Shown here: one piece after another, positions 1-64,000 of the stretch
How the letters are laid out: every line of letters starts with the position of its first letter
How positions within the stretch are numbered: position 1 is the stretch's first letter
Source of the DNA: Candidatus Velesiimonas alkalicola
GTDB lineage: Bacteria > Omnitrophota > Gorgyraeia > Velesiimonadales > Velesiimonadaceae
NCBI GenBank assembly: GCA_013626165.1
Contig: NDHX01000006.1
Location: 2,060-66,059 of the forward strand
DNA: 64,000 bases
Reading direction: 5' to 3'
Program-made: the position numbers and the translations under genes
The notes under the pieces: generated by a model
The model's database searches: none
The model's input: the letters and a program-made list of their open reading frames with translations, nothing else
Told to the model about the DNA's origin: nothing

Positions 1-44
1 TGGTGGTTAACAGCCACTCGCTCTACCAACTGAGCTACGGGGGA
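1..44 (-). tRNA. tRNA-Asn (anticodon GTT), 3' part truncated by the window start
   Basis: The reverse complement reads TCCCCCG-TA-GCTCAGTTGGTAGAGC-G-AGTGG-CTGTTAA-CCACC..., giving a D-arm and an anticodon loop with GTT. The 5' U is as in E. coli tRNA-Asn. Confidence 0.8.
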
Positions 45-98
45 ATACAATAAAATAGCAAATGACAAATATCAAAATATCAAAATCCTCAATAAAAC

Positions 99-1688
99 TT
101 AAAAACTTAATTTGATAAGTTTCACACCGGTTATATTTTTAGAATTTTTAATTTGTTCAAGTACATTATCAGGCACTGCACTATCAATATTTAAAACTGT
201 TATTGCTTTTCCACCCGGTTTTTCTCTTCCAAATGTCATACCTGCTATGTTTATGTTATTCTTACCTAATATACTCCCTACACTTCCTACAATACCCGGA
301 ACATCTATGTTGTCAATAAGAAGCATATTGCCAGAAGGACTCACATCAACATAGAACTGATTTATTTTTACTATCCTTGGGTTTTTCTTTGTAAAAAGTG
401 TGCCTGCAACGGTATTCTCTACTTTGTCTGTTTGGACACAAACAGATATAAGATTTGCAAAATCTGAAAAAGTTGTTGATTTGGATTCAACAATCTTTAA
501 GTCTCTTTCCTGTGCTATTATCATTGCATTTACATAATTAACAGAACTTCCTACAACAGGAGTAAGAAATCCCTTTATAGCTGCGCGGCTTACCATACCA
601 ACATCAAGCAAAGACACATCTCCACTGTAGACTATGGATACTTCTGATACATACCCTGTTAAAATTTGCGCTTGAATAAGCCCTATCTTTTCTGCAAGGT
701 AAAGATAAGGCTCAAGCCCTTTCATTGCCTCTATCCCCAATGATGGTATATTTACAGCATTCTTAATCCCTTTTCCTGTTAGCGCATCTTTTATAAGATA
801 AGCAATCTCAACTGCAACAGCAGCCTGTGCCTCTTCTGTAGAAGCCCCCAGGTGCGGGGTCATAATCACATTTTCAAGTGAATAAAAAGGGTGTTCTTTT
901 TGAGGAGGTTCTTTTTCATACACATCAAATGCTGCACCGGCAACCTGTTTGCTTTTTATAGCCTCTGCCAGAGCAGTCTCATCTATGATGCCGCCTCTTG
1001 CACAGTTTATTATACGAACACCTTTTTTTGTAATGGACAGTTCTTTTGCTCCTATTATATACTTTGTTTCTTCTGTTAGAGGTACATGAACGGTTATGTA
1101 GTCTGCCTTATCAAGCAGTGTGTTTAATTGGACAAGTTCTATATCCATCTTTGATGCCTTGTCCAATGAAATAAAAGGATCATATGCCAGAACCCTCATT
1201 CCAAAAACGGATGCCCTTTTTGCAACTTCTGTTCCGATTCTCCCAAGCCCTATGATACCAATGGTTTTGCCTTGAAGTTCAACACCCATCCATTTTTTTC
1301 TATCCCATACACCAGACTTTAAAGATATATTTGCCTGGGGTATATTTCTTGAAAGTGCAAGCATCATACTGAAAGTGTGTTCTGCTGTTGAAATGGTATT
1401 ACCGCCCGGTGTATTGATAACAACAATACCCTTTTTTGTTGCAGCATCAACATCAATGTTGTCAACCCCTACACCTGCTCTTCCGATATACTTTAAATTT
1501 TTACCAGCGGATATAACCTCTTTTGTAACCTTCGTGCTACTTCGGACAATAAGGGCGATATACTCGCCTGCACAGTTCAATAACTGCTCGGGGGTTAGTT
1601 TTGTATGGACATCTACCTGAAAAGTTTTTTCCTGTTTTAAAATATTTATACCCTCTTCTGAAAGAGAATCGCTTATAAGTATTTTCAT
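99..1688 (-). CDS. serA: D-3-phosphoglycerate dehydrogenase with C-terminal ACT domain
   Basis: 529-aa ORF with a 2-hydroxyacid dehydrogenase NAD-binding core (GLGRIG motif) and a C-terminal ACT-like region. Its stop overlaps the next gene's start. Confidence 0.9.
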   Translation of the reverse strand: MKILISDSLSEEGINILKQEKTFQVDVHTKLTPEQLLNCAGEYIALIVRSSTKVTKEVISAGKNLKYIGRAGVGVDNIDVDAATKKGIVVINTPGGNTISTAEHTFSMMLALSRNIPQANISLKSGVWDRKKWMGVELQGKTIGIIGLGRIGTEVAKRASVFGMRVLAYDPFISLDKASKMDIELVQLNTLLDKADYITVHVPLTEETKYIIGAKELSITKKGVRIINCARGGIIDETALAEAIKSKQVAGAAFDVYEKEPPQKEHPFYSLENVIMTPHLGASTEEAQAAVAVEIAYLIKDALTGKGIKNAVNIPSLGIEAMKGLEPYLYLAEKIGLIQAQILTGYVSEVSIVYSGDVSLLDVGMVSRAAIKGFLTPVVGSSVNYVNAMIIAQERDLKIVESKSTTFSDFANLISVCVQTDKVENTVAGTLFTKKNPRIVKINQFYVDVSPSGNMLLIDNIDVPGIVGSVGSILGKNNINIAGMTFGREKPGGKAITVLNIDSAVPDNVLEQIKNSKNITGVKLIKLSF

Positions 1689-2833
1689 AAATCTGCTCTT
1701 TCTATAAATACTTTTTCTGCTGCTTTTAATCCAACGCCTGCCTGCATTTTATAACCCATCTTTATCAAAACAATCTCTAATGCGCATAATGCTACACAAA
1801 CATCCCATTGCGTCATATAACCCATTGTTGCAATCCTGAATATCTTTCCTTTAAGTTCTTCCTGTCCACCTGCAATTCCGACCCCATATCTGTCTCTAAG
1901 TGTTTGGACAAGTTTTTCACCATCTATACCGGCTGGAACATTTACAGCGGTAACCGCATTGCTTGCGCCTTGCTTGGGGAAAAGACACAAACCCATGGCC
2001 GCAATAGCCGCTCTTATTGCATCTGCCATTGTTTCGTGTCTGTTCCATATATTTTCAAGGCCATCTGATTTTATCATTTTCAAGGCCTCGGCAAGCCCTA
2101 TGATAAGGCTTACTGCTGGTGTAAATGGTGTGTCTGTCTTATCAAGTGCTTCTTTTGCCTTTCTCAAATCAAAATAGTATCTGGAAGATTTTGAAGACTC
2201 TACTGACTTCCATGCTTTTTGATTCAATGCAATAAATGATAATCCCGGCGGTATCATTAAACCTTTTTGTGAACCTGCAACAACAACATCCACTTTCCAT
2301 TCATCCATATGAAACGGAACAGAACAAAGCCCGCTTATGGCATCTACAACAAGAACCGCATCTGTTGAAGAAACAACACTTGCAATCTCTTTTATATTAT
2401 TTGTAACACCCGTTGATGTCTCAACAAGTGTAGTAAAAACAGCCTTTACACCTGGATTTTTATTAAGTAATTCCTTTATCTGATATGCTGAAACAGCCTC
2501 ACAGGATGGGATATCTATATAAAGGCAGGTTATATTGTAAGCCTCACATATTTCACCAAATCTTTCGCCAAATTTTCCACCTCTTACAATAATTGCCTTA
2601 TCTTCTGCAGATAAAAGATTTGCAACCGATGTTTCCATTGCACCTGTTCCGCTTGAAGCAAAGATATACACATTTTCTTTTGTCTGAAACACATACCTTA
2701 AATCTTCTTCAACCTCTTTCAGTACTGCCTGAAATTGAGGTGTTCTGTGATGAATAATCGGTTGCGCCATTGCAAGAAGAGCACTTTCCGGGACAGGTGT
2801 AGGACCTGGGGTCAGAAGGTAATTTTTTTGCAT
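1685..2833 (-). CDS. Class V aminotransferase, probably phosphoserine aminotransferase (serine-pyruvate/alanine-glyoxylate aminotransferase family)
   Basis: 382-aa PLP-dependent fold-type I class V pattern. It is translationally coupled to serA. Confidence 0.7.
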   Translation of the reverse strand: MQKNYLLTPGPTPVPESALLAMAQPIIHHRTPQFQAVLKEVEEDLRYVFQTKENVYIFASSGTGAMETSVANLLSAEDKAIIVRGGKFGERFGEICEAYNITCLYIDIPSCEAVSAYQIKELLNKNPGVKAVFTTLVETSTGVTNNIKEIASVVSSTDAVLVVDAISGLCSVPFHMDEWKVDVVVAGSQKGLMIPPGLSFIALNQKAWKSVESSKSSRYYFDLRKAKEALDKTDTPFTPAVSLIIGLAEALKMIKSDGLENIWNRHETMADAIRAAIAAMGLCLFPKQGASNAVTAVNVPAGIDGEKLVQTLRDRYGVGIAGGQEELKGKIFRIATMGYMTQWDVCVALCALEIVLIKMGYKMQAGVGLKAAEKVFIERADL

Positions 2834-2841
2834 TTCTCTTT

Positions 2842-3438
2842 CTATTTTTTAGTTTTTCTTAAAAGCACAACCTCATCTATTATTCCGTATTCTTTTGCCT
2901 CCTGTGAGGACATATAAAAATCCCTGTCTGTATCTTTCTGTATTTTTTCAAGAGACTGTTCTGTATGTTTGGCAATAATAGTATTAAGGTTGTCCCTTAA
3001 TTTTAGTATCTCTTTTGCCTGTATGCTTATGTCTGCTGCGGCGCCATGCACTCCTCCCCAGGGCTGATGTATCATAACCCTTGCATTGGGAAGAGAATAC
3101 CTTTTACCTTTTGTACCTGCGGCAAGAAGAACAGCTGCCATACTTGTTGCCATGCCGACACAATATGTTGCAACATCGCACTGTACATATTGCATTGTAT
3201 CATATATGGCAAGCCCGCTTGATACAGAACCACCTGGGCTATTCAGATATATGTTTATGTCTTTAGAAGGGTCTTCCATCTGTAAAAAAAGCATCTGGGC
3301 TATTACAAGATTTGCAACTATATCATCAATAGGAAAACCAATAAATATAATTCTCTCTTTAAGTAATCTTGAATATATATCATATGCCCTTTCTCCGCGT
3401 CCTGTTTGTTCAATGACCATTGGTATCAATCCATCCAT
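2842..3438 (-). CDS. clpP: ATP-dependent Clp protease proteolytic subunit
   Basis: 198 aa with ClpP motifs (GxSxAA with the active-site Ser, MIHQP). It lies downstream of tig in the canonical order. Confidence 0.95.
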
Positions 3439-3484
3439 ATTTCCCCCTCTTTTCTCTTGCTTGTGAGCCGATTACTTGTTATCT

Positions 3485-4780
3485 TTAGTTTCTCAGAGTC
3501 TCTATCTGTTCAACATTTGCGTTTTCCAAAAGAAAATTTAAGACCTTGTCTTCCGTAATTCTGTCATAAAGCCCATCAATTGCATTTTCCTTTTCTAAAA
3601 TCTTACGCATTTCAGAAGGTTTTTGGTCGTAGTGAAGTGCCATTTGTAAAACAGCACCGTTCACCTCTTCTTCTGTTGCTACAAGATTTTCTTTTTGTGC
3701 AATTGCGGTAAGTAAAAAATTTTGTTTAGTAAGACGGTCGGCAACCGGTTTTAGTTCTTCTAGGATTTTTTCTTCCTGCTTATTTATCTCTTCTACCGGA
3801 ACACCTTTTTTAAAAAGATCCACTTTTTGTTCCCTTACAAGTCTTTCAAGTTTAAATTTTGCCTGGCTCTGCGGAATATCTATACTTGTTTTTTCAAGTA
3901 AATGGTCAATAATCTGCTGGAAGCAATCTGCCTTGCTCTGGTTTCTTACGTTTTTTTCAACATTTTTTTGAACAAACTCTTTCAATTGCTCAAGGTTGGA
4001 AAATTTCATCTTCTTTGCAAGTTCATCATTTAATTCAGGAATACTTCGTTCCATTATTTCTCTAATATTTATTTTAAATTTTGCATCCTTTTCCCAATAT
4101 TCTACTTTTCCAACACGCTTTGGAACCTTTGCATCTATTTCTTTTGTAGCACCTGTATTAAGTCCCACCAATTGAAAAAGAACCTCCCGTAGATCAGAAC
4201 TTGCATCAACAAAAAACCATACACCTTTTTGTTTTTCTTCTCCTACACCGGGAACAGTAAAAACTATATCACACCGTATATAATCCCCGACTTGAATGGC
4301 CCTTGACTTAACCTTTTTAAAAACAGCAAACTTGTCCTGTAATTCTTTTAACACACCCTGAATATTCTCGTCTTTTACCTGTATCTTCTGTTTTTTTACT
4401 TTTATATTTTTATATTCAGGAAGATTAACCTCGGGGGCAACATCTACTATCATTGAAAACTGTAAAGAACCTCCCGGGTTATAATCAACCTTTGTAATCT
4501 CAGGAATGCTCACAGGTGTGAATTTTAAATTTTCCCATGCAATTGTAGATGCTTCCGGGATAATTTTTTTAATGGTTTGTTCAACTGCAAAAGAATTAAA
4601 CTGTTTTTCTACAATTTCACGAGGAGCATTTCCTTTTCTGAAACCAGCAATTTGGGCATTTTTAAAAATATCTTCAAAAATCCGTTTATATACTACCTGA
4701 AAATCCTGTTGTGAAACCTCTGCAAACACTTCTTTCCTGCAACCTTCGGAACTCTGTACTTTCGCACTTAAAAGATTCAT
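3485..4780 (-). CDS. tig: Trigger factor (ribosome-associated chaperone/PPIase)
   Basis: 431-aa ORF with trigger-factor domain organisation, in tig-clpP synteny. Confidence 0.9.
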   Translation of the reverse strand: MNLLSAKVQSSEGCRKEVFAEVSQQDFQVVYKRIFEDIFKNAQIAGFRKGNAPREIVEKQFNSFAVEQTIKKIIPEASTIAWENLKFTPVSIPEITKVDYNPGGSLQFSMIVDVAPEVNLPEYKNIKVKKQKIQVKDENIQGVLKELQDKFAVFKKVKSRAIQVGDYIRCDIVFTVPGVGEEKQKGVWFFVDASSDLREVLFQLVGLNTGATKEIDAKVPKRVGKVEYWEKDAKFKINIREIMERSIPELNDELAKKMKFSNLEQLKEFVQKNVEKNVRNQSKADCFQQIIDHLLEKTSIDIPQSQAKFKLERLVREQKVDLFKKGVPVEEINKQEEKILEELKPVADRLTKQNFLLTAIAQKENLVATEEEVNGAVLQMALHYDQKPSEMRKILEKENAIDGLYDRITEDKVLNFLLENANVEQIETLRN

Positions 4781-4925
4781 CTATTTCCTTTCTTTAATAT
4801 AATTCCGTTTACCGTTCTCCGTTCACCGTCACCAGTCACCTGTCGCCATTTTTCCCCTACCTATCACCTCCTACTTCTTATGCCAGTCACCAGAGCATCT
4901 GTTACCTGTCACCCATCGCCACATT

Positions 4926-4960
4926 TATATGGAGCGGGTGATGGGAAATTGAACCATCGC
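4926..4960 (-). repeat. Degenerate copy of the tRNA-Gly 3' end (acceptor/T-arm fragment)
   Basis: tatatggagcgggtgatggga matches the 3' end of the intact tRNA-Gly at 5077-5152, and the following 14 nt are similar. It has the same orientation and lies ~115 bp distal. Confidence 0.6.
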
Positions 4961-5076
4961 TTATGCTCTTTAAGGGAAAACCAATGTTTTTCCCTTAATG
5001 TTCTCTTTCCTTTTAAAACACAGGGGAAAACTAACCTTTTCCCCTGAGACCCCTTTGGTGGTTCAAATCCCTTATA

Positions 5077-5152
5077 TGGAGCGGGTGATGGGATTTGAAC
5101 CCACGACTTCCACCTTGGCAAGGTGGCGCTCTACCGGCTAAGCTACACCCGC
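5077..5152 (-). tRNA. tRNA-Gly (anticodon GCC), CCA encoded
   Basis: The reverse complement GCGGGTGTAGCTTAGCCGGTAGAGCGCCACCTTGCCAAGGTGGAAGTCGTGGGTTCAAATCCCATCACCCGCTCCA folds as a cloverleaf. Confidence 0.9.
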
Positions 5153-5177
5153 AGAAAAGTACAGAAACTACCCCAAG

Positions 5178-5260
5178 TGCGAGGGGCGGGAGTTGAACCC
5201 GCAATCGCAAAGCGAACTAGCTCCTAGGGCTAGCGCGTATGCCAGTTCCGCCACCCTCGC
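5178..5260 (-). tRNA. tRNA-Leu (anticodon TAG), long variable arm
   Basis: The reverse complement GCGAGGGTGGCGGAACTGGCATACGCGCTAGCCCTAGGAGCTAG... has a type II tRNA-Leu architecture with a T-arm GCGGGTTCAACTCCCGC. Confidence 0.85.
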
Positions 5261-5288
5261 TCAAAGCGGAATTTTGGCTCACACATAA

Positions 5289-5364
5289 TGGTACGCCCTG
5301 ATGGAATTGAACCATCAACCAACGGATTAAGAGTCCGCTGCTCTACCGATTGAGCTAAGGGCGC
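5289..5364 (-). tRNA. tRNA-Lys (anticodon CTT), CCA encoded
   Basis: The reverse complement GCGCCCTTAGCTCAATCGGTAGAGCAGCGGACTCTTAATCCGTTGGTTGATGGTTCAATTCCATCAGGGCGTACCA folds as a cloverleaf. Confidence 0.85.
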
Positions 5365-5446
5365 TAAAAAAACAGGACCTCCCTCGGATCTTTAATAATT
5401 TGGGAGCGTTTGTTTTTTCCCCTCTATAATGGTAGCATTGTCGGCA

Positions 5447-5746
5447 TTATCTGGGCAGGACAGGACCCGGTGGAACCCCCACATTAAGAGAGTCGCATTC
5501 TGGACACTTCTGTATCATAAGGCCTGGTCCTATCTCCATCGCCACAGGGTCATCAATGGGTTTAATTGCATAAATATAATCGCAATCAAAACACTTCATT
5601 GCTCTGTTAACTGTCATTTTCCTACAGACAGAGCATCTCATGGGGAATTCTTGCGCACCAGAAATTTTCTTAACTGACAAACTTGCTGGTCCACAAGGCT
5701 CACACACAAGGTTAGCCTCGTAATAATACTTTTTAGGAATAACCAT
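5447..5746 (-). CDS. Small cysteine-rich zinc-ribbon protein (four CxxC pairs)
   Basis: 99 aa with CEPC, CSVC, CFDC and CPEC motifs. It has no recognisable enzymatic domain. Confidence 0.5.
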   Translation of the reverse strand: MVIPKKYYYEANLVCEPCGPASLSVKKISGAQEFPMRCSVCRKMTVNRAMKCFDCDYIYAIKPIDDPVAMEIGPGLMIQKCPECDSLNVGVPPGPVLPR

Positions 5747-6189
5747 ACTAATGATTATCCACAGGCAGATAATGATAACTTCTACCTATTGGAAGAGTGC
5801 ATTTCACAATCTACCAAACATAAACACATGTGATAATACTTTTCAGGAAAAAATCTTACTGATGATTATCACCAGGCAGATAATGATAATACCTACCAAT
5901 ACTGCTGCTACCAGTTTATTTTTTTTCCACTCTGCTGCCATATACCCTCCTTGTTTTTTCCTCTTTTACCCACTTAGAAGCGAATATTTTATAGTTTACC
6001 AAACATAAACATAAAAGTCAATATTTTTGGATTTGCGAGGGCTCAGGCCTGAAGTAATCCTGTCGTTGCGAGGGCTCAAGCCCGAAGCAGTCTCATCTTT
6101 ACTGTGATTGCCACGTTCTTTTCAGTTGCTCGCAATGACTAACAAAAAAACGTGCCTGACTTTAATAATAAGCCAAGACAGGGCTCTGT

Positions 6190-9100
6190 CTATTTCTTAA
6201 ACTTAACGGAGACAACTTTTGAAATTCCATGTTCTGCCATTGTAACACCATATATAACATCTGCAATTTCTATGGTTTTTTTATTATGTGTAATTATCAG
6301 AAACTGTGAGTCTCTGACAAAGTCTTTTAAAAGTTTTATAAATCTTCCGATATTGCTTTCATCAAGGGGGGCATCTATTTCATCTAATATACAAAACGGA
6401 CTGGGCTTTACCTTGAATATGGCAAATAAAAGAGAAACTGCTGTAAGAGCTTTTTCACCTCCTGAAAGAAGTGCAATGCTTTGAAGTTTTTTACCCGGCG
6501 GCCTTGCAACAATTTCAATACCACTTATAAGGGAATTTGCAGGGTCTAAAAGAAAAATATCAGCCTCGCCTCCACCAAACAATTGTCCGAAATAGGTTTT
6601 GAAATGTTCTCTGACTTTTTCAAATGTTTGTGTGAACATCTCTTTTGCGGTTTTATCTATTTTTTCTATGGTCTTTAAAAGTGAGTCTTTTGATTGTACA
6701 AGGTCATCATGCTGTTGGGTTAAAAAATCAAATCTTTCTTTCAGTTCCCTGTTCTCCTCTATGGCACCCATATGGACCTGACCCATCTGTGCAATCCGCT
6801 CTTTTGATTGACCTATCTGAGTTGCTATCTGGTCCCAATGTTCAAGAGTATCTCTTCCTGTTAAATCAATCTCAATGTGATATGCTCCTTCTATGTGCAT
6901 TTTTATTGTTTCTATATTCTTGTCTATCTGGATAATTTCTATTTCAACATCTCTTTCTTGATTTTTTAAATCTTCTATCAGATTTCTTATATTTTGTAGC
7001 ATATTGCTATTTTCTTCAAAAGATTGTCCTGCTTTGTTCTTACTGTCTTCTTTTTCAGAAAGGATTTTCAAAAAATCATTTTCTTTTTGCCTGAATATCC
7101 AAAGTTCCTGTTCTAACTGAAAGTTATTATTTCTTATATCTTCAATTCTTGTTTTATTTTGCTCAATCTCTGCGGTTTTATCCTGTAAAGAATGATTTTC
7201 TGTTTCAAGGGATTTTTGCAAGACATGCACCGTTTCAAAAAAATGTTTTTCCTGATTTTTAAGGTTTGCCAGATGCCCTTCAATTTTAGTTTTATGAATA
7301 GCAATTTCCTGTTTTGAAAGATTTATCTGTTGTATGGATTTTTCGGCATCTAAAAGTTGATTTTCTGCAGTTTTTAGCTCAGACTCTATTTTTGATATAT
7401 CCGAATTAAGGATGTTGTTTTTGGTTTTTATCTGTTCAGCTTCTTCCTGTGTCTGAACTATATCAGTTTCTATGATTTTTTGCTCCTGCGTTATTTTTTC
7501 CATATTCTGTTTTGCAATGTTAAGGACTGTAAGCAGATGTGCCAGTCGTTCGGACTTTTGTCTTATCATTTCCGTAAAACCTGAAATCTCTTTGTTAAGA
7601 CTGTTTTCTTTATCTGTCAAAAAAAAGATCTGACTTTTCATTTCTGAGATACTATGTTCAATCTGTGATGTTTCTTTTTCTGCCTGACTTAATCTTGCCT
7701 GCCTTCCTATAACGCTTATATCTGAGATGTTTAAAGAACCGGTTGTAATGGTATATCTTGTTATGATATCTCCGTCTAATGTAACAAGTTTTATCATATC
7801 AGGACAGTCTTTTAAAATATTCTTTGCCTCTTCTATATTTTTTACACACCATACATCTTTTAATATCTCTTTAAACATTTTCTCCATCTCTTCCGGGACC
7901 TGTATACAAGAGGTGAACCTGCAGGCTCCCTGAATCTGCATATTATCATTTATAAGGGACGGGTCAATGCTGTCAGAGAGAATAAATGTTGCTTTTCCTA
8001 GGTCTTTTTGTTTTAATATCTGTGCTGCAATAAGTGCGGTATCTATATCTTTACAGATAAGAAATTTTGCAATTTCTTCAAGTTGTGATTCAACTGCTTT
8101 CTCAAATCCTTCCCTGGCCTGCATATACTGTGCAAGTGTCCCTTTAATATTTGATAACCTGCCGGCATCAACCTCGTCAAGTACTGCCTTTACACCGCTT
8201 TTGTATCCCTGATGATCTTTCTCAAGGGTTTTAAGCATTTCTGTTTTAGAAATACTTGCAGAATGCCTTTTTTCATATTCTAAAAGTTTTTCTGCCTTGT
8301 TTTTTTTCTCGGTTGATATAATCTGTATTTGCGAAAGAATACCATCCCTGCCCACTTGAGCCTTCTGTATTTTTATGTTTATTTTTTCAATATCGGCACC
8401 GAGTGTATCTATGTTTTGTAAAACAGTATCTTTTTGTTTCTGTATCTGCTCTGTATCTGCTCTGTATCTTTGAAGCCTTATACCGAGTTCATTAAGTTTG
8501 GCATTTATATTTAGGTATTCGTTTCTTAGGTTTGCTCTTTTTGTCTGGAGTTCAAATATTTTTTCTTTTAACTGTTTTAAGACAGATTGCTTTGCTTCAA
8601 ACTGGTCTATAATTGTTTTTTCTTTATCTGCCACAGAAGAAATCTCTGTCTCTATGTTTGCTATATCTAATTTTGTCTGCTCCTTTTTTTTTATAATTTC
8701 TGAAATCTGAGATTCAAGTGCATCTTTTCTTACCCCCAAAGATTCTATATCAGATAAAATCTTCAGGTTTGAAGAATTTAATTTATCAGACCATTCTTTG
8801 TTTGTATTTATCTTTTCCTGTGCTGAAAGTATAGAACCTTGAAGAGCTATCTGTTCAGCCTTTGTATTGGCAAGTTTTTGTTCTAACTGAAAAAATTCAT
8901 TTTTTAATTTTTCTTCATCTTCCTGTGATTTTTTAAGCTCATCAGATTTGGCTTTTATCTGTGCTAATATCTGCTCTGCTTTATCTTTAACACAGGCCCT
9001 CTGTGCCATAAGAAGAAGTCCTTTGTGCGTTGCTAATTTAACTTCCATAGAACGAAGAGTTTCAAATTCTTCTTTGTATCTTTGCGCCTTGACAACCTGT

Positions 9101-9768
9101 CTCTGTATAGAATTTAACTGCCTGTTTACTTCTGTAATTATATCATTTATACGAAGTATGTTATCTTCTGTTTCTATGAGTTTTCTTTCTGCCTCACTTC
9201 TTTTTGTCTCATACATTGTAATTCCTGCTGCTTCTTCAAACACAACTCTCCTGGATTCCGGTTTTGATTCAATAATCTGTGCCATCCTTCCCTGATCCAT
9301 AAATGAATAAGCAGATGCTCCTATACCTGTGCCTGCCAAAAGTTGTTCAATATCTCTTAGCCGCACAACAGTGCCATTTAACCAGTATTCACTTTCGCCC
9401 GCCCTGAACAGTTTTCTTGTAATTGTAACCTCATCATAGTCAATGGGAAGAATTTTTGAAAAGTTGGAAAAAACTACGCTTAATTCCGAAAGGTTCATAG
9501 GGGGGACCGTCTTGGTTCCGTTGAATATAAGGTCTTCCATTTTTGAAGCCCTTAAAAGGCGAGGATTTTGCTCGCCGAGGACCCATCTTAAACCATCGGA
9601 TATGTTTGATTTACCACAGCCATTCGGACCAACGATTGAGGTAATACCGGGTTCAAATACCAGTTCTGTTTTGTCTACAAAGGATTTAAAACCCAATAGT
9701 GTAATACGCTTTAAAAAATGCTTATCTTCCAATGCATCTCCTGTTTTAAGAGCCTGTGAGCACAACAT
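6190..9768 (-). CDS. smc: Chromosome segregation protein SMC
   Basis: ~1190 aa with an N-terminal Walker A (GPNGCGKSN), long coiled coils, a hinge, and C-terminal ABC signature/Walker B (LSGGEK, ILDEIDAPLD). The true start is probably slightly internal, near FLKRITLLGFKSF. Confidence 0.95.
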   Translation of the reverse strand: MLCSQALKTGDALEDKHFLKRITLLGFKSFVDKTELVFEPGITSIVGPNGCGKSNISDGLRWVLGEQNPRLLRASKMEDLIFNGTKTVPPMNLSELSVVFSNFSKILPIDYDEVTITRKLFRAGESEYWLNGTVVRLRDIEQLLAGTGIGASAYSFMDQGRMAQIIESKPESRRVVFEEAAGITMYETKRSEAERKLIETEDNILRINDIITEVNRQLNSIQRQVVKAQRYKEEFETLRSMEVKLATHKGLLLMAQRACVKDKAEQILAQIKAKSDELKKSQEDEEKLKNEFFQLEQKLANTKAEQIALQGSILSAQEKINTNKEWSDKLNSSNLKILSDIESLGVRKDALESQISEIIKKKEQTKLDIANIETEISSVADKEKTIIDQFEAKQSVLKQLKEKIFELQTKRANLRNEYLNINAKLNELGIRLQRYRADTEQIQKQKDTVLQNIDTLGADIEKINIKIQKAQVGRDGILSQIQIISTEKKNKAEKLLEYEKRHSASISKTEMLKTLEKDHQGYKSGVKAVLDEVDAGRLSNIKGTLAQYMQAREGFEKAVESQLEEIAKFLICKDIDTALIAAQILKQKDLGKATFILSDSIDPSLINDNMQIQGACRFTSCIQVPEEMEKMFKEILKDVWCVKNIEEAKNILKDCPDMIKLVTLDGDIITRYTITTGSLNISDISVIGRQARLSQAEKETSQIEHSISEMKSQIFFLTDKENSLNKEISGFTEMIRQKSERLAHLLTVLNIAKQNMEKITQEQKIIETDIVQTQEEAEQIKTKNNILNSDISKIESELKTAENQLLDAEKSIQQINLSKQEIAIHKTKIEGHLANLKNQEKHFFETVHVLQKSLETENHSLQDKTAEIEQNKTRIEDIRNNNFQLEQELWIFRQKENDFLKILSEKEDSKNKAGQSFEENSNMLQNIRNLIEDLKNQERDVEIEIIQIDKNIETIKMHIEGAYHIEIDLTGRDTLEHWDQIATQIGQSKERIAQMGQVHMGAIEENRELKERFDFLTQQHDDLVQSKDSLLKTIEKIDKTAKEMFTQTFEKVREHFKTYFGQLFGGGEADIFLLDPANSLISGIEIVARPPGKKLQSIALLSGGEKALTAVSLLFAIFKVKPSPFCILDEIDAPLDESNIGRFIKLLKDFVRDSQFLIITHNKKTIEIADVIYGVTMAEHGISKVVSVKFKK

Positions 9769-9804
9769 TCCTGTTTTTGTAAGAATAGGAATGAAAACTT
9801 AAAA

Positions 9805-11043
9805 TTAGTTAAACGGCGTCATTGTAAGAATTTTTTTAGCAATATCGGGATATTTTGCAATAAACCAGAGTTCTTCTTCCACAAGCGGTTTCTGATTGTG
9901 CACATTAGCGTATCTTGCAAGTTCAAGAATATTTGTGGCTTCCTGTTCATCTTTAAACTCTACTTCCATTTTATCGTATACATTTCTGAACCCTTTTATA
10001 CCAGAATATTCTCCAATAGTAATCTGCCTTCCGGTTTCAATAATTTCAGGCTCACCTCTTCCCAATTCCTCAAAATCATATAGTTCATAGTTTCGTCTAT
10101 TTTTAAGAGCACCATCAGCATGTATACCTGACTCATGAGCAAAAGCATTTGCACCAACGCCCGGCTGATTAATAGGAATGGGTATCCCAAATGCATATGA
10201 TGCATATTTACACAACTTCCATGCCATCTTTAGGTTAATTCTTTCATCTAAAATATACCTATCCTTATAACCGCTCCCGTGTTTTAATGCAAGAACAACT
10301 GCCACAAGGTCGGCATTGCCTGCTCTTTCACCCATACCATTGATACAGGTATTGATATAGGCATCTACTCCAGAGTCAACAGCCGCCATAGCGCCTACAA
10401 CGGAGTTCGCAACCACCATCCCAAGGTCATTATGACAATGCAGTTCAATTGGAATTTTGACCTGTCTTAAAATTTTTTTAATATTTTTGTATATTGTAAA
10501 CGGAGTATCATATCCTAATGTATCGCAATACCTGAATCTGTCTGCCCCTGATTTTTTTGCTGCTTGAACAAACTCAATCAAATATTCTATCTGTGTTCTA
10601 GATGCATCTTCAGCATTTACTCCTAAGATTTTTATGCCCATCTTTTTTGCCAGTTGGACAGCACTGCTCATTTCTTTTATTACAGCCACATAGTCCATCT
10701 TATCCTTGAATTTATGTGTAATCATCTGGTCAGATGTTGAAATTGAAAGATTCAAGTATTTTATATCAGGACATCTTTGCACCGCAGTTTGAACATCTTT
10801 TTCAATTGCTCTTATCCACCCGCTCAGTCTGATGGGAGACAGCACACCTCTTTTTGCTAATTCAAGATTAGCATTAAGATAATTTGTCTCATGAGATGTA
10901 ACGGGAAAACCAAATTCGCTTTGAAGCACGCCAAATTTATTCAAGTGTATATTAAGAAGTGTCTTCTGAAGTTTTGAAAGACAAATCCTTGATGTTTGCA
11001 CTCCATCTCTGTTTGTTACATCAATAATATAAATCTTCGGCAT
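9805..11043 (-). CDS. HMGL-like 2-oxoacid C-acetyltransferase (homocitrate/2-isopropylmalate/citramalate synthase family)
   Basis: 412 aa with an N-terminal DVTNRDGVQ motif (DxTxRDGxQ), an HxH metal site (LHCHNDLGM) and a TIM-barrel aldolase-like pattern. Confidence 0.7.
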   Translation of the reverse strand: MPKIYIIDVTNRDGVQTSRICLSKLQKTLLNIHLNKFGVLQSEFGFPVTSHETNYLNANLELAKRGVLSPIRLSGWIRAIEKDVQTAVQRCPDIKYLNLSISTSDQMITHKFKDKMDYVAVIKEMSSAVQLAKKMGIKILGVNAEDASRTQIEYLIEFVQAAKKSGADRFRYCDTLGYDTPFTIYKNIKKILRQVKIPIELHCHNDLGMVVANSVVGAMAAVDSGVDAYINTCINGMGERAGNADLVAVVLALKHGSGYKDRYILDERINLKMAWKLCKYASYAFGIPIPINQPGVGANAFAHESGIHADGALKNRRNYELYDFEELGRGEPEIIETGRQITIGEYSGIKGFRNVYDKMEVEFKDEQEATNILELARYANVHNQKPLVEEELWFIAKYPDIAKKILTMTPFN

Positions 11044-11122
11044 AAGACCCCTTTATAATAAAGATAATAAAAAAATAACAAATGACAAATGACAAATGGC
11101 GGTTTCCTGAACTGACAAAAAT

Positions 11123-12313
11123 TTAACCAATTCCCCTGATAAATTTTTCAAGTCTGTTTAATCCTTCAATAATATTTTCCATAGATGTTGCATATGAAAA
11201 CCTCAAATAATTATCATCGCCAAATACACAGCCTGGTACCACAGCAATATGGGCATAACTTAAAAGTAGGTCTGCCATTTGTAAAGAGTTTTCAATTGCA
11301 CGACCATTGAATTTTTGCCCTAAAATATCTGATATATTAACCCAACAATAAAATGCACCCTGCGGCATCACAGCAGATAATCCATTTATAGAATTTATCC
11401 TGCTAATAATATAATCCCGTCTTTTCTTAAACTCCATAACCATTTTACTTAAATCGCCTTGATCTCCTGTTAGAGCCTCCACTGCTGCTTTCTGCGAAAT
11501 TGAGACAGGATTTGAGGTAGAATGGTCTTGCAGATTAGACATTGCTTGAATAATCTGTTTTGGTCCTGCTGTCCAACCTATACGCCAGCCCGTCATAGCA
11601 TATGCCTTTGAAAGACCGTTCACAACCAATGTGCGTTCTTTAATTTCTTTACCAAGACAAGCAATACTGGTATGCTTTGTGTCATAGACAATCTTTTCAT
11701 AGATTTCATCCGAAATACAGTAAATACCGGATTGGATAATAATCTTGCTTATCTGTTCCATCTCACTTTTGGTATAAACCATACCTGTGGGATTAGAAGG
11801 AGAATTAAGTATAAAAAGCTTTGTTTTTGGAGTAATGGCATATTCAAGTTGATGGGGTGTAATTTTAAAATTATGTCTTTGTGTCGTTTTAAGAACAATT
11901 TCTTTTGCCCCGACTATTTGAATCATTTCCGGATAGCTTACCCAGTAAGGGCTTGGTAAGATTATCTCACTTTTTTCATCGCAAAGAGCAAAAATTATAT
12001 TAAATATAGAATGTTTTGCACCGCAGGATACAATGATCTCATCAGGTTGATATTCTAATTGATTGTCAGACTTAAACTTTTGACAGATTGCATCCTTTAG
12101 CTCTTTTATACCTGAACTTGCAGTGTACTTGGTAAAACCCTTATCAATAGCAGTTTTTGCCGCTTTTTTAATATTTATTGGCGTATCAAAGTCCGGTTCG
12201 CCTGTACCAAAATCAATAACATCAATACCCTCTGCTTTCATTTTCTTGGCTCTGTCAGTGATATTTAAGGTAGGCGAAGGATTGATATGACTTACCCTTT
12301 TTGAAATCAACAT
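11123..12313 (-). CDS. Aspartate/aromatic aminotransferase (class I PLP aminotransferase)
   Basis: 396 aa with the PLP-lysine region SKAYAMTGWRIGW typical of the AspC family. Confidence 0.8.
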   Translation of the reverse strand: MLISKRVSHINPSPTLNITDRAKKMKAEGIDVIDFGTGEPDFDTPINIKKAAKTAIDKGFTKYTASSGIKELKDAICQKFKSDNQLEYQPDEIIVSCGAKHSIFNIIFALCDEKSEIILPSPYWVSYPEMIQIVGAKEIVLKTTQRHNFKITPHQLEYAITPKTKLFILNSPSNPTGMVYTKSEMEQISKIIIQSGIYCISDEIYEKIVYDTKHTSIACLGKEIKERTLVVNGLSKAYAMTGWRIGWTAGPKQIIQAMSNLQDHSTSNPVSISQKAAVEALTGDQGDLSKMVMEFKKRRDYIISRINSINGLSAVMPQGAFYCWVNISDILGQKFNGRAIENSLQMADLLLSYAHIAVVPGCVFGDDNYLRFSYATSMENIIEGLNRLEKFIRGIG

Positions 12314-12615
12314 TCATAACTCCTGTACATCGCATAGAGAGGGTCACAAAAAACCCCATATGTGGGGAGCCATATTGTAGATAAAAGAAAGTTGCCGAAG
12401 GCAATTTGGGCGAAGGTGCGAAGTGGCTGAGCTGTATAGCCCGCTGTTAGGCGACGTGCCCAGCAAACCTTCATTAATCTCATTTTACTAATACCATCTC
12501 AGGGAGAATCCTCCCATAATACGAACAGCCAAATCCTTATGAATTGCAAAAAAGAGTTTTCGTGGTAGTCTTGCAACATAGCTTTCTATTGATTTGTAGG
12601 AAATAGGGGACGGAG

Positions 12616-13221
12616 CTAACTTAATAATTTAATCTTCCTCTTTTCCACTGCCATTTCCCCTTTAACTATATTTTTAGATACGGCAGGTTGGGAGATCTCT
12701 AAAAATCGCCCAATCTCTGTCGTGCTTATCCCTAACTGTTTACTTGCGAAATAACAAACTATTCCCTTAGCATCTGATATTAAATTAGCGCGTCCCTTTC
12801 TTTTTAAATCTCTGGTTTCCATGTTTAGTAACGCGCAAATCTTCTCAGATATGGTTTCCAAGCCCCATCCTTCTTTTTGGAACTTATCCCTTCTGTCTAA
12901 GGTTTCTTCTGCGTCCCGCAGTACCTTATTAACAAAATCACTATCTCCCAATATGCGTTCATCACCCCGCCAATATTCTTTCTTGCGTCTCATATTAATC
13001 AATTCAGACCAACCTCCTGCGCTTCGTAATAGTCCCCCCCCTGAAAAATCTATTGCAGCGATTTTACCAATGCCGTCAGCGATAAATTCTCTGTATTTCT
13101 TCACAGCTTCTTTTTTATTTTTTCCAAACCACAGCAAAAGTTCATCTACGCTCTGCCAGCTGCGTTTTTTATTACCCATTATAACGGCGTGTCCATTTTG
13201 TCTCTTATTCTTTCTTTCCAA
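12616..13221 (-). pseudogene. C-terminal fragment of an IS200-like (Y1) transposase-like protein with a DnaA_C-type HTH; the HuH domain is missing
   Basis: It contains DERILGDSDFV and a C-terminal HTH (GISTTEIGRFLEISQPAVSKN) typical of Y1_Tnp+Bac_DnaA_C proteins. No HuH/Tyr catalytic region is present, and it overlaps the neighbouring fragment out of frame. Confidence 0.45.
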
Positions 13222-13802
13222 TTTATAATATCTGCCAAAACATCTATAGATTCAACTTTAACTTTGCTTTGAAGCACACAAAGAGGAGATATATCAATAC
13301 CAACACAGTTTATACCCAAAAGTTGAGCCTCTAAGGCAGTTGTTCCACTTCCTATAAAGGGATCAAGAACACTATCACCTTGATTAAGTCCTATTATATT
13401 CAAAAGAGCCCTAATCATTTGGGGATGAAATTTACCTTTGTAAGGGTAAATCCAATGAGTAAGGTATTGATTGACAGACCTTGTTCTGTTTTTCTGAATT
13501 ATTTGAAGATAATCGGTAAATCTTTTACCAACGGATTTTAAGTATGCTGTTCGTTTTATCAATTTTTCGTCCAACTCATTTGATTTGTTACTCACTTTAA
13601 ACTCTCTCAATCCATTTGTGGTAACAAAATTACCGCCTAATGCCCTTAATTCTAATTGTGCCAATGACAGTTCATAGATAAATTGAACATTATCCAGCAA
13701 TGTTACATCTGAATTCACTGATTGTTTCATATCATAAGCCCAGAATTCTTGAATTTCCTCTGTTTTTTTCATCATCTTTTGTCCTTTATATGTTTCTGTC
13801 AT
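13179..13802 (-). pseudogene. C-terminal fragment of an N4/N6 DNA methyltransferase (motif I only)
   Basis: HPxxKP-like region plus VLDPFIGSGTT...GINCVGIDISP (AdoMet motif I of the beta-class N6_N4_Mtase family). No D/NPPY motif IV lies upstream, and the preceding sequence is AT-rich non-coding. Confidence 0.5.
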
Positions 13803-14018
13803 TAGTTTATCTCTTTATATTTATGGGCGAAATGGCGTATAACCGTTGGATAACCTGCAATCCCACTGATTTCAAATTTTAAATCCCCGTTTTCACAAAG
13901 ACAAGTTTTGATTGAATTCTTAAATTATTTAATTTTTAAACATTTAAAATTTAGAGTAAAGTATTGTTATAGCACTAAATATTATTAAGTTTATAATTAA
14001 AAAGCAATTTCAAAACTT

Positions 14019-14072
14019 TTGTCATTTGACACTTGTCATTTAACATTTGTCATTTGAGATTTGTCATTTTTT
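14019..14072. repeat. Four tandem 14-bp repeats TTGTCATTTNNNNN
   Basis: ttgtcatttgacac / ttgtcatttaacat / ttgtcatttgagat / ttgtcattt, immediately 3' of the oxidoreductase operon. Related TTTGTCATT runs occur at 11062-11085 and 58-85. Confidence 0.8.
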
Positions 14073-14089
14073 TATCAGAACGGCTAAGG

Positions 14090-14362
14090 TTAAACCATAG
14101 AGACAACAGATACAGCCTTAAATGGGCAGGTTTCTATGCACAACCTACAATTTTTACATCTACTTGTGTTAATAACTATCTTCTTCTCTTCGGGCTTAAA
14201 AATAATTGCATTAGGTTCGGGGCAGGCAAAAATACATAACCTGCACCCTTTACATTTTTCTTTATCAACCCCCGCGGCAAAATACATATCCTCTTTTTTA
14301 CCTTTCCTAATTAATATTCCTTTACCCGTTAGAAATATCAATTTTGCTATCTGGTTAAACAA
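14090..14362 (-). CDS. 2-oxoacid:ferredoxin oxidoreductase delta subunit (2x[4Fe-4S] ferredoxin)
   Basis: 90 aa with two CxxCxxCxxxCP motifs, as the last gene of the operon. Confidence 0.8.
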   Translation of the reverse strand: MFNQIAKLIFLTGKGILIRKGKKEDMYFAAGVDKEKCKGCRLCIFACPEPNAIIFKPEEKKIVINTSRCKNCRLCIETCPFKAVSVVSMV

Positions 14363-15077
14363 AATTTCTAACGGGGTTTATCTTCTCACTTGCCTTTCTA
14401 ACAATTTCCATATTTTTTTCTATCAGTTGGGCTACATTAGCAAATTTACTCTTCATAGTGTCATCAAGAGCGGCGGTGGTTGCAGAAGCCACGAATTTCT
14501 TTTTGCCAAACCTTTCTTCTAAAGACTCCTGCAGGGCTTTCAAAGAGACAACCTTAGTAATACCCACCAATGCTCCTAACATCGCAATATTGGTTGAAAG
14601 TTCCGTCCTGGCTATATCCATAGCAATAGAGGTAGCCGGGATATAAAACAGTTTTACCTTCAGTGTGATTAAGTTGCTCTTGTCCTCATCGGATAGACTT
14701 AAAGGTTCACTTGCATTAATTATCAACAGCCCTTCCTTCTTCAGTCCATCATAAAAAGGCATTGTATAACACTTTCCCAAGGTAATCACATGAGGATGAA
14801 AAATCATAATTATATTGGGATAAATGATTTCACCCCGCTCGTATATCTTCTCTGATGAGATGCGCACATAACTTTCAGCAGGAGCAAGCCTTTTTTCTGC
14901 CCCAAAGAAGGGATTGACAGTGCTAAATTTGCCGTCTCTAACCACGGCCCCGCCAAGTATATGGGCAGCGGTTACCACTCCCTGTCCTCCCAGTCCAGAC
15001 ATTCTAATGGTTAAATCATCTTGTTTTACCCCATTAAAAATATTCTTATCAACTACTGTCGTATTTTTTATCAGCAT
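14355..15077 (-). CDS. 2-oxoacid:ferredoxin oxidoreductase gamma subunit
   Basis: 240 aa with the GLGGQGV motif of the POR/KOR/VOR gamma family. It overlaps the delta gene. Confidence 0.8.
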   Translation of the reverse strand: MLIKNTTVVDKNIFNGVKQDDLTIRMSGLGGQGVVTAAHILGGAVVRDGKFSTVNPFFGAEKRLAPAESYVRISSEKIYERGEIIYPNIIMIFHPHVITLGKCYTMPFYDGLKKEGLLIINASEPLSLSDEDKSNLITLKVKLFYIPATSIAMDIARTELSTNIAMLGALVGITKVVSLKALQESLEERFGKKKFVASATTAALDDTMKSKFANVAQLIEKNMEIVRKASEKINPVRNFV

Positions 15078-15106
15078 TTTCTCCTTATATGTCCCAGCCA
15101 GAATTT

Positions 15107-15970
15107 CTAACGGGGTTTATTTACCACCTCCAATCCTTCCACAAATTCCTTTGCAGGAGGGCTTAAATATTCCTTTATTGGATAAGAACCATCTTTTTCT
15201 TTTTCTTTTGCTCTTTTTAAGGATTCTTGAGGCTTAAATTTGTAATTGGTGGGGCAGGGACAATAAATTTGAACATATGTTGGGCCTAGTTCTCTGGCAA
15301 TAAGAATTGCCTGTTTGACTACCTTTCCTAAACGTTTGGGACTGGCCGGAGTTATCGTTGCTGAATAGACACAGCCTGCATCGCGGGCAATCTCGGGCAG
15401 AGAAATCTTGGGGAATTTTTTCCCCGTAGGAGCCATATTAAGCACCGCTCCCTCACAAGACATACCGCTTTCCTGGCCGCCAGTATTGGAGTAAGACTCA
15501 TTGTCAAGCATTATGGTAGTAATCTTCTCTCTTCTGAACCAGGAGTGCATTACCATGCCTAATCCAATATCGCCAATTCCGCCATCTCCGCCTATTACCA
15601 CTACATCTTTTGCTTTTTGAGGAAACCGTATCTTTAAAGCACGCTTTAATCCTGTAGCAACCGCATTCTGGTTGCCAAAGAGAGAGTGGATATTGTGGAT
15701 GGCTACCTGAGAAAAGGATAGACTATTACAACCGGTTGTCCCCACAATCACTGTATCCTCAGGGTTGGGCAAGGATGCTAAAATTAACCGCAGGGAAAGA
15801 GCCAATCCGCAACCGGCACACAGAGGATGCTCTTCTATCAACTCTTTAAAAGTTCCTAATTTATCAACATCCAATCCCCTGCCATATGGGCCATCTTTAA
15901 CCAGGTTACGATAATCCTCAGGCATTATCTCTTCAAATCCGGGTGAGATTTTAACTATATTTGCACTCAT
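15107..15970 (-). CDS. 2-oxoacid:ferredoxin oxidoreductase beta subunit (TPP-binding)
   Basis: 287 aa with Cys ligands for the proximal cluster (CAGCG...GTTGC) and a TPP motif GGDGGIGDIG. Confidence 0.85.
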   Translation of the reverse strand: MSANIVKISPGFEEIMPEDYRNLVKDGPYGRGLDVDKLGTFKELIEEHPLCAGCGLALSLRLILASLPNPEDTVIVGTTGCNSLSFSQVAIHNIHSLFGNQNAVATGLKRALKIRFPQKAKDVVVIGGDGGIGDIGLGMVMHSWFRREKITTIMLDNESYSNTGGQESGMSCEGAVLNMAPTGKKFPKISLPEIARDAGCVYSATITPASPKRLGKVVKQAILIARELGPTYVQIYCPCPTNYKFKPQESLKRAKEKEKDGSYPIKEYLSPPAKEFVEGLEVVNKPR

Positions 15971-17132
15971 TTAAGGCCTCCTGCTGTTTTTTTATTTCAT
16001 TAGATATCAGTTCTACAGGCATTGTCATTCCGCCAAACACCCTCGGAGCACCAACCACCCTGGAATTATCTTCAATAACTGATTTAATCTCTCTTGCTAA
16101 CCAGCCAGTGATATTAAATTCAGGAACAATGATGGCTTTTTTGTTTTTGACCAATCTTCTAATCTCTTCTGCGGGAAAAGGTCTGAGTACTTTCAATTTC
16201 GCCAATCCTACTTTTATTCCCTCTTTTTCGGCTCTAATTATAGCCTCCTTTGCCTGGGAAGCCGCTGTTCCGGAGGCCACGATCAGGATATCGGCATCTT
16301 CGTTTTCAGTTTCAAGAAAACCACCTAAATATTTTTTTATATGTTTTCTTGCCCTTTCACCAGCAGCACGTACTTCCTGCTGCCAGGAGGCATGAGCAGC
16401 ATAACTTATAAAATTTGACTTCATCACAAAAGGATCCCGCATCTGTCTTACCGGTGGGGTTTCCATATCCATTACCGGAACAGGAGACATGTAAGGGTTA
16501 TATGAAGGAAGTTTAATATCCTCGGGAGGTACTTCTACAAGTTCTCTGGTGTGGGTAACAAAGAAACCATCAGCAAATACCCCGATGGGCAAATGGACAT
16601 CTGGCTTTTCAGCAATAATAAAACTTTTAAGAATCATATCAAAAAGATCCTGGGCAGTCTCTGCATGAAATATAAGCATCCCGGTGTCTAACATAAACCC
16701 TATTTCAATAGTATCCGGCTGGATAGTCAAAGGAGAGTTTACTCCCCGGCAAAAAAAAGCGCAGACAACAGGCAGTCTTGCCCCGGCCCAGGTAGGAAAC
16801 ATCTCAAATGCGCGCAATGTTCCTGGACCTCCGGTTGCGGTAAAAACTCTTACCCCTCCCATAGAAGCACCGGCAACTGCTGACATTACACCCAATTCAT
16901 CTTCTCCCCGGTAATAGTCTTTAAGATAGCCTTGGGCATAAATATCCCCTACTAAATGCATACTCTCTGACTGAGGGGTAATTGGATAAGAAACAGCCAT
17001 ATCTACATTGGCTCTTTTAATTGCTTCCCGGACTGCTTCACTACCTGTAATAAACTGTTTCTCTCTTCTGGCTTTAAAAAAGATCTCCTCTGGCTCTACT
17101 ATTTTTTGCTCAATCACTTTCTGTTCTATCAT
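15951..17132 (-). CDS. 2-oxoacid:ferredoxin oxidoreductase alpha subunit
   Basis: 393 aa with an N-terminal ITGSEAVREA...SYPITPQSE pattern of POR/VOR/KOR alpha. It overlaps the beta gene. Substrate specificity (pyruvate, 2-ketoisovalerate or 2-oxoglutarate) cannot be resolved from sequence. Confidence 0.85.
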   Translation of the reverse strand: MIEQKVIEQKIVEPEEIFFKARREKQFITGSEAVREAIKRANVDMAVSYPITPQSESMHLVGDIYAQGYLKDYYRGEDELGVMSAVAGASMGGVRVFTATGGPGTLRAFEMFPTWAGARLPVVCAFFCRGVNSPLTIQPDTIEIGFMLDTGMLIFHAETAQDLFDMILKSFIIAEKPDVHLPIGVFADGFFVTHTRELVEVPPEDIKLPSYNPYMSPVPVMDMETPPVRQMRDPFVMKSNFISYAAHASWQQEVRAAGERARKHIKKYLGGFLETENEDADILIVASGTAASQAKEAIIRAEKEGIKVGLAKLKVLRPFPAEEIRRLVKNKKAIIVPEFNITGWLAREIKSVIEDNSRVVGAPRVFGGMTMPVELISNEIKKQQEALNECKYS

Positions 17133-17782
17133 CTCCTGCCTTTTCTTTCTGCTTTTGCTCTTTTTATCACCTCTGTTAGTTGTCTTACCTTTTCAGTATG
17201 TACATCCCTTAATGTAATCATCGCATCTTCATGACCGTATTCTCCGCACAAAGCTATAGTATAACAATTGGTTCCACCGCGGACAATTTTTAAGGCAAGA
17301 TTAGCGTAATGACAGTGCACGCCTATAAAGACACAAACATCAATCTTATTATGCCATATGGTAAGGTTGGGATGGTTGGGATTGATTTCTTCTCTGGGAT
17401 TAATCGTTGGATATTTTGGCCTGTAATCAGGCATAGGAATTATCTTTGCAGGAACCACCTCTGTCATTTCTTTTACTGCTTTTGCTTTTTCTACTGCTTT
17501 CTCATTCCAGGCCCAGAGAATGAGCGGTCCTGGAAAAAAGAAAGGGTTTTTTGCAGAAAGTAATTTCTCCGCTATTTTTTCCATTGCCTCTTCTTCAGGC
17601 ACAATCCTACCTTCCACCAATGCCTCTCCTTCATCAGGAAGCACCACTCCCATAGAAGCCGCAGATGGTGATAAGTAGCCCTCTGGCCCAGCAAGAACAG
17701 GGTAATCAACTTTTTGCATTTTTCTTCCTATGTTAAAAGTCAAATAATTCCACACCGAAGACCCGTGTTCCTTAAGAGACAA
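17129..17782 (-). CDS. Uncharacterised protein, possibly CdhB/CO_dh-like (DHS-like NAD/FAD-binding fold)
   Basis: 217 aa. The AKNPFFFPGPLILWAW and IDVCVFIGVHCHYANL segments resemble the CODH/ACS epsilon subunit and the ETF-alpha C-terminal fold. It is translationally coupled to the alpha subunit gene. The assignment rests on motif recall only. Confidence 0.3.
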   Translation of the reverse strand: MSLKEHGSSVWNYLTFNIGRKMQKVDYPVLAGPEGYLSPSAASMGVVLPDEGEALVEGRIVPEEEAMEKIAEKLLSAKNPFFFPGPLILWAWNEKAVEKAKAVKEMTEVVPAKIIPMPDYRPKYPTINPREEINPNHPNLTIWHNKIDVCVFIGVHCHYANLALKIVRGGTNCYTIALCGEYGHEDAMITLRDVHTEKVRQLTEVIKRAKAERKGRR

Positions 17783-17856
17783 GTTGGAACAGGGGCAAAA
17801 GAAGAGGAATTGTGAAAACTATGATATAACATTGTTTAAGATGTGTCAAGAAAAAA

Positions 17857-19038
17857 TTACTTTCCAAACAATTTTTTCAAGTTTAAGATCAAGACCGGGA
17901 CAATCTCATTTAAGTCTCCTACAATCCCATATGTTGCAAACTGAAATATAGGTGCATTGGGGTCTTTGTTTATTGCAATGATTACACTTGAGGATTGCAT
18001 ACCTGCAAGGTGTTGTATTGCCCCTGATATTCCAACCGCAATATATAATTTTGGACATACTGTCCTACCTGTCTGCCCAACCTGGTGAGAATACGGCATC
18101 CAACCAGCATCCACCGCCGCCCTTGATGCACCGACAGCACCACCTAATACTGATGCAAGTTCCTCAATCATCTTAAAGTTTTCCTGCTTGCCAAGCCCTC
18201 TGCCACCTGATACGATTATATTTGCCTCTGAAAGATTTGCGGTTGATATGGTTTCGTCAAACCTATCAAAAAATTTCACTCTTGAATACATTATTCGTGG
18301 TTCAATACTTTCAATTATTACCTCTCCTTTTCTTGAAGTGTCTGGGGTTGCCTCTTTCATTACCTTGTGTCTTACTGTTGCCATCTGTGGTCTTTTATAA
18401 GGGCATAGTATTGTTGCCATAATATTACCGCCGAATGCAGGTTTTGTCTGCAACAATAATTTTTTTTCTTTATCAATATCAAGCCCTGTGCAATCTGCTG
18501 TAAGACCGGTTTTTAATTGAACAGCAACCCTTGGTATAAGAGATCTTCCGATAAATGTAGCGCCTGTAAGAACAATCTCAGGTTTATATTTATTTATAAG
18601 ATATGTTAATACATTACTGTATGCCTCATCTAAATAATCTCTTAAAACAGTGTCATCTACAACATATACCCTGTTAGAACCCTTTGATATAAGTTCTGCT
18701 GCATGCTGTGTTATATTTTCACCCAAAAGGACACTGCATAGTTCTGTATTAAGTTTATCTGCAAGTTCTCTTCCCTCCCCAAGAAGCTCATATACCACTG
18801 TCTGAATCTTCCCTTGTTTTTGTTCTGCAAATACCCACACACACCCATATTGTACGGATTTTTCATCTCTTACAATTGTAATAGCATTAAACTTACAAGC
18901 CTTTATACAGGCATTGCAGAGCGTGCGGTTTTCATTGATAACAGTAATCTTATCTATAACACCAATTGCATCAGACAAGCAAGCCTTTATACACAAGAGG
19001 CAACCGATACTCTTGTTCTTATCAACATTTATTGACAT
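17857..19038 (-). CDS. Electron transfer flavoprotein alpha subunit with an N-terminal 2x[4Fe-4S] ferredoxin domain (LctC/CarE-like EtfA)
   Basis: N-terminal CLLCIKAC...CNACIKAC. The C-terminal FAD-binding signature is YIAVGISGAIQHLAGMQSSSVIIAINKDPNAPIF. No etfB is adjacent. Confidence 0.8.
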   Translation of the reverse strand: MSINVDKNKSIGCLLCIKACLSDAIGVIDKITVINENRTLCNACIKACKFNAITIVRDEKSVQYGCVWVFAEQKQGKIQTVVYELLGEGRELADKLNTELCSVLLGENITQHAAELISKGSNRVYVVDDTVLRDYLDEAYSNVLTYLINKYKPEIVLTGATFIGRSLIPRVAVQLKTGLTADCTGLDIDKEKKLLLQTKPAFGGNIMATILCPYKRPQMATVRHKVMKEATPDTSRKGEVIIESIEPRIMYSRVKFFDRFDETISTANLSEANIIVSGGRGLGKQENFKMIEELASVLGGAVGASRAAVDAGWMPYSHQVGQTGRTVCPKLYIAVGISGAIQHLAGMQSSSVIIAINKDPNAPIFQFATYGIVGDLNEIVPVLILNLKKLFGK

Positions 19039-19317
19039 ATCATCTCCTTATTTTAATGCAGGGTTGACTTTTGAATATTATAACAAAAAAAGATTAAGAC
19101 AAATAAAAATGTTTCTATTATTCCCGTGTAAGATTACCCCTACGAAAATAGAGGTTTGCTCCTGCTTGCAAGAAAAATTTTAAAAGCCGAATTTCCAAAT
19201 TGAATTGGGGAATAACACAAAGACTTCCCCCTTTTTTGACTTACACTTTCTTTAGAATACAATTCAATAGGTAAAGTTTTACCCATTGAAATAAACTTAA
19301 AATATTTTAACCAAGAT

Positions 19318-20360
19318 TAGAAGTATCGCATAAATTGTTTTACAACTATAGGTTAAACTAAATAAAAATAGATAATTACCGATAATATATATAAGAGGAT
19401 ATATGGAAATAAGGTTACATAAGAATGCTACTACCTTAAAGATAAGGGATGAGATAAAGAAAAGTAAATTAAGTATAAATGCATTAGCAACTAAATACAA
19501 TATAGGTTGGCATACAGCAAAAAGATGGAGGGAAAGAGAGGATATTCAGGATAGGACATCTCGTCCACACAAATTAAATATAACCTTAACTAAAGAGGAA
19601 GAAGACCTAATATTATTTGAGCGCAAACAAAAGAAATTATCTTGTGAGGATATATATTGTATCCTAAAAGATAAAATCCATAATTTATATCCTATGAAGG
19701 TATATAGATGTGTAGCAAGGAATGGGTTTGGGATAATACCAGAAGAATTTATAAAAGAAGAGAGAAAAATTAAGAAGTTCAAGAAATACACAATAGGGTA
19801 TTTGCATGTAGATACACTCTATGCGCCTAAAATAAACACGACCCAAAATCAAAGATTTTGTGTGCCCGGGCATTATATCTTCACCTGTATAGACAGAGTA
19901 TCAAAGTTAGCATATGTGATAGTAGTAAAGAATAAAAATATGAAAAATAGCAAGATATTATTAGAGAAGGTATTAAAATTTTATCCATATAAGATAAATT
20001 ATATTTTAACAGATAACGGACAAGAGTTTTGTTATAATGCCTTACCAAAGAGTAAAAAGACTAAAAAGATGCATCCATTTGTTAAAGTATGTAAGGATAA
20101 TAAAATACAGCACAGAACAATAAAATTTAAGCACCCATGGACAAATGGACAGGTAGAAGCAATAAATAAGAAAATTAAGCAAAGGGTATTGACAAAATAT
20201 ATTTTTTCTGATACATTAGATTTAGAAAATAAATTGATAGAGTTTACAGAGTATTATAACAAGGAGGCAAAATTAAAAACTTTGGGATATAGGTCTCCCA
20301 AAGAGTACTTAATTGAGAAATATAATATTCAACTAACGTAGCGTTGTAAAACAATTAAAG
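19318..20360 (+). mobile_element. IS481/IS3-like insertion sequence with 14-bp terminal inverted repeats
   Basis: Left end aattgttttacaac (19322-19335) and right-end reverse complement aattgttttacaac (20343-20358). The AT-rich content (~28% GC) carries a single DDE transposase. Confidence 0.75.
19403..20341 (+). CDS. DDE transposase (integrase-core rve domain), IS481-like
   Basis: 312 aa with an N-terminal HTH and a catalytic region with TDNGQEF and HPWTNGQVE motifs. Confidence 0.8.
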   Translation: MEIRLHKNATTLKIRDEIKKSKLSINALATKYNIGWHTAKRWREREDIQDRTSRPHKLNITLTKEEEDLILFERKQKKLSCEDIYCILKDKIHNLYPMKVYRCVARNGFGIIPEEFIKEERKIKKFKKYTIGYLHVDTLYAPKINTTQNQRFCVPGHYIFTCIDRVSKLAYVIVVKNKNMKNSKILLEKVLKFYPYKINYILTDNGQEFCYNALPKSKKTKKMHPFVKVCKDNKIQHRTIKFKHPWTNGQVEAINKKIKQRVLTKYIFSDTLDLENKLIEFTEYYNKEAKLKTLGYRSPKEYLIEKYNIQLT

Positions 20361-20488
20361 AAAAGACTAAAATCTATTCTGTTAGCAGGCAGGTAAAAAG
20401 GCAAAGAAAATTGTTTGACAGTTTAAGAAAGAAGAGTTAAAATAAAGTGGTCTTTTGAAAAAGTAATATGGGGTTTACTGAATTTACA
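20355..20488 (+). repeat. 134-bp direct repeat, copy 1, abutting the IS right end
   Basis: Near-identical to 23676-23808, with 2-3 mismatches. Confidence 0.9.
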
Positions 20489-20678
20489 CTATCCCCGGTC
20501 TTCTTATTTTTGTAACGGTTCTGACTTATAACCTTTTCGGCGACGGACTTCGCGAAATTACCACTACCACTGCCTAAGGCATACAGGGGCAAGTCCCTTT
20601 TTTTGTCATTCCCGCATGCAGTAAGCGGGAATCCAGTTTGTCCCCTGTATTCACTTTGAGTTATAATATCAAAAGATT

Positions 20679-21800
20679 ATGGAGATACCAAATAAGGCAA
20701 AAGAGGAGATATTTGAGATAAAGAAAAGAATTACCAGCCTTTACGAGAGAAAACCGTTGGACCGTCTACCGTTCTTCTTCAACATCGGTAAGTATGAAGG
20801 CTTCTCTTTAGAAAAACAGGCAGAGGGTGGCCGGAACGCAGCCCGAGCGATGAAAGACCATCAGTTTCATTTAGAAGAGCAGATTAAGGGATTCCAACAG
20901 AAGTTGTCCGCTAAATTTAAGGACGACGCCCTCTTTTCTTTATCTCCCATCGCGGGAGTTGGTACTATCGCCTCAGCCTTTGGTTGTCCAACCAGATTTC
21001 TTGATGATAACATGCCCTGGACCGAACATATCATTGATGACCCGAAAGATATTATTCATCTGAAGCCGGAAATAAAGAAAGCCGAGATATTCAACTTAGC
21101 GTTAGAGAAGGCGCTTTACTTCCGGAATAAGGTCGGTTCTGGCTTTCCGATATCCCTTCCCGATATTCAGGGTCCGGTGGACACCGCAGGTATTGTGATG
21201 CAGGATACCCGGTTGTTTGAAGCGGTTTACACCCATCCTCAAGAGGTCCACCTCCTGATGAAGATGGTTGCCGAAACCATAATCAGGATGGTACGCACTT
21301 TTGAAGAGAAGGTAACCAATCTCTTCTGCTATAGCCACAGCAACTGGCTTCCCTACGGAATTTATATGAGTGACGATTATTTAGCGGTAATCTCACCCAA
21401 GATATATGCGGAGTTTGTGGTACCTTACAACGAGATGATTGCCCGTGAGTTCGGCGGTGTATTCCTCCACTCCTGCGGCGATTACACCCACCAGGCCGGG
21501 AACCTTTTAGGGACGAAGGGACTTATGGGTGTGGATTTCCACGAGTTTCCCATCAACAAGATGGCGGAGAAAACCAACGCCAAAATCGTCTTTGTTTCCG
21601 GATATGTGGATGACGCGTACATGAATTTTAATGAACGAGCCAGTAACACAAAAGAACAGATTATCCGGCGTTCCTGGCAGGATTTAGAGAAACTGAAAGA
21701 AGTAAAAAACAAAAGAATTATATTCACGGGGACCTGCTGGGAAGAAGAAAGAGCAGTAGAATATTACCATAAGATGGTTTCTTATTTAACAGGTGCGTAA
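20679..21800 (+). CDS. Uroporphyrinogen decarboxylase (URO-D) family protein, MtaA/methylcobamide methyltransferase-like
   Basis: 373 aa with the URO-D family pattern (QGPVDTAG..., C-terminal Zn/His region). Its GC content is much higher than the flanking DNA. Confidence 0.65.
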   Translation: MEIPNKAKEEIFEIKKRITSLYERKPLDRLPFFFNIGKYEGFSLEKQAEGGRNAARAMKDHQFHLEEQIKGFQQKLSAKFKDDALFSLSPIAGVGTIASAFGCPTRFLDDNMPWTEHIIDDPKDIIHLKPEIKKAEIFNLALEKALYFRNKVGSGFPISLPDIQGPVDTAGIVMQDTRLFEAVYTHPQEVHLLMKMVAETIIRMVRTFEEKVTNLFCYSHSNWLPYGIYMSDDYLAVISPKIYAEFVVPYNEMIAREFGGVFLHSCGDYTHQAGNLLGTKGLMGVDFHEFPINKMAEKTNAKIVFVSGYVDDAYMNFNERASNTKEQIIRRSWQDLEKLKEVKNKRIIFTGTCWEEERAVEYYHKMVSYLTGA

Positions 21801-23675
21801 GAGGAGAGGAGATGGCAAAGATTAAGGGAGTAAAGGCGAGGATGTGTGCTGGCTGACCACATAGGTAACACTGGACTACGGATTTTAGCAAGTTCCTTTT
21901 CAATATATTCTACGAGAAAGTTCACTGAACCCCATCAACCTTATCTATTTGCCCCCTGAATCTCACAAGCCAATTTCTTATTCATCGCTTTTCTAAAACA
22001 GAAGTCTGTCATTAAGTGGAAAAAGACAAAAGTATACCCCTGACCTGTTGTGAATTTTCCAAAAAACTTCACATTACAGATGATAGATAATAGGACAGGA
22101 TAATTGTAATTATAAGTAGCACATTGCCCCCGAAGAAGCTACTCAGGTGCCTGTTGTTCAGGCTTACCCATTGTCCCAGACAATAGTTGTAATTTCAGGT
22201 GTGGTGGTCTCTTTTCCTTAAATAGCCTGCAGTAAGAATCTTCTCAAGTCTTTAGAAAGACCATTTCCTTAGCATATTCTTCAAAGTAGTATTCTAAACA
22301 GCTGCAAGAGTCTGATCCATTAAAAGATAGCTCTGGGTCATTGTAAAAAAACAGCTTTTATTTCTTCCCCTATCTTAGAGTAATTACTGTAGTAATTTTT
22401 CCTGCCAAGAACTGACATCTTAAAACACCTTTCTGCCAGATTATTATCTATAGGTACAAAAGATGCTTTACAAAGATAGTTAATCTTTTCCAATGTTCTT
22501 TAAGACTTTCTATTGCTTTAATCTGCTCTGGATGTTCATATTTTTGCCGGCTACGTTCTTTTGTCTTTTCCAATTTCTCTACCAACTGCTCCTGATAGAT
22601 AGAAAACTTATCAGGATTATTTAGCTGTGCCAGATGTTTTTCATTGATAAGATAGAGATTGGCAATATTATTTATTCATTCCTGTACCCAATAAGTAAGA
22701 ACATAGTGTCTTCTGGATATTTATCCTGTATCTTGATAAAATCTTTTCTTATAAAAATATCCAGGTCTGAAAGTTTCACCTGGAAGACCTGCCTTTGTAA
22801 AAAAAGACTGAAAAGATACTTATTCAGAATTACCTTAACCCAAAAGCTTACATCAAATTTACCCTTCTATGTATAATCTTTGGAGAAAAGAAGAAGTTAT
22901 AATAGGATTTAGACAAGAACAGGTTTTCTTATATTTCCTGCTCTGCTTTCTTCTTAAGAAAATAGGTCTTTCTTACCACTATCTTATAGGAATCTTCTGC
23001 AGTAGATAATTCTTCTAAAGACAATCTACATCTTTTACAATATCTTTCTTCTTTGGGTAATTTACAGAACTTTTCTACTTTTGGTAAGTTTTCAGGAGTC
23101 TTTTGTCTATAATACTTGGTAACTATCCTGAGCTTCTTGTTCTCTCCTTTCTGCTTTTACTTTTTAGACAGGTTTACTATCTTAAGTAAGAACAGGCATC
23201 TTTCTTGTAGCTTTGTTTTTCTATACTTTCTATTTTTATTTTTAGAATTCTATTTTCTTTTCTAAGTTTTTGATTTTTTCTCTTAAACTTTCCTTGTAAA
23301 CCAGTTGCATCTTTTACTTCTTTTTCTTTAGTATCTTCAAAGCATCCTTACATATTAGAGGCTAAATTCTTTATCTTTACCCAGGGGAAAATCAAAAAAA
23401 GAGGGAGGGGAGTTTAATTATTCTTTCTTTCTCTATTTGCAAGAAGAGCCTTTTTTAATGCATGCTGTTTTAATTGAGCATTTTGACCAGGCCAATTTAT
23501 CTTTTCACAAATTATTTAAGAGAGTTTGGTTTGAGAAAGATGAAAGTTCTTCTTTATAATCTTTTTTATTTCTTTTATTTTCTCTTTCAGTAAATTGCCG
23601 ACCATGATATATATTTTTCATCTTACAATAAATTATCATAAAAGAAAAAGCAATGTAAGTTTTTAGAATTATTTA

Positions 23676-23808
23676 TTAAAGAAAAGACTAAAATCTATTC
23701 TGTTAGCAGGCAGTTAAAAAGGCAAGGAAAATTGTTTGACAGTTTAAGAAAGAAGAGTTAAAATAAAATGGTCTTTTGAAAAAGTAATATGGGGTTTACT
23801 GAATTTAC
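23676..23808 (+). repeat. 134-bp direct repeat, copy 2
   Basis: Matches 20355-20488. It is preceded by ORF-poor AT-rich DNA (21.85-23.67 kb) containing stop-ridden reading-frame fragments. Confidence 0.9.
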
Positions 23809-24671
23809 GCCCCACCGGACCCATTTTTTCTATGAGTACTTTAACAGATTTCTTTATTACAACTTTTTCATCCATATATTTTTCTTTCACTTTAAACCCT
23901 CCTTTTGACAAAAAACAACAGGGTTGCCACACCATGTATTTATCTCTTATGAAACAGACACTTAGTGATATCCGGAATAGCTTCTATTTCTTGGAAATGA
24001 ACCAGCAAGACTAACAATCTATAAATACTTTCCCTCACTTTTGATTGTATCAAATTAGCAGCTTCTGTTTCCATGTGGATTCTCAAATAATTTTGTTCAT
24101 CAAAAGGTCTACCTAACGCGCACACATCAAGGTAAACATATTCCGATTTCACTTTCATTTTCTGATATTTTCTCGTCTTCCACATGAAATTCTACCACGA
24201 AAAGATAATATTGTCAAATAGTTGTATAAGTCATACATATATGCATCAGGGTTAGTACTTTCAATAAAATACTTCATTTTGCTTAATTCACATGATGGTT
24301 CACCTCATAGAGACGAGATCTCACCAAAGTAGGACGGAGTTTTCAATCAGTTGATTATTCAATTACCTAAAATTAAACCAAAAAAAATCAGAAAAAAAAC
24401 CTAACCTTCAACGTCGTATATGTATCTTAACTTTTTCACCACTGTTAGAAAATATTATTGTCGTTTCTAACAGGGTCAAGCACTTATTTTTTAATTTTTT
24501 TAAGGGGAATGGAAACAGACATATATTAAAAACCTCGCTCATTTAGTATAATGAGGTTGTTGAAAAACCCTTCACAATCTCTGATTGCTTAGATTTTTGA
24601 AAGAGGACATCGATTTTAGGGTCTGATGAGTTTTTCACCCTGTCATCTAAAACGAGGAGAAAAATATTCTT

Positions 24672-25430
24672 ATGAAAAATAAAATAATTATTTCAGTAAT
24701 AATTCTTATTTTTTCTATATTGATACTTTTCTTTTATTTGCCCAATCAGTATGTTGTTCCTGTGCTTGTGTATCATAGAATAGGAGAGCCTGCTGACGGT
24801 TTAACGGTGTCTGCTGAAACATTTGAAAAACAGATTAAACACTTAAAGCAAAACAATTACAAAATATGGAGCCTTTATGATTATATAGAGTATACAAAAA
24901 ATATCCCTGCCAGAAATATACCGAGAAAATCTGTTGTCATAACATTTGATGATGGATGTAAGAGTATTGCAGATTATGCATACCCTGTAATATTACAACA
25001 CAAAGCCCCTATAACAATCTTTGTTATATCTGGTTTTATTAATAATATAAGTTATATAGGGAAAGAAAAATTAAAAGAGCTCCATGAAAGCGGACTTGTA
25101 ATAATAGGAAGCCATACTGTCCATCATATGGCACTTACAGACTTAACAGCTCAAGAGGTAAAATATCAGGTCAAAACCTCAAAGTCAGATTTAGAAAGTA
25201 TATTAGACACAAAAATAGATTTTTTCTGCTATCCCTTTGGGGCATTTAACGAAGACATAAAAAATGAAGTAAAAAAGGCAGGTTATATGCTTGCCTGTGC
25301 AACAAAAGTAAGAGGAAAAAGAGCTGATATATTTTCTGTCCGAAGAATAAAAATAACAGAAAGAAATAAGATAGGGCCATCGTTCCGCATAAAATTAAGC
25401 GGGTATTATAATTTTTTGAAAAGAAGATAA
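24672..25430 (+). CDS. Polysaccharide deacetylase (NodB-homology domain) with an N-terminal membrane anchor
   Basis: 252 aa with a TM helix followed by VLVYHRI...ITFDDG...GSHTVHH motifs of the CE4/PgaB-like deacetylases. Confidence 0.75.
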   Translation: MKNKIIISVIILIFSILILFFYLPNQYVVPVLVYHRIGEPADGLTVSAETFEKQIKHLKQNNYKIWSLYDYIEYTKNIPARNIPRKSVVITFDDGCKSIADYAYPVILQHKAPITIFVISGFINNISYIGKEKLKELHESGLVIIGSHTVHHMALTDLTAQEVKYQVKTSKSDLESILDTKIDFFCYPFGAFNEDIKNEVKKAGYMLACATKVRGKRADIFSVRRIKITERNKIGPSFRIKLSGYYNFLKRR

Positions 25431-25454
25431 AGAAAACAGATGACAAGGTGACAG

Positions 25455-25530
25455 GCATAAGAGGCAGGAGGTAGTAGGTAGTAGGCAGTAGATAGTAGGT
25501 AGGAAGTAGGAGTCAAGGTGGGGGACTGGC
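25455..25530. repeat. Low-complexity intergenic repeat shared with 4855-4915 in inverted orientation
   Basis: The reverse complement contains cctcctgcctcttatgcctgtcacc, against cctcctacttcttatgccagtcacc at 4868-4892. Both are embedded in degenerate short tandem repeats (gtaggtag / gtcacc). Confidence 0.7.
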
Positions 25531-25653
25531 GACTGGAACCCCGGGCACCAGGGTATCCTTCAGATGGGGCGTGGATTATGTTTTGAATTTATTTGTGATG
25601 TGAAAATTGGAAATTGTTTATACCTTGGTGGCGCCCTACAGGCAGTAGTCTAC

Positions 25654-26631
25654 TTACCTAGGTGTTTTGCTTATAACTAAACTTGCCGCTCCGAGAACAC
25701 CTGTGTCATCACCTAATTTTGCCCTTAAAATCTTGCAGGATTCAAATGGCCTTTTCCATGTGAATTTTTTAACGCTATCTTTCAGGGGTTTTAAAAAAAG
25801 CGCACCCATCTTCATAACGCTTCCTCCAAAAACCACAACCTCCGGATTGACAATCTGTATAACTGCTGATGTTGCAAACCCTAAATAGTATGCGGCCTGC
25901 TCAATAACATACCTTGCCGTCTTGTCACCTAACATTGCAGCTTCTGCAACAACTTTTGTACTGATGTTTTCCCGTATGCCTGCAATCTTTAATATCTTAG
26001 AATCGAGGCGCCTACGAAAAGTGGGTCGTACCATCTGGCGCGCAAATCTTGCAATAGATGTTCCGCTTGAGTACATCTCAAGGCATCCAACCTTCCCGCA
26101 ATTGCACACAGGCCCTTCGAGGTTAACCGTCATGTGACCTATTTCTGCCGCATCAAAGGTAAAGCCATGATGAATCTTTTTATCTATTATAAGTCCACCA
26201 CCTATCCCGGTACTTACTGTAAAATAAAAAAGGCTGTTTGCCCCAATTCCTGCACCAAATATATTTTCACCAAGTCCGGCTGCATTTGCATCATTGTCCA
26301 TAATTGTAGGGAGTTTAATTTTTTTCTTTAAACAGTCAACAAAAGGAACATAATCCCATCCGAACATATTGGGTGGAGAAAGTATCATCCCCTTTTCAAA
26401 ATCCATAGGACCGGGCGCTCCTATACCTATACCCATTATCCTGTCCTTTTTTTTAATATGTTTTTTATGCAAATTATTTATTACATCTATTATATTTGTA
26501 ATATTAGCCTTCCATCCCCCTACTTTAAAGGTGTTCCACCTTATTTTTTCAACTACTGAACCGTTCAGTGTTATAAGTCCAACATCTGTTTTTGTGCCAC
26601 CTATGTCAACTCCGAAAACATATTTTTTCAT
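25654..26631 (-). CDS. ROK-family sugar kinase (glucokinase/N-acetylglucosamine kinase-like)
   Basis: 325 aa with an N-terminal GVDIGGTKT and a zinc motif CNCGKVGCLE. Confidence 0.8.
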   Translation of the reverse strand: MKKYVFGVDIGGTKTDVGLITLNGSVVEKIRWNTFKVGGWKANITNIIDVINNLHKKHIKKKDRIMGIGIGAPGPMDFEKGMILSPPNMFGWDYVPFVDCLKKKIKLPTIMDNDANAAGLGENIFGAGIGANSLFYFTVSTGIGGGLIIDKKIHHGFTFDAAEIGHMTVNLEGPVCNCGKVGCLEMYSSGTSIARFARQMVRPTFRRRLDSKILKIAGIRENISTKVVAEAAMLGDKTARYVIEQAAYYLGFATSAVIQIVNPEVVVFGGSVMKMGALFLKPLKDSVKKFTWKRPFESCKILRAKLGDDTGVLGAASLVISKTPR

Positions 26632-26682
26632 ACAATTCTTTGTAACCCAACCCCCTGCTCAACCTCGCAAATAAGGTATGGG

Positions 26683-27240
26683 TTACCGCCTCAACAACCC
26701 CCTTTTCATTTTCAACAGGTTAATCTTTTCATTTAATTGTGAAAGTGTCATCTCCTCAGATGAGAGACTTTTCCTTAAATTCAACAATTCCTCACCCCAT
26801 TTTTCAGATTTAATATCAGATTTTCCATTCAGTCTTTCCAGTGCTTCTATTGCCTGTTTATGTCTTTTTATATTGTCCCTCACATATTTGGTCTGTGCCA
26901 CTGCATCTTTTATTTGTTCATTTATTTTCTGCCTGTAAGGGTCAATTTCTGCTTTTATACTTTTTATATCCATATCAGCCTGTTTTTTCTCCATCACTAT
27001 TTGTGCCTGAATATCCTTTATTTTATCTTGCAATTTTCTTTTTTCGTTTTGATATTCTTCTCTTCTATATCTTACTCTTTCATCAACATCTTTCTTTTTA
27101 TCAAGCACGTCCTTAAAATCCTTATCTGCTGACAACACCTTTTCTTCTGTTGATGATTTATTAAAAAATTGCAAACCCTCCATCCCGCAACCACAAAGGA
27201 TAAAGATACACATTATTAAACATACATACATTTTATTCAT
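26683..27240 (-). CDS. Coiled-coil lipoprotein of unknown function
   Basis: 185 aa with a signal peptide and lipobox (LCGCG), followed by K/E-rich coiled coil. Confidence 0.5.
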   Translation of the reverse strand: MNKMYVCLIMCIFILCGCGMEGLQFFNKSSTEEKVLSADKDFKDVLDKKKDVDERVRYRREEYQNEKRKLQDKIKDIQAQIVMEKKQADMDIKSIKAEIDPYRQKINEQIKDAVAQTKYVRDNIKRHKQAIEALERLNGKSDIKSEKWGEELLNLRKSLSSEEMTLSQLNEKINLLKMKRGLLRR

Positions 27241-28717
27241 TATTCCCCCCTATAAAGAGCCTTCCGGATTGTTCTAATTTTTGAAGGCCCGATTTTGAAT
27301 CCGCCTCATAATAACACCTCACAACAGGCTCTGTCCCCGATACTCTGAACATTGCCCAGGAATTATCTTCGAGCAAAATCTTTACACCGTCTATCCTGTT
27401 TATTTTTATTACCTTTTTACCTGCAAATTCTCTTACATCAGATCCTGAAAGTTTTTCCAGAACCTTAAAACTATAGGACGGGTTCAAATAAATATCAACC
27501 CTTTTTGTAAGAAATGTCCCATATTTTTTATACAGTTTCTGAAGTATCTGTTTTGGGCTTTTTCTTTTTATGGCAATCATCTCAAGTATCAGAAGATTGG
27601 CAAGAATCCCGTCTTTTTCAGGCAGGTGTTTATATATTGAAAGTCCTCCCGACTCCTCACCCCCTAAAATACAATCTCCTTGTTTTAGTCTTTCACCGAT
27701 ATACTTAAAACCCACGGGTGTCTCATAAACACAAAGTCCGTTATATTGAGCAATTGCATCTATCATATGTGTTGTTGCAAGTGTCCTTGCCACACATTTT
27801 ATTTTTTTTCTCCATTTAGGCAGCCTTGTTAAAATAAGGTGCTCAAGCACAAGACATATTACCTGATTTGCGGTCAGAAGTGTTCCGTCTCTATCAACTA
27901 TACCAAACCTGTCGGCATCCCCATCTGTGGCAAGTCCTGCAATAAGTTTTTTATTTTTAACAATTGAACAAAGTTCAAACAGACTTTCTGCATCAGGCTC
28001 TGGTCGTTTTCCTCCAAACATCGGGTCCGGATAACTGTGAATAACAGTGGCCCTACAACCTGAACCTTCTACAAATCTATCAAGATACCCCCTGGCTGTC
28101 CCGTAAAGGCAGTCCACACCGATTTTTAAATGTGCTTTTCTTATTGCAGAAACATCTATAACAGTATGAAGATGCCTGATATACGCTTTTCCCATTTCAA
28201 CCTGTTTAACAGTAGAAGGTGTCGCACATTCAGATATATATGTTTGTTGTGTGATTCTTGTTTCAATCTCAGATGTAACCTCAACAGGCGCAGGACCTCC
28301 GTAAGAAGATGAAAACTTTATTCCGCTATAATATGCCGGATTATGACTTGCAGTAATATTCACTCCTCCTGCACATTTTTCCCTTACTATATAAAACGCA
28401 ATAACAGGGGTGGGAACATCTCTTGATGAGAGAAGAACACTGATACCTGTTTTTGATAAAACATCTGCGACTGTTTTTGCAAATTCACCAGAAAGAAATC
28501 TTGTATCATATCCTATTACCACACCTTTTTTTGCAAGACCATTTGAGTGCAGATACCCTGCAATCCCTGTTGCAACTTTTGCGACATTTTCCTTTGTAAA
28601 CTCATCGGCAATAATTGCCCTCCAGCCACTTGTCCCGAATTTTATTGGCATATAATCCTTCTCATATAATTTGGCAAGGCCCACCGTATGGGCTCCCTCT
28701 CGTGTTCGTAAGGACAC
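27233..28717 (-). CDS. Phosphoglucomutase/phosphomannomutase (alpha-D-phosphohexomutase family)
   Basis: 494 aa with the active-site TASHNP, a metal loop DGDADR, and sugar-binding GEESGG. Confidence 0.85.
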   Translation of the reverse strand: MSLRTREGAHTVGLAKLYEKDYMPIKFGTSGWRAIIADEFTKENVAKVATGIAGYLHSNGLAKKGVVIGYDTRFLSGEFAKTVADVLSKTGISVLLSSRDVPTPVIAFYIVREKCAGGVNITASHNPAYYSGIKFSSSYGGPAPVEVTSEIETRITQQTYISECATPSTVKQVEMGKAYIRHLHTVIDVSAIRKAHLKIGVDCLYGTARGYLDRFVEGSGCRATVIHSYPDPMFGGKRPEPDAESLFELCSIVKNKKLIAGLATDGDADRFGIVDRDGTLLTANQVICLVLEHLILTRLPKWRKKIKCVARTLATTHMIDAIAQYNGLCVYETPVGFKYIGERLKQGDCILGGEESGGLSIYKHLPEKDGILANLLILEMIAIKRKSPKQILQKLYKKYGTFLTKRVDIYLNPSYSFKVLEKLSGSDVREFAGKKVIKINRIDGVKILLEDNSWAMFRVSGTEPVVRCYYEADSKSGLQKLEQSGRLFIGGNNE

Positions 28718-28733
28718 TCAATTGGAGGCGCCT

Positions 28734-30095
28734 CTAAAGACAATACCCAACCAGTGTGCAATTGTGAACATCTTTGACAAGAACATTGAAAATCTGCCCC
28801 GGTATAAACCTCGTTGGATATGGCAAGCTATCCAGTGGGGTAAACCTATCAACAGGGAAAACAATATTTCTGTTCTTTCTTGTATGTCCTTTTGCCCATA
28901 TGTTAGCGTCTATAGATTTTTTGACAATTTTTTCAACAAGGACTTCCTGTTCTGTGCCTATCAATCTTCTTAAATTATATTTTGCTATAGAAGAAACAAG
29001 GTCAAGTGCTACCCTGTGCCTTGACTTTTTATCGTTTATACTTACATCATCGGAAAGATTATAGGCAGATGTTCCTTTCCTCGTAGAATATTTATACACA
29101 AATGCACCGTCAAACCTTATTTGCTTTAAAACAGAAATCGTATCTTTGAAATCTGTATCTTTTTCCGATGGAAAGCCTACAATTATATCCGTTGTTATAG
29201 AGCACTGCGGAATTATAGACTTACATTTTTCTATCAGTTTAAGATAATATTCCCTTGTATATCCTCTGTTCATAAGCGTTAATATCCTGTCTGAACCGGA
29301 CTGTAAGGGAAGATGGATATGTTCGCACACATTGGGAAGTTCAGCAATTGTTTTAAGAAGTTTTTCATCCACATCCCTTGGATGGCTTGTCAAAAACCTT
29401 ATCCTTTTTATATCAGTTTCTTTATTTATGATTTTCAAAAGTTCAGTGAAATCACATTCTTGATATTTATATGCAGACACATTCTGTCCTAAGAGTGTAA
29501 CCTCCTTTACTCCTTTATTTGTCAAATCTTTTATTTCCCGGACAATCTCTTGCACCGGACGGTTTTTTAATTTTCCTCTTGCATAAGGAACAACACAATA
29601 TGAACAAAAATTTTCGCACCCCTTTGCAATATTTACAAATGCCGATACTTTGCTGTTTACAGATATACTTGTATTATCAGGATAATTCCTTCCAACCTCA
29701 AGTATATTTTTCTCTCCGTTTATTACTCTCTGAATAATATTGCCCATTAAACCTGTATCATCAGGTCCACATGCGAAAGAAAGTCCGGGTATTTTTTCAA
29801 AAACTTCCTCCCTGAGCAACTGCACAGAACATCCTACAAGCCCAACAACCGCCCCTGGTTTCTTTGATATTACATCTTTTGCATACTCTATCGCCCTGTT
29901 TTGAGCATGCTCTCTTACGGAACAGGTATTAAATAGGACAACATCAGCATCCTCAATACCATCAGACACAACAAATCCATCTGTCAGAAGACAGGACAAA
30001 ATCATCTGACTATCCCTTTTATTCATCTGACATCCGAAGGTACGGATAAAGATTTTTTTTGGCATATTTTTATAAGTTTTTGATTCTTTTGACAT
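28734..30095 (-). CDS. miaB: tRNA-i6A37 methylthiotransferase
   Basis: 453 aa with an N-terminal MTTase domain (TFGCQMN), a radical-SAM CxxxCxxC (CENFCSYC) and a TRAM domain. Confidence 0.9.
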   Translation of the reverse strand: MSKESKTYKNMPKKIFIRTFGCQMNKRDSQMILSCLLTDGFVVSDGIEDADVVLFNTCSVREHAQNRAIEYAKDVISKKPGAVVGLVGCSVQLLREEVFEKIPGLSFACGPDDTGLMGNIIQRVINGEKNILEVGRNYPDNTSISVNSKVSAFVNIAKGCENFCSYCVVPYARGKLKNRPVQEIVREIKDLTNKGVKEVTLLGQNVSAYKYQECDFTELLKIINKETDIKRIRFLTSHPRDVDEKLLKTIAELPNVCEHIHLPLQSGSDRILTLMNRGYTREYYLKLIEKCKSIIPQCSITTDIIVGFPSEKDTDFKDTISVLKQIRFDGAFVYKYSTRKGTSAYNLSDDVSINDKKSRHRVALDLVSSIAKYNLRRLIGTEQEVLVEKIVKKSIDANIWAKGHTRKNRNIVFPVDRFTPLDSLPYPTRFIPGQIFNVLVKDVHNCTLVGYCL

Positions 30096-30219
30096 TGTAG
30101 TTTCTTTTCTGTTTCTGAAAACAAAAAATTAAAGTGGGCAAAAAGAAAAAAAGAAATTTTTTTGTGGTAACGCCCCGCCGATGGCGGGGGCGATCTTGAT
30201 GTTTTTAAAAAGCAGCCCG
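30053..30219. repeat. 167-bp direct repeat A (terminator hairpin + miaB promoter + first 14 codons of miaB)
   Basis: Identical, with one substitution and a poly-T length difference, to 37856-38021. It contains the GC hairpin cgccccgccgatggcgggggcg followed by a T-run. Confidence 0.9.
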
Positions 30220-31712
30220 GCGAGCTGTTTCTTATCAGCAAAGTCTATTTTTTCTTTGCTGTCATCGTACCCATCAAGAAAGTCTTTTACTCTGTTAATA
30301 TAGCCCTCTGAGTGTTCTCGTTCAATTTCTCTAAGTTCATATCCTGCAAAGAGTTTTTTCAAGTTTTTTTCTTCGTTTCTGAGGCTTGAATTTTTCTCGC
30401 GATAGACATCTTCGCCAAGCAAATTTTCCAGATAAGCGTCTGTAAGTCTTGACTGTTTTTCTTGGTTAATTTTCAGCTTATCTTTGAACAAACCCACGTC
30501 ATTGCGAGGTGTTGACATCCCTGATGTCAACACCGAAGCAATCTCAAGACCAGTCCCTGTCGTCCATCGGCTCTGTTTTAGGCGTTCGTTTTGGACCAAC
30601 TGAGCAACTATTTTTGTGGCCTCCGGCTCTATATCCTCTGCCTTCACTGCCCTGTTGGTACAATTTATATGGCTTGAATAAGGACCTGAACACCTATACT
30701 AACGTTTCTTCCTATTCAAGCGATGGTTTGATATGGACGATACACCTGTATACCTATGATTGCACTTAGCACAAGCGATAAGACCTGTCAAAAGATACTC
30801 TTGACTTTTTGTTCTCGGTCGCCATGTTCGTGTCTTGTTCGCCAGCAGCTTCTGAACTTCTACAAAATCTTCTCCATCTATGATAGGCTTATGCCTTCCC
30901 TGTGCAACAAGAACTTTAGAAGGATCATTTCTGATATATTTGTAATGTTTTTTGGTTTTCTGATTCTTGTCATAGTGTTTTTTATTCCAAACAATCTTAC
31001 CGGTGTAAATCTGATTCTTAAGTATGTCACAAACAAACTTGTTGTAAAATTGTTTGCCTGTCCTTGTCTTGTATCCTTTCCTATCAAGGTATGCTGCTAT
31101 GTCGTGTGTGCTCTTGCCGGAAATATACATCGTATATATCAGCTTAACGATATTCGTTTCTCTTTCTTCAACCTCTAATAGCTTCTTGGTTTTGTTATAA
31201 GCATAGCCGAATGGCGCAAATCGTGCGCCTTGCCAGTTGCCTTGTTGAACGCCTTTCATCATGCCAGGGAATACCCTTTCAGCAATCCGGTTTCTTTCAA
31301 ACTCGGCAAACGAGCCAAGCTGCTGAAACATCAGTGTCCCTGCTGATGTCGTTGTGTCAAAAGGTTCTGTTGCAGATTTGAAGCCAACGCCATAGGAAGA
31401 TAGCTCATCCACCAGCATAAGCAAGTCTTTAAGGTTGCGACTAAAGCGATCGATCTTATGGACCAACACAAGCTCAAACCTCTTTGCCTTCGCATCAGCA
31501 AGCAACTGTTGTAAAGCCGGGCGACGCGTGGAATATGCACTTATGCCATCATCGCAATACACCTTGAAAACTTCATATCCTTCACGATTAGCAAAGGATT
31601 CAAGGTATTCTTTTTGTACTTCTAAAGAATAACCTTCTTTGGCTTGGTCTTCAGTAGATACTCGTGTATAAATTGCTATTCTTAGCTTTTCATTCATTTT
31701 TAATATCCACAA
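30129..31712 (-). pseudogene. Large serine recombinase (integrase), split by a frameshift into 337-aa and 172-aa ORFs
   Basis: The N-terminal resolvase catalytic domain (IYTRVSTEDQ, Ser nucleophile) is followed by a recombinase domain and a zinc ribbon (CAKCNHRY). The coiled-coil C-terminal part continues in another frame from 30647. The last ~30 codons run into repeat A. Confidence 0.75.
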
Positions 31713-31733
31713 TATTATTAGCGCACAATAGAC

Positions 31734-32318
31734 TTATTTTAATCCCTTTATTAAACTTTCTATCGTATCAACAAAATCTATCGCATTTTTATAAACCTTT
31801 TCAGCATCTTTTTGCGCAATAACTGCATCTGCCTTATACTGTGCTGTATTTCTTTTGGATTTCGTGGCCCACATTCTATTAACATATTTCTCATCAAGCT
31901 TTTTTGCAGATTTTATCTTCTCGATGTCCTCTGATTCTATGGTCTTTTCTTTGAAAACAAAATGATATTCTAAACCCTCAATAAGGCTTTCATGGCTTTG
32001 GGCTTTTATCCCTATTGCGGCCAACGCAGCTGTTGCCGCATGAAACATTGCATAATATCCACAGCTTATAGTCCAATCATATCCAATATAATCGGCACTT
32101 ACTTTTAGTCTTTTCTTGCTCTCGTTATCTTCCGAAACCTCCATAAGTAAAGAACCTGTCTCGATATTATGCCTTGCTTTATCAACATGATATTTTACCA
32201 GCGCTGTAATTGTGGGGTCTACTTTTAAATCGCCATTATCAAAATAACCTTTTACTTTTATTTTTAGCATTTCTTTCTTCAAATCACTCATTTTATTACC
32301 TCCAATATTAGTTCCCAA
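31734..32318 (-). CDS. HEPN-domain protein (partner of the upstream nucleotidyltransferase)
   Basis: 194 aa with an all-helical HEPN-like pattern and a KRNTAQY segment. It overlaps the upstream MNT gene. Confidence 0.6.
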   Translation of the reverse strand: MGTNIGGNKMSDLKKEMLKIKVKGYFDNGDLKVDPTITALVKYHVDKARHNIETGSLLMEVSEDNESKKRLKVSADYIGYDWTISCGYYAMFHAATAALAAIGIKAQSHESLIEGLEYHFVFKEKTIESEDIEKIKSAKKLDEKYVNRMWATKSKRNTAQYKADAVIAQKDAEKVYKNAIDFVDTIESLIKGLK

Positions 32319-32911
32319 AATTTCTCTGCACCAAACAATATTACTTTATTTTTTAAGATCTCCTTGGCTACATTATGCTCCTTATCTTTTAACATTGTTA
32401 ATAAATTTGTTGGCTCAGAAACCAAAGGGTTTATTTCGACACCAAAACCTTTTGACAAGGCGACACATTCCATATCAATAATTTCATCATATTTCTTTTT
32501 TGAAGGGATAAGGATAAAAAGATCGATATCGCTTTTTTTAAAGTCGGTCCCTTTAGCCAAAGATCCAAATAGAACAACAGAAAGTAAGTTAAAATCTGTT
32601 TTCTTAGGCAATACCGAAAGAAGCTTTTCAACTACGAAGAAAATTTTATCCCTCTTCTTTAAAAAATCTTCGGCTATCTGATTCGATATTTTAACAAAAC
32701 TCGTTTTGACTTCTGGATTCTTGTAGTTAGGCCTGCAATACTTGCGGTTCGAACGCTGGTCGACAATTATAATATCCTTCTCTTTTAATTCTTCGACCTG
32801 CCTGTATACATAACTATAAGAAATATTTGTTTTCGTTGCTAACTCATTTATTGTAAACTGGGCATATACATCATCATAGAATAGCCTTATTATTTTATCT
32901 TTCATGTTCAA
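32288..32911 (-). CDS. Winged-HTH + minimal nucleotidyltransferase (MNT) protein
   Basis: 207 aa with an N-terminal wHTH and an NTase motif LFGSLAKG...DIDLFIL (GS...DxD). Confidence 0.7.
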   Translation of the reverse strand: MNMKDKIIRLFYDDVYAQFTINELATKTNISYSYVYRQVEELKEKDIIIVDQRSNRKYCRPNYKNPEVKTSFVKISNQIAEDFLKKRDKIFFVVEKLLSVLPKKTDFNLLSVVLFGSLAKGTDFKKSDIDLFILIPSKKKYDEIIDMECVALSKGFGVEINPLVSEPTNLLTMLKDKEHNVAKEILKNKVILFGAEKFWELILEVIK

Positions 32912-33042
32912 CCTCCATTATCACTTGTGGTGATAATATTATCACCAACGCTGATATATGTCAAGCTAAATTTTGAAGAGTGAAATTTTGAAGAGGGCTG
33001 GGAAATATGCGCACGCCCGTTTTGGGTGGGGAATTTCCTTTC

Positions 33043-33503
33043 CGGCTGCTTTTTAGCAGCGGCTAGGGAGCTGATGCAGTCCCGCCGCAGGCGGGGCAAA
33101 AACATCAAAATCGCCCACAAAAAGCTCTTTTCTTTTGAATTTTTTGCCCCCTTTAATTTTTTATTTTTTGAGGAAAAACAAAAATGCCAAACCAAGAACC
33201 TAAAAAGAGTTACAAATTTTTTGCCTCCAAAGTCTTTATCCGGACTTTCGGCTGGCCTTATGCTTCGGCTTTACAATATACTTTATTTGTTCTTTAAGAT
33301 TCAATGAACTTTAGGCACCGCCTGCTTAGGCAGGCTCCCGGTGTGGTGTTTGCACCGTTCAGCTTCGCTGTCGCTCAGCTTCACTCCACGCTCGCTTGGA
33401 CGCTCGCTAAAGTGGTAATGCAATAGTCCGATTCGGCTTTGTGTTGGACGCATTTTGGGTGGCGGCAAAATGCGCCCAACACCCTGCGTCCTCAACCTCG
33501 CAA
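33043..33503. repeat. Inverted copy (B) of the ~450-bp unit that is also present at 37584-38021
   Basis: It holds a diverged reverse complement of the 167-bp miaB-promoter repeat (33043-33200), then cttcggctttacaatatactttatttgttctttaagattcaatgaac, then a GC-rich ~190-bp segment (33315-33503) nearly identical to the reverse complement of 37584-37772. Confidence 0.85.
33315..33503 (+). ncRNA. Candidate structured ncRNA, copy 1 (unknown class), GC-rich with nested stems
   Basis: ~60% GC in a ~35% GC context. Multiple perfect stems (CACCG-CCUGC-UUAG-GCAGG-..-CGGUG; GCAUUUUG/CAAAAUGC inside GUUGG/CCAAC). It is duplicated exactly, and the only ORF is a duplicated composition artefact. Confidence 0.4.
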
Positions 33504-33594
33504 AAACTAAATCCGTTTTCCTTTTTTATTGCGGCCGCCGCCTGAACCGCCGTTTAGAAGAATTTTTAAAGTTTAACATATATGGGACCCTCCC

Positions 33595-34059
33595 TCAAAA
33601 TTTAAATTGAGCCGGAGGAGAATCTTTTTTGATAATCTCTTTAATTAAATCAACAAACTTTTCAGCCATATTCAAGGCATTGCTGGCTTCTGTCTTTGAA
33701 ATAGATATATCAACATCGTATGTAAATATGTTGCGCTTCTTCCTCATCTCGTCAAAACGAGCTACGATGATTTCAAATTCTTTTCCTAAGAAATGCGACA
33801 TAAATTCCACAACGGTTTTGTGCTGATAGCCGTCTGTAGGACGAAAACCTTTTAGGAGCATAAATGCTCTTCCCGCATGCAACATTGCTAAATATGCGAC
33901 TGTATAAGCAATACCTTCATCGATATCCAAATTAGCTTTTGATGTTTTTAAATCTTTAAATGAACGCGAAATAAGCTTTTCGACTGCACGGTAATTGCAT
34001 TTCTGTCTCTTTAATAGCCCTTTATTTAGGTATTCTTCAATAAATTTTTCAAAAGTCAT
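33595..34059 (-). CDS. HEPN-domain protein
   Basis: 154 aa with the R-x4-6-H-like motif region RKKRNIFTYD and a helical bundle. It overlaps the MNT gene. Confidence 0.65.
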   Translation of the reverse strand: MTFEKFIEEYLNKGLLKRQKCNYRAVEKLISRSFKDLKTSKANLDIDEGIAYTVAYLAMLHAGRAFMLLKGFRPTDGYQHKTVVEFMSHFLGKEFEIIVARFDEMRKKRNIFTYDVDISISKTEASNALNMAEKFVDLIKEIIKKDSPPAQFKF

Positions 34060-34621
34060 TTTTATCTCCTACTAAAAATATTTTCGAATCCTCTAAAAGG
34101 TCTGATATGAAGGGATCCTTTTCTCTCTTCTTCTTTATAAAATCTCTCTTCGAATATAAGCTATAATTTATTTCTCTTTTTAGAACTTTTTCTAATTTTC
34201 CTATTCCTGTTACTAATTTATCTTCGTCTACTTTGCCTATTATAAACAAATCAATGTCGCTTTTAGCGTTCTCTTCATTTTTGGCGAACGAACCATAAAT
34301 AAAAGCTGCTTCAACACCTTTTATCTTTTCAAGGATATCTTTTAACAACCCTTTTATGCCGATTGTTTTAAACACCATGCTTTTCATCTCTTCAAATAGC
34401 GGATAAGACTTGTTGAGAAAGAAATAAACGAGATTCCCTTTTCTGGATGAGGCAAAAATGCCAGCTTCTTCCAGATGAAGCAATTCCTTGCGAATCATAC
34501 TTACAGGGATATCGAGAATACGCTCAAGCTCTCTCAGGTAATATTCGCTCTGTGGATTTGTGTAAAATAGCCTAAACAGCGCCTTTCGTGTTTTAGATTT
34601 GAAAACGTTTGTTATATCCAT
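34049..34621 (-). CDS. HTH + minimal nucleotidyltransferase (MNT) protein
   Basis: 190 aa with an NTase motif YGSFAKNE...DIDLFII and an N-terminal HTH. Confidence 0.7.
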   Translation of the reverse strand: MDITNVFKSKTRKALFRLFYTNPQSEYYLRELERILDIPVSMIRKELLHLEEAGIFASSRKGNLVYFFLNKSYPLFEEMKSMVFKTIGIKGLLKDILEKIKGVEAAFIYGSFAKNEENAKSDIDLFIIGKVDEDKLVTGIGKLEKVLKREINYSLYSKRDFIKKKREKDPFISDLLEDSKIFLVGDKNDF

Positions 34622-34737
34622 CTCTTGTAATCCTTTCGTATTACAATTGTAATACTTTTATATAACAATGTCAAACTAAAATTTCACCGTTTTCCTCATT
34701 TATGCTGGTCAAGCAGCATGTATTATAGAAATGCGAT

Positions 34738-36030
34738 TTATATATTTAAAACCTCTCCATCGGTTAGAATCCTGACATTTTTGAAAAGATTAGGATAACT
34801 GTTCGGGTCAAAAGTATGAATCGGAATTAGTATTCTTGGCTTCATTGCTGATGTAAAGGCTTTTAGATCCTCTGGCTTGGCATGCCCGCTTGTATGAATA
34901 TATTCCAGAGTCAGTCTCTTGCTTTTACAAAACGCCCTAAATCCTATGGAAAGATATCCATCCCACATAGAATAAGCTATTGTGGCACCTGCTACATCAA
35001 TGATCTTTTTTAGTATCAAAGGGAAAACAGAATTATCGCGTGCGAGCATAAGAATCCTATTTTTATTTTTGCTAATTTCAGGCATTTCAATCTTTCTTTT
35101 GTTGTAAGCATAGAGCAGGTTTTTATGGCCTGCCTGAGCAAGCGCCTTCGCGTGTGCATCGAGAAATTTAACTCTCACATTTTTCCAATTAAACTGAGGA
35201 ATTTTCCCAGAGACTTGCTTGAGTTTATCCAGAATAAAGGCGGTATAAATATCAATAACAAAGGTTGAATCTGTTTTGAGGCACGCCCTATACGCCGACA
35301 CTATCCGGTCAATATTTTGCGATGAGGCAAATAGAAAGGTTATATTTCTTCTCTCTGATATAATTTCTTCTAGCCGCCTTTCAACGTCTTCCTCAGTTTT
35401 ATACTGGGCATCCTCTCTGCCAAGAGCCGAACCCTCCATAAGCAGACAGTCTATATTTTGAGGTGGTCTCTTGACTATTTGATTAAATAATATTGCTTTT
35501 CTCCCATGGGCCCTGAAATCTCCTGAATAAAATAGCCTCTTGCCTTCTGTCTCAATTAGGAATGCAAGCGCATCAAAGGCAGAATGGTCAACCAGAAAAG
35601 GCGTAACATTAAAATCGCCTATGTTCAACTGCTTTTTATTACTAATCACCTTTGTATTTAGCTTGCCAACTTTGGTGGGAACAAAAATATTTGAAACTTC
35701 AATAAGAAGCTCGGCGCCCTTACTTAAATAAATCGGTATCTCTGGATTTACGTACTGAAGGAAGCCGTAATGATCAAGGTGGGAATGAGAAATCAAGATT
35801 CCATCAATGCCTTTTTTCTCATCCTTAAAAAGCCCTTTTATATCGGGAAGGATCTTCTGCTCTTTAAGCTCTTGAAGGGACTTACCTTTAAGCTGTTTTA
35901 CTTCGAACGGCTGATGGTCACGAGAAACCAAAGGTATGCCAAAATCGACTAGGATTCTATTATTGACTGTCTTTAACTCAACACAACTTCCGCCAATCTC
36001 ATGAGTACCACGATGGATGATTATTTGCAT
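34738..36030 (-). CDS. Metallo-beta-lactamase fold nuclease of the beta-CASP type (RNase J/CPSF/SNM1-like)
   Basis: 430 aa with HxHxDH (SHSHLDHYG), downstream His/Asp motifs (VDHSAF, YSGDFR), and C-terminal TSGHA/IPIHT beta-CASP-like motifs. Confidence 0.7.
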   Translation of the reverse strand: MQIIIHRGTHEIGGSCVELKTVNNRILVDFGIPLVSRDHQPFEVKQLKGKSLQELKEQKILPDIKGLFKDEKKGIDGILISHSHLDHYGFLQYVNPEIPIYLSKGAELLIEVSNIFVPTKVGKLNTKVISNKKQLNIGDFNVTPFLVDHSAFDALAFLIETEGKRLFYSGDFRAHGRKAILFNQIVKRPPQNIDCLLMEGSALGREDAQYKTEEDVERRLEEIISERRNITFLFASSQNIDRIVSAYRACLKTDSTFVIDIYTAFILDKLKQVSGKIPQFNWKNVRVKFLDAHAKALAQAGHKNLLYAYNKRKIEMPEISKNKNRILMLARDNSVFPLILKKIIDVAGATIAYSMWDGYLSIGFRAFCKSKRLTLEYIHTSGHAKPEDLKAFTSAMKPRILIPIHTFDPNSYPNLFKNVRILTDGEVLNI

Positions 36031-36896
36031 TGCTTAATCAAATTCTCCAATTTTATCGACGACACACTACCTATTGGATAATAAGTAATGGCTCTCTCGA
36101 TTTTTTCTTTAAATAAATCCTTAAACCTTCCTTTCAACTGATCGCGGTCAAATCCAAATATTATCAAAGGAACTGTAGGGCATATCTTCTCCGGTTCAGG
36201 TAAGGATATCTGGAATAAATCATTAACTATCTTCGTATAATTGTTATATGCCGCGATGATTTGGCCCTCTTTATCTTTGATTTGGTCAGTATATCTTCTT
36301 ATCTGTTCCACTACTTTTATGTTCTCAACCTTTTCTGCCCATATCTCGCTGTTTGAAAAGTGTTTTACCTCACAGAAGATTAATCTATTCTTTTCTTTTT
36401 CAAATAAGAGTATATCGATTCTATCCTGCAACCTATCTTCTTCTATCGCCTCAAATGAAACTTCGATATCCAAAACCACAACGCTCGAATTTTTCGTTTT
36501 TGAACTCGCGAACGAATGATTTTCATATATTTTAGAAACTCCTTGAGCTTCAACTCCTGAATATAAAGAACAATTTTCTTTTATCCTTTCATAGCCGTCG
36601 GTAAAACTTTGTATTTGTTTCAGATTCCCAAGCATTAGCTCGGTAATATACGCTTCGGGATATTCTTTATATGCCGAAGCATACTTAACGTGCGTTTTAA
36701 ATCCTTCTTTGTCATATGAGAATAATCTGCCACCATAATGATAAAAATCTATTACTTCATTTCGTATTGCCGGAAAAACTTCGCCATTATCCTTAATATC
36801 CGGCAACAATTGTTTATATAAAGGCTCCTCTATCAACTTTTTCTTCAATTCTTCATTCATTGTCCGCTTAAACTTCCACTTCTCTTCCTTGCTCAT
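36021..36896 (-). CDS. Hypothetical protein with a possible PD-(D/E)xK nuclease core
   Basis: 291 aa. The central VVLDIEVSF...DRIDILLFEKEKNRLIFCEVKH resembles a D...D/E-x-K restriction-endonuclease-fold motif. It overlaps the MBL gene by 10 nt and the TPR gene by 4 nt, so the three are translationally coupled. Confidence 0.35.
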   Translation of the reverse strand: MSKEEKWKFKRTMNEELKKKLIEEPLYKQLLPDIKDNGEVFPAIRNEVIDFYHYGGRLFSYDKEGFKTHVKYASAYKEYPEAYITELMLGNLKQIQSFTDGYERIKENCSLYSGVEAQGVSKIYENHSFASSKTKNSSVVVLDIEVSFEAIEEDRLQDRIDILLFEKEKNRLIFCEVKHFSNSEIWAEKVENIKVVEQIRRYTDQIKDKEGQIIAAYNNYTKIVNDLFQISLPEPEKICPTVPLIIFGFDRDQLKGRFKDLFKEKIERAITYYPIGSVSSIKLENLIKQCK

Positions 36897-37410
36897 GTTA
36901 ACCTCTCTGGTTTAATTAGCCTCTTCATAATGTCATCCACGCATCGCAGGGCATCTTTATCATTTGGACAAAGCTCAAGTCCTTTATCAAAAGAAAGTAA
37001 TGCGTCCCAATATCTGCCTTTCTTTTTTAACGCCATGCCCCTGTTAAACCATATGCAGACATTGCGTTGCGCTATTTTAAGCGCTTCCTCAAAACACTCC
37101 ATTGATTCTTGTTCTCTACTCATCCTTAATAAACACGCCCCTTTATTTTCTAGGGCATCAATATTTTTTGGATTAATCTCCAGGGCTTTATTATAGCACT
37201 TTAACTCTTCAGTATTCTTATCAAGAAGAAAAAAGCATATCCCTTACGAAACCACGCCACGTCATCTGATGGATTTAGTTCTATGGCGCGATCATAACAA
37301 GCAACGGCATCCTCGTACATTTCTGCCTTACAGTAAATCTCTGCTGATTCATGCCAGTTAACAGCTTCTTTCATTATTTCTCCAAAAATAAAAAATCCTC
37401 CGCCGGTCAT
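36893..37410 (-). pseudogene. TPR-repeat protein, apparently split into two ORFs (37410-37201 and 37123-36893)
   Basis: Both fragments show TPR consensus (W-LG-Y-A-F-A-P). A ~75-bp gap with a frame change lies between them. Confidence 0.5.
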
Positions 37411-37583
37411 AACTTTACCAACGAAGGTTTTACTTTTTTAACGTCCGGGATTTCCCCCCTTCAAACACGGAACAAATATCTAATTTTAACTTTATTATAT
37501 CAAGTTTATTTACTTTGTCAACGATTTTCAGGACCATTTGACTTACCCAGCAGACACACGAGAATACAGTGTAAAATACTACA

Positions 37584-37772
37584 TTGCGAGGTTGAGGACG
37601 CAGGGTGTTGGGCGCATTTTGCCGCCACCCAAAATGCGTCCAACACAAAGCCGAATCGGACTATTGCATTACCACTTTAGCGAGCGTCCAAGCGAGCGTG
37701 GAGTGAAGCTGAGCGACAGCGAAGCTGAACGGTGCAAACACCACACCGGGAGCCTGCCTAAGCAGGCGGTGC
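37584..37772 (-). ncRNA. Candidate structured ncRNA, copy 2 (reverse complement of copy 1)
   Basis: Near-identical to the reverse complement of 33315-33503. It is positioned ~90 bp downstream (minus sense) of the duplicated miaB promoter copy. Confidence 0.4.
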
Positions 37773-37855
37773 CTAAAGTTCATTGAATCTTAAAGAACAA
37801 ATAAAGTATATTGTAAAGCCGAAGCATAAGGCCATCCGAAAGTTCGAATGTAGAC

Positions 37856-38021
37856 TTTTTTTGGCATATTTTTATAAGTTTTTGATTCTTTTGACATTGT
37901 AGTTTCTTTTCTGTTTCTGAAAACAAAAAATTAAAGGGGGCAAAAAGAAAAAAAGAAATTTTTTTGTGGTAACGCCCCGCCGATGGCGGGGGCGATCTTG
38001 ATGTTTTTAAAAAGCAGCCCG
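37856..38021. repeat. 167-bp direct repeat C (copy of the miaB terminator/promoter/first 14 codons)
   Basis: Matches 30053-30219, including atgtcaaaagaatcaaaaacttataaaaatatgccaaaaaaa (MSKESKTYKNMPKK). Confidence 0.9.
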
Positions 38022-38177
38022 CACATCTCTTTCTTGGTAGCAAAATCTATTTTTTCCTAAACGTGCGGGTTTAATTAATCCTTTTCTCTCCCAGATCCCA
38101 AGTGTAGCTGGGCAAACTTTTAAAGACTTGGAGACTATACCGATAGTATAAACTGGTTCTTTATATCCATATTCCAT
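38007..38177 (-). CDS. Small MerR-family HTH protein (56 aa), candidate excisionase/recombination directionality factor
   Basis: MEYGYKEPVYTIGIVSKSLKVCPATLGIWERKGLIKPARLGKNRFCYQERDVRAAF has a MerR/Xis-type HTH. It is below the 60-aa cutoff of the ORF track, and its last codons lie inside repeat C. Confidence 0.45.
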   Translation of the reverse strand: MEYGYKEPVYTIGIVSKSLKVCPATLGIWERKGLIKPARLGKNRFCYQERDVRAAF

Positions 38178-38254
38178 CCTAAACCTCCTCTTTTTCTCAA
38201 TATAGAGGTTTTTATATCATATATAAATACTATTGTCAAATGGATTGCAAGTAA

Positions 38255-38494
38255 TTACTCTACAATGTCTCCAACTACTGGCTCAACCTTTACGCCTTGT
38301 CGTTCCAAATACCTTCTTCCCTTTTCCAAATTCTCCTTTGTGCCACTCAACTCTAAAGTTACTTCTCCTATTTTTTCTGTAACCTTTGCCCTGCGGATAT
38401 TCGGGACTACTTCATACTTCTTTGCCATAGTATAAATCACAGGCTTCTTAATTAGCCTTTGGGGAAATACTAAATGTACCATTTTCTTTGCCAT
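38255..38494 (-). CDS. NIL-domain protein (MetN C-terminal-like small ferredoxin-fold domain)
   Basis: 79 aa with the PNI(R/L) signature region. It sits in a sulfur-carrier gene context. Confidence 0.5.
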   Translation of the reverse strand: MAKKMVHLVFPQRLIKKPVIYTMAKKYEVVPNIRRAKVTEKIGEVTLELSGTKENLEKGRRYLERQGVKVEPVVGDIVE

Positions 38495-38497
38495 AGC

Positions 38498-39313
38498 TTA
38501 CTCCTCCTTTATTTTCTTGAGACTACAAAACTCCTCATAATCTATTAGTTTTGTAACTGTTGGGCTTTCTCCGCAAATTTGGCATTTTGGATCTTTGGGA
38601 ACCTTAACCTGCCGAAAAGAAGAATCCAAAGCATTAAATACTAAAAGCTTCCCTGCTAGAAGATTTCCTATTTCTAAGATATATTTTAGTGCCTCATTTG
38701 CTTGGATTGTGCCAATTATCCCAGCAACTGCCCCCAATATGCCTGCTTCTTGGCAACTTGGCACAAGGCCAGGTAGTGGTGGTTCTGGAAATAAACATCT
38801 ATAACAAGCGCTTTGATGCGGCAATATTGTGATTGCCTGACCGTCAAATCTAAATATGCCTCCATGAGATAATGGCTTACGAGATATGACACAGGCATCA
38901 TTTACCAAATAGCGCGTTGGAAAGTTATCCGAGCCGTCAACAATAATGTCGTAATTCCGAATAATATCCAATATGTTTTCTGAAGTAAGCCTGAGGTTAT
39001 AAGTAATAACTTCCACATCGGGATTTATACCAGTCATTCTCTCCTTTGCGGATTCAACCTTAGTCTTTCCCACGTTTGAATTCGAATGGAGAATCTGTCT
39101 TTGAAGGTTATTAAGTTCAACCTTATCTGAATCTACAATCCCGATCTTACCAATTCCTGCAGAAGCTAAGTATAATGCGCAAGGAGACCCTAATCCACCT
39201 GCACCTATTATTAAGACTTTGGCATTAAGTAATTTCTCTTGGCCTTTTCCGCCTACATTGGGTAGTATTATCTGCCGTGAATATCTTTCAATTTGGTCTT
39301 CGCGTAATTTCAT
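38498..39313 (-). CDS. E1-like adenylyltransferase of the MoeB/ThiF/MoeZ family with C-terminal CxxC zinc motifs
   Basis: 271 aa with a Rossmann ATP-binding GAGGLGS motif and downstream CYRC and CQIC pairs. Confidence 0.85.
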   Translation of the reverse strand: MKLREDQIERYSRQIILPNVGGKGQEKLLNAKVLIIGAGGLGSPCALYLASAGIGKIGIVDSDKVELNNLQRQILHSNSNVGKTKVESAKERMTGINPDVEVITYNLRLTSENILDIIRNYDIIVDGSDNFPTRYLVNDACVISRKPLSHGGIFRFDGQAITILPHQSACYRCLFPEPPLPGLVPSCQEAGILGAVAGIIGTIQANEALKYILEIGNLLAGKLLVFNALDSSFRQVKVPKDPKCQICGESPTVTKLIDYEEFCSLKKIKEE

Positions 39314-39591
39314 TATCTTCCTCCTGCTATTGCTGGAATTATCGAAACTTCATCGCCATCTTCCAGGAGAGTTTGGTCTTGTTGCAGGAATCGTACATCC
39401 TCTTCATTTACATAGATGTTTATAAATCTACGAACCTTACCTGTTTCATCACAAATTCTTCCTTTAATCCCTGGAAAATTTCTCTCTAAATCATCGATTA
39501 ACTCTTTTATGTTTGTGCCATTTGCTTGGATCTCTGACTGGTTTTTAGTTAATTTCTGAAGTGGTGCTGGAACTCTAACTTTAATTGCCAT
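39313..39591 (-). CDS. MoaD/ThiS/CysO-like sulfur-carrier (ubiquitin-fold) protein ending ...AGGR
   Basis: 92 aa with a beta-grasp pattern and a C-terminal Gly-Gly followed by one extra residue. It overlaps the E1 start. Confidence 0.75.
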   Translation of the reverse strand: MAIKVRVPAPLQKLTKNQSEIQANGTNIKELIDDLERNFPGIKGRICDETGKVRRFINIYVNEEDVRFLQQDQTLLEDGDEVSIIPAIAGGR

Positions 39592-39604
39592 CTTTGCAAC
39601 CTCC

Positions 39605-40303
39605 TTATTCCTTTACGTTTTCTTTAAAAGAAGCGATATTAGGTTTAATTTTAATTGGCTTTCCTATCTTCTCTACAACAGCTTCCTGAGTCTTCAAACC
39701 ATTGCCTGTTACGCATACAACAATAGATTCATCTTTAGGTATCTTGCCTTGCTCAATGAGCTTCTTTGTTGCACCTAAAGTCACACCCCCTGCTGTCTCA
39801 GCAAATATTCCCTCTGTTTCTGCTAGAAGTTTTATTGCCTCAACAATTTCATCATCAGTCACGTCTTCAGCATAACCGCCAGACTCCTTTACAGTTCCAA
39901 CTGCATATACACCATCTGCTGGATTCCCAATAGCTAAAGATTTAGCGATTGTGTTCGGCTTAACTGGTCTTATGATATCGGAATCTTCTTTAACGGCAGT
40001 AACTATAGGACAACAGCCTGTGGCTTGAGCCGCATGAATTTCTGTATCAACTTTGTCAATCAATCCTATGGTCTTAAATTCTTTTAACCCTTTCCAGATT
40101 TTGGTGATTAAAGAACCGCCGGCACAGGGAACTATAAAGTGTTGACTAACGATACATTAAGTATACAACTTAATGTATCGTTAGTCAACACATAATCAAC
40201 CTCTAAGGGGCCAAAGCAGTACTCGCATACATAGAGAGGCTTTTTTGGATATGTTCTTTGGCATTCTCTGCACTTTAATCCTTTAACATAACTTATATTT
40301 TCA
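39605..40303 (-). pseudogene. thrC: Threonine synthase (zinc-ribbon-containing type) remnant with an internal deletion and stop
   Basis: The N-terminal zinc ribbon LKCRECQRTYPKKPLYVCEYCFGPLEVDY (40197-40300) runs in-frame into the 53-bp palindrome and a TAG stop. The C-terminal part (QHFIVPCAGGSLITKIWKGL...VVCVTGNGLKTQ, 39605-40138) is in another frame. About 200 aa, including the PLP-lysine region, are missing. No ATG is in frame at the 5' end. Confidence 0.7.
40139..40191. repeat. 53-bp near-perfect palindrome (24-bp arms, 5-nt centre), copy 1
   Basis: gtgttgactaacgatacattaagt-ataca-acttaatgtatcgttagtcaacac. A second copy lies at 58141-58191. Confidence 0.9.
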
Positions 40304-40305
40304 CC

Positions 40306-40542
40306 TCAGGCTTTCTTAATTAACAGTCTCCACTTATTATCTAATTTTTCTACTTTCATGATTTCATGCCCTTCTTCTTTCACAGCCCGAGGAACATTTT
40401 TAATAGGCTCGCCATCATCTAAAATCACCTCTAAAACTTGCCCCTGCTCCATCTCTTCAAGTTTAAGCTTTGTTCTAACAAAGCTGTTAGGACACGCTAC
40501 TTTTTCCAAATTTAAAGTCTCGCGCGGCTTTATAGCATTCAT
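40306..40542 (-). CDS. TusA/SirA-like sulfurtransferase
   Basis: 78 aa with a conserved Cys in a VACPNSF (CPx[P/S]) motif and a two-layer alpha/beta pattern. Confidence 0.65.
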   Translation of the reverse strand: MNAIKPRETLNLEKVACPNSFVRTKLKLEEMEQGQVLEVILDDGEPIKNVPRAVKEEGHEIMKVEKLDNKWRLLIKKA

Positions 40543-41396
40543 CGGACGTACTCCTTATAATTATCCAACCCGACCCTGTCTAAGGTGTCCCTGAACCGCT
40601 CGCCTTGTTTGCCGAATTCTTTGTAAAACTGCAATGTTTTTTCTATAATCTTGAATACCTCTTCCTTTGTTTCCACAAAATCAAATGCCCTTATGCCTAA
40701 TTTCGGGAATTTGCCCATCTTTCCACCTACGGAGATAGTGTAACCATCCTGCCTTTTCTGCCAGGCATTGGTTGGACAAGAGTATACACAGTCACCGCAA
40801 CCTATGCACTTATCTTCATGAAATATAATCTTTTCGTTGTCTTTATCCACCTCTATTGCACCCACTGGGCAAACTTGCGCACATAAACCACAGTAATCGC
40901 AGTTTTCCTTTACGAATCTCTTCTTCAGCCGACCCATTATTCCTAAGTCATTCTCCTGGGGTTTAATACAGGCATTTGGACAGCCGGTAATTCCTATCTT
41001 AAATTTATGTGGGTATCCCCCTATGCCAAAGAATTTTTTGTCAATCTCTCTTGCCAAAAAGAGACAATCTATTAAACCGTGGCTGCACTCTTTGCCTTGA
41101 CAGGCAGTTACAGTCCTTACCCTCTGGCCGCAGGCGCCCATTTCAAGCTCAACCTCAGCAAGTTCTTTTCTTACTTTCTCAAAGTCCTTAAAGTTTATGT
41201 TGGGGATCTCAACACCCTGTCTTGTGGTCAAATGGATATATCCTTTGCCATATTTATTGGCGATTTCTGAAAGTATAACTAATTGTTCAGACTTAACATA
41301 TCCACCCACAACTCGCAGGCGCAGAGAAAATAAATCCTTTTCCTTTTGCTTCATTAAACCACCACTTTTTAATTCTTTTATATTGTATTCAGCCAT
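40539..41396 (-). CDS. Small sulfite/nitrite-reductase-like protein (siroheme/[4Fe-4S] Cys motif) with a C-terminal 2x[4Fe-4S] ferredoxin domain
   Basis: 285 aa with a NIR_SIR-type Cys cluster (TACQGKECSHGLIDC...GCPNAC) and two ferredoxin motifs (CDYCGLCAQVCP, CIGCGDCVYSCP). It is AsrC/Fsr-like and small. Confidence 0.6.
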   Translation of the reverse strand: MAEYNIKELKSGGLMKQKEKDLFSLRLRVVGGYVKSEQLVILSEIANKYGKGYIHLTTRQGVEIPNINFKDFEKVRKELAEVELEMGACGQRVRTVTACQGKECSHGLIDCLFLAREIDKKFFGIGGYPHKFKIGITGCPNACIKPQENDLGIMGRLKKRFVKENCDYCGLCAQVCPVGAIEVDKDNEKIIFHEDKCIGCGDCVYSCPTNAWQKRQDGYTISVGGKMGKFPKLGIRAFDFVETKEEVFKIIEKTLQFYKEFGKQGERFRDTLDRVGLDNYKEYVR

Positions 41397-41408
41397 ATTA
41401 ACTACCTC

Positions 41409-42548
41409 TTACGCTTCGAAATACTGTTCCATAGAAAAATATCTCTCACCTGTGTCAGGTAAGACTACAACTACTCTTTTACCCTCTCCTAAGTCTTTGG
41501 CTACCTTTAATGCTGAATATGCTGCTGCGCCTGCTGATATACCTACGAATAACCCCTCTTCCCTAGCTAGCCTTCTTGCTGTTCTGAATGCATCATTATC
41601 ATCAACCTGAATTATCTCATCAATTATGCCCTGGTTTAAAACATCGGGAATAAAGCCTGCACCAATACCCTGAATCTTATGTGGGCCCAGTTCTTTTCCC
41701 GAAAGAACAGCACTTGCCGCAGGCTCAACTGCAACTATTTTTATCTTCGGATTATTCTTCTTTAAAACCTCACCTACTCCGGTTATCGTTCCTCCTGTGC
41801 CAACTCCCGCAACAAAGGCGTCAATTTTTCCATCTGTAACAATTAGAATTTCTTTTGCAGTCGTCTTCCTGTGAATCTCAGGGTTAGCCTCATTTTTAAA
41901 CTGTTGAGGCATAAAACTATTTGGAATCTTCTTCAGAATCTCCTCCGCTTTTTTAATAGAACCCCTCATCCCTTCGGCCCCAGGAGTAAGCACCACTTCT
42001 GCACCGTAAGATTTAAGAATATATATTCTCTCTAAACTCATTGTCTCGGGCATAGTAAGAATACATCTATAGCCTTTGACCGCTGAAATCATCGCCAGTC
42101 CTATACCAGTATTACCGCTTGTTGGCTCGATTATGGTTGCACCTGGTTTAAGCAAGCCTTTATCTTCAGCATCTTCAATCATTGAAAGGCAGATTCTATC
42201 TTTAACGCTCCCCCCGGGGTTAAAAGACTCTAATTTTGCCAGAATTTCCGCAGAACCTCCTCCTGCAATCTTATTGAATCTTACCATAGGAGTCTGACCT
42301 ATTAATTCTAATACATTTTCTGCTATTCTTTCCGAAAAAGGCAAACCTCCACCCATATAGTAAACGAACTCTAGCCTATCGTTTGGCTTAAGTTGGGTAG
42401 ATTGATACTTATCTTTACCAATGATTTTATCGTTCAATTCTACTGTAACCACTTCAGGCCTCATCTTTTTAGCGTCCAAAAGACCTGATATGCTAATATT
42501 ATTCTTAATCTCTTCTTTTTTTCCATTTAAGAAAATAGTTATAGCCAT
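41409..42548 (-). CDS. Fusion protein: N-terminal ThiS/MoaD-like domain ending GG(G), followed by cysteine synthase (O-acetylserine/O-phosphoserine sulfhydrylase, CysK/CysM)
   Basis: Residues 1-68 form a ThiS beta-grasp ending YYMGGG. Residues ~70-379 are a full CysK/CysM fold-type II PLP enzyme (SVKDR, GIGLAMI, TSGNTG). Confidence 0.8.
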
Positions 42549-42549
42549 T

Positions 42550-43851
42550 TTAACTCCTCCTTAAAATTTCTAGTGCTTTACTAATAGCCCGTAAGGTATA
42601 CTTTAAATCTTTTTCTGTATGCGCAGTAGATAAAAAATTTGCTTCAAATCCTGAAGGAGAAAAATAAACTCCTCCTTTTAGCAAGTTGTGGTAGAATCGT
42701 TTAAAGGACTTTAAATCTTGATTTTGTGCGGTCTGATAATCCGTAACATCCTTACCTGTAAAAAATATGCTAAACATAGAACCGATGTGATTGACTTTAA
42801 TCTTTATTTGATATTCTTTGGCTTTTAATTCTAAATACTGGCTCAATTCTTCGGCCTTTTTTTGCAAATCATTATAAGGGTTATTTTCTTTAAGCAACTT
42901 TAAAGTAATTATTCCTGCTGTAACCGCTACGGGATTTCCTGATAATGTGCCTGCCTGATAAACTTCACCTTCCGGAGAAAGATACTGCATTATTTCTTTC
43001 CTTCCTCCAAATGCGCCTACAGGTAAACCTCCTCCGATAATTTTACCTAAACAAGTTAAATCTGCTTTTACGCCAAAATAACCTTGAGCACCGCCATACG
43101 AAAGACGAAAGCCGGTAATCACTTCATCAAAAATAAGAACGATATTATATTTATCAGCTATCTTTCTTAAGCCTTCGAGAAATCCAGGCAAAGGTCTAAT
43201 CACTCCACAATTTGCCTGCACCGGTTCAACAATTATCGCTGCTAAATCTTTTTGAAACTTTTTTGCTGTTTCTTTAGCTCTCTTTATATCGTTATAAGGA
43301 AGTACTATTGTATGTTTAATAAAATCTTTCGGCACACCTGAACTGGCTGGAATACCCAACGTCGCCTGACCTGAACCTGCTTTTACCAAAAGATAATCTA
43401 CGTGACCATGGTATGCGCCTGCAAATTTTATAATCTTATCTTTTTTTGTACAGGCGCGGGCAAGCCTAATTGCGCTCATTACTGCTTCTGTGCCAGAATT
43501 AGTAAGTCTAACCTGGTCTATAGAAGGTATTGCCTCTACAATAAGTTTTGCCAATTCTGTCTCTAATTTTGTCACTGTGCCAAAACTGGTTCCATTTTTT
43601 ATGGTTCGTGATAATGCCTCTATAACCTTCGGATGCGCATGGCCCAAAATCAATGCTCCCCAACTCAGGCAGTAATCAATGAACCCCTTGCCGCATTCTC
43701 CGTAAATTTTTGAACCTTTTGCCTCTTTTACAAAAACAGGCAATCCTCCCACTGCCTGAAATGAACGCACCGGGCTATTTACTCCTCCGGGAATATACCT
43801 TTTGGCTTCACCAAAAAGTTTATGGTTTATAGTTGATAGTTTATGGCTCAT
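42550..43851 (-). CDS. hemL: Glutamate-1-semialdehyde 2,1-aminomutase
   Basis: 433-aa class III aminotransferase with an N-terminal [10 protein letters not shown] signature. Confidence 0.9.
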
Positions 43852-43951
43852 TGACTATCCCGTGATTTAGAAAGTTTACTAAGCATTTTAGCTATGATTT
43901 CAGCCCTCAAGTTTCTCAAAACTAAACATTTATTCTCCTTTTTGCTATAAA

Positions 43952-44932
43952 CTATACACCATCAACCATCAACCATTTCCCAACCTCTTTTCCAAAATAA
44001 CTAATAATGAAATCTGCGCCAGCCCTTTTTATGGAGGTAAGCACCTCAAGAGCTAACTCCTTCTCCTTTGTTTTATCGCCTTCGCTTAACTTTTTTATTG
44101 CGCTATATTCTCCACTCACATTATATGCAGCTATAGGTATATTAAACTTTTCTTTTGCCCTATAGATAATATCTAAATACGCTAATGCTGGCTTAACCAT
44201 AACCATATCTGCACCTTCATCAATATCTTGACCTATCCGTTTTAATGCTTCACTCGGATCACCGAAGTCAAGTTGATAACTCATTCTGTCCCCGAAGCGG
44301 GGAGCTGAATTAAGCGCTTCTCGGAATGGTGCATAAAAATTTGAGGCGTATTTTGCCGAATAGGCAAATATTTTAGTCTTTACGAAATCATTCTTGTCCA
44401 AGGCCTTTCTTATCGCCTTAACCTGGTGAAGCATCATTGCTGAAGGCGCAACAAAATCCGCTCCTGCCTGAGCGTGAGAAACAGCTATTTTAGCTAAAGT
44501 ATCTAAAGTTCCATCAACATCTACATCAAGAACTTCGGCATTTTTTTTCAATATCCTGCAATGACCATAAGGAGTATATCCGCATAAACAAACATCGGTA
44601 ATAATTATTATATCTTTTATTTCTTTTCTGATTGCTCTTACAGTCTTCTGAATAATGCCACCTTCGGCGTAAGCTTCGGTTCCTTTCTTATCTTTTTTAC
44701 GCGGAATTCCAAATAAGAGTATTGCTTTTATATCCAAAACTTTAGTCTCCTTGATATCCTTAAGCAAGTTGTCGATAGATAGCCGATAAACTCCAGGCAT
44801 GGACTTAATGACTTCTTTTTTATTTTTTCCTTCAATAACAAAATAAGGCTGAATCAAATCCGAAGCTACAAGCCTTGTTTCGCTAACCAAATTCCTAATT
44901 ATTTGATTTCTTCTTAATCTATTAAATGCCAT
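43952..44932 (-). CDS. hemB: Porphobilinogen synthase (delta-aminolevulinate dehydratase)
   Basis: 326-aa ALAD TIM-barrel pattern with Cys-rich metal site DVCLCGYTPYGHC. Confidence 0.9.
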   Translation of the reverse strand: MAFNRLRRNQIIRNLVSETRLVASDLIQPYFVIEGKNKKEVIKSMPGVYRLSIDNLLKDIKETKVLDIKAILLFGIPRKKDKKGTEAYAEGGIIQKTVRAIRKEIKDIIIITDVCLCGYTPYGHCRILKKNAEVLDVDVDGTLDTLAKIAVSHAQAGADFVAPSAMMLHQVKAIRKALDKNDFVKTKIFAYSAKYASNFYAPFREALNSAPRFGDRMSYQLDFGDPSEALKRIGQDIDEGADMVMVKPALAYLDIIYRAKEKFNIPIAAYNVSGEYSAIKKLSEGDKTKEKELALEVLTSIKRAGADFIISYFGKEVGKWLMVDGV

Positions 44933-46314
44933 TTTTTTGCCTCTTTTAAGGTTACATCACCAATACATCTAACTTTTACACTTTGGGGTATTTTTTTATA
45001 TCTTCGCTTAAAATTTCTAACCGCAGAGGGGCTGGTAAACATAATCTCATTAAAAGTATTTAACTCTAAGTCTGGCAAATCCTCAGGCATTACATTTTTA
45101 TAAGCGAAACTGGTAGTTACTCTTGCTCCTAATTTTTTGAATGCCTTCTCCAAACCTTTATCCGAAATATCTGAACGGGGTAAAAATATCCTTTTGCCTT
45201 CTATGTCTAAGTTCTTAAATTCCGTAACCAAGCCTTCCGCGGATTCTTTCTTAGGTACCAAATCCGCTATAATTCCAAAGTCTAAGAGTCTATTTTTTGT
45301 AGAATTCCCGATAGCTCCAATCTTTATATTTGAAAGCAACCTTGAATCATAACCTATCGCTTTCAACCTCTTGAAGAAGTACTCTACGCCGTATCGGCTG
45401 GCAAATACTATCCAGTCAAAATTCCTGATATTCTCTACATAATTATCAAATTCCCTATAGTTATATAAGGGCTCGATCTTAATTAAAGGAAGATGAAAAT
45501 AAACGCCTTTATTGAAAAATCTCTCCTGCGACAAACCGGTAAACAAAACCCACTTACCTTTCCTCAGCCAGTTAAATTCCTTCTCTAACTTTGCTATCTT
45601 GCCAACAATAACTATTGCCGGCGGTTTTAAACCTTGCTCTTTGGCCTTTTTCGCAATATTTTTTAAGGTGCTGGTTAAAATTCTCTGGGTTATTAAACTG
45701 GCATCCTGGATTATTGCCACTGGTGTATTCTCATCCCTTCCGCACTTAAGTAACTTGGAAACTATTTCATCCAAATTCTCTATTGCCATATAAAGAACTA
45801 ATGTGCCAATTTTTGCCAGTGAATCCCAATCAAGCAAACTTTCTTTCTTCGTCGGGTCCTCATGACCGGTAACAAAGACACAACTGGAAGCAAGTTTTCT
45901 ATCGGTTAAAGGTATGCCACTTAGACCCGCAGCCGCAACTGCGGCAGTAACCCCCGGGACTACTTCAAATTCTATTTTATTTTTGGTTAAGACCTCAAGT
46001 TCCTGAGAATACCTGCTAAATATTGAGGGATCACCGTTCTTTAGCCTTGCCACCTTCTTTTCTTCTTTGGCCTTCCTGATTAACAAATTATTAATTTTAT
46101 TCTGATGAACTAAAAAACCATTAGCGTAGCGTTTCTTACCTAATTCATCGCAACAGATTAATTCTGCGCCATCTTTTGTATATCCTAAAAGACTCTTATC
46201 TACGAGGTAGTCATAAATAACCACATCCGACTCTTTAAGGATATTAAGTCCTCTTACAGTTATTAAATCAGGCTTACCAGGTCCTGCACCCACTAAATAA
46301 ACTTTGCCTTTCAT
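44914..46314 (-). CDS. cobA: Uroporphyrinogen-III C-methyltransferase fused to uroporphyrinogen-III synthase (CobA/SUMT + HemD)
   Basis: The N-terminus VYLVGAGPGKPDLITVRG belongs to the tetrapyrrole methylase family, and the C-terminal half is HemD-like. ATGA start/stop overlap with hemC. Confidence 0.85.
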   Translation of the reverse strand: MKGKVYLVGAGPGKPDLITVRGLNILKESDVVIYDYLVDKSLLGYTKDGAELICCDELGKKRYANGFLVHQNKINNLLIRKAKEEKKVARLKNGDPSIFSRYSQELEVLTKNKIEFEVVPGVTAAVAAAGLSGIPLTDRKLASSCVFVTGHEDPTKKESLLDWDSLAKIGTLVLYMAIENLDEIVSKLLKCGRDENTPVAIIQDASLITQRILTSTLKNIAKKAKEQGLKPPAIVIVGKIAKLEKEFNWLRKGKWVLFTGLSQERFFNKGVYFHLPLIKIEPLYNYREFDNYVENIRNFDWIVFASRYGVEYFFKRLKAIGYDSRLLSNIKIGAIGNSTKNRLLDFGIIADLVPKKESAEGLVTEFKNLDIEGKRIFLPRSDISDKGLEKAFKKLGARVTTSFAYKNVMPEDLPDLELNTFNEIMFTSPSAVRNFKRRYKKIPQSVKVRCIGDVTLKEAKKWHLID

Positions 46315-46991
46315 AATAAAACCGCCTCCCGGGAATCGATTGCTGAAAGCAAGTTATGCAGATGTAAATCTTCGGCTCTTCTGACAACTGCCAAAGACCC
46401 TTGTAAAGGATGAGGAATAAGGATCTCAAATGGTATCCTTTGGGAAATCCTATCTTCCAGCCCCAACCTAATCAGGCCACAAGCAGCAACCACAATAGCA
46501 TCTAAGTCTGTTTCATCAAGCATCTTTAATCTCTCCCCGATATTACCGCGGATATCCACAATATGAAAATCATCACGATAATTTTTAAGATGGGTTTTTC
46601 TTCTCAAACTACTTGTCCCTATTTTTGCGCCCACCTTCAGTTCATCAAGGGTTAGATTATTCTTTGAAACCAGGGCATCGTAAGGATCAATAGACTTTGT
46701 AATGGCCGCGATAAAAAGTCCAGGCGCCAAATTATCCGGTAAGTCCTTTGCACTGTGGACAGAAAAATCAATCTCACCCCTTAAAAGTGCCTCATCTATT
46801 TCTTTTGTAAAAAAGTCTGTTCCTTCTATTTGCGATATAGGCGTAAACTTATCCTTATCGCCATATGTATCTATACCTATAATCTTTACATTAAGATCAG
46901 GGTAGAATTTCTTTAAATTGTTTACAACCTCTTCTACCTGCTTAAGTGCAAGAGGGCTGGTTCTTGTTCCAACTCTGTAATTCTTTCCCAT
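46311..46991 (-). CDS. hemC: Hydroxymethylbilane synthase (porphobilinogen deaminase), C-terminally short (226 aa)
   Basis: Domains 1-2 are recognisable. The protein ends where domain 3 (with the cofactor-binding Cys) would start, at the overlap with cobA. Confidence 0.75.
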   Translation of the reverse strand: MGKNYRVGTRTSPLALKQVEEVVNNLKKFYPDLNVKIIGIDTYGDKDKFTPISQIEGTDFFTKEIDEALLRGEIDFSVHSAKDLPDNLAPGLFIAAITKSIDPYDALVSKNNLTLDELKVGAKIGTSSLRRKTHLKNYRDDFHIVDIRGNIGERLKMLDETDLDAIVVAACGLIRLGLEDRISQRIPFEILIPHPLQGSLAVVRRAEDLHLHNLLSAIDSREAVLL

Positions 46992-47971
46992 AATCTTTCC
47001 ACCTCTATATCTATAATCTTTTTAGCCTTTTGTGCTTCTCGTTTCTTTATCTTCATATTTTCTTCAATTACAGTATCTAAATCTTCTAAACAAAAAAGCT
47101 CAATACCCATTATCTCTTTTACTAGAGGATCAACGTCTCTTGGTAAAGCAAGGTCAACTATAAGAAGCTCCCGATTAATAAGGCCTGCTAAGGTCTCCTT
47201 TTTAATAATAAAATGTGGGCTTGCTGTAGCGGTTATGACTACATCCGCCATTTTCAAAGACTCTCTTAATCTATCGAATCTTACAGCCACAGCATTAATC
47301 TGACTTGCCAATGCCTTTGCCTTTTCAAAAGATCGACTGGAGATAAAGACCACATTGGGTTTTTCTTTTTTTAGGTACCTCAAAACTAATTCTGTAACCT
47401 TCCCTACTCCAATAATTAGAATGCTCTTGTGCGATAGGTTGCCTAATCGCTTTCTTATAAAATCTATAGCAATGCCTCCTACCGAAATTTTTCCTTCAGA
47501 TATTTTGGTCTCTTTGTGTATCATACTAGCTAAAGTTAGAGCATGATTAAAAATCTTGGTCAAGAACTTATCAGCAAAAGCAATATCTTCTGTTTCAAGA
47601 TATGCATGTTTAACTTGCCCTGAAATTTGTGTCTCACCAAGAATCAACGAATCTAGACCGCAAGTGACCGAAAATAAGTGTCTAACCGCTTCTTCGCCCT
47701 CATATATATAGAGATAAGGTAAAATTTTTTCTATCTCAATCTCATGGTATCGCGAAAGAAAATTTATTATATGGGCTCTTGCAACTTTGAGATTTTCTGT
47801 GCTAGCATAAATCTCCACTCGGTTACAAGTAGAAAGAATAACCGCTCCCTTAAATATTTGCCATTCCCTTAAGAGAGAAAGTGCATCTTTTAACCTCTTT
47901 TTGGAAAAAGAAAGCCTTTCTCTTAATTCAATGGGGCTAAATTTATGATTTGTGCCTACTAGCATCAACAT
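46934..47971 (-). CDS. hemA: Glutamyl-tRNA reductase
   Basis: 345 aa with an N-terminal catalytic domain (GTNHK) and an NADPH-binding domain (GVGKV). The C-terminal dimerisation region is short. Confidence 0.85.
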   Translation of the reverse strand: MLMLVGTNHKFSPIELRERLSFSKKRLKDALSLLREWQIFKGAVILSTCNRVEIYASTENLKVARAHIINFLSRYHEIEIEKILPYLYIYEGEEAVRHLFSVTCGLDSLILGETQISGQVKHAYLETEDIAFADKFLTKIFNHALTLASMIHKETKISEGKISVGGIAIDFIRKRLGNLSHKSILIIGVGKVTELVLRYLKKEKPNVVFISSRSFEKAKALASQINAVAVRFDRLRESLKMADVVITATASPHFIIKKETLAGLINRELLIVDLALPRDVDPLVKEIMGIELFCLEDLDTVIEENMKIKKREAQKAKKIIDIEVERLWERITELEQEPALLHLSR

Positions 47972-47981
47972 CGTCTATCGT

Positions 47982-48365
47982 CTATAGTCTATTGTCTATG
48001 GATTGGGATTTAGAGAGATTGCAAAGCATTTTAGCAATATTCTCGGATTCAGAATAGAGTTCGTTGAATGCCCGCTGGGTTAAGAAATCATTATCTAGGG
48101 CAACAAATAATTGCGTTACCGTCTCATATAGAGAACCAAGAGAAATTTGAATATATCGCTTAAAATCGACTTTACTAAACCGGCTACTCCCTTCTGCAAT
48201 GGCTGACAACGCGGAAATCGCACTTTTTCGAGTATGTTGAGCTAAACCAAATTTCTCTTCTGGTGGATAAGTTGCCGTAAGTTCATAAATCCTTTTCACA
48301 AACTTCCTTGTCTTTTGCCAAACTTCGAGTTTTTCAAACCCATACATTTTTACCTCCTCCATCAA
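47982..48365 (-). CDS. Four-helix-bundle protein (PF05635, '23S rRNA intervening-sequence protein' family)
   Basis: 127 aa in the family pattern (EKL.VWQ...LS.LA.IAEG......F..Y..IS.GS..E). The gene is flanked by inverted TATAGAC-containing short tandem repeats that overlap its start and end. Confidence 0.7.
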   Translation of the reverse strand: MMEEVKMYGFEKLEVWQKTRKFVKRIYELTATYPPEEKFGLAQHTRKSAISALSAIAEGSSRFSKVDFKRYIQISLGSLYETVTQLFVALDNDFLTQRAFNELYSESENIAKMLCNLSKSQSIDNRL

Positions 48366-48389
48366 CTATAGACCATCAACTATAGACCA

Positions 48390-48794
48390 TCAACTATCAG
48401 CCAGTTCGATTTCTTCTTCTGTAATTTCACCATTAACAATTCTAAATGACCTTATGCTTGGATTTTCTTTATCCTTTATTGAAGCAATTACGTAAGAAGC
48501 ATCCGGATAATAGGCTAACTCCACATCATGCGCCGAAGGATAAGCCTCTGTATCAAGATGTGAATGGTATATACCTACCATCTCTAATCCTAAATTACGC
48601 ATTTCTTTAAATACTTTTAATTGTTCTTTCGGGTCCATAAAATAACAAGTAGCCGGATTATCAGAGATATTCTCCATTTGATAAATTTTCTCAATTTTTT
48701 CTTCTTTGCCAGCCAATATTCCGCAAGATTCACGAGGATATTCTCTACGAGAATGTTTTACAATTTGCTCTAATTTATTTTTTTTTATAATCAT
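48390..48794 (-). CDS. JAMM/MPN+ metalloprotease (Mec+/QbsD-like)
   Basis: 134 aa with E-x(n)-HSHLDTEAYPSAHD (the JAMM motif HxHx7Sx2D). Confidence 0.8.
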   Translation of the reverse strand: MIIKKNKLEQIVKHSRREYPRESCGILAGKEEKIEKIYQMENISDNPATCYFMDPKEQLKVFKEMRNLGLEMVGIYHSHLDTEAYPSAHDVELAYYPDASYVIASIKDKENPSIRSFRIVNGEITEEEIELADS

Positions 48795-49695
48795 GGAAAT
48801 CTTTTAAATACCTCCCCCCATCGGAAACTTTTCCTGTTAAATCAAAAGTTCGTTTTACCCAAATTTCATCTAAAAACTCACCATTTATGTACGCAGACGT
48901 CATCTCTTCTTTTGGTTTCTTGAAAACATTCTTCGCCAAATCATTTTCAATCAACTGGCCTAAATAAAGAAAAATTACGTAGTCTGCAAGCCGCATTGCT
49001 TGTTGAATGTTATGAGTAACTATTATTACAGTATAGTCTTTCTTTAATTCCAACAATTTCTTTTCTATACGTTCCGATGAAACGGGATCTAATGATGAAG
49101 TGGGTTCATCGGCAAGAATTGCTTCCGGTTCAACGGCAAGTCCTCTTGCAAGGCATAATCTTTGCTGTTGCCCTAACGATAATTTTGCCGCAGATGTCCT
49201 TAATCTATCTTTTACTTCATTCCATAGACCTGCTTCTTTCAGATAATGCCGGACTTTTTCATCCAGAAATTTTTTTCCTGTGCGACCGTGAATCCTCAAA
49301 CCATATGCAACATTGTCATATATTGACATCGGCAGTGGATACGGTTTCTGGGGAAGCAATCCTATCTTTTTTCTGAGATAAATTACATCGGTTCTATTAC
49401 CGTAAATATTTTCACCGTTAAATAAAATCTCCCCTGATATTTTAACACTGTTTTGCAACTCCAAGAGTCTGTTAAATGACTTCAATAAAGTTGTTTTGCC
49501 GCAACCGGACGGTCCGATTATAGCAGTTATATTTTTCTCCGGAATATCGACAGTTATATCCTTTAATGCGTGATGATCGTCATAAAATACATTAAGATTT
49601 TTTATGTTTATATGCGTTTTCGCAGATTCCATCCCATTTTCCTCTCTATCTAATAATATGTTTACTAAATTTTTTTGACAATAACCTGGAAACAA
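48775..49695 (-). CDS. pstB: Phosphate ABC transporter ATP-binding protein
   Basis: 306 aa with Walker A GPSGCGKTT, an ABC signature and PstB-like spacing. It overlaps pstA. Confidence 0.8.
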   Translation of the reverse strand: MFPGYCQKNLVNILLDREENGMESAKTHINIKNLNVFYDDHHALKDITVDIPEKNITAIIGPSGCGKTTLLKSFNRLLELQNSVKISGEILFNGENIYGNRTDVIYLRKKIGLLPQKPYPLPMSIYDNVAYGLRIHGRTGKKFLDEKVRHYLKEAGLWNEVKDRLRTSAAKLSLGQQQRLCLARGLAVEPEAILADEPTSSLDPVSSERIEKKLLELKKDYTVIIVTHNIQQAMRLADYVIFLYLGQLIENDLAKNVFKKPKEEMTSAYINGEFLDEIWVKRTFDLTGKVSDGGRYLKDFHDYKKK

Positions 49696-50518
49696 TACTG
49701 ATAGTTAAAAGCAGGACCGTCAACACTATAGCCGAGGCATATCCGCGCTGCTGCACTTCCGGAAAAGGAGTTCCCAACTGGAAAAATATCGCCAGAGGTA
49801 AAGTCGCAACCGGCCTAAACAACGAATAAGGCAGGAAATCGGTAAAACCTGCTGTGAATAATACCGAGGCAGCGTCACCGATACCGCGTCCGAAAGCAAT
49901 AAGGACTGCCGTTAATATCCCGGGCATCGCCTGCTTAAAAATAATTTTTGTTGCGGTCTCTAATCTGGTTGCCCCCAAACTAAAAGATGCCTCTTTCAAT
50001 TCCAGCGGTATCATTTTTAAGATCTCATCCATACTTCTTGCCATTATCGGAATTATCAATAAAGCAACGGTAATCATACCTGCTAATAGCGAAGCGCGAA
50101 GTCCAAAAAATACCATTAAAGTAAAGCCGAATGCTCCGTAGACGATTGATGGAATGCCCCACAAAATATCAAGGAAAAGCCGCACAACCAAAGCAAGTTT
50201 TGAATTTTTTTTCAAATACAAATTTAAGTAAAAAACCATCGGCATACTGACTAAAAAAGCCAAAAATGTTGCTCCAAATCCCAAAACAATTGAACCTAAA
50301 ATAGCATTGAGTATACCGCCTTCTTTACCTATATAATATCCGCCTTCTGGTGTCTTAATAAGCATATCCAGATTCAGCGCCGGCAACCCTTTCAAAAAGA
50401 TTACCGCAAGAATCAGAACTAAACTTCCAACAACTATAAATGTAGAAAAGAGCATAAGAAACTTAAAAAAAATTTCTTCAATTCTCTTGCCGTGCATATC
50501 AGGATTCTCCTCTTTCAA
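49646..50518 (-). CDS. pstA: Phosphate ABC transporter permease
   Basis: 290-aa polytopic permease with an EAA-like loop, in pstCAB order. Confidence 0.75.
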   Translation of the reverse strand: MKEENPDMHGKRIEEIFFKFLMLFSTFIVVGSLVLILAVIFLKGLPALNLDMLIKTPEGGYYIGKEGGILNAILGSIVLGFGATFLAFLVSMPMVFYLNLYLKKNSKLALVVRLFLDILWGIPSIVYGAFGFTLMVFFGLRASLLAGMITVALLIIPIMARSMDEILKMIPLELKEASFSLGATRLETATKIIFKQAMPGILTAVLIAFGRGIGDAASVLFTAGFTDFLPYSLFRPVATLPLAIFFQLGTPFPEVQQRGYASAIVLTVLLLTISIVSRLLSKKFSKHIIR

Positions 50519-51422
50519 TGTGAAATAAAATTACCCGACCAAGTATATTGAATAAAATTGTCACTATCAGAAGGATAAATGCTACCAGAAGCAGCGCCGA
50601 ATCGTATAAAGGTATAGACATCATCTCGCCGTAAGTATTTGCAATAAGTGCAGGTAAAGGATAGACAGGATCAAAAATTGATTTAGGAAATATGTGCATA
50701 GCACATCCGGCGACCATCAAGACAGCCATTGTTTCGCCAAAAGCCCTGGATAACCCTAAAATTACTGCTGCAATAATGCCTGAACGCACTTTTCTTAAGA
50801 CGACAAACCTTGTTGTCTGCCACTGTGTGGCACCTAAAGACAATGATGCCTCTCTCATCTCAACAGGAACTGCTCCGATTACTTCTTCAACAACGGAAAT
50901 AATTAAGGGGAAAACCATCACTGCCAAAACGATACCGGCGGTTAAAGCGGTAAAACCGGTATAATTATTGGAGCGAAACGGAAAAAACGGCAATCCCTCG
51001 CTGAAAAAAGGCATAAGATAGTCCCGCACCAACGGCACGATGGCAATCATCCCCCAAACGCCGTAGACAACCGGCGAAATTCCTGCTAATAAATCAATTA
51101 TCGGTTTAATAACTTCACGAATCTTTTTCGGCGCATATTCAGAAAGAAAAATTGCTGTCAAAACACTTAAAGGCACCGCAATAACCATTGCAATTACGGT
51201 CACCCAAAAAGTTCCAACAATAAAACTTGCCAGACCGAATTGCCCGGAAGTAGGAGACCATGTTACTGAAAAAAGTATCTCTTTTAAGTTATTTACCGCC
51301 AATACCGGTTTTGACCTCCAATATAAACCAAATACCATCAGAAAAGTAATACTCAAAACAAATAAACAGAATAAAAACATTACTCTCTGCGCAACAATAT
51401 CTTTGAATTTTCTGGCATTCAT
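50499..51422 (-). CDS. pstC: Phosphate ABC transporter permease
   Basis: 307-aa polytopic permease, first gene of the pstCAB block. Confidence 0.75.
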   Translation of the reverse strand: MNARKFKDIVAQRVMFLFCLFVLSITFLMVFGLYWRSKPVLAVNNLKEILFSVTWSPTSGQFGLASFIVGTFWVTVIAMVIAVPLSVLTAIFLSEYAPKKIREVIKPIIDLLAGISPVVYGVWGMIAIVPLVRDYLMPFFSEGLPFFPFRSNNYTGFTALTAGIVLAVMVFPLIISVVEEVIGAVPVEMREASLSLGATQWQTTRFVVLRKVRSGIIAAVILGLSRAFGETMAVLMVAGCAMHIFPKSIFDPVYPLPALIANTYGEMMSIPLYDSALLLVAFILLIVTILFNILGRVILFHIERGES

Positions 51423-51463
51423 TTTTTTATCCTAAATTAGCAGGGGGTTCTGTCAAAATCTAA

Positions 51464-51503
51464 CCACAGAGAACACAGAGAATTAACTCTGTGCCCTCTG
51501 TGG
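51464..51503. terminator. Hairpin ccacagag-aacacagag-aattaa-ctctgtgcc-ctctgtgg between the efflux pump gene and pstC
   Basis: An 8-bp perfect outer stem plus an inner stem, flanked by T-rich tracts. It is a plausible intrinsic terminator for the RND operon. Confidence 0.4.
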
Positions 51504-51562
51504 TTTATTTTGTGGTCTATTTATCATTTTTCCGTCATTACTGCAAGTTTATTTTACATTTT

Positions 51563-54500
51563 TCAGTAAGCTCCATTTACTATCTTTTTTCTTGAAGACA
51601 TCCAGCTATAAATCACGGGTAAAACAATCAGGGTTAGTAAAGTAGAGGAAACAAGTCCGCCTACTACTACAATGGCTAAGGGTCTCTGTATTTCCGAGCC
51701 CACTCCGGTAGTTATAATTAAGGGGAGTAATCCCAGTACAGTGGTTATCGTAGCCATTAAAACCGCCCTTAATCTTGACAGAGAACCCTCAATTATTACT
51801 TCTTTCAAAACAAGACCTTCTTTTTTTAGATATTCAAAACTCGTTATTAGTACCAAACCGTTTGTCATGGTAATTCCAAAAAGCGCGATAAATCCAATAG
51901 AAGAGGGGATACTCAAATTCTCCCCAAACATAGCAAGGGCAAATATCCCGCCTACCAATGCCAACGGTATGTTCAGTATAATTAAAAGAACATTCTTAAA
52001 TGAATTAAATAAAATGTAAAGGAGCACGAGAATCAGAAACAGGGTAATCGGAACGACAACCGATAATCTCCGGTTTGCTGCCTGATGCAATTCAAATTGT
52101 CCACCCCAGGAAATCCTGTACCCCGAAGGAATGCTTACCGCCTCTGCTATTCTTTTCTGCGCTTCCTCTACAAAACCACCGGCATCCCGTCCTCTGACAT
52201 TACACTGAATGGAGATAAACCGGCGGGCATCTTCACGGGTTACCTGTCTAATGCCGGTAACCGTGCCGATGTCCGCCAGTTGTTCAAGCGGCACATTATA
52301 CCCGGCAGGAGTGCGAACAAGTAGGTTTCTTATTGACTTAATGTCTTTGCGGTAGGGCTCGGCAAATCTAACCGTGATGCCGAATATTTTCTCTTCTTCA
52401 AAAACCTTGCCGACCTCCTCTCCCCCTATGGCGTCGTGGATTGCATGCTGTATCTCGTAAATATTCAGTCCATGACGTGCTACTTCATCACGGTTTATAT
52501 CTATCTGGACCTGGGTTTGGCCAACTACCTGCTCGGTCCTTAAATCAGCCACTCCCTTTATTGTGGAAAGGACTCCTTCTATTTCCGCTGCTTTTTGACG
52601 GAGAATATCAAAATCCAGTCCAAATAGTTTCACTACCACCTGGGTCCCGGCACCGGCTATCAAATCATCAATCTCGTGCTGGATTGGCTGGGAAAAACTG
52701 ATTGAAGCGCCTGGAAAATCAGCAATACGGCGGTCAATTTTGGAAACAAGTTCTTCCTGGGTTTTAACCGTTTTCCACTTATCCCTGGGATATAGGTCAA
52801 CGGTTATACAGGCAAAATTGGTGTGATGTATATGAGGACCAACCTCCCCGTAACCAATGTCGGAAACAACCCGTTTAACCTCTGGAATAGTCAAGATCTC
52901 TTTTTCTAATTTTGTTGCAATACTACTGATTTCTTTCAAGGATATGTTGGGGTCCATATATACTAAGACCTGAATTGTCCCTTCCTGAAGGGTAGGGATG
53001 AACTCTTTGCCAAGCCGGGTAAAAACCAGCCCGCCCAAGACAAGTAGAATAACCATTGTAGAAACAACCAACAAGCGGCGGGGGAGAAAAAACATCAACA
53101 CTGCCCTGTAAAATTTAAGGGCTATGGAAAAAATGGGTTTCTTTTTCTTCTCTTCACTCTTCCTTTTGTGGAGTAAACTGCAAAATGCGGGAGCGACAAT
53201 CAGAGAATAGAGCAAAGAACCGAGCATAGTCATAGTCACCGCAAAAGCCAGCGGTCTAAACATTTTTCCTTCCACACCCCCAAGAGTAAAGATGGGTATA
53301 AAGACAGCAATGATAATAAAAACGGCAAAAAGTATGGGAGGTCCAACTTCTTTACCAGCAGATAAAATCACTCCTGTGACTGAACCGGTATCAGAATTCT
53401 CCTGCAGGGATGATTGGATCTTTTCTACCATTATAATAGTGGCATCAACTATCATACCCAGAGCAATCGCTACTCCCCCAAAAGATATCAGGTCGCCGGG
53501 TATTCCATAGCGGTGCATCAAAATAAATGCCAATAACATTGAAAAAGGCAGTGAAAAGACCACTATTAAGGTATTGCGGAATTTACCCAAAAAAACAAAT
53601 ACAACAAGAGAAACCAAAATAAACCCTAAAGTAAGTGCTTCTCTGACGGTGTGTATACTGCTTTTAACCAGAGAGGACTGGTCGTAGAAAGTAATTATTC
53701 GGACACCGGGAGGTAAGATTTCATTGATCTCTTTTATTCGTTCTTTCAGACGGCCAATCACCTCAAAGGAATTTGCTCCATGAAGTTTATAGACGCTTCC
53801 GGTCACAATCTCCTTTTGACCATCCATAGAGGCAATGCCGCGCCTAAAAGCGGCTCCAAATTCCACCCTTGCCACATCCCTTACATAAACAGGAACTCCA
53901 TCTTCAATACCGATAACAATATTCTCAATATCACTAACGGTTTCAATCAACCCCAAACTTCGGATAATCCATTCTTCACTTCCTTTTTTCATAATACCAG
54001 CGCCTACATTCAGGTTATTTTGCTGAACCGCCTCAATTATATCCTCCATTGTTAAATCGTATTTCAAAAGTTGAGCGGGATATATCTTTATCTGATACTG
54101 TCTAACATTGCCTCCCTGAGTGATAACCTCGGCAACACCGGGCACAGTTTGAATGTCGGGTTTAATAATCCAGTCCTGAAATGTGCGCAAATCAACATTG
54201 CTATATTCGTCCCCTTCAACATAGTAGGAAAGGATTTTCCCCATTCCGCTGGCGATTGGTCCCATTTCCAGACCATGATGTATCTTTAATCCGTCCGGAA
54301 TAGCTTCTTCGGCTACTTTAAGTCTCTCGGAAACAAGTTGCCGGGCAAAGTATATGTCCACATCATCCTCAAAATAGACCTTTACCGTGGAGAGTCCAAA
54401 TGACGAGAGTGAACGGAGCCGTTGGACACCGGGCAGCCCTAACATCGCAACCTCAATTGGTCGGGTAACTAACGCTTCAATCTCTTCGGGAGCTGTTCCT

Positions 54501-54679
54501 TCAACCTCAGCAAATACCTGCACCAGGTTGGGACTGACATCGGGAAAGGCGTCAATAGGCAGCCGGGTAAGGGAGATAAATCCGGCAATACAAATCCCCA
54601 CAAACCCCAGCACTACTAAGAATTTGTGTCTTAATGAAAACTGAATAATTTTCTCAATCATATTCTCTCCTTCAGACAA
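51563..54679 (-). CDS. Heavy-metal efflux RND transporter (CzcA/CusA family)
   Basis: 1038 aa with 12 TM helices and two large periplasmic loops, showing HME-RND family conservation. Confidence 0.9.
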   Translation of the reverse strand: MSEGENMIEKIIQFSLRHKFLVVLGFVGICIAGFISLTRLPIDAFPDVSPNLVQVFAEVEGTAPEEIEALVTRPIEVAMLGLPGVQRLRSLSSFGLSTVKVYFEDDVDIYFARQLVSERLKVAEEAIPDGLKIHHGLEMGPIASGMGKILSYYVEGDEYSNVDLRTFQDWIIKPDIQTVPGVAEVITQGGNVRQYQIKIYPAQLLKYDLTMEDIIEAVQQNNLNVGAGIMKKGSEEWIIRSLGLIETVSDIENIVIGIEDGVPVYVRDVARVEFGAAFRRGIASMDGQKEIVTGSVYKLHGANSFEVIGRLKERIKEINEILPPGVRIITFYDQSSLVKSSIHTVREALTLGFILVSLVVFVFLGKFRNTLIVVFSLPFSMLLAFILMHRYGIPGDLISFGGVAIALGMIVDATIIMVEKIQSSLQENSDTGSVTGVILSAGKEVGPPILFAVFIIIAVFIPIFTLGGVEGKMFRPLAFAVTMTMLGSLLYSLIVAPAFCSLLHKRKSEEKKKKPIFSIALKFYRAVLMFFLPRRLLVVSTMVILLVLGGLVFTRLGKEFIPTLQEGTIQVLVYMDPNISLKEISSIATKLEKEILTIPEVKRVVSDIGYGEVGPHIHHTNFACITVDLYPRDKWKTVKTQEELVSKIDRRIADFPGASISFSQPIQHEIDDLIAGAGTQVVVKLFGLDFDILRQKAAEIEGVLSTIKGVADLRTEQVVGQTQVQIDINRDEVARHGLNIYEIQHAIHDAIGGEEVGKVFEEEKIFGITVRFAEPYRKDIKSIRNLLVRTPAGYNVPLEQLADIGTVTGIRQVTREDARRFISIQCNVRGRDAGGFVEEAQKRIAEAVSIPSGYRISWGGQFELHQAANRRLSVVVPITLFLILVLLYILFNSFKNVLLIILNIPLALVGGIFALAMFGENLSIPSSIGFIALFGITMTNGLVLITSFEYLKKEGLVLKEVIIEGSLSRLRAVLMATITTVLGLLPLIITTGVGSEIQRPLAIVVVGGLVSSTLLTLIVLPVIYSWMSSRKKIVNGAY

Positions 54680-54681
54680 TT

Positions 54682-55710
54682 TTAATGCGGATGGCCGTGG
54701 GCACCGAAGTCAATAGCCGCTTTCTGGAGTTCAGCTTTCAGGTGAAAACCACCTTTGGTCACTACCTGTTCACCAAGTTTAAGCCCGGCAATCACTTCTG
54801 AAAACTCCTCCCCTGTCGTTCCTAATTTGATTTCCCTCAGTTTGTATCTGTTGTCCCCTATTGGTATGAAAACAATTTCTTTGTTTTCCCATCTTTGTAT
54901 TGCTGAATTGGCAATAGATACCATTTTGTGAGGAGCCGTGTAAATTATATCTCCTGTAACAAACTTACCGAGTTTCAGCGTGTGGTCATAGTTATCAATA
55001 TCTACCCTTATTTTTATAGTTCTTGTTCTCCTGTCAACCCGTGGAGAGATGAATGTTATTTCACCGGGGTAAATCTTGCCGGGATATGCACGGGTTTTCA
55101 CTTTGACTTTTTGTCCCAATTTTACAATGGCTATATCTTTTTCATAGACATCAAAACTTGCTTTCATCGTAGATATATCGGCTATTGTGAAAAGAGAAGT
55201 AAGCATGTCCACTTCTTCTCCCTCAGAAATACGTTGTCCTATAATTAGTGTCCCACTGGGAGATTTTATCTCTTCAATTTTCCCGTCTTTACTGCCTTTG
55301 ACAAGTGCCAGTAAAGTTCCTTTTTCCACATTATCCCCCAAACCAACTTTAACTTCAACTATCTCACCCGGAATATTGGAAGTGACATGGAATAATTTCT
55401 CGCTATCCTGGGCTATCTCTCCGGTAATTCGTAGACTTTTCTTTATATGCCGCATAGCAACCTTATCTGTTTTTAATCCTATCATCTTCTTGCCCCGAGT
55501 AGATATTTGGACAACACCTTCCTCCTCGTGCTCGTGATGAACTCCTTCATCGTGCCTGTGTGGATGTCCCTCTTCAAAACACCAGCAATGGCAGCCCTCT
55601 CCATGTTTATGCGGATGCTCCTCTTCCCTGAATCCTCTCCACACTAATATTCCCACAATTAAACAAACTATACCTACAATTAACAGCCACGGCCAATAAG
55701 ACCTTTTCAT
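54682..55710 (-). CDS. Periplasmic adaptor (membrane fusion protein, CzcB/CusB-like) with a His/Cys-rich N-terminal metal-binding segment
   Basis: 342 aa with a TM anchor, then HPHKHGEGCHCWCFEEGHPHRHDEGVHHEHEEEG, then lipoyl/beta-barrel MFP domains. Confidence 0.85.
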   Translation of the reverse strand: MKRSYWPWLLIVGIVCLIVGILVWRGFREEEHPHKHGEGCHCWCFEEGHPHRHDEGVHHEHEEEGVVQISTRGKKMIGLKTDKVAMRHIKKSLRITGEIAQDSEKLFHVTSNIPGEIVEVKVGLGDNVEKGTLLALVKGSKDGKIEEIKSPSGTLIIGQRISEGEEVDMLTSLFTIADISTMKASFDVYEKDIAIVKLGQKVKVKTRAYPGKIYPGEITFISPRVDRRTRTIKIRVDIDNYDHTLKLGKFVTGDIIYTAPHKMVSIANSAIQRWENKEIVFIPIGDNRYKLREIKLGTTGEEFSEVIAGLKLGEQVVTKGGFHLKAELQKAAIDFGAHGHPH

Positions 55711-55766
55711 AGTTCACCTCCTGTTGTTTTTTCTAAAATCGCCAACTTTGTTTGATGGTCAAGTAT
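55604..55766. repeat. 163-bp direct repeat (adaptor-gene 5' end + upstream region); second copy at 56777-56939
   Basis: Near-identical copies. A third partial copy at 55921-56017 lies inside the coding region of the 321-aa paralogue. Confidence 0.9.
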
Positions 55767-55917
55767 AGACATAGTGTACCGTCCCATAAGTCCCTTTACA
55801 TTTGTCATTGCGAACAAAGTGAAGCAATCTTGTTTTCTGAACCAAAAAGTGAGATTGCTTCGTTGCATCGCCCCTCGCAATGACAGCCAAATGTCAAGAA
55901 ACGTTAGGGACACTACA

Positions 55918-56883
55918 CTAGTGCTCGTGATGAACTCCTTCATCGTGCCTGTGTGGATGTCCCTCTTCAAAACACCAGCAATGGCAGCCCTCTCCATGTC
56001 TATGCGGATGTTCCTTTTTTCTTTCAGCTTCAGCAATGGCATAGGCGCCTTTGGTCACAACGCGCTCACCATCGGATAGACCAGACAAAACCTCTACAAA
56101 GTCATTATCTCTGTTGCCCAGTTCCAGATAACGTTTCTCAAAGGTTTCGCCGGCTACCTGGACGAAAGCTACTGGCTTGCCGTTTTCATCAATCAGAGCC
56201 GACTCTGGTACAACCAAGGTCTCCTGTCCTATCGCTTTTCGTCGTCCCACAGGTTCGGCCCTGGTTAGCATTTTCCATTGCTGTTCCTTGAGAAAACTTA
56301 TGCCAGCGATCTCTTTAGGAAATGGAGCACGGTCAACTTCTTCATGGGAACCATATACCTCAAAAGGCGGCAGTTCGACGAGATGATCTTTGCCTTCAAG
56401 GGGGATAACCAGCGACAGACTCCACTCACCAGGTAGTGGAAAAGTTAGTTCTGGAATGTAAATACCGTCTCTAACCGGAGCCCGTGCGATATGCTTGTCC
56501 GGTGTCTCGGAGCCGCGACGCAAAATGAAAGTAACGGGTCCTTTTCCCCGAGGCTTAAGTGTTTGCAGGTCGGAGACATGGGTGATAAATTTGGTTGGTG
56601 TATTTGCCACGATAAATGCATGCTCAAGGAAAATTTCGAATCGCTCGGTCCAAACCGTGACCTGGGACGATTTTTCTGCGCCATGACCAATATGGACAGG
56701 ATGCTCTGCGTCATGTTTGTGTGCATCTTCCTCCTTCCCTTGTTGTTCGAAACAATAGCAATGGCATACCTCTCCGTGTTTATGCGGATGCTCCTCTTCC
56801 CTGAATCCTCTCCACACTAATATTCCCACAATTAAACAAACTATACCTACAATTAACAGCCACGGCCAATAAGACCTTTTCAT
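55918..56883 (-). CDS. Chimeric, shortened periplasmic adaptor paralogue with His/Cys-rich segments at both termini
   Basis: The N-terminal 38 aa and the C-terminal HPHRHGEGCHCWCFEEGHPHRHDEGVHHEH are identical to the neighbouring adaptor. The middle has a unique domain plus an MFP C-terminal beta-barrel-like segment (ETLVVPESALIDENGKPVAFVQV...GERVVTKG). Confidence 0.6.
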   Translation of the reverse strand: MKRSYWPWLLIVGIVCLIVGILVWRGFREEEHPHKHGEVCHCYCFEQQGKEEDAHKHDAEHPVHIGHGAEKSSQVTVWTERFEIFLEHAFIVANTPTKFITHVSDLQTLKPRGKGPVTFILRRGSETPDKHIARAPVRDGIYIPELTFPLPGEWSLSLVIPLEGKDHLVELPPFEVYGSHEEVDRAPFPKEIAGISFLKEQQWKMLTRAEPVGRRKAIGQETLVVPESALIDENGKPVAFVQVAGETFEKRYLELGNRDNDFVEVLSGLSDGERVVTKGAYAIAEAERKKEHPHRHGEGCHCWCFEEGHPHRHDEGVHHEH

Positions 56884-58115
56884 AGTTCACCTCCTGTTGT
56901 TTTTTCTAAAATCGCTAACTTTATTTGATGGTCAAGTATGGACCTAAAATAACTCAATCGAGTCCCTTTGAATGTTGTTAGAACTTCAAGATAGGTTAAA
57001 AAATCGGTTTTTCCTTCCGCATATTGCATCTCAATCAGCCTGATTAATTCGCTTCCTTTCTTTACAGATTTTTCCATCAGTGCCACTTGCCTATCAGATA
57101 AAACAACCTCCCCAAAGGCATTGTTAACTTCTAATTCTATCTGCCTTTTGAGGAAATTTATTTGATATTCTATCTTTTGTGACTCATTTCTTGCCTCTGC
57201 AATCTCACCTTGTTTTCTATACCAGAAAGGTAAAGGTATTCCCAGGGTGACTCCCAATCTCTGTTCTCTGTCTTCCCGTTCTGCCCAAAAACCGACGGAG
57301 GGGTTAGCAAACCTCTCTTTTCTCATCAATTTTACCTCCATATTTTTTGAATCAAGCATCAGTTTTTTAGCCTTAAGGTCTGGCCTGTTTATCAAAGCAT
57401 TTTTTATAAGCGTGTCTAAATCAAACCGCCTCTCTTTATAAACAAATTCATCGGTGCAAACGAATTTATGAGAGACCGATCTCCCGAGTAAAATATTTAA
57501 TTTTGCCTTATTAAGAGAGAGATCTTTTTCGGCTACTAATAACTCATTTTGAGCGTAAAACATCTCAATCTCCGCCCTGAGTAATTCACTCCTTAAAACT
57601 TCTCCAAGATTAAATTTCTCCCGGACTTTATCCAAAAATTTCCTGGTTAGATTTAAAGACTCCTCAGCAAGTTCCTCTATTTTTCTTGCCAACAATATCT
57701 GAGCATATGATTCCTTAACCTTAAAAGAGACCCCCAAGTGGATTAACTCCAACTCACTTTCGTAGATTTTAATCTCATTTCTTGCCATATTTCCCCGGAG
57801 TGTTCTTTTCCCAAAGAGTTCCAATTCTTGACTGACTTCAACTTCTACACCTCCGGAAGGATTTTTCATTACCGTCTCAAGTTCAGGATTAGGATAAGCC
57901 AAAGCCTGAACAACTCTTGCCCTTGCTGATTCAATATTTTTTTCTGCTGTCACTATTTCAGGATTATTTATAAAAGCGATTTTCAATGCCTCTTCCAAAG
58001 AAAGTTTTTCCAACTCTTCCCCTCCGGCTATCTTAATATGGAAGGACATCAATGTTAACACGATAAGAACGACCTTCATCACAACCTCCTCTGGTATAAT
58101 CTTCACCCTAGACAT
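56880..58115 (-). CDS. Outer-membrane efflux protein (TolC/CzcC/CusC family)
   Basis: 411 aa with a signal peptide and two OEP repeats. It is translationally coupled to the downstream adaptor gene. Confidence 0.8.
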   Translation of the reverse strand: MSRVKIIPEEVVMKVVLIVLTLMSFHIKIAGGEELEKLSLEEALKIAFINNPEIVTAEKNIESARARVVQALAYPNPELETVMKNPSGGVEVEVSQELELFGKRTLRGNMARNEIKIYESELELIHLGVSFKVKESYAQILLARKIEELAEESLNLTRKFLDKVREKFNLGEVLRSELLRAEIEMFYAQNELLVAEKDLSLNKAKLNILLGRSVSHKFVCTDEFVYKERRFDLDTLIKNALINRPDLKAKKLMLDSKNMEVKLMRKERFANPSVGFWAEREDREQRLGVTLGIPLPFWYRKQGEIAEARNESQKIEYQINFLKRQIELEVNNAFGEVVLSDRQVALMEKSVKKGSELIRLIEMQYAEGKTDFLTYLEVLTTFKGTRLSYFRSILDHQIKLAILEKTTGGEL

Positions 58116-58140
58116 CCTAGAGCGAATTGGTTAGTAAATT

Positions 58141-58191
58141 GTTAGATAACGATACATTAAGTATACAACTTAATGTATCGTTAGTCAACAC
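58141..58191. repeat. Second copy of the 53-bp palindrome (left arm slightly degenerate)
   Basis: ...aacgatacattaagtatacaacttaatgtatcgttagtcaacac, with a ~46-nt identity to 40146-40191. It lies between the OMP gene start and pstS. Confidence 0.9.
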
Positions 58192-58258
58192 ATATTCTTT
58201 CATATTATTTTTGACAGTATCTAGCGGGGAGAGGCAAATGCCTCTCCCTTTGTTTGCT

Positions 58259-59194
58259 TTATTCCATTGCGTTCAAAACTTCTTCTCTTTCCGTCTTTGA
58301 CAGCGACAAACTTGTTTGTATTTCGTCAACAATTTTTGTGCCTTCATCAGAAAGAGCAAACTTAATGAACTCTTTTACTAATCCTTTTGGTTTACCTTTG
58401 ACAAAGAAATAATTTTTTCTTGTCACCGGGTATCTACCTGCACGGATTGCTTTGATTGCGGTTTCACGGTCGTTGTAAATTTCATCCGGGTCAGCGAGAC
58501 CATTTTCATTGGAATCAATTGGAACTAACTTCACACCTTTTACTACTGTCCCTTCCCTTGTAAAGACAAAACTAAAGTTAGAATATCCAATCCCAATTGG
58601 GTCTCTTCTAGATGCTTCAAGTAATCCTGGGTCACCAAATATACCCACACCACGCAAATCTTCTTGCTTCTTACCTAAGTATGCTGCCCAAGTTGCTGCC
58701 GCACCGCAAGAATCAGAGCGGGTATAGACATGGATTGGTCTACCTACCTTCCGTCCAACTACTTCATCCCAAGTAGTAATTATGCCGCTGATATAAATGT
58801 CAATCCAGGTCTGTCTCTTTACACCTTTTTTTAGAAGGTCTTGCAGTACTGGATTTTTATCACTTATCGTTGGATATACTGCATCATGCAAAATGTAAAT
58901 TGGCACTATCCCTTTCTTAATCTCTGCCGGGTCAGGGTCACGAGAGACCATTCCGATATCAACTAATCCGGCAATCGCATCTGCCGCGCCTTTTCCGGCG
59001 CCGCCGGCAGAGACATCAATTCTCACACCGGGGTGTTTTTTCCGGAATGCTTCCGCCCAAGCAACCGCAGTCGGATAAATTGCCCAGGCTCCCGATAACG
59101 TTACCGTTCCTTTGAGTTCTTTTTCCTGACTAAACCCAATTTTTCCGCTTAACAACAAAACAACTATTAATAAAATATTTATCATTTTAGTCAT
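58259..59194 (-). CDS. pstS: Periplasmic phosphate-binding protein (PBP-fold)
   Basis: 311 aa with a signal peptide and a type-2 PBP pattern of the PstS family (SGAWAIYP...SAGGAGKG). Confidence 0.6.
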   Translation of the reverse strand: MTKMINILLIVVLLLSGKIGFSQEKELKGTVTLSGAWAIYPTAVAWAEAFRKKHPGVRIDVSAGGAGKGAADAIAGLVDIGMVSRDPDPAEIKKGIVPIYILHDAVYPTISDKNPVLQDLLKKGVKRQTWIDIYISGIITTWDEVVGRKVGRPIHVYTRSDSCGAAATWAAYLGKKQEDLRGVGIFGDPGLLEASRRDPIGIGYSNFSFVFTREGTVVKGVKLVPIDSNENGLADPDEIYNDRETAIKAIRAGRYPVTRKNYFFVKGKPKGLVKEFIKFALSDEGTKIVDEIQTSLSLSKTEREEVLNAME

Positions 59195-59307
59195 CTGATT
59201 TCCCTCCGTTTTTTATTTTTCCGATCATCTGCTCATCAATTTTACTATTTTGTTTTATTTCCATATTCTTAAATATTATATTTTGTGATTTTTGGTTTCT
59301 CTACCAC

Positions 59308-60036
59308 TCAAATCCCATCTCCATCTACATTTTTCAAAGGCCGCGTATGGATTCCGCATTCGCCGCCGCATTTGCTTGTGCCAACCCAGCGTCCGGCACG
59401 CTCATTTTCGTCGGTGGTAATTTGCGTGCAGGTAAAACAATCAAGAGAGCGGTAGCCTTCTTGATAAATCGGATTTACCCGCACAGAATATACTGCCAGA
59501 TATTGCCAGACCTCCCGTTCTTTCCAGATTAAAATCGGATTTAATTTAAGCAACCCTTTATCGCGCTCCTCTACCTCTTTATAATCGGTACGGGTGCGGC
59601 CTTCGGTGCAACGTAAACCCGTTACCCAGCAGGTCGCCTCCATCTCTCTAATTGCGCGACTGGTCGGCTCTACCTTTAATAAATCGCAGCATCGGTTTGG
59701 ATCTGTCCGATACAGCCCTTCGGGAATATCCGCATCATTCTTATAGATTTTTAGTTCCGGATATCTTTCAACCTCCTGGAACATAAATTCAATGGTCTCT
59801 TTGTGTTGGAATCTGGTGGTGACAATAAACCCTCTTATTTTGGGGCTGACACGCTTGGCTAGATCCCATACCGCCACTGAATCTTTACCCAGGCTGTTGG
59901 CCACAACCAATCCGTCACCGTAAACTTTTAATGCTTCGGAGATGAGTTCAATTGACCTGTCCACTTTCTGCTTGAAACTCAATGTTTCCACCAACACCTT
60001 CACATCAGCAGTTTTTGCCTTTTCTAACAATCCCAT
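59308..60036 (-). CDS. cysH: Phosphoadenosine-phosphosulfate/adenylyl-sulfate reductase (thioredoxin-dependent)
   Basis: 242-aa PAPS_reduct fold (SLGKDS) with a C-terminal KCGGECGIH, equivalent to the ECGLH catalytic Cys motif. Confidence 0.75.
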   Translation of the reverse strand: MGLLEKAKTADVKVLVETLSFKQKVDRSIELISEALKVYGDGLVVANSLGKDSVAVWDLAKRVSPKIRGFIVTTRFQHKETIEFMFQEVERYPELKIYKNDADIPEGLYRTDPNRCCDLLKVEPTSRAIREMEATCWVTGLRCTEGRTRTDYKEVEERDKGLLKLNPILIWKEREVWQYLAVYSVRVNPIYQEGYRSLDCFTCTQITTDENERAGRWVGTSKCGGECGIHTRPLKNVDGDGI

Positions 60037-60099
60037 TTTAACTTCCTCCTTTTTTGATTATTTTGTCTATTATATTAGTAGACAAATATGGTAAAAAAA

Positions 60100-60408
60100 T
60101 TACGACAGCGCCTTTGCCAAATCATCTTTTAAGTCAATTTTATTTTCAATGCCGACGGATAGACGGATAAGATTTTCTTTTATCCCCCGTTTTGACCTCT
60201 CTTCTGCAGATAGAGAACTGTGAGTCATTTTTGTAGGATAACAGGCGAGCGATTCAACCCCGCCCAGCGACTCCGCCAGCAGGAACAATTTTAATTTTGA
60301 TACGAATTTTTCAACGGCGGGAAAGCCGCCTTTTATCTCAAAACTTATCATCCCTCCGAAACCGCTCATCTGTTTTTTTGCAAGATTATATTGTTTACTA
60401 CCCGGCAA
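60100..60408 (-). pseudogene. C-terminal ~100-aa remnant of a Cys/Met-metabolism PLP enzyme (cystathionine gamma-synthase/lyase family)
   Basis: 102 aa matching only the C-terminal domain (GFGGMISFEIKGG...LAESLGGVESL...HPATM-like). Its AT-rich codon usage is like the host. It lies 30 bp downstream of a complete GC-rich homologue. Confidence 0.7.
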
Positions 60409-60438
60409 TCCCGGATAATAGACTCGTTGTCGGGCTGA

Positions 60439-61578
60439 CTAACCTTCAGTTTTTGCCAGCGCCTGCTCCAAATCCTCGATTATATCCTCGATATTCTCCA
60501 ATCCCACGGAGAGTCTCACCAGGTTATCGAAGATACCCACCTTCTCCCGGAACTCCTTCGGCATCGAGGCATGGCTCATGGTAGCCGGGTGCTCTACGAG
60601 GGAATTAGCGCCGCCAAGGGACTCCGCTAGAATGAATAGCTCGACACCTCTCAAGAACGAGTTAACCTCGCCATTTATCTCGAAGGACACCATCCCGCCG
60701 AAACCGTCCATCTGCCGGGCGGCGATCTCATGACCCGGATGAGACTTCAGTCCGGGATAGAATACCCTGCTTACCCGGGGGTGTTTCTCCAGAAATGAGG
60801 CGACCGCGGCAGCAGACATCGCATGCTGCTTAACCCTCAAAGGCAGGGTCTTGATCCCGCGAAGCACCAGCCAGCAGTCAAAGGGTGAGGCACAGGTGCC
60901 CAGAGCATTCAAGAGAAATTGCACCTTTTGGGTTAGATCATCGGTAGCGGTCACTATCGCCCCACCGACAACATCGCAGTGGCCGTTGAGATACTTGGTA
61001 GTAGAATGCACCACCAAATCAACGCCATACTCAATTGGCCGCAGGAAACAGGGCGTGGGAAAGGTATTATCCGCCATGGTCAACAGATTATGCTTTCGGG
61101 CAATATCTACCACCATCTCTACATCCGTGATATTTAGCAGCGGATTGGAGGGGGTCTCGATCCATATCATCCTGGTATTGGGCCTTATGGCATCCTCGAT
61201 CTCCCGTCTGTTATTCAGACGTAGGAAGGTAAACTCCAATCCGAAGTTGGTCATCACATCTTGAAACAGACGGTAGGTTCCGCCGTAGATGTCATCTCCG
61301 GAGATCACATGGTCTCCGGCCTTCAGCAAATATATTGCGGTGGCTTCGGCAGCCATGCCGGTGGCAAAGGCAAATCCCGCCTTTCCGCCCTCGAGCCTGG
61401 CGATGGTCTCCTCCAACACCTTCCTGGTGGGGTTGGAGGTGCGAGAATAGTCGTAGCCCCTGGTCTTGCCCACATCCTCAAAGGCAAAGGTGGAGGTCTG
61501 ATAGATCGGTGTGATTAATGCGCCGGTGGTGGGATCGGGCTTTTCGCTGCCATGAATCGCTAATGTTTCGAATCTCAT
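60439..61578 (-). CDS. Cystathionine gamma-lyase/gamma-synthase / O-acetylhomoserine sulfhydrylase family PLP enzyme
   Basis: 379 aa, full-length Cys_Met_Meta_PP pattern, ~55% GC. Confidence 0.85.
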   Translation of the reverse strand: MRFETLAIHGSEKPDPTTGALITPIYQTSTFAFEDVGKTRGYDYSRTSNPTRKVLEETIARLEGGKAGFAFATGMAAEATAIYLLKAGDHVISGDDIYGGTYRLFQDVMTNFGLEFTFLRLNNRREIEDAIRPNTRMIWIETPSNPLLNITDVEMVVDIARKHNLLTMADNTFPTPCFLRPIEYGVDLVVHSTTKYLNGHCDVVGGAIVTATDDLTQKVQFLLNALGTCASPFDCWLVLRGIKTLPLRVKQHAMSAAAVASFLEKHPRVSRVFYPGLKSHPGHEIAARQMDGFGGMVSFEINGEVNSFLRGVELFILAESLGGANSLVEHPATMSHASMPKEFREKVGIFDNLVRLSVGLENIEDIIEDLEQALAKTEG

Positions 61579-61720
61579 ATTTCTTCTCCTTCCTTTTCTC
61601 TTTGCAGGGGGGCTTCTCTATCCCCACTGAAGCCTCCAACATCTCCGGTCGCCTTTCGAGCCTGTCCTGATACTCATCAGCACCGGTCCGATCGCCTCAG
61701 CCGTGGGATCGGGTAGCCTT

Positions 61721-62737
61721 TCATGCAGTTGCTTCCGAATCGAAAGAGAATAACGGAGTGGACACATATCTCTCACCCGAGTCAGGGAAGACAACGACAA
61801 TGAGTTTCCCCTTGTTTTGCGGCCTTTTCGCCACCTGTAAAGCTGCCCACATGGCTGCCCCCGAAGATATGCCACAGAGTATCCCTTCTTCTTTAGCCAC
61901 TCTTCTGGCTGTAGTGAAGGCATCTTCATTTGTTACAGTGATGACCTCATCAAGAATTTTGCGATTTAGCACCTTCGGCACAAAACCAGCGCCAATCCCC
62001 TGTATACGATGCGGTCCTGGTCTACCTCCGGAAAGCACCGGAGATGCTTCTGGTTCCACCCCGATTGCTTGAAAAGAAGGCTTGCGCTTCTTAATTACCT
62101 CCGATACCCCGGTAACCGTCCCTCCTGTACCGATACCTGCAACCAGGATATCCACTCTACCACCGGTATCCTCCCAGATTTCCTCCGCCGTGGTTAGACG
62201 ATGGACATGTGGATTAGCCAGATTTTCAAACTGCTGGGGGACAAAGCTGCCCCGGATCTGGCGATGCAGCTCCTCTGCCTTGCTAATAGCGCCCTTCATC
62301 CCCTCTGAACCTGGTGTAAGTACAACCTCAGCCCCTAATATCTGCAGAATCTTCCGGCGCTCTATCGACATCGTCTCGGGCATAGTTAAAACCAGGCGAT
62401 ATCCCATGGCGGCGCAGGCAAGAGCCAACCCAATCCCGGTGTTCCCGGAGGTAGGCTCTATAATCACCATCCCCGGCTTAAGCAACCCCACTCTCTCTGC
62501 TGCCTCGAGCATGGCTGCGCCGATTCTATCCTTCACGCTGTTTAAGGGATTAAACGACTCCAGCTTGGCTACTACCTCGGCTCCGCAATCGCGTGTCAGC
62601 CGATTTATCCTGACAAGAGGAGTGCAGCCAATTACCCGGGTTATATCCTGGTAAATCTTACCTCGAAAATTCTTCTCCCGAATCGGAACTTCATCCGGAG
62701 ATTCAATTTGATTTATGTTCATCCATCTTCTCCTCAA
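61721..62737 (-). CDS. cysK: Cysteine synthase (O-acetylserine sulfhydrylase)
   Basis: 338 aa with SVKDR PLP-lysine and TSGNTG motifs. GC-rich. Confidence 0.85.
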
Positions 62738-63613
62738 TTAAATAACATAATCTAAAGCCTCGCCAATAACATCGAAGCGATAAATCTGGAAAATACGGTT
62801 CTCCAACTCCACTAATTCTTTGTTGCCACGCATTCTCGGTCTGGGGACATCTACGGAAATGATATTGCGGACCGTACCCGGCTGAGGTGAAAATACGATT
62901 ATGCGGTCAGCAAGATATACCGCCTCCTCAATGTCATGAGTTACGAAAACGACAGTCTTTTGCATAATTTTCCAGATGTTTAAAAGATCATCCTGTAGTT
63001 TTTCCCGCGAAAGAGCATCAATTGCCGCAAAGGGCTCATCCATCAGGATAATCTTTGGTTCCACCGAAAGAGCCCTAGCCAGGGCAACACGCTGACGCAT
63101 TCCTCCTGAAAGTTGGGAGGGATATCTATTTTCAGCACCGCTCAAACCCACAAGGCTTAAGTACCTTCTAGCCAGTTGCTCCCTTTCCCCGCTCAATACA
63201 CCACGCAGTTTCAAGGTAAAAAGCACGTTTTCTAATGCGGTCATCCATGGATAAATACTATAATCCTGGAAAATCATAGCAATATCAAACTTCGGGGTGT
63301 CTCGAAACAGGTTATTGGCGATCGGTGACAGGAAGCGGTATTTCTTTTGATAAGCATCCATTTCCTTGCGTGTGTGAGGGAGTGGTTCTAATACCATCTT
63401 ATCCTGCATGTAGACCTGTCCCTCAGATGGGGCCTGTAACCCTGCCAGGATTTCCAGGAAAGTAGACTTGCCGCAACCGGTAGGACCAACGATAGCCACA
63501 AACTCGCCATCTTCGATTTTTAATGAGACGGATAAAACTGCAGTATTCCCCTCGGCTATTCCATTAGGGTTAATTACTGAAAAGAACTTGGTGATTTCCC
63601 TGGCTTCGATCAT
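62738..63613 (-). CDS. ABC transporter ATP-binding protein of the nitrate/sulfonate/taurine (NitT/TauT) type
   Basis: 291 aa with Walker A GPTGCGKST, signature LSGGMRQR and Walker B ILMDEPF. Confidence 0.8.
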   Translation of the reverse strand: MIEAREITKFFSVINPNGIAEGNTAVLSVSLKIEDGEFVAIVGPTGCGKSTFLEILAGLQAPSEGQVYMQDKMVLEPLPHTRKEMDAYQKKYRFLSPIANNLFRDTPKFDIAMIFQDYSIYPWMTALENVLFTLKLRGVLSGEREQLARRYLSLVGLSGAENRYPSQLSGGMRQRVALARALSVEPKIILMDEPFAAIDALSREKLQDDLLNIWKIMQKTVVFVTHDIEEAVYLADRIIVFSPQPGTVRNIISVDVPRPRMRGNKELVELENRIFQIYRFDVIGEALDYVI

Positions 63614-63619
63614 GGCTGA

Positions 63620-64000
63620 TTACCTCCCCGCCTTCCAGAAAGCGAGTTTAAGTTCAAGGTGCTTCATGATTTCAATGAGAAACCAGCCCATAAAACCCAG
63701 GGTAAGCATACAAACCACCATCCTGTCTATGCGAAAGAATTCCTTGGATTCCACCAAAAGCCAGCCAATGCCATTAGGGGCGCCGTACATCTCGGCTATT
63801 ACCAGCATCACCAGCCCCAGGGCTATGCCGATTTTAATCCCCATAATCACAGAGCCAAGCGCAGCAGGAACATAGACATGCTTAATCAAAGTAAATTCAC
63901 TGGCACCATAAACCCGCGCCGAGGCAATATACCTTGGCTCAGTATCTTTCACCGCCTGATAAGTGTTAAAAAGAATGGGATAAAAAGCACCCAGGAAAAC
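63620..64000 (-). CDS. ABC permease (SsuC/TauC-like), 5' end beyond the window
   Basis: C-terminal TM segments of a binding-protein-dependent permease. The reading frame stays open to position 64000. Confidence 0.7.
   Translation of the reverse strand, partial: VFLGAFYPILFNTYQAVKDTEPRYIASARVYGASEFTLIKHVYVPAALGSVIMGIKIGIALGLVMLVIAEMYGAPNGIGWLLVESKEFFRIDRMVVCMLTLGFMGWFLIEIMKHLELKLAFWKAGR

Follow-up and report, generated by a model that had tools for sequence, protein, structure and literature searches.

What can a sulfur carrier do when its C-terminal glycines run straight into a complete cysteine synthase? The question is raised by a protein encoded in the 64,000-nucleotide stretch of Candidatus Velesiimonas alkalicola (Omnitrophota) DNA analysed here, hereafter the window, in which a ThiS domain and a CysK domain share one polypeptide. 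An earlier note on this DNA had proposed a protein-thiocarboxylate route to cysteine or homocysteine, with the Gly-Gly end of the carrier exposed by a JAMM protease. The genes that it had listed are all present where it placed them, all on the minus strand (Table 1), and the proposed route is supported, in that every comparative test run agrees with it. From sequence comparison, we consider it probable (about 0.7) that these genes form an operon of sulfate assimilation, in which cysteine would be made through a protein thiocarboxylate and the carrier would be freed from its precursor by JAMM.

Table 1. Features of the ThiS-CysK locus and its surroundings, in window coordinates.
Feature	Coordinates	Strand	Basis
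ThiS-CysK fusion protein, 379 aa	41409-42548	minus	Pfam ThiS + PALP
ThiS sulfur-carrier domain, residues 1-68, C-terminal YYMGGG	42345-42548	minus	TIGR01683, PDB ThiS, AF2
Linker LPFSERI, residues ~69-75	42324-42344	minus	variable length and sequence among homologues
Cysteine synthase domain, assigned to CysK/OASS-A type, residues ~76-379 and stop codon	41409-42323	minus	TIGR01139
JAMM/MPN+ metalloprotease, Mec/HcyD-like	48390-48794	minus	Prok-JAB E 1e-27
E1-like adenylyltransferase, MoeB/ThiF/MoeZ family	38498-39313	minus	PF00899 (ThiF) E 3e-86
TusA/SirA-type sulfurtransferase	40306-40542	minus	PF01206 E 1.7e-21
Small siroheme/Fe-S sulfite-reductase-like protein	40539-41396	minus	NIR_SIR_ferr E 7e-20, NIR_SIR E 2e-30, Fer4
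Stand-alone NIL-domain protein	38255-38494	minus	PF09383 E 4e-16
CysO/MetO-like sulfur carrier, 92 aa, C-terminal ...SIIPAIAGG-R	39313-39591	minus	PF02597 E 2e-18
Threonine-synthase homologue remnant (MetM-like)	39605-40296 (approximate)	minus	partial PALP/thrC profile matches
hemA, hemC, cobA(SUMT)-hemD fusion, hemB, hemL	42550-47971	minus	Pfam on identical genes of locus L081
CysH-like (P)APS reductase	59308-60036	minus	NF002537 154.2 bits, cutoff 154

Both halves of the fusion are readily recognised. The Pfam matches are ThiS over residues 8-68 (E 4.9e-9) and PALP over residues 80-365 (E 2e-77), and the protein exceeds the cutoffs of the NCBIfam thiS equivalog model TIGR01683 (62 bits, cutoff 37.45) and of the cysK model TIGR01139 (462 bits, cutoff 351). 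The N-terminal domain matches the ThiS structures 2k5p (E 4e-9) and 1tyg_B (E 2e-7), both ending MGGG/VGGG, and its AF2 model displays the bb-a-bb-b pattern of a beta-grasp with pLDDT 80-92, against values of 60-69 in the linker to CysK. The PF02597 and TIGR01683 matches, the AF2 model and the MGGG motif identify a beta-grasp carrier with a C-terminal Gly-Gly, and the fold that the earlier note had assumed for the first 68 residues is borne out by the model and by homology to solved ThiS structures. The frameshift artefact that it had feared can be set aside: the junction (...TAC TAT ATG GGT GGA GGT TTG CCT...) is in frame and free of homopolymers, and the same architecture of about 379 residues is found in more than 120 protein clusters (at 90% identity), mostly from Omnitrophota. 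It also occurs in 80 genome loci from about ten phyla, which include Omnitrophota, Zixibacteria, Saganbacteria, Margulisbacteria, Dictyoglomaceae, Ratteibacteria, Caldisericota and Endomicrobia; with so many clusters and loci, the fusion is neither chance nor artefact.

The synthase domain carries the PLP-Lys motif SVKDR at residue 114 and SGNTG at 144, and shows 62% sequence identity with M. tuberculosis CysK1 (2q3b, TM 0.92). CysK chains head its best 60 PDB sequence matches (E 1.6e-118 to 1.2e-80), among which no chain is named CysM. Assignment to the CysM type was considered and rejected, as the domain scores 302 bits with cysM TIGR01138 (cutoff 394) and 288 with PRK11761 (cutoff 413). Judged by its sequence, the fused synthase is thus of the CysK (OASS-A) type and not of the mycobacterial CysM type. 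The free 92-residue carrier, which is matched by M. tuberculosis CysO (3dwg_C, E 6e-20), is on the same grounds the CysO homologue, rather than the fused ThiS. The likeness to the CysO/CysM pathway drawn earlier is to be corrected on this point: the fusion joins a carrier of the ThiS type to a synthase of the CysK type.

How the carrier domain ends in relatives bears directly on the question of processing. In the clade of the fused ThiS, MGGG is invariant across the 80 loci and in 81 aligned homologues, and what follows it is nothing, 1-11 stray residues (N, R, IH, IQV, VTRG or YAF, for example), a variable linker, or a whole CysK or TusA domain. The linker to CysK ranges from 1 to 18 residues and varies in sequence too. 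The sequence is GGG-MPFSDR in many homologues, and it is with this Met that CysK starts where the two genes are split. Free ThiS proteins of the clade stop exactly at GGG (L045, L046, L080 and P0145), with the gene order JAMM, free ThiS, CysK in L045 and L046; the apparent split forms at the G-rich junction of L058, L059 and L075 could be sequencing errors. An invariant MGGG, a variable linker and free forms ending in GGG make up the pattern of a processed precursor, and the predicted site of JAMM cleavage is the G68-L69 bond at the start of the linker. The second carrier shows the same precursor logic, since in relatives 0-10 variable residues come after its invariant AGG or, in some of them, the carrier is fused directly to E1.

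The JAMM protein has an intact metal site (Glu22 and HSHx7SxxD at residue 77), and the HxHx7SxxD motif is kept in 45/45 homologues. Its co-occurrence with ThiS-CysK, for which the earlier note had advised a database screen, proved widespread: counting only loci with at least 7 kb of upstream sequence (n=34), JAMM is present in 32, and in nine loci it directly adjoins the ThiS fusion. E1 is found in 41 of the 43 loci with adequate downstream sequence. In the zixibacterial locus L040, arranged Rrf2-CysH-JAMM-[ThiS-CysK]-Sir-TusA-E1, no carrier besides the fused ThiS occurs in the 10 kb to each side, which leaves E1 and JAMM there with no other evident substrate.

The ThiF/MoeB-type adenylyltransferase of this neighbourhood has CxxC motifs at residues 170 and 244, and a domain search found no rhodanese domain in it; TusA, with its Cys-Pro motif at residue 17, is predicted to substitute for that missing domain. 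The small sulfite-reductase-like protein carries two 4Fe-4S motifs, in an inserted 2x[4Fe-4S] ferredoxin, and comes nearest, among NCBIfam models, to AsrC (TIGR02912) without reaching its cutoff. Relatives fill the same slot either with the small protein or with a NirA-type sulfite reductase, at times fused to TusA. The NIL gene forms a conserved end of the cluster, after E1 in most loci.

Two features had been overlooked in the first reading, namely a threonine-synthase remnant and a string of hem/cobA genes between JAMM and the fusion. The remnant lies between the TusA and 92-residue carrier genes and consists of an N-terminal Zn-ribbon, a palindrome at 40134-40196 (29-nt arms) and about 175 C-terminal residues. 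It lacks about 200 residues and an in-frame start, has ATA at the position of the relatives' ATG and a TAG after the palindrome, and covers only positions 184-295 of the PALP profile and 212-340 of thrC TIGR00260. It is identical in two other assemblies, and represents a pseudogene that a palindromic element has interrupted. An intact ThrC homologue beside a CysO/MetO-like carrier was not found in the window and is present in relatives, where a gene of about 408 codons for a ThrC/MetM-like protein is paired with the CysO-like carrier (L003 12285-13511, for instance).

The interval of 6 kb that separates JAMM from the fusion holds a 23S-rRNA-IVP gene and then hemA-hemC-cobA/hemD-hemB-hemL (GlutR_N, Porphobil_deam, TP_methylase+HEM4, ALAD and Aminotran_3 in L081), tightly packed and co-directional. 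Successive genes are spaced by -58 to +100 nt, with 1 nt between hemL and the fusion, and the hem/cobA genes connect JAMM and the fusion as one co-directional gene string. The order hemB-hemL-fusion is kept in most Omnitrophota loci. About 1 kb separates JAMM from an upstream CysH gene in relatives, with only a PHO4/PiT-family transporter intervening, and CysH, PiT-type transporters, ATP sulfurylase, an Rrf2 regulator and alternative sulfite reductases recur as sulfur-assimilation neighbours.

From the domain identities, gene order, conservation and co-occurrence observed, we infer the following chemistry, cleavage included. CysH, the predicted supplier, would yield sulfite, which the small siroheme sulfite reductase, the predicted source of sulfide, would reduce; the adjacent hem/cobA genes, which are tetrapyrrole and precorrin-2 genes, would provide the precursors of its siroheme cofactor. 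The 379-residue ThiS-CysK would be a precursor, from which hydrolysis of G68-L69 by JAMM would release a 68-residue ThiS ending in GGG and a 311-residue CysK. JAMM is further predicted to trim the C-terminal Arg of the 92-residue carrier and to free the amino acid from carrier adducts. The freed Gly carboxylate would be adenylated by the rhodanese-less E1 and converted by sulfide or persulfide, with delivery aided by TusA, to ThiS-COSH. CysK would form the PLP-aminoacrylate from O-acetyl- or O-phosphoserine; addition of ThiS-COSH and an S-to-N acyl shift would give ThiS-Cys, and its hydrolysis by JAMM would liberate cysteine and recycle the carrier. Homocysteine may in the same way be made from O-phosphohomoserine in relatives, by the CysO-like carrier together with the ThrC/MetM-like enzyme.

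The high co-occurrence of JAMM and E1 with the fusion and the consistent sulfur-assimilation neighbours count for this reading. Against it count the ordinary look of the OASS-A synthase, below the CysM cutoff, the passing of the thiamine ThiS model by the fused carrier, and the position of JAMM in the window, 6 kb from the fusion and not adjacent to it. Moreover, a second, free CysK at 61721-62737 means that the fusion is not the sole possible route to cysteine.

As far as is known, the CysK/OASS-A class of enzymes uses free sulfide, and the fusion might stay uncut, its CysK acting as an ordinary O-acetylserine sulfhydrylase on sulfide supplied by the neighbouring sulfite reductase, its ThiS as a non-catalytic docking or regulatory module, and E1 and JAMM serving the free CysO-like carrier only. 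The match to the cysK equivalog model and the identity to CysK1, itself an OASS, favour such an arrangement, and thiocarboxylate use by an enzyme of the CysK type was not reported in the literature searched. We nevertheless find it unlikely, since MGGG is invariant beside a variable linker, free ThiS forms stop exactly at GGG, L040 has E1 and JAMM without a second carrier, and a diglycine terminus would be superfluous in a docking module. That the fused ThiS is the carrier for the thiamine thiazole, its fusion to CysK merely reflecting cysteine as the sulfur source of ThiS, appears highly improbable. This would fit the score above the thiS equivalog cutoff, the thiamine ThiS proteins that are its nearest solved structures, and the adjacency of ThiS and cysteine synthase in Chlorobi (Iyer et al. 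2006, PMC1779556). Yet thiamine operons come without JAB (Iyer et al. 2006, PMC1779556), and JAMM regularly accompanies this ThiS. A non-exhaustive screen of neighbour families that recur at the 80 loci, which of ThiG, ThiH and ThiE covered ThiG alone, recognised no ThiG, and six loci have instead Thi4, a thiazole synthase independent of ThiS; as far as this screen reaches, the context of a thiamine ThiS, with ThiG, ThiF and ThiH in association and JAB absent, is not the one found here.

The earlier note had also suggested that the same parts could support ubiquitin-like conjugation. Archaeal SAMPs and Thermus TtuB serve both conjugation and sulfur transfer, and SAMP1, UbaA and desampylase are the best or near-best NCBIfam matches of the 92-residue carrier, E1 and JAMM. 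All three fall below cutoff (53.9 against 60, 340.8 against 450 and 94.8 against 130). None of the genes examined was recognisable as E2- or E3-like, and the neighbours that are conserved code for metabolic enzymes. The suggestion thus found no specific support, and we give very little credence to a SAMP/TtuB-like conjugation and deconjugation system to which sulfur transfer would be secondary.

The proposed thiocarboxylate route with a carrier released by JAMM has precedents. Eukaryotic ubiquitin is made as precursors, polyubiquitin and fusions to ribosomal proteins, whose C-terminal extensions are cut off by protease. The carriers described here share with them the beta-grasp, the invariant Gly-Gly and extensions that may be as short as one residue or as long as an entire protein. 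They differ in that the product carries sulfur instead of tagging proteins, and in being fused to their own catalytic client. M. tuberculosis reportedly makes cysteine by a CysO-CysM-Mec+-MoeZ pathway, described in 2005. As in that system (structure 3DWG), a beta-grasp GG carrier, an E1, a JAMM and a fold-type-II PLP cysteine synthase occur in one neighbourhood; unlike in it, the synthase-attached carrier is of the ThiS type and covalently fused, the synthase appears to be CysK/OASS-A, under the CysM cutoff, and TusA and a sulfite reductase accompany an E1 without rhodanese. The Wolinella succinogenes carrier is said, in work of 2011, to bear at first one surplus residue at its C-terminus, which JAMM then removes. 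Here the C-terminal extra is an entire enzyme of 311 residues, and the partners are CysK and a ThrC homologue instead of O-acetylhomoserine sulfhydrylase. The Wolinella HcyS-HcyD-HcyF-MetY-Sir set corresponds to the class 4e operons, with a rhodanese-less E1, an always paired SirA, JAB, sulfite reductase and (P)APS reductase (Iyer et al. 2006, PMC1779556), and these components (SirA/TusA included) are shared with the present locus.

Cleavage of carrier-enzyme fusions has also been demonstrated by experiment: M. tuberculosis MoaX requires cleavage at Gly82 for activity (PMC4326299), and Deinococcus DRJAMM cuts DR2607, a natural MoaD-MoaE fusion (PMC8832034). As in both, the carrier is here translated with its partner enzyme and would be cut after Gly-Gly, with ThiS in place of MoaD, a PLP cysteine synthase in place of MoaE, and in another pathway. 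Finally, the MetM/MetO/Mec/MoeZ pathway of Streptomyces albulus (Hasebe et al. 2024, via doi 10.1101/2024.10.14.618325) resembles the relatives, in which the gene just before that of a CysO/MetO-like carrier, itself ending in GG and extra residues, codes for a ThrC homologue; it differs from the window, where the ThrC homologue is a pseudogene and a search found no SAM riboswitch. The fused ThiS-CysK carrier would represent a new variant of the known protein-thiocarboxylate route for making cysteine and homocysteine.

The 379-aa protein, described in the earlier note as a ThiS domain joined to a cysteine synthase, is a genuine fusion and not two genes linked by an extra base. Residues 8-68 match ThiS (Pfam E 4.9e-9; NCBIfam thiS 62 bits, cutoff 37.45), and residues 80-365 match PALP (E 2e-77; cysK TIGR01139 462 bits, cutoff 351). 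Since the codons at the junction are GGT GGA GGT TTG, a homopolymer indel cannot be the origin of the fusion; a frameshift artefact is further ruled out by five near-identical sequences from several sources (P0001-P0005), all in frame across the junction, and by more than 100 in-frame homologues. In an AlphaFold2 model of the fusion (mean pLDDT 81), the ThiS part, residues 1-63, is predicted to contain strands at 2-7, 10-15, 34-38, 41-43 and 58-63 and a helix at 20-26 (pLDDT 80-92), a modelled order that is that of the ThiS beta-grasp; the linker is of low confidence. Moreover, the domain matches the solved ThiS proteins 2k5p and 1tyg_B over its whole length, terminal MGGG/VGGG included, which together with the model bears out a beta-grasp fold for the N-terminal 68 residues. 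A fold search with the full-length fusion returned CysK-type chains only and is uninformative on the ThiS domain, whose assignment leans on the matches to solved ThiS structures.

Domains and motifs confirm every other listed part of the cluster, namely the free carrier, the ThiF/MoeB-type adenylyltransferase (E1), the NIL protein, TusA, the sulfite-reductase-like protein and the JAMM metalloprotease, all encoded on the same strand as the fusion.

Features of the sulfur cluster and of its surroundings (window positions)
Feature	Position	Strand	Remarks
Large serine recombinase region	30699-37123		just downstream of cluster
MerR-family gene	38007-38177		after NIL
NIL protein, 79 aa		minus	after E1
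E1, 271 aa		minus	after 92-aa carrier; ThiF family, two CxxC motifs, no rhodanese domain
Free carrier, 92 aa		minus	downstream of TusA; ThiS/MoaD family, C-terminus AGGR
ThrC/MetM-like remnant	39605-40296	minus	between TusA and 92-aa carrier; missed in the earlier note
Palindrome	40134-40196		at break in the remnant
TusA		minus	after sulfite-reductase-like gene; Cys-Pro motif present
Sulfite-reductase-like protein, 285 aa		minus	downstream of fusion; NIR_SIR_ferr, NIR_SIR, two ferredoxin-type cluster motifs
ThiS-CysK fusion, 379 aa	41409-42548	minus	ThiS domain + complete PALP domain
23S-rRNA-intervening-sequence protein gene	47982-48365		between JAMM and hemA
JAMM protein	48390-48794	minus	Glu22 + HSHx7SxxD
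RND efflux cluster	51563-58115
Second palindrome copy	~58140-58195		intergenic gap
Free CysK segment	60100-62737

The position of JAMM, 6 kb from the fusion, stands as first described, and what had been overlooked is that the intervening DNA is filled by co-directional hemA, hemC, a cobA-hemD fusion, hemB and hemL, with gaps of -58 to +100 nt and a single nucleotide between the end of hemL and the start of the fusion. These genes make uroporphyrinogen III and then, through the methyltransferase domain, the siroheme precursor. Siroheme is the cofactor of sulfite reductases, and we infer that the hem genes serve the sulfite-reductase-like protein of the cluster. The same 6 kb holds, in the same direction, a small gene for a 23S-rRNA-intervening-sequence (bAvd-like) four-helix protein, a homologue of which lies between hemB and hemL in one related genome (locus L029). 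At the other end of the cluster, the MerR-family gene may be truncated, with 56 aa versus about 105-115 aa in the related loci L003, L004, L012 and L017. An Rfam scan of the window for SAM or other riboswitches returned only three tRNAs.

Among 5.8 billion proteins searched, more than 120 clusters showed 77-100% identity. Every one has the PF02597+PF00291 architecture, and nearly all measure 376-385 aa; the label Omnitrophota predominates, and the annotation is in each case just 'cysteine synthase A'. When the N-terminal 100 residues were scanned against one genome of each species, 80 loci emerged. They belong to Omnitrophota, Zixibacteria, Dictyoglomaceae, Sumerlaeota, Ratteibacteria, Saganbacteria/WOR-1, Margulisbacteria, Caldisericota, Endomicrobia and one Pacearchaeota record. 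A ThiS-only search of a representative library at 50% clustering, where fused proteins are mostly collapsed or fragmentary, provides examples and no census.

Profile searches with the proteins of the window revealed a conserved gene order in relatives: (Rrf2)-CysH-(PiT-type transporter)-JAMM-[hem genes]-ThiS-CysK-sulfite reductase-TusA-ThrC homologue-CysO-like carrier-E1-NIL. Where the upstream sequence extends over at least 7 kb, JAMM occurs in 32 of 34 loci; where the downstream sequence extends over at least 5.5 kb, E1 occurs in 41 of 43. The distance from JAMM to the ThiS start is no more than 200 nt in nine loci, and Saganbacteria and Margulisbacteria have the order JAMM-sulfite reductase-fusion. 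Just upstream of JAMM, L003 (1620-3832) and about 25-30 other loci carry an Rrf2 regulator, CysH and a PHO4/PiT-family transporter that may be a sulfate permease; in the window this position belongs to an ABC transporter whose binding protein is PstS-like. The sulfite-reductase slot is filled by the small ferredoxin-containing type or by a NirA-type enzyme, sometimes fused to TusA. An enzyme of about 780 aa of the latter type replaces the 285-aa protein in many relatives (L007 2333-4681, with a C-terminal TusA domain; L009, L014, L015 and others), and such an exchange of non-orthologous enzymes in one slot supports the function assigned to it. ATP sulfurylase, Thi4, and DUF39/HcyBio with NIL-ferredoxin also recur near the cluster. 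Thi4, the thiazole synthase that works without ThiS, is encoded after the cluster in L038 (14947-15771) and five further loci, and DUF39/HcyBio in L011 (132-1340) and three others; the NIL-ferredoxin ORF was confirmed in L052, and in L072 a NIL match lies beside the DUF39 gene.

That the fused carrier must be freed by JAMM, as proposed earlier, remains a prediction, and several comparisons argue for it besides the near-constant presence of the protease. The motif EFVYYMGGG is invariant in homologues of the fusion, and the residues beyond it vary in sequence and number. In loci L045 and L046, JAMM is followed by a free 68-aa ThiS ending exactly in FMGGG and then by a separate CysK, an order equal to mec-cysO-cysM of M. 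tuberculosis. The ThiS of Endomicrobia ends in GGGN, and other forms in the clade carry IH, IQV, VTRG, SRS, YVSE or YAF after GGG, some being broken by an insert. Many fusions continue GGG-MPFSDR, and that Met is the first residue of the separate CysK in some split forms. The same clade includes ThiS-GGG-linker-TusA fusions (L079 10001-10438; proteins P0128, P0150 and P0160), one of them in a Pacearchaeota-labelled record. The CysO-like carrier likewise has an invariant SIIPAIAGG followed by 0-10 variable residues, and in seven loci (L044, L047, L052, L061, L065, L073 and L078) it is joined directly to the N-terminus of E1 (SIIPAIAGG-xx-EEQIERYSRQI), another carrier embedded ahead of its partner. 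An adenylating E1 requires a free carboxylate, and an invariant Gly-Gly before variable extensions is the signature of a processed precursor.

The Zixibacteria locus L040 has the order Rrf2-CysH-JAMM-[ThiS-CysK]-NirA-type reductase-TusA-E1, and tblastn recovered no further ThiS/MoaD-like sequence within 10 kb on either side; E1 and JAMM have here no other evident client than the fused ThiS. The TusA protein of L040 is extended at its N-terminus; this extension was considered as a hidden second carrier and rejected, having neither Gly-Gly nor similarity to ThiS/MoaD. Experimental precedent for the principle of carrier release comes from M. tuberculosis MoaX, active only once cut after Gly82 (PMC4326299), and from a natural MoaD-MoaE fusion cleaved by Deinococcus DRJAMM (PMC8832034).

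The main weakness of the model is that the putative user of the protein thiocarboxylate is a CysK-type synthase. The synthase domain is present as described, but its supposed likeness to CysM does not hold: its scores miss both CysM cutoffs and pass that of CysK, and the solved structures nearest to it are of CysK enzymes, M. tuberculosis CysK1 being 62% identical. Such a sequence would fit a fusion that stays intact and acts as an ordinary CysK on free sulfide, a reading that we find unlikely and that leaves the invariant GGG, the free ThiS forms and L040 unexplained. The thiS model score would also suit a thiamine carrier, yet no ThiG was recognised in the loci examined, six loci have Thi4 instead, and JAB is no feature of thiamine operons in the accessible text of Iyer et al. 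2006 (PMC1779556), making this role very improbable. Least credible is the suggestion that the carriers, E1 and JAMM form a ubiquitin-like protein-conjugation system, as none of the three relevant models gives a score that reaches its cutoff, and no E2 or E3 could be recognised among the genes examined. The finding is real, and its earlier interpretation as a protein-thiocarboxylate route to cysteine, with a carrier freed from its precursor by JAMM, largely right, the mechanistic steps being predictions.

The link to CysO holds for the free 92-aa carrier (3dwg_C, E 6e-20) and not for the fused ThiS. In relatives, the gene of this carrier directly follows an intact ThrC homologue, an arrangement as in the MetM/MetO pathway from O-phosphohomoserine to homocysteine, described by Hasebe et al. 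2024 and summarised in doi 10.1101/2024.10.14.618325. In the window only a thrC remnant is found. Its 5' part encodes a Zn-ribbon segment, with ATA at the position of the relatives' ATG start; a perfect palindrome with 29-nt arms marks the break and is followed by an in-frame TAG and the C-terminal ~175 residues, which match positions 212-340 only of the thrC profile, so that about 200 core residues are missing. The identical sequence in two other assembly records argues against misassembly, although three short Logan contigs stop just before the remnant; we treat it as real, short of proof. As the ThrC/MetM-like enzyme is broken, the homocysteine branch is probably inactive in this organism, or the CysO-like carrier has another use.

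One arm of the second palindrome copy matches exactly over 23 nt, where chance would give 0 such matches, and the palindrome looks like a small mobile or REP-like element. This copy lies at the edge of the RND efflux cluster, which lies between the gene of a solute-binding protein and those of its ABC permease and ATPase. The efflux cluster encodes OEP, a CusB-like membrane-fusion protein and an AcrB-family pump, together with a 321-aa ORF without Pfam match whose opening ~38 residues recur, like its His-rich HPHRHDEGVHHEH motif, in the neighbouring membrane-fusion gene. Further along, CysK occurs a second time, here as a free protein of 338 aa with 60% identity to the fused CysK domain. Its gene adjoins one for a cystathionine gamma-synthase/lyase-like protein and a 102-aa piece from the C-terminus of a second such protein; the G+C of this segment is 0.48-0.50 versus ~0.38 elsewhere, and it may be an acquired transsulfuration pair. 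On the other side of the sulfur cluster, a large serine recombinase (Resolvase and Recombinase domains), several small unassigned ORFs, a protein with the metallo-beta-lactamase fold and a 291-aa ORF without Pfam match may be the remnant of a mobile element.

Operons of this type, with rhodanese-less E1, SirA/TusA, JAB, sulfite reductase and PAPS reductase, were catalogued in 2006 (PMC1779556, classes 4c-4e); the accessible text lists ThiS-ThiG, ThiS-sulfite reductase and MoaD-MoaE fusions and makes no mention of ThiS fused to cysteine synthase. Pathway logic and cleavage principle are therefore known; what is new is their application to this carrier-enzyme pair, as no described ThiS-CysK or CysO-CysM fusion was found in the literature searched, mostly without subscription journals.

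Taken jointly, the fusions could mean that several uncultivated phyla make their carriers as polyproteins resembling ubiquitin precursors (ThiS-CysK, ThiS-TusA, CysO-E1), all processed by one JAMM, cleavage being a regulated switch-on that delivers carrier and enzyme 1:1 for cysteine synthesis without free sulfide, and that the carriers might tag proteins. This reading is doubtful; if true, it would be a bacterial parallel to the making and maturation of ubiquitin. The predicted ThiS-CysK precursor would be a natural and abundant substrate for bacterial JAMM proteases, and fusions of carrier and partner have repeatedly been gained and lost around an invariant Gly-Gly. Labels such as 'cysteine synthase A' for the fusions and 'threonine synthase' for their MetM-like neighbours would make metabolic reconstructions of these organisms misleading. 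A few cultured bacteria are known to make cysteine and methionine by way of protein thiocarboxylates. Our work suggests that such routes are the norm in Omnitrophota and in several further uncultivated phyla. In the form seen here, of which the literature searched gave no report, carrier and client enzyme are translated as one chain.

Follow-up and report, generated by a model that had tools for sequence, protein, structure and literature searches.

A probable IS481-like 51-bp MITE marks a polymorphic deletion in a ThrC-family gene of a candidate-division-WS2 bacterium

In the candidate-division-WS2 bacterium 'bacterium Unc6', a ThrC-family gene is interrupted by a 51-bp repeat that, judged from its sequence and that of its relatives, is very probably a MITE: both terminal repeats of an IS481-like insertion sequence (IS), with the whole transposase open reading frame (ORF) gone. 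This MITE is joined to two points of the gene that lie about 588 bp apart. The deletion allele and the intact allele coexist, and we describe below the remnants of the gene, the element and its parent IS, the other copies of the element and the routes by which the deletion could have formed.

The gene lies on the minus strand of the window, the 64,000-nt stretch of DNA analysed here, and is present as two remnants in different frames (Table 1). The N-terminal remnant can be aligned to the N-terminal ends of two relatives, L007 and P0120, and its zinc-ribbon sequence is that of long-form ThrC-family proteins. The C-terminal remnant (177-178 residues) corresponds to positions 160-295 of the 295-position Pfam PALP profile, that is, to its last 136. 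It also matches the C-terminal half of the NCBIfam thrC models, with a partial score of 120 bits on TIGR00260 against a cut-off of 167. The frame of the N-terminal remnant passes through the inverted repeat between the two parts and runs into a TAG stop at 40134-40132. Because the remaining halves are out of frame, the gene would be dead in the deletion allele. Public annotation at the locus consists only of a 152-aa ORF (39605-40063), which is listed as 'threonine synthase' from a candidate-division-WS2 MAG (P0006) and is a fragment.

Two relatives, L006 and L007 (81-84% protein identity), keep an intact gene of ~408 aa in the order CysK-ThiS fusion, sulfite-reductase-like, TusA, ThrC-like, ThiS-like, ThiF-like and NIL. 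In their coordinates, the missing interval spans ~588 bp (196 codons). The SFKDR motif, which holds the PLP-lysine, falls within this interval and is present in both relatives and in the intact allele L039; the lost interval is predicted to comprise the PLP-lysine and most of the catalytic domain. The first-pass annotation had called the gene a pseudogene, with N- and C-terminal parts of ThrC in different frames, a palindrome read through into a TAG and about 600 bp missing, including the PLP-lysine region. Translation and profile matches bear out the frames, the stop lies where the read-through had been proposed, and the alignment with intact relatives that it had recommended sets the loss at about 588 bp. 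The ATA first codon of the N-terminal remnant was also considered as a sign of decay, since L007 has ATG at this position; this was set aside because the intact allele L039 has the same ATA.

Table 1. Features at the ThrC-family locus and related elements in the window
Feature	Position	Strand	Description	Basis
NIL-domain protein	38255-38494	-		Pfam, NCBIfam
ThiF/MoeB/MoeZ-like adenylyltransferase	38498-39313	-	271 aa	Pfam, NCBIfam
ThiS/MoaD-like carrier	39313-39591	-	92 aa, ending ...AGGR	Pfam, NCBIfam
C-terminal remnant of ThrC-family gene	40137-39605	-	177 codons plus stop, without internal stops
Two bases CT	40138-40139	-	match neither element nor intact gene; L043 reads ...AAGCATATTATAGTTCCC
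Right arm	40140-40162	-	11 nt of IS left-end hairpin (ACTTAATGTAT), then 12 nt of IRR (CGTTAGTCAACA)
5-nt centre TGTAT	40163-40167	-	loop of the hairpin native to the IS left end
Putative sigma-70-like promoter motif, TTGACT-17 nt-TATACT	40160-40188	-	reads toward the C-terminal remnant and carrier-protein genes
IRL, left terminal inverted repeat (TGTTGACTAACGATACATTAAGT)	40168-40190	-	identical to left ends of L005, L011 and L018
Last native base before element	40191	-	L039 matches window at 99.8% to 40191, then native codons DYEKIKKKL...
N-terminal remnant of ThrC-family gene (ISYVKGLKCRECQRTYPKKPLYVCEYCFGPLEVDY)	40296-40192	-	35 codons, zinc-ribbon CxxC...CxxC, first codon ATA, not ATG	translation
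Second copy of probable MITE	58140-58190	-	native IRR CGTTATCTAACA; same orientation as thrC copy
Diverged full-length cousin of parent IS	19337-20353	+	TGTTTTACAAC inverted repeats; 312-aa rve-type transposase at 19403-20341

Three NCBI assemblies and one Logan run yielded four public contigs (L001-L004) that match the window at 100% identity over a whole 731-nt region, repeat included. Further contigs of the same species were recovered by exact look-up of the TusA and ThiS-like proteins. L037 (DRR093101) and L038 (DRR093102) carry the element junction, and the deletion junctions are 100% identical in these two contigs and in L001-L004. The assemblies in which they are identical (BBPD, BBPE, QLTX and the Logan assemblies of DRR093101 and DRR093102) are built from different data with different software. 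The intact gene is represented by two contigs. L039 (SRR21423783) is 99.8% identical to window positions 41945-40191 and then continues with native codons DYEKIKKKLTEVV...SFKDRVVAVALSKAKEFGFDTVACA through SFKDR, and L043 (DRR093102) is 100% identical to window positions 40137-37992, preceded by native codons ...IRPYYAEGSKTYGYEIAEQLGWKAPKHI. A single run, DRR093102, holds both alleles, the deletion in L038 and the intact gene in L043. The two alleles coexist as a recent structural polymorphism in the population; the gene loss is a segregating variant, not a fixed trait. We take the event to be recent because the flanks of the two alleles are identical or nearly so, and its recency would account for a remnant without further decay. 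At the endpoints, the intact gene reads ATTATG on one side and ATTATA on the other. The junction on the IRL side is exact, and two extra bases (40138-40139) are found on the IRR side.

An assembly artefact could in principle produce such a structure if the genome held the intact gene only and assemblers had jumped via the repeated palindrome. The palindrome is indeed a multi-copy repeat, the Logan contigs (k = 31) L004, L037 and L038 break inside it, and intact-gene contigs exist (L039, L043). The first-pass annotation had proposed that a full-length allele at this position would indicate an assembly collapse. Fragments of an intact allele exist, yet that conclusion does not follow: the junctions, GATTATG joined to TGTTGAC and GTCAACA joined to CTTTATAG, are identical in at least five assemblies that were made independently. 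Moreover, the arm sequence is absent from the ~400 nt of the deleted interval that are visible in the intact-gene contigs. Flank sequence in common with the thrC copy amounts to at most 4 nt (left) or 5 nt (right) in the other copies of the MITE. The k-mers across the junctions can therefore derive neither from the intact gene nor from another recovered copy, and must reflect actual reads. These independent junction sequences exclude an artefact in practice.

The inverted repeat at 40139-40191 has perfect arms of 24 nt each (GTGTTGACTAACGATACATTAAGT), separated by a 5-nt centre that reads ATACA on the forward strand. Arm matches of this kind arose in 0 of 100 shuffles of the window, and as single-stranded DNA the repeat folds with -25.6 kcal/mol (z = -12). 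An Rfam search gave no match at or near the element, and a terminator scan did not call the hairpin as an intrinsic terminator. The repeat had initially been described as a '53-bp perfect palindrome' at the joint. Its arms are perfect, but the centre is not self-complementary and the element proper measures 51 bp (40140-40190), position 40191 being native. The accompanying view of the palindrome as the trace of an insertion or recombination agrees well with a MITE joined at the gene break.

Several properties of the 51-bp element point to such a MITE. It is short and non-coding, with no room for an ORF. Over its left 39 nt it is identical to the left ends of local IS copies, and the three contigs with an identical IRL (L005, L011 and L018) all have different flanks. 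The IRL is also near-identical to the left ends of the full-length relatives L024-L029. The TGTAT loop is common to all full-length IS left ends, and within the hairpin stem the local copies differ from L026 by a compensatory change from A-T to G-C. On the opposite side, the right 12-16 nt of the copy at 58140-58190 are identical to the local IS right end and to that of L024. The IRR of the thrC copy is the version that is perfectly complementary to the IRL; local and related IS copies (L009 positions 1-27, L024-L029) have a native IRR that reads CGTTATCTAACA or CGTTAGCTAACA.

The parent of the element can be traced from contigs in which 39 nt of the arm region stand next to at least three unrelated flanks and run on into ATGGAAATAAAGTTACATAAGAATGCCAC, with which an rve-type transposase gene begins. 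This continuation is 94% identical to 19402-19434, the first 33 coding nt of the window's own rve-type transposase. The latter belongs to a diverged full-length cousin of the parent IS (Table 1) and is identical to P0241, a protein encoded on a 94-kb contig of 'bacterium Unc6'. Through proteins that begin with MEIKLHKNATTT, full-length elements could be recovered from other metagenomes (L024-L029). These have the left end TGTTGACTAACGATACGTTAAGTTGTATACTTA... or TGTTGACTAACGATAC..., a transposase ATG at nt 37, an ORF of 309 codons (930 nt, ~309 aa), a stop codon that falls within the right end (...ATCGTTA(G/T)CTAACA) and a total length of ~968-970 bp. The local IS right end at L009 positions 1-27 (...CAACGTATCGTTATCTAACA) is exactly the right arm of the copy at 58140-58190. 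Among the contigs recovered we found the ends of the local parent IS and no complete copy; the flanks of the short-read IS contigs disagree between copies and are probably chimeric.

On the NCBIfam IS481 model (NF033577), the transposases score 217.8, 210.9 and 182.8 bits, all under the cut-off of 224; the next best family is IS3, at 75 bits. They also match Pfam rve and rve_3. Members of the IS481 family have TGT...ACA termini, terminal inverted repeats, a single ORF and a length of about 1 kb, with target duplications that are mostly 6 bp (range 2-15) (PMC10045372). The elements described here show TGTTGAC...TAACA termini, terminal inverted repeats and a single 930-nt ORF in ~968 bp. Similar to IS481 of Bordetella pertussis and its family, the parent thus has one rve-type DDE transposase of ~309 aa in ~970 bp between TGT...ACA ends. 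It differs in that its transposase scores just under 224 (211-218 bits), although IS481 is still by far the best family, and in its compact layout: the ATG follows the -10 hexamer by only 6 nt and the stop lies inside the right repeat.

One contig, L008, suggests a different parent. Its sequence opens with the arm and includes the gene for a 350-aa transposase of the IS630 family (259 bits, cut-off 100), which would make the arms the ends of that element and the repeat an IS630/Tc1-type MITE. Comparison with relatives (L020-L023, three of which show the typical CTAG/TA target) places the real IS630 ends 64 nt further in, as CTA-CTGGTCTGTCCC...GGGACTATCTAC-TAG, and the 64 nt that separate the arm from the IS630 end make up the first part of the IS481-like transposase gene. 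In addition, a TA duplication flanks none of the MITE copies. An IS630 parent is barely conceivable in the face of these observations. Because the right flank of L008 does not continue the IS481-like ORF, the IS630 element appears to be nested in an IS481-like element, or else L008 is chimeric or mis-assembled.

With an IS481-like parent, the 51-mer can be read as 39 nt from the start of the IS fused to 12 nt from its end. It could have formed by an internal deletion between the direct repeats AATGTAT (IS positions 33-39) and AACGTAT (~12 nt from the right end), which would have taken the entire transposase ORF and kept the left-end hairpin and the putative promoter. The MITE join falls within this direct repeat (7 nt, one mismatch), and a simple deletion would be enough to explain the origin of the element. 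The arms of the thrC copy are perfectly complementary because its right end reads GTCAACA instead of TCTAACA, three adjacent changes that recur at three other loci. Hairpin-templated correction of a quasi-palindrome would give such perfect arms and is a candidate explanation if the local IS is assumed to have no such end. The step from imperfect to perfect palindrome would then be a candidate natural case of hairpin-templated sequence correction.

Further copies of the palindrome, for which the first-pass annotation had advised a search together with their contexts, were indeed found. An arm scan of metagenome contigs returned 12 contigs from the BBPD-BBPG assemblies, which fall into two classes. 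The first class (L009, L013/L014, L017 and the thrC locus) has the full inverted repeat with unrelated sequence on either side. Contigs of the second have one arm only, preceded by unrelated flanks, and run on as ...AAGTTGTATACTTAATGT-ATGGAAATAAAGTTACATAAGAATGCCAC. Together with the second copy in the window, the MITE occupies at least five loci with five distinct flank pairs: thrC, 58140-58190, L009, L013/L014 and L017. The GC content of the MITE-bearing contigs is 36-38.5%, compared to 38.8% for the window. A hairpin-core scan of the genome collection gave a single match, L005.

The copy at 58140-58190 has a PstS-like gene on one side and a TolC-like efflux gene on the other, and is confirmed in the independent Logan contigs L031, L033 and L035. 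Contigs from other strains (L030, L032 and L034) have a 1.8-kb sigma-factor module in place of the MITE and 47 nt, and homology between strains ends exactly at 58191, the left end (IRL) of the element. Presence/absence polymorphism is seen at two loci, thrC and 58 kb, in both cases as a replacement and not as a clean empty site. The two copies in the window are spaced by exactly 18,000 bp, and a planted or synthetic origin was considered; each copy is confirmed in independent public contigs, and we regard the spacing as a coincidence. The copy in L013 lies inside another transposase gene. A clean target-site duplication was found at none of the copies: the L013/L014 copy is flanked by CTTATG/TTTATG (a 5/6 match), and a duplication is clearly absent at L017 and 58140-58190. 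At thrC, none is expected because of the deletion.

The most likely route to the thrC allele would begin with the MITE inserting at ATTATG. From the other end of the element, an adjacent deletion driven by transposase, or an integration in which the two ends acted in a non-concerted way, would then have extended to the similar ATTATA site. Adjacent deletions caused by IS begin precisely at the element terminus and finish at another target-like site (PMC9330008). Here, too, the deletion starts at the terminus of the element, ends at a similar site and leaves the element in place. Both endpoints carry ATTAT(G/A), and the flank resemblance at L013, CTTATG/TTTATG, has the 6-bp length typical of IS481. 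The copy at 58140-58190 offers a parallel case, as it also stands at a strain-variable replacement with a break that coincides with the IRL. The thrC allele differs from the described adjacent deletions in two respects: a non-autonomous 51-bp element would need transposase supplied in trans, and the far junction has two extra bases.

Homologous recombination between two MITE or IS insertions in the gene, with a single copy left behind and no transposase-driven deletion, predicts the same product, namely one element with native flanks and no shared target duplication. The arms of the MITE are identical in either orientation and offer 23-51 bp of homology, recombination between MITE copies has been described as a route (PMC9330008), and the resemblance of both endpoints to preferred targets, ATTAT(G/A), suits two insertions. 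However, this scheme needs two independent insertions 588 bp apart and an exchange over only ~50 bp of homology, and alleles with one or two simple insertions were found in none of the contigs recovered. Nor does it explain the stray bases at 40138-40139 any better than the insertion-deletion route does. We consider recombination unlikely, if still a serious candidate, and favour adjacent deletion or non-concerted integration. Template-switch copying from the L013 locus via flank microhomology was also considered and rejected; it predicts a junction one base off the one observed.

The element also carries a putative promoter. Its motif, TTGACT-17-TATACT, matches the consensus at 10 of 12 positions, a score that two other sites in 38000-40700 equal and none exceeds. 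The -10 hexamer of the full-length IS ends 6 nt ahead of the transposase ATG, a spacing that suggests a leaderless message for the transposase. Within the MITE, the motif is directed outward across the right end of the element. At the thrC locus, the remnant of the gene and the ThiS-like, ThiF-like and NIL genes lie ahead of it. Elsewhere the motif faces the TolC-like efflux gene at 58 kb and a small gene in L009, and in L013 it faces no gene. MITEs can carry promoter elements and disrupt genes (PMC9330008). As a possible side effect, based on the consensus match only, the former transposase promoter may now point into the downstream carrier-protein genes. The arrangement at the 58-kb locus may hint at promoter replacement, but the cases are too few to carry the point.

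A near-consensus promoter motif inside a dyad could also be a host regulatory site, a promoter plus an operator for a dimeric repressor, that has been copied between loci and is not mobile. Consistent with this, the copies at 58140-58190 and in L009 lie just upstream of genes and point at them, and the left-end copy L005 is near a heavy-metal P-type ATPase gene. Against it, the same sequence forms both ends of transposase-bearing elements, where the motif is placed exactly to drive the transposase ATG. Copies also occur inside coding sequence, in the ThrC-family gene and in the transposase gene of L013, and the flanks of the copies are unrelated. These features make a host regulatory site very improbable and fit the ends of an IS.

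A bolder version of the promoter argument keeps the MITE and gives it a function. The 51-bp element could be a portable promoter that rewires operons via insertion-coupled deletions, in which case the differences between strains would be selected regulatory variants and not neutral damage. If so, the metM/thrC-like gene would have been removed here and the carrier-protein genes behind it would now be driven by the element, and at 58 kb the element would have replaced a sigma-factor regulatory module before a metal-efflux-type operon. We regard this scenario as doubtful.

In its general features, the element resembles the IS-derived MITEs of other bacteria, such as Correia/CREE of Neisseria and RUP of Streptococcus pneumoniae, the latter with IS630-Spn1. 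Like these, it is non-coding, bounded by the terminal repeats of an autonomous IS from the same community and present in multiple copies at unrelated loci. At 51 bp it consists essentially of two ends only and is much shorter than other MITEs. It also differs from them in carrying a complete -35/-10 motif in place of half a promoter, and one of its sub-lineages is a perfect palindrome with arms of 23-24 nt. It illustrates, in compact form, how a MITE can retain a whole, if putative, promoter motif. REP/BIME sequences share its short, palindromic and multi-copy nature and its often intergenic position. However, REPs (RAYT) relate to IS200/IS605-type Y1 transposases and lack DDE-type terminal repeats, whereas the arms of the 51-bp element are the ends of a DDE (rve) IS.

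Knockout of a gene by a miniature IS derivative with an associated deletion is a known and commonplace kind of event, and the finding does not overturn current understanding. What is particular here is the poorly known lineage, the unusually minimal element and its polymorphism in the population. An odd 'scar' becomes a defined family of mobile elements in a candidate phylum without cultured members.

As for the lost gene, an intact relative scores 303 bits on the generic thrC profile (cut-off 167), and by this profile 'threonine synthase' is correct at the family level. The neighbouring genes suggest that a MetM-type homocysteine synthase is more likely than ThrC itself. According to the GapMind 2026 preprint, MetM, itself homologous to ThrC, 'is often misannotated' as threonine synthase. 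In the MetM/MetO thiocarboxylate route of Streptomyces albulus (GapMind 2026 preprint), as at the locus described here, a ThrC homologue has the genes of a ThiS/MoaD-like carrier and a MoeZ/MoeB-like activating enzyme directly behind it. The public contig L001 also shows, a few kb upstream, a gene with a JAB domain, which extends the likeness to the MetO/MoeZ/Mec/MetM homocysteine route. The case differs from MetM in that the intact relative passes the generic thrC model. The MA1821 homocysteine protein was also considered as a counterpart of the ThrC-like gene and was dropped, MA1821 being a DUF39/COG1900 protein according to the literature. Depending on which strain is binned, the methionine/homocysteine or threonine capability of this lineage may be mis-scored.

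Where its relative L007, a contig with the same gene order, has an ATG start, the ThrC-like gene carries ATA (40294-40296), preceded by a good ribosome-binding site, GAGGTG. The same codon is present in the intact allele, which has not suffered the deletion at the 51-bp MITE. Either ATA serves as a rare non-canonical start, or the gene was already poorly expressed. Two other ThrC-like sequences may also be disrupted. P0120, another ThrC-like database protein, has an internal deletion of its own, with ...DTVACA fused directly to GGSLITKIW and the residues CA at both borders of the deleted interval (…VACA|STG… and …VPCA|GG…). Either another lineage has independently lost this central region, or the deletion is an artefact. 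In L007 itself, a 2-nt gap at about 5985-6000 (TATA-AAG versus TATATAAAG) breaks the ThrC-like gene into two ORFs of 108 and 307 aa; the gap is either an error in sequencing or the sign of a further, independent inactivation.

The MITE copy within the ThrC-like gene and the second copy, between the PstS-like and TolC-like genes, start exactly 18,000 bp apart. No independent public contig covers both copies. Because each is separately supported by independent public contigs, we treat the round distance as a coincidence.

Repeats, mobile elements and possible partial duplications in the window (window coordinates unless a contig is named)
Feature	Position	Description
MITE copies	40140-40190; 58140-58190	
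Full-length IS481-like element	19337-20353	11-nt terminal repeats TGTTTTACAAC; 312-aa transposase
Direct repeats	20354-20487; 23675-23808	134 nt; 98% identical
Non-coding stretch	21907-22119	~200 nt; 86% identity to L005 2395-2591
Three-copy repeat	30031-30254; 33204-33503; 37584-38056	220-300 nt; 93-94% identical; one copy inverted
Tandem units and inverted counterpart	14014-14069; 11067-11098	14-nt units (TTTGTCATTTGACA-like), four in tandem; ~2.9 kb apart
Hairpin repeat	51465-51522; L030 2291-2348	58 nt (…CCACAGAGGGCACAGAGTTAATTCTCTGTGTTCTCTGTGG…); 100% identical
Strain-variable site	58093-58191 versus L030 2279-4075	1.8-kb block in L030: 311-aa sigma-70-family protein, 147-aa ORF, 86-aa DUF4190 protein
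HlyD-like gene pair	54682-56946	repeats D2 and D3, 95-96% identical
ORF duplicating a neighbour's C-terminal part	60100-60408	102 aa
Cys/Met-metabolism PLP enzyme	60439-61578	379 aa

Strains also differ upstream of the TolC-like efflux gene. In place of the window's MITE and 47 nt of unmatched sequence, three contigs from other strains (L030, L032 and L034) carry the 1.8-kb block. At the edge of this block lies the second copy of a hairpin-containing repeat that, in the window, has the RND pump gene on one side and the PstC-like gene on the other. This repeat may represent a further small repeat family or a terminator.

The window also contains a full-length IS481-like element, a diverged cousin of the MITE's ~970-bp parent. 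It is adjoined by one of two direct repeats that flank ~3.3 kb. A non-coding stretch of the window resembles part of L005 that directly abuts a left end of the parent-type IS, beside a heavy-metal P-type ATPase gene. L005 is binned as Chloroflexota and has a GC content of 51%, and several other contigs with a left end of this IS are likewise GC-richer (47-49%). Therefore, different organisms may have this IS in common, or the bins may be mixtures.

The three-copy repeat appears to delimit a further segment that is mobile or invertible. Between the repeats lie a serine-recombinase-like gene as well as nucleotidyltransferase/HEPN-type gene pairs, and the repeat ends beside a small MerR-like gene. 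A further public contig, L042, departs from the window right there, at 37584-37990. Elsewhere, the tandem 14-nt units look like iterons or element ends.

There are also probable partial gene duplications. In the efflux operon, two neighbouring HlyD-like genes have near-identical N-termini and His-rich segments, and a short ORF between the two is a repeat of the TolC-like protein's C-terminus. Together, these features suggest a recent partial duplication. The 102-aa ORF beside the PLP enzyme is probably a second gene fragment within the same sulfur-amino-acid neighbourhood.

Follow-up and report, generated by a model that had tools for sequence, protein, structure and literature searches.

The 321-aa gene in the window, by which we mean the entire analysed stretch of 64,000 nucleotides from Candidatus Velesiimonas alkalicola, is a detached membrane-anchored accessory module that is elsewhere fused to the adaptor of its pump and that carries here a copied start and a copied tail. 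It belongs to an operon of four genes for heavy-metal RND efflux, which lies on the minus strand and consists of an OMF gene, the gene for the 321-aa accessory protein, the gene for a hairpin-less 342-aa adaptor, and that for the RND pump. The function of the 321-aa protein is most likely that of a tethered periplasmic metal-capture subunit docking on the pump. In the order of transcription, the features of the locus are:

58160-58188 (within 58140..58190), minus strand: promoter-like site TTGACT-17-TATACT (promoter scan, 10/12 match)
56880..58115, minus strand: OMF gene (TolC/OEP family, 411 aa; Pfam OEP, E 6e-43)
56746..56946, minus strand: repeat A, upstream copy (191/201 nt identical to 55573-55773)
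55918..56883, minus strand: 321-aa gene, an ORF with a TAG stop at 55918-55920
56806-56868, minus strand: TM anchor, residues 6-26 of the 321-aa protein
56683-56796, minus strand: disordered His/Cys segment, residues 30-67
56299..56682, minus strand: N-domain, a CopC/CrdA-type beta-sandwich, residues 68-195
56011..56298, minus strand: stand-alone membrane-proximal (MP, CzcB_C-type) adaptor domain, residues 196-291
55918..56018, minus strand: repeat C, tail copy (97/101 nt identical to 55525-55625)
55774..55917, minus strand: unique spacer of 144 nt, a long imperfect palindrome present in a single copy in the window
55711..55773, minus strand: OMF gene 3' remnant (21 codons, startless), which travels with repeat A before the 342-aa gene
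55525..55773, minus strand: 342-aa gene 5' region, a repeat A copy (55573-55773) overlapping a repeat C copy (55525-55625)
54682..55710, minus strand: hairpin-less CzcB-type periplasmic adaptor of 342 aa (Pfam HlyD_D23, E 4e-34; TIGR01730, 128.4 bits against a cut-off of 94.9)
51563..54679, minus strand: heavy-metal RND pump (CusA/CzcA family, 1038 aa; TIGR00914, 1021 bits against a cut-off of 701)
51464..51503, minus strand: terminator-like hairpin followed by TTAGATTTT, recognized by direct sequence reading and beyond the range of the simple terminator scan

Upstream of the OMF gene, a palindrome with 23-nt arms (an inverted repeat) overlaps the promoter-like site at 58140-58190. This is the sole promoter-like site with an operator-like palindrome, and the segment is, to judge from its sequence, a candidate promoter and operator of the entire efflux operon. 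At the other end, the terminator-like hairpin falls between the RND gene and pstC. In the sequence ATGA, the OMF stop overlaps with the start codon of the 321-aa gene. The palindrome of the 144-nt spacer, with its core GTCATTGCGAG-N12-GAAGCAATCTC ... AGATTGCTTC ... TCGCAATGAC, runs beyond 55917 and takes in the TAG stop of the 321-aa gene; its RNA fold is predicted at -70.5 kcal/mol (z -5.5), a U-tract is absent from it, and the terminator scan gave no call on the minus strand. The core of this palindrome is widespread in metagenomes.

The RND protein, whose true start is probably the ATG at 54661, matches ZneA (E 3e-199) and CusA (E 2e-189) and carries the subtype motifs GEVGPHIHHTN, QPIQHEIDD and GMIVDATIIMVEK. 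In the alignment, the Met triad of CusA is replaced by L/F/D and the TM4 spacing is CusA-like, while H and D plus an HxHH loop are found at the ZneA site positions. His, Asp and Glu occupy those metal-site positions of ZneA and CusA that we checked, which points towards divalent ions. Its neighbor, the 342-aa protein, possesses the lipoyl, beta-barrel and MP domains of an adaptor and scores above the TIGR01730 cut-off. It has the same TM anchor as the 321-aa protein, a His/Cys segment (residues ~28-64) and a C-terminal GAHGHPH, and no counterpart to the ZneB hairpin residues 91-167 was found in it; BesA can be aligned with it contiguously. It is related to adaptors of 300-345 aa from Omnitrophota and Elusimicrobiota.

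The 321-aa protein is composed of an inner-membrane anchor, a flexible His/Cys segment, a beta-sandwich, an MP domain and a second flexible His/Cys tail, so that the preliminary description was right in placing such segments at both ends. Its AF2 model has a mean pLDDT of 83.5, exceeds 90 across residues 70-290 and contains two folded domains only; the sandwich modelled alone reaches a pLDDT of 91. The middle of the protein had been called unrelated to the adaptor. This view has to be abandoned, as residues 196-291 constitute an adaptor MP (CzcB_C) domain. Its NCBIfam CzcB/NccB match is partial (residues 217-282, E 2e-13) and stays far under the family cut-off, with the partial matches covering the last ~65 model positions, and its Foldseek matches are the SilB N-term+MP construct 5a4g, CusB and ZneB. 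The earlier question of whether the core might be CusF-like or an adaptor beta-barrel is answered by the AF2 model with neither: it does not display the small CusF-type OB-fold with a Met/His/Trp Cu(I) site. Lipoyl, alpha-hairpin and beta-barrel domains are absent from the 321-aa protein, judged from the lack of matches to Pfam HlyD_D23, HlyD_3 and Biotin_lipoyl, and the protein remains below the curated adaptor cut-offs (TIGR00999, 49.9 vs 319.3 bits; TIGR01730, 37.9 vs 94.9).

The sandwich has the cupredoxin-like fold of CopC/CrdA proteins, and its closest solved structure is that of the copper chaperone CrdA. A profile comparison with CrdA is not significant by sequence (E 0.037; identity 12-13%), no Pfam match was obtained even at E<=10, and neither membership in the CopC family nor the CopC/CrdA metal ligands could be recognized. 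The sandwich contains zero Met and zero Cys. Its family-invariant residues are E83, F85, E87, H102, R112, R138, G140, I141, Y142, G152 and W154, every one of which is retained in the 321-aa protein.

Our searches recovered 456 homologues; among 390 cluster representatives, the sandwich is nearly always N-terminal in adaptors of 500-790 aa. The 321-aa protein is collinear with ~550-aa adaptors on either side of a ~290-aa gap. Of 27 related loci that we compared (22 with complete genes), every one encodes sandwich, MP domain and full adaptor as a single ORF, which either spans 610-920 aa or is frameshifted or contig-truncated, with the gene order OMF-fusion-RND and an RND protein 58-74% identical to that of the window (the exception, L019, has 45%). 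These class I members stem from Planctomycetota, Thermodesulfobacteriota and Victivallales MAGs. The window shares with them the sandwich and MP domain with the invariant residues, the operon order OMF-x-RND, the RND subtype with the HxHH and DAT-VE[KR] motifs, and a His-rich segment before the sandwich. It differs in that their module is part of one chain with a complete, hairpin-containing CzcB adaptor, whereas a stop codon, the 144-nt spacer and a new start intervene here, and the module forms a gene of its own, in which the anchor is borrowed and the tail is of CxCxC/His type; moreover, its partner adaptor is hairpin-less and, like the OMF, from another lineage. Fused adaptors from other phyla, Planctomycetota among them, have an N-terminal module that is 50-86% identical to the core of the 321-aa protein, and the MP domains of the 321- and 342-aa proteins share 32% identity over ~78 residues only. 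Old and conserved as a module, the sandwich plus MP core resembles a sandwich-bearing adaptor after loss of its lipoyl, hairpin and barrel domains, and since this loss is common to 27/27 related loci that we compared, it is old and does not reflect local remodelling. The split form was found in one lineage only among the loci examined.

The operon itself is a mosaic, with RND pump and module from one lineage and OMF and hairpin-less 342-aa adaptor from another. Compared with H-type operons, the OMF is 33-48%, the adaptor 41-50% and the RND 42-48% identical; compared with class I operons, the corresponding values are 21-27%, 28-36% and 58-74%. Against the OMFs of hairpin-less-adaptor operons, the identity of the OMF spans 33-66%. 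The subtype motifs of the RND protein are common to class I RNDs and absent from H-type RNDs.

HME adaptors bear extra N- and C-terminal domains, such as the C-terminal CusF-like domain of SilB from Cupriavidus metallidurans CH34; this domain, like CusF and the CusB N-terminus of the Escherichia coli CusCFBA system, represents a periplasmic metal-binding element on or with an HME-RND adaptor that is believed to supply the pump (PMC4446572). The SilB construct 5a4g is among the structural matches of the MP domain in the 321-aa protein, but the putative metal domain of the window is an Ig/cupredoxin-like sandwich instead of an OB-fold, is N-terminal and not C-terminal, has no Met ligands, and is followed by an additional MP domain, all within a separate membrane-anchored protein. 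CrdA (HP1326), the periplasmic copper chaperone encoded together with CrdB-CzcB-CzcA in the crdAB-czcBA cluster of Helicobacter pylori, has among its metal ligands a Met-rich motif (PMC9182242) that is missing from the 321-aa protein, and is, unlike the latter, soluble and devoid of an MP domain and His/Cys arms. Two adaptor-related genes adjoin each other in one RND operon in the TriABC-OpmH system of Pseudomonas aeruginosa (PMC8277102), as they do here, but TriA and TriB are both complete adaptors, whereas the 321-aa protein keeps the MP domain only. BesA, the RND adaptor of Borrelia burgdorferi, resembles the 342-aa adaptor in being hairpin-less with an OMF gene present; it belongs to a multidrug system, whereas the 342-aa protein is CzcB-like with putatively metal-binding His/Cys and His tails.

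The explanation that accounts best for the data as a whole, and which we consider modestly probable, is that of a detached sandwich plus MP module, carried as a gene of its own between repeats and acting as a tethered metallochaperone in trans. The 321-aa protein would be tethered to the inner membrane, its MP domain would bind the RND pump at its periplasmic portion, and the beta-sandwich together with the His/Cys-rich arms would capture periplasmic metal ions, probably divalent ones, that could then be handed to the pump or its adaptor. A putative periplasmic metal-handling role beside the pump, already proposed in the preliminary description, stays the most reasonable function in our analysis, the closest structure to the sandwich being that of CrdA, itself from an RND operon. 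The His-rich arms and the invariant Glu, His and Asp residues suggest that the 321-aa protein binds metal. Counting against such a role, the likeness to the CrdA fold comes at only 12-13% identity, and conservation does not extend to the CrdA/CopC ligands (Met-rich loop, His pair). Ig-like sandwiches occur widely, many of them in a purely structural role. The GC3 differences, being small (0.43 vs 0.36), also count against the explanation.

A bolder reading, possible but rather tentative, is that the module represents an undescribed third periplasmic component of a heavy-metal RND subclass, an MP-only mini-adaptor with a docking site on the pump apart from that of the canonical adaptors and with metal delivery via a CrdA-like domain. 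If so, the window would be a natural experiment in which the module works in trans and has stayed with the pump after adaptor and outer-membrane partner were exchanged.

We regard it as unlikely that the 321-aa protein is a regulatory or assembly subunit and not a chaperone, with its MP domain at the adaptor-binding site of the pump as a decoy or gate, or as a stabiliser of the pairing between a class I pump and a foreign hairpin-less adaptor, and with the sandwich as sensor or spacer. MP domains are indeed the part of adaptors that contacts the pump (PMC4446572), pump and module are of one ancestry with a foreign adaptor beside them, and the known CrdA/CopC ligands are missing from the sandwich. 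However, the class I module shares a chain with a full adaptor and therefore cannot simply block the adaptor site, and the suggested metal binding by His-rich arms and invariant residues speaks against this view.

Of similarly low probability is the view that the 321-aa ORF is non-functional debris of recombination between two efflux operons, open by chance and heading for loss via the 201-nt repeats. The mosaic operon, the OMF 3' remnant and palindromic element at the junction, and the restriction of the split form to one lineage would all agree with it. So would the closest operon, L005, which lacks the 321-aa gene, so that the gene may be dispensable; the pump genes of L005 are broken by several frameshifts. 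Yet the ORF is open over all 321 codons and has a strong RBS and coupled start, no invariant residue has been lost, both domains are predicted to fold with high confidence, and the repeats supply a membrane anchor that would be of no use to debris. Furthermore, the protein encoded by the related assembly L001 has a single substitution (inside a repeat copy), against 40 differing sites in the adjacent RND gene.

The module has its own RBS, start codon, anchor and His/Cys ends because 201 + 101 nt of the adaptor 5' region are repeated around it. The 163-bp direct repeat reported previously (55604-55766 vs 56777-56939) matches at 161/163 positions and can be lengthened to 191/201 (55573-55773 vs 56746-56946), with a perfect run of 139 nt (55604-55742); the third partial copy at 55921-56017 is 94/97 identical, and 97/101 once extended. 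Outside each repeat, identity drops to background within 20 nt, so that the boundaries are sharp and chance matching is excluded. The upstream copy of repeat A encodes the last 21 codons of the OMF, a GGAGG RBS, the ATG, the membrane anchor and the start of the His/Cys segment; it thus covers the 38 codons originally assigned to it and more, with OMF 3' codons, RBS and ATGA overlap in place of the promoter that it was believed to contain. The tail copy of repeat C encodes the C-terminal EHPHRHGEGCHCWCFEEGHPHRHDEGVHHEH, and its counterpart at 55525-55625 sits in the 5' part of the 342-aa gene. While the N-terminal 38 residues of both proteins are identical as stated before, the tail corresponds to the N-terminal His/Cys segment (~28-64) of the 342-aa protein and not to its C-terminus. 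Accurate, too, was the portrayal of the 321-aa protein as chimeric: both ends were copied recently from the 5' region of the adjoining adaptor (95-97%), and its core has a separate history.

The 5' end of the 342-aa gene is the exact joint of the two repeats that flank the 321-aa gene: in the DNA alignment and its mismatch table, the match shifts from the 5' end of the 321-aa gene to its tail between 55607 and 55603, a switch inside a 3-nt interval. The OMF remnant was identified by alignment with the true OMF 3' end (translations SILDHQTKLAILEKTTGGEL vs SILDHQIKLAILEKTTGGEL). The repeats appear to be the product of duplication plus recombination inside the His/Cys-coding box, and we see two candidate orders of events in the sequence: a fused intermediate might have been split later, or a duplicated 5' end might have received a foreign module. 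Of the five differences that separate the window from L001 outside the RND gene, four fall on positions at which the repeat copies disagree, and L001 has there the base of the other copy; the two long copies hence seem to be still exchanging sequence through gene conversion, an appearance that assemblers mixing reads of near-identical repeats could also create.

A tandem duplication of the resident adaptor gene, with remodelling of one copy to a short paralogue with a new middle domain, as first proposed, would fit the 1173-bp spacing of the direct repeats, the identical N-termini and the MP-type domain at the end of both proteins. It is nonetheless very improbable. The copied region comprises only the adaptor-gene 5' end (with OMF codons, RBS and membrane anchor) and the His/Cys-coding stretch, lipoyl or barrel remnants were not found in the 321-aa gene, the domain loss is common to 27/27 related loci compared, the 342-aa adaptor is from a different, hairpin-less family, and the 32% identity of the MP domains compares with 50-86% between the core and modules in Planctomycetota and other phyla.

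The arrangement is real, and four assemblies agree on it: the same gene order and repeats recur in L001 (99.3% identical to the window and gap-free, ending at the operon borders), L006 and L007 (both with N-runs exactly at the repeats), and a protein identical to the 321-aa protein is present in the NCBI MAG GCA_018725345.1. The repeat copies differ at 10 (repeat A) and 4 (repeat C) positions and are therefore separate physical copies, not one traversed twice by an assembler. An assembly artefact, in which a wrong path through the repeats (two separate loci, or a collapsed or expanded repeat) produced the A-B-A layout, deserves hardly any credence, since the 139-nt perfect repeat, longer than common k-mer sizes, the N-runs, the 56 nt of spacer and remnant missing from L007 and the ends of L001 are outweighed by these differences between the copies, by the unique spacer and OMF remnant that connect the 321 tail to the second copy, by reading frames open across all junctions, and by two gap-free assemblies that differ at 45 sites and give the same path.

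The locus points to a different solution to the provision of a metal-handling element: a CrdA/CopC-like sandwich at the adaptor N-terminus, common in Planctomycetota and Verrucomicrobiota, which we did not find in Pfam or in the literature searched, and to which one subclass adds an extra membrane-proximal domain ahead of the real adaptor. As the split version separates the module from the adaptor naturally, it is the easiest form for expression and for tests of metal binding, docking and phenotype. At the same time, the locus is a clear small-scale example of gene splitting, in which ~200 nt (RBS, start, membrane anchor) copied before the downstream half allow both halves still to be translated and exported, and the direct repeats left by the splitting remain substrates for gene conversion and deletion.

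The efflux operon that carries the gene for the 321-aa protein reads on the minus strand and has the following layout, with its outer-membrane factor (OMF) gene at the 5' end.

Genes and intervals of the efflux operon
56880-58115, minus strand: OMF gene, 411 aa; ORF, canonical part confirmed by Pfam and NCBIfam
55918-56883, minus strand: ORF of the 321-aa protein, second in operon order
between the 321-aa ORF and the 342-aa adaptor gene, minus strand: non-coding stretch of 207 nt
54682-55710, minus strand: 342-aa adaptor gene; Pfam and NCBIfam
51563-54679, minus strand: RND gene, CusA/CzcA-type; Pfam and NCBIfam

The 163-bp direct repeat and the third partial copy reported in a preliminary description of this region are real, with 161/163 and 94/97 identical positions at the reported coordinates, and both become longer when extended by a repeat search. 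The long repeat then comprises 201 nt (55573-55773 and 56746-56946; 191/201 identical, with a perfect run of 139 nt inside) and the short repeat 101 nt (55525-55625 and 55918-56018; 97/101 identical); past each repeat boundary, identity is at background within 20 nt. The long repeat had been thought to cover the promoter. What it contains are the last 21 codons of the OMF gene, a GGAGG ribosome-binding site, an ATGA stop/start overlap and the first 38+ codons of the reading frame that follows; these codons specify the membrane anchor MKRSYWPWLLIVGIVCLIVGILVWRGF and the beginning of a His/Cys segment. Sigma-70-like matches in the repeat (9/12) fall only within the coding region, and their number in the scanned region (11, versus a shuffled expectation of 7.2 +/- 3.2) is near chance. 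The operon's own promoter-like site, the best one 5' of the OMF gene, is overlapped at 58140-58190 by a palindrome whose 23-nt arms (TGTTAGATAACGATACATTAAGT / ACTTAATGTATCGTTAGTCAACA) are 87% complementary; this palindrome may serve as the operator of a metal-responsive repressor. A terminator-like hairpin is found 3' of the RND gene.

The OMF codons located 5' of the 342-aa gene (55711-55773) are a dead remnant. The short repeat encodes EHPH[KR]HGEGCHCWCFEEGHPHRHDEGVHHEH, a segment that directly follows the anchor in the 342-aa protein and forms the C-terminal tail of the 321-aa protein; hence, this tail matches the N-terminal His/Cys segment of the adaptor and not its C-terminus. In its 5' region, the 342-aa gene exactly joins the two sequences that flank the core of the 321-aa gene. 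It follows the 5' copy of the latter to 55604 and its tail copy from 55606, so that the switch lies within a 3-nt interval of the shared box GA(G/A)CATCCGCATA(A/G)ACA(C/T)GGAGAGG.

The A-B-A layout, with the long repeat (A) on either side of unique sequence, was not made by assembly. This follows from the differences between the copies, which mark them as two physical copies, from the unique sequence between them, and from the agreement of other assemblies. The gene order is the same in L001, an NCBI MAG contig without gaps that is 99.3% identical to the window, and it recurs in two scaffolds with the same locus (L006 and L007), whose N-runs are positioned exactly at the repeats. The window and L001 differ at 45 sites, 40 of them in the RND gene and mostly in one patch. 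Four of the five others occur at sites where the copies of the long repeat disagree, and L001 has the base of the other copy; this pattern fits gene conversion that is still going on, or alternatively, a mixing of reads by the assemblers. SNPs specific to one copy are located at 55743, 55750 and 55767 and at 56767/56768. The RND differences span 53386-54092, and the OMF gene has none. At least 19 of them and a small indel are concentrated at 53386-53657 (RND residues about 343-455, around TM4 and the next loop), as would be expected if recombination had brought in a tract from a third allele. In L007 (positions 940-1090), 56 nt of the spacer and the OMF remnant present in the window (55743-55798), L001 and L006 are missing, reflecting either true variation of this junction within the population or a shortcut taken in assembly.

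Between pstS (58259-59194) and pstC/pstA (50499-51422 and 49646-50518) of a phosphate ABC transporter stands the whole efflux operon, complete with its promoter-like site and its terminator-like hairpin, and it thereby interrupts a pst operon that is normally contiguous. L006 and L007 have the RND-pstC/pstA/ABC-ATPase side as found in the window, and the L001 contig ends at both borders of the efflux operon. Further along the window, a low-GC ORF of 102 aa (60100-60408) matches the C-terminal portion of a PLP enzyme of Cys/Met metabolism, and a complete 379-aa paralogue (60439-61578; GC 0.54, GC3 0.66 versus a window median GC3 of 0.34) lies directly upstream of it; the two have a 46-nt repeat (78%) in common. 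This pair looks like a native gene displaced in situ by a foreign copy, with a 3' remnant left behind, the same kind of scar as the OMF-gene remnant at 55711-55773.

An AlphaFold2 model of the 321-aa protein, built on an alignment of 78 sequences, has pLDDT values above 90 for residues 70-290. Two beta domains are predicted, a beta-sandwich at residues 72-177 and a second one at residues 196-291; a TM helix (residues 6-26) and a disordered His/Cys linker precede them, and a disordered tail follows. The middle of the protein had been regarded as unrelated to the adaptor, with a CusF-like fold or an adaptor beta-barrel as the folds to look for in residues 60-290; structure prediction and fold search exclude both. 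Instead, the second beta domain is, as judged from the model, the membrane-proximal (MP) domain of an adaptor. Foldseek matches it to a SilB construct comprising the N-terminus and MP domain, to CusB and to ZneB, and only about the last 65 positions of the NCBIfam models CzcB/NccB (E 2e-13) and RND_mfp (E 1e-9) are matched, far below the family cut-offs.

The sandwich contains neither Met nor Cys. In the family alignment, E83, E87, H102, R112, R138 and Y142 are its invariant polar residues, and H88 and D105 are nearly invariant. The 321-aa protein keeps all invariant residues, and we consider it improbable that its ORF is a still-open relic. No Pfam family was found for the protein or for the sandwich alone, even at E<=10, so that the sandwich cannot be given a family name; a sub-threshold YtkA match (Pfam) was present in two relatives only. 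Several assignments were rejected. A strict member of the adaptor family the protein is not, with three of four domains absent and scores under the cut-offs; it agrees with CopC/CrdA proteins neither in sequence nor in ligands; and it differs from the class I fusions described below in being unfused and having a foreign partner adaptor. A foreign origin of the core cannot be read from base composition: the GC3 gap is small (0.43 versus 0.36) in a window that is itself heterogeneous (0.25-0.65), and GC3 counts as weak support only.

A search with the 321-aa protein retrieved 456 homologues, and one with the sandwich only yielded 390 cluster representatives, in which the sandwich is nearly always N-terminal in adaptors of 500-790 aa. 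In class II, mostly from Verrucomicrobiota and about 520-580 aa long, it precedes a normal adaptor. Since class II proteins match the 321-aa protein at both of their ends, with a gap of about 290 residues between, the module looks like a class II-type adaptor minus its lipoyl, hairpin and barrel domains. Class I is mostly from Planctomycetota, and also from Thermodesulfobacteriota and Victivallales MAGs. In all 27 class I loci examined (22 with complete genes), the sandwich, the MP domain and a complete hairpin adaptor form one ORF of 610-920 aa, or one that is frameshifted or truncated by the contig end, in the gene order OMF-fusion-RND. Short homologues do not represent independent split forms: those inspected (P0003 in locus L003, P0004 in L002 and P0013 in L004) are pieces of fusions at contig ends or with frameshifts, and in the remaining ones (P0002, P0007 and others) the alignment continues into adaptor N-terminal sequence. 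A second genuinely split form was not found among the short homologues, some judged by inspection of their loci and the rest by alignment. The class I sandwich, too, follows a His-rich segment, here free of Cys, which makes flexible, putatively metal-binding arms next to the module a trait of the family; the CxCxC box is special to the window lineage and its closest operon, L005.

The 342-aa adaptor has no alpha-hairpin, as ZneB residues 91-167 are unmatched and the BesA alignment is contiguous; its relatives are adaptors of 300-345 aa from Omnitrophota and Elusimicrobiota. The mosaic nature of the operon becomes apparent when its proteins are compared with those of operons with such hairpin-less adaptors (H-type) and with class I operons.

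Amino acid identity to the proteins of the window operon
H-type operons (L088, L090, L092): OMF 33-48%, adaptor 41-50%, RND 42-48%
Class I operons: OMF 21-27%, adaptor 28-36%, RND 58-74% (exception: RND of L019, 45%)
Closest operon (L005): OMF 66%, adaptor 65%, RND 78-87%

The RND motifs GEVGPH[IV]HHTN, QPIxHE[IV]D and GMIVDATIIMVE[KR] occur in class I pumps and in those of the window and L005, and H-type pumps lack them. From these identities and the motif distribution we infer that the pump and the module have one ancestry, and the OMF and the adaptor another. A tandem duplication of the adaptor gene, as first envisaged, is not supported. The notion of a chimeric 321-aa protein stands: its ends repeat the 5' region of the 342-aa gene, and its core has another history.

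L005 (metagenome contig JGI 3300045950, Ga0484001_0011233, 4820-10093) has the order OMF-adaptor-RND, an adaptor with the same His/Cys box as the window, and no 321-like gene. Its RND gene is broken up over five frames, a frameshift affects the signal peptide of its adaptor, and the OMF is truncated at the N-terminus; six genes upstream of the operon look intact. Possibly, the L005 operon is decaying, and the several frameshifts in its pump genes disqualify it as an unaltered ancestral form. It may either predate the insertion or have lost the gene by a deletion across the 201-nt repeats, with decay setting in afterwards.

For the origin of the layout, we favour a route via a fused gene. The lineage would have started from a gene encoding anchor, His/Cys box, sandwich, MP domain, a further His/Cys box and a hairpin-less adaptor; the stretch that reaches from the 3' end of the OMF gene as far as the second box would then have been duplicated in tandem, and recombination between two boxes would finally have deleted the sandwich-MP part of the downstream copy. 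This route reproduces every junction, including the hybrid start of the 342-aa gene. It also explains, at a single and thus weakly diagnostic site, why L005 has CAC as in the 5' copy of the 321-aa gene, while the 342-aa gene has CAT as in the tail. Alternatively, the adaptor 5' end may have undergone a small duplication, with a foreign module then inserted into the first copy.

The junction between the 321-aa and 342-aa genes is filled by a 144-nt palindrome (55774-55917, minus strand) that extends over the TAG stop of the 321-aa gene. Its core (55800-55885) is a conserved inverted repeat with the consensus GTCATTGCGAGGAGCGnAGCGACGAAGCAATCTC, a variable loop of about 22 nt, and GAGATTGCTTCGCTTCGCTCGCAATGAC. 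In a pattern scan, at least 120 metagenome contigs of widely differing environmental origin contained this inverted repeat (among them loci L037, at 6100-6129, and L094-L173); the copies share no conserved flanks. For about one fifth of the matches listed, the flanks are again mutually inverted (score >=15 of 25; none in the control), so that the element forms the tip of a larger hairpin, as in the window. An exact-match metagenome scan with the window's own spacer core gave 0 matches, Rfam returned nothing for the spacer and canonical copies of the core, and a literature search for the repeat core found unrelated primer matches only. The inverted repeat may be a mobile or structured element.

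Adaptors and chaperones of HME systems bind and present metal, as described for the CusB N-terminus, CusF, the SilB C-terminal domain and ZneB, and MP domains contact the porter domain of the RND protein (PMC4446572). CrdA, a periplasmic chaperone of the CopC family, is encoded together with CrdB-CzcB-CzcA (PMC9182242). In its mode of action, the 321-aa protein would resemble CrdA as well as the adaptor-attached chaperone domains of SilB and CusB/CusF; from CrdA it differs in ligands and sequence family. Our searches of Pfam, Rfam, NCBIfam and the literature turned up no account of adaptors that carry the sandwich, of tandem MP domains or of the split form, and the literature search returned nothing relevant on a CopC/YtkA-like domain on adaptors or on comparable gene fissions.

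The features on which a functional proposal can be built are the anchor, two disordered His/Cys arms, the CrdA-like sandwich, the MP domain, the retention of every invariant residue and the strict tie of the module to one RND subtype. A role as an assembly or regulatory subunit is a reading to which we give little credence. The metal-handling role suggested at the outset is probable, given the His/Cys arms, the CrdA-like sandwich and an MP domain beside the pump. The MP domain would dock the 321-aa protein on the pump, and the arms and the sandwich would capture periplasmic metal for hand-over. At the positions of the CusA Met triad the pump has L, F and D, and it has His/Asp at the ZneA site positions and an HxHH loop; divalent ions are therefore the likelier substrate, ahead of Cu(I)/Ag(I).

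Follow-up and report, generated by a model that had tools for sequence, protein, structure and literature searches.

A palindrome of little more than 50 bp stands twice in the window, our term for the whole 64-kb stretch of DNA analysed here: once within a thrC-like gene, and once between a pstS-like and a czcC-like gene. What is this hairpin, and how did it come to lie at these two places? A sequence-only reading of the window had suggested a miniature palindromic element linked to rearrangement, rather than a terminator. Our analysis bears this suggestion out: the arms match the terminal repeats of an insertion sequence (IS), the element is present in multiple copies, and both copies in the window lie at deletions or replacements of host DNA.

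Sequence and folding of the two copies

Copy 1 (40139-40191, minus strand) reads GTGTTGACTAACGATACATTAAGT-ATACA-ACTTAATGTATCGTTAGTCAACAC, 53 bp in total, of which the 24-bp arms are perfect, as had been read before, and enclose a 5-nt loop. The same left-type end (IRL), TGTTGACTAACGATAC, is found at both extremities, and the element proper, TGT...ACA, spans 40140-40190. Copy 2 (58139-58191, minus strand) runs from an IRL at 58190 downward through the hairpin to a right-type end (IRR), ...GTATCGTTATCTAACA, which finishes at 58140. Its left arm starts TTGTTAGATAAC... and holds all four positions that distinguish it from copy 1, with T for G at 58139 and AGA for GAC at 58144-58146. The two copies are thus identical at 49 of 53 positions, where about 46 shared nucleotides and a distance of 18 kb had been estimated. 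The repeat common to both reaches 63 nt at 92% identity and starts at 40135 and 58135, a spacing of exactly 18,000 bp. We take this figure as a coincidence, because independent public contigs reproduce copy 1 as a whole and the pstS-side half of copy 2.

The 35-nt core of the palindrome occurs twice in the window against 0.00 expected from shuffles, and a degenerate pattern of the ends, TGTTNNNTAACGATAC, matched the four arms and nothing else in the 64 kb (0 expected in shuffles). When folded as single-stranded DNA, copy 1 yielded -24.7 kcal/mol (z = -12.3) and copy 2 -16.2 kcal/mol (z = -9.1). The stem is AT-rich; no T-tract follows either copy, as had been stated earlier, and a terminator scan likewise called no intrinsic terminator at the two sites. 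Searching Rfam with the palindrome returned generic hairpin matches only, at 18-27 bits against cut-offs of 54-211 bits. The unit, 51-53 bp long, contains no ORF of its own.

The window also holds other repeats. A 300-nt inverted repeat (33204-33503 and 37584-37883, 94% complementary) flanks a 4.08-kb segment with several minus-strand genes, and this segment could be invertible or composite. Each 300-nt arm includes a palindrome with a 17-bp stem, GTGTTGGACGCATTTTG...CAAAATGCGCCCAACAC, for which no Rfam match was obtained. A 224-nt direct repeat (30031-30254 and 37833-38056, 93% identity, 7.8 kb apart) runs across the outer border of the inverted repeat at 37584-37883, and both of its copies carry a G+C-rich hairpin, CGCCCCGCCGATGGCGGGGGCG. 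A 14-nt unit, (A/G)ACNTTTGTCATTT, is repeated in tandem three or four times at 14014-14069, in the manner of iterons or repeated binding sites.

Ends of an IS481-like insertion sequence

Judged by alignment, the arms of the palindrome correspond to the terminal inverted repeats (TIRs) of a compact, IS481-like IS of 969-972 bp. Three full-length relatives from unrelated metagenomes (L042, L034 and L039) start with TGTTGACTAACGATA and finish with GTATCGTTA(T/G)CTAACA. In L042 (969 bp, positions 1964-2932) the IRL is TGTTGACTAACGATACGTTAAGTTGTATACTTAATGC-ATG and the IRR ...CTACAACGTATCGTTATCTAACA; the corresponding ends are TGTTGACTAACGATAGG... and ...GTATCGTTAGCTAACA in L034 (972 bp), and TGTTCACTAACGATATG... 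and ...GTATCGTTATCTAACA in L039 (971 bp). The arms are identical to the two ends of L042, IRL and IRR, and to the IS ends present at The Cedars (L006 and L008), and are related to the ends of L034 and L039 (alignment A1).

The full-length IS has TGTT...AACA ends and a single 309-aa ORF. Its left end, TGTTGACTAACG-ATACATTAAGT-TGTAT-ACTTAATGTAT-GG(ATG...), consists of a 16-bp terminal repeat, then an 11-bp hairpin (as folded), then the start codon of the transposase. The right end, ...CAAC-GTATCGTTATCTAACA, also codes for the C-terminus of the transposase, QRIVI*. QRIV(I/S)* closes approximately 90 of the 138 family proteins examined, a conservation that is expected if the right end must serve as both coding sequence and TIR.

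The transposases of this family carry rve and rve_3 domains and an N-terminal HTH, and the cognate HTH protein or transposase that had been envisaged for the palindrome would be this IS481-like enzyme, the arms being its TIRs. The IS481 model NF033577 is their best NCBIfam match (E = 3.5e-64 and 217 bits for P0124; 183 bits for the transposase in the window), followed by IS3 at only 61-69 bits; with 183-217 bits the family falls just under the curated IS481 cut-off of 224 bits. IS481 elements measure 950-1300 bp, have TGT ends and produce 4-15-bp target duplications. The parent IS agrees with them in its length of about 970 bp, its TGT termini and its single rve-type DDE transposase of approximately 309 aa with an N-terminal HTH. 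It differs in its score just below the curated threshold, in a right TIR made of the last five codons plus the stop, and in a left TIR that holds a -35 hexamer, with a predicted mRNA that is nearly leaderless. The 4-15-bp target duplications of the family were likewise not seen at the three full-length copies, whose flanks, just 4-35 nt on one side, showed no direct repeats and may derive from collapsed multi-copy contigs.

Within the window, no full-length IS has exactly the ends of the palindrome. A resident member of the same IS481-like family (19333-20356, plus strand; 1,024 bp) is apparently intact and diverged; it encodes a 312-aa transposase, and its 23-nt TIRs (87% identity), AATTGTTTTACAAC... 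and TGTTTTACAAC..., are related to the arms but distinct. Close to it, a 134-nt direct repeat (20354-20487 and 23675-23808, 98% identity) has a promoter-like TTGACA-N17-TAAAAT inside; a diverged copy of this repeat lies at 37-132 of contig L008, with the parent IS inserted into it.

We also followed the arm into public DNA. A 20-nt arm probe gave one match among species-representative genomes, on a short contig binned as Chloroflexota, and none among viral contigs. In metagenomes it matched 12 contigs, every one of them from the BBPD-BBPG assemblies, and mostly at a contig end. The Cedars is a site of serpentinising springs, from which Ca. Lithacetigenota was described (PMC9751293). In The Cedars metagenomes, palindromic copies occur in at least five contexts (thrC, pstS, L012/L013, L016 and L008), and the perfect IRL/IRL form is found at four unrelated loci, namely 40140-40190, L012, L016 and L008. 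Many contigs break inside the palindromic repeat. The community contains the full-length form as well, in which a single arm is followed by ...TTGTATACTTAATGT-ATGGAAATAAAGTTACATAAGAATGCCAC. At no fewer than three flanks (L006/L007, L010 and L014/L017) the arm leads into ATGGAAATAAAG..., which encodes the family N-terminus MEIKLHKNAT of a gene paralogous to the resident 312-aa transposase. Contig L008 opens with TACACTACAACGTATCGTTATCTAACA, an IRR variant that encodes ...TLQRIVI* and represents the right end of The Cedars element. Since full-length parents lie in contigs with a G+C content of 0.36 to 0.51, more than one host is involved.

No target-site duplication was found at either window copy or at L016, and L012 offers a possible 4-bp TTAT only; at the window copies none is expected, since both are at deletions. 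TATG precedes three palindromic copies. A TA duplication or a fixed TATG target, as for Tc1/IS630 or IS200/IS605 elements, was considered and rejected: the flanks of other copies differ, and the distance to TA varies.

Two of the community contigs merit a separate description. In L012 (BBPE01001106.1, 3045-3269) a palindromic copy lies directly next to the N-terminal 74 codons of another IS481-type transposase, the remainder of which is missing; HicA/HicB-like toxin-antitoxin genes come next. In L007 (BBPE01019044.1, 1-1230) and at the contig end of L006, a nested IS630-family IS is inserted behind codon 10 of the IS481-like transposase gene, and the sequence beyond this IS in L007 is not the remainder of that gene. 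The nested element encodes a 350-aa DDE_3 transposase, targets CTAG and has a perfect TTGACA-N17-TATAAT promoter. We rejected it as a parent of the palindrome, because it has TIRs of its own (TAGTGGTTTGTCCC...) and its CTAG target, and starts 66 bp inside the arm (L019-L022).

Loss of host DNA at thrC and upstream of czcC

The genes neighbouring both copies are all on the minus strand. Copy 1 lies inside the thrC-like gene of a cluster that also encodes a ThiS-fused cysteine synthase and sulfite-reductase-like, TusA, ThiS/MoaD, ThiF and NIL-domain proteins. On its upstream side is a 5′ remnant of 31 codons with a Zn-ribbon (40192-40284), the frame of which enters the element and meets a stop after 19 further codons. 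The 3′ remnant (39605-40138, approximately 177 codons) covers the C-terminal half of the PALP domain. Threonine synthase 6cgq of Bacillus subtilis, onto which both fragments were mapped, puts the gap between them at about 196 codons (~0.6 kb); since these include the PLP lysine motif SFKDR, the thrC-like gene is dead in this strain.

Both junctions of copy 1 recur in public contigs from the same community (L001, L002 and L023). Logan unitigs either end in the loop (L003 and L004) or begin just ahead of it, in the left arm (L026), which is how a genuine perfect hairpin should behave in a de Bruijn graph. Unfilled alleles from the same community are intact across each junction: L005 reads ...GATTATG|ACTATGAAAAG..., and L025 reads ...GAAGCATA|TTATAGTTCCC. 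The earlier placement of one copy inside a deleted thrC is therefore correct. As a separate observation, the stretch 40260-40300 (minus strand) has no in-frame ATG, GTG or TTG between the upstream stop and the first Zn-ribbon cysteine, and the same holds for the intact L005; the start codon of the thrC-like gene may be unusual, or its N-terminus mis-defined.

Copy 2 has as its upstream neighbour the pstS-like gene for a phosphate-binding protein (58259-59194, minus strand). Downstream, a 47-nt spacer (58093-58139, minus strand) separates it from the ribosome-binding site of the czcC-like gene (56880-58079, minus strand), which encodes an outer-membrane factor of 399 aa and is the first gene of an RND efflux cluster. 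Its start at 58079, preceded by GGAGG, agrees with public gene calls. Two CzcB-like genes and a gene for a 1038-aa pump follow, and pstC is next. The tandem CzcB-like genes have 5′ regions that are 95-96% identical over 101-201 nt (55573-55773/56746-56946 and 55525-55625/55918-56018), which suggests a recent partial duplication or gene conversion in the efflux cluster; one of them has His-rich HPH(K/R)H motifs at both ends.

Public contigs L031 and L033 show the pstS-side junction together with the intact IRL arm and part of the copy 2 loop. The IRR-type arm and the 47-nt spacer were seen in the window only and in no independent contig, and the spacer matched neither the unfilled allele L028 nor any other locus fetched. 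Unfilled alleles of this site (L028, L030 and L032) read ...GAATATG and continue with a 58-nt hairpin repeat. In L028, the repeat is followed by genes for an ECF sigma-factor-domain protein (TIGR02937, E = 2e-29), a 147-aa protein and a DUF4190 protein, directly after which come the czcC ribosome-binding site and start codon. It is exactly at this ribosome-binding site that the alleles diverge, and that contigs L037 and L038 begin. Compared with L028, the window thus has the palindrome plus 47 nt in place of ~1.8 kb that includes the ECF sigma gene. At neither window site did we find a filled and an empty allele differing by the element alone, the empty ones carrying an additional ~0.6 kb and ~1.8 kb of host DNA, respectively. 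By comparison with these unfilled alleles, both copies do lie at rearrangement junctions, as had been proposed.

The palindrome had also been viewed as marking the point where an HME-RND cluster parts pstS from pstCAB. Its position between pstS and the efflux genes is correct; as a boundary of the inserted cluster it fails, because L028 has the same pstS-czcC order without it. The 58-nt repeat, which in L028 (2291-2348) directly follows pstS at the position taken by the palindrome in the window, has an identical counterpart at 51465-51522 (minus strand), between the RND pump gene and pstC. This argues that the ECF-czc block, and not the palindrome, splits pstS from pstCAB, and direct 58-nt repeats bracketing the block suggest how it came to lie there. 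Within the 58-nt repeat is a 19-bp hairpin (AACCACAGAGGGCACAGAG...CTCTGTGTTCTCTGTGGTT). By the same allele comparison, the palindrome would mark a later replacement of ~1.8 kb upstream of czcC. The RND cluster as cargo bounded by palindromes was likewise discarded, given the arrangement in L028 and the lack of a second copy on the pstC side.

Each copy contains a predicted sigma-70-like promoter, assigned by consensus match only. In copy 2, TTGACT-17-TATACT (58160-58188, minus strand; 10 of 12 consensus positions) points towards czcC; in copy 1 the same predicted promoter (40160-40188, minus strand) faces the 3′ remnant of thrC as well as the ThiS/MoaD-like and ThiF-like genes. The parent transposase has a homologous promoter at the left end of the IS (TTGACT-N17-TATACT): the -35 and -10 hexamers and their 17-nt spacing occupy the same place in three IS members and both palindromes, the -10 hexamer of L034 and L039 being TATAAT, that of L042 and of The Cedars element TATACT. 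Because the start codon is so close behind the -10 hexamer, the transposase mRNA is predicted to be almost leaderless. Upon deletion of the IS interior, a promoter that had faced the transposase gene would read out into host DNA. IS-borne promoters are well known to activate neighbouring genes (reviewed in PMC9330008), and the present arrangement is alike in that a complete predicted promoter lies in an element end, upstream of an efflux operon; in contrast to those cases, it faces inward in the full IS and reads outward only through the interior loss. Going by the hexamers and their position, the promoter of the element has probably taken over the expression of czcCBA from the lost ECF-sigma module.

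Origin and significance of the palindrome

Collectively, these comparisons point to the palindrome as a non-coding miniature derivative, either a MITE or an IS scar, of the ~970-bp IS481-like IS. The interior of the IS may have been lost by joining of a GTAT at the foot of the left hairpin to the GTAT with which the right terminal repeat begins. A deletion between these two gives TGTTGACTAACGATACATTAAGTTGTATACTTAATGTATCGTTATCTAACA, which is base for base the minus strand of 58140-58190; copy 2 equals IS nucleotides 1-40 plus the last 12-16 nt, joined at the GTAT microhomology. Because of this identity, the arm of copy 2 that had been called slightly degenerate is best read as a true right end: the mismatches are there, but they would belong to an authentic IRR variant of the IS rather than reflect decay. 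That the product is a near-perfect palindrome with 24-bp arms follows from the hairpin abutting the terminal repeat. The perfect IRL/IRL form would be a homogenised version, one step further, reached either by correction of three hairpin mismatches or by recombination of two inverted IS copies at their hairpins. Most likely, this form then spread as a MITE, with the full-length IS of the community mobilising it in trans; a single master copy mobilised in this way is the simplest account of why the same perfect form lies at four unrelated loci. A further step, an adjacent deletion associated with the element, may have occurred at both window sites, since both copies lie where host DNA of sister strains is missing.

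We consider it probable that all of this holds together, i.e. that an IS481-like miniature spread as a MITE, was accompanied by adjacent deletions and retained a promoter towards downstream genes. Several observations weigh against it. No copy has a clean target-site duplication, the TTAT copy in L012 being at a truncated transposase gene, and mobility of the 51-53-bp unit is deduced rather than seen as an insertion-only polymorphism. An IRL/IRL palindrome is impossible to obtain from one IS by a single internal deletion, and the copy 2 arm on which the internal-deletion derivation is based is the one seen in the window only. The resident relative has different TIRs, the window lacking a full-length IS with the exact ends; the transposases, as noted, score below the IS481 cut-off, and the promoter is a consensus match.

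A less probable alternative is that the copies are scars formed in situ rather than a mobile MITE, each by collapse of one IS or of two inverted copies; in the two-copy case, recombination through the left-end hairpin would have removed the intervening host DNA too. Every copy whose context can be judged is at a deletion or truncated gene (thrC, pstS-czcC and the IS481-type gene in L012), convincing target duplications are lacking, and recombination of an inverted IS pair at the 11-bp arms of the hairpin would leave precisely an IRL/IRL palindrome plus a deletion, while the GTAT microhomology accounts for copy 2. However, scar formation requires at least four independent events with an identical 51-nt IRL/IRL product at unrelated loci, each preceded by two nearby inverted insertions, so that the spreading of one master copy is more economical; moreover, no allele with a full-length IS was recovered at either window site.

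Far less likely is an artefact of assembly or library, for example through a palindromic linker, through chimeric joining or through repeat collapse at inverted ends. The exact 18,000-bp spacing is odd, many contigs end in the repeat, and palindromic linkers are known from mate-pair libraries. Yet the junctions recur in independent assemblies (BBPD, BBPE and QLTX) and in Logan unitigs of separate runs, which stop in the loop as a real perfect hairpin would make them do. The sequence is homologous to IS ends in unrelated metagenomes (L034, L039 and L042) and has natural variants (the IRR-type arm, and a G in the loop of L007), and a deletion is seen where a circularised mate-pair would have given a permuted order.

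Equally improbable is a host operator, bound by a cellular HTH repressor that would co-regulate the sulfur-carrier/thrC and czc efflux operons. Each copy overlaps with a promoter-like site directed at the operons downstream, and long dyad symmetry is typical of operators. Against this, an IS family of unrelated metagenomes has this sequence as its terminus, the sites are absent from sister strains with the same operons, one copy is inside a destroyed coding sequence, arms of 24 bp are far beyond the usual length of operators, and no regulator gene is adjacent. The operator alternative raised in the sequence-only reading survives solely in the sense of predicted transposase-binding ends that include a promoter.

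Integron attC sites have the core consensus R′′ RYYYAAC and R′ GTTRRRY. Least probable of all is that the palindrome is such a site, a REP/PATE-type element of an HUH transposase (IS200/IS605, RAYT) or an intrinsic terminator. Its hairpin is strong, and the TATG before three copies is superficially like the target choice of IS200/IS605. Its ends, however, match TIRs of a DDE (rve) IS instead of the subterminal hairpins of HUH elements, it is accompanied by no gene for a RAYT or TnpA, the arms deviate from the attC core and have no extrahelical bases, the AT-rich stem is without a T-tract, and no Rfam family came near its threshold.

The favoured reading, an IS481-derived miniature, invites comparison with known bacterial MITEs, such as Correia of Neisseria, RUP of Streptococcus pneumoniae and MITECca01. 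Like these, the palindrome is non-coding, is bounded by the TIRs of an autonomous IS, and occurs in multiple copies within and between genes. Correia elements can also carry a promoter that reads into neighbouring genes. Reading of element-carried promoters into neighbours is a general concept (PMC9330008), and MITECca01 derives from ISCca4 in Cardinium (PMC9769881). In contrast to MITEs, which are usually 100-400 bp long, the palindrome measures 51-53 bp and consists of two ends and no more. It further differs in being a near-perfect hairpin, since the left end of its parent has an 11-bp stem abutting the TIR, in showing no target duplications, and in that every interpretable copy is tied to the loss of adjacent host DNA. 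The biology is familiar in kind and the mechanism not new; the form is unusually small.

The element explains two strain-specific lesions, a dead thrC-like gene in a sulfur-carrier/cysteine-synthase cluster and the loss of an ECF-sigma module before a heavy-metal RND pump. It also offers a worked example of the birth of a MITE, in which a microhomology of 4 nt would be enough to shrink a 969-bp IS to approximately 51 bp. Standard annotation of IS and MITEs overlooks elements of this size, which also break short-read assemblies and may turn an inward transposase promoter outward into host genes. A bolder and rather unlikely version is that the 51-bp unit is an active, near-minimal substrate of an IS481-type transposase that has repeatedly caused adjacent deletions and delivered a constitutive promoter. 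If true, replacement of the ECF-sigma/anti-sigma module would have hard-wired expression of the czcCBA metal-efflux genes, and the thrC-like gene of the sulfur-carrier operon would have been knocked out with the downstream genes still transcribed. In a candidate phylum of a hyperalkaline, serpentinising spring, the palindrome would then be a compact agent that rewires regulation and removes genes.
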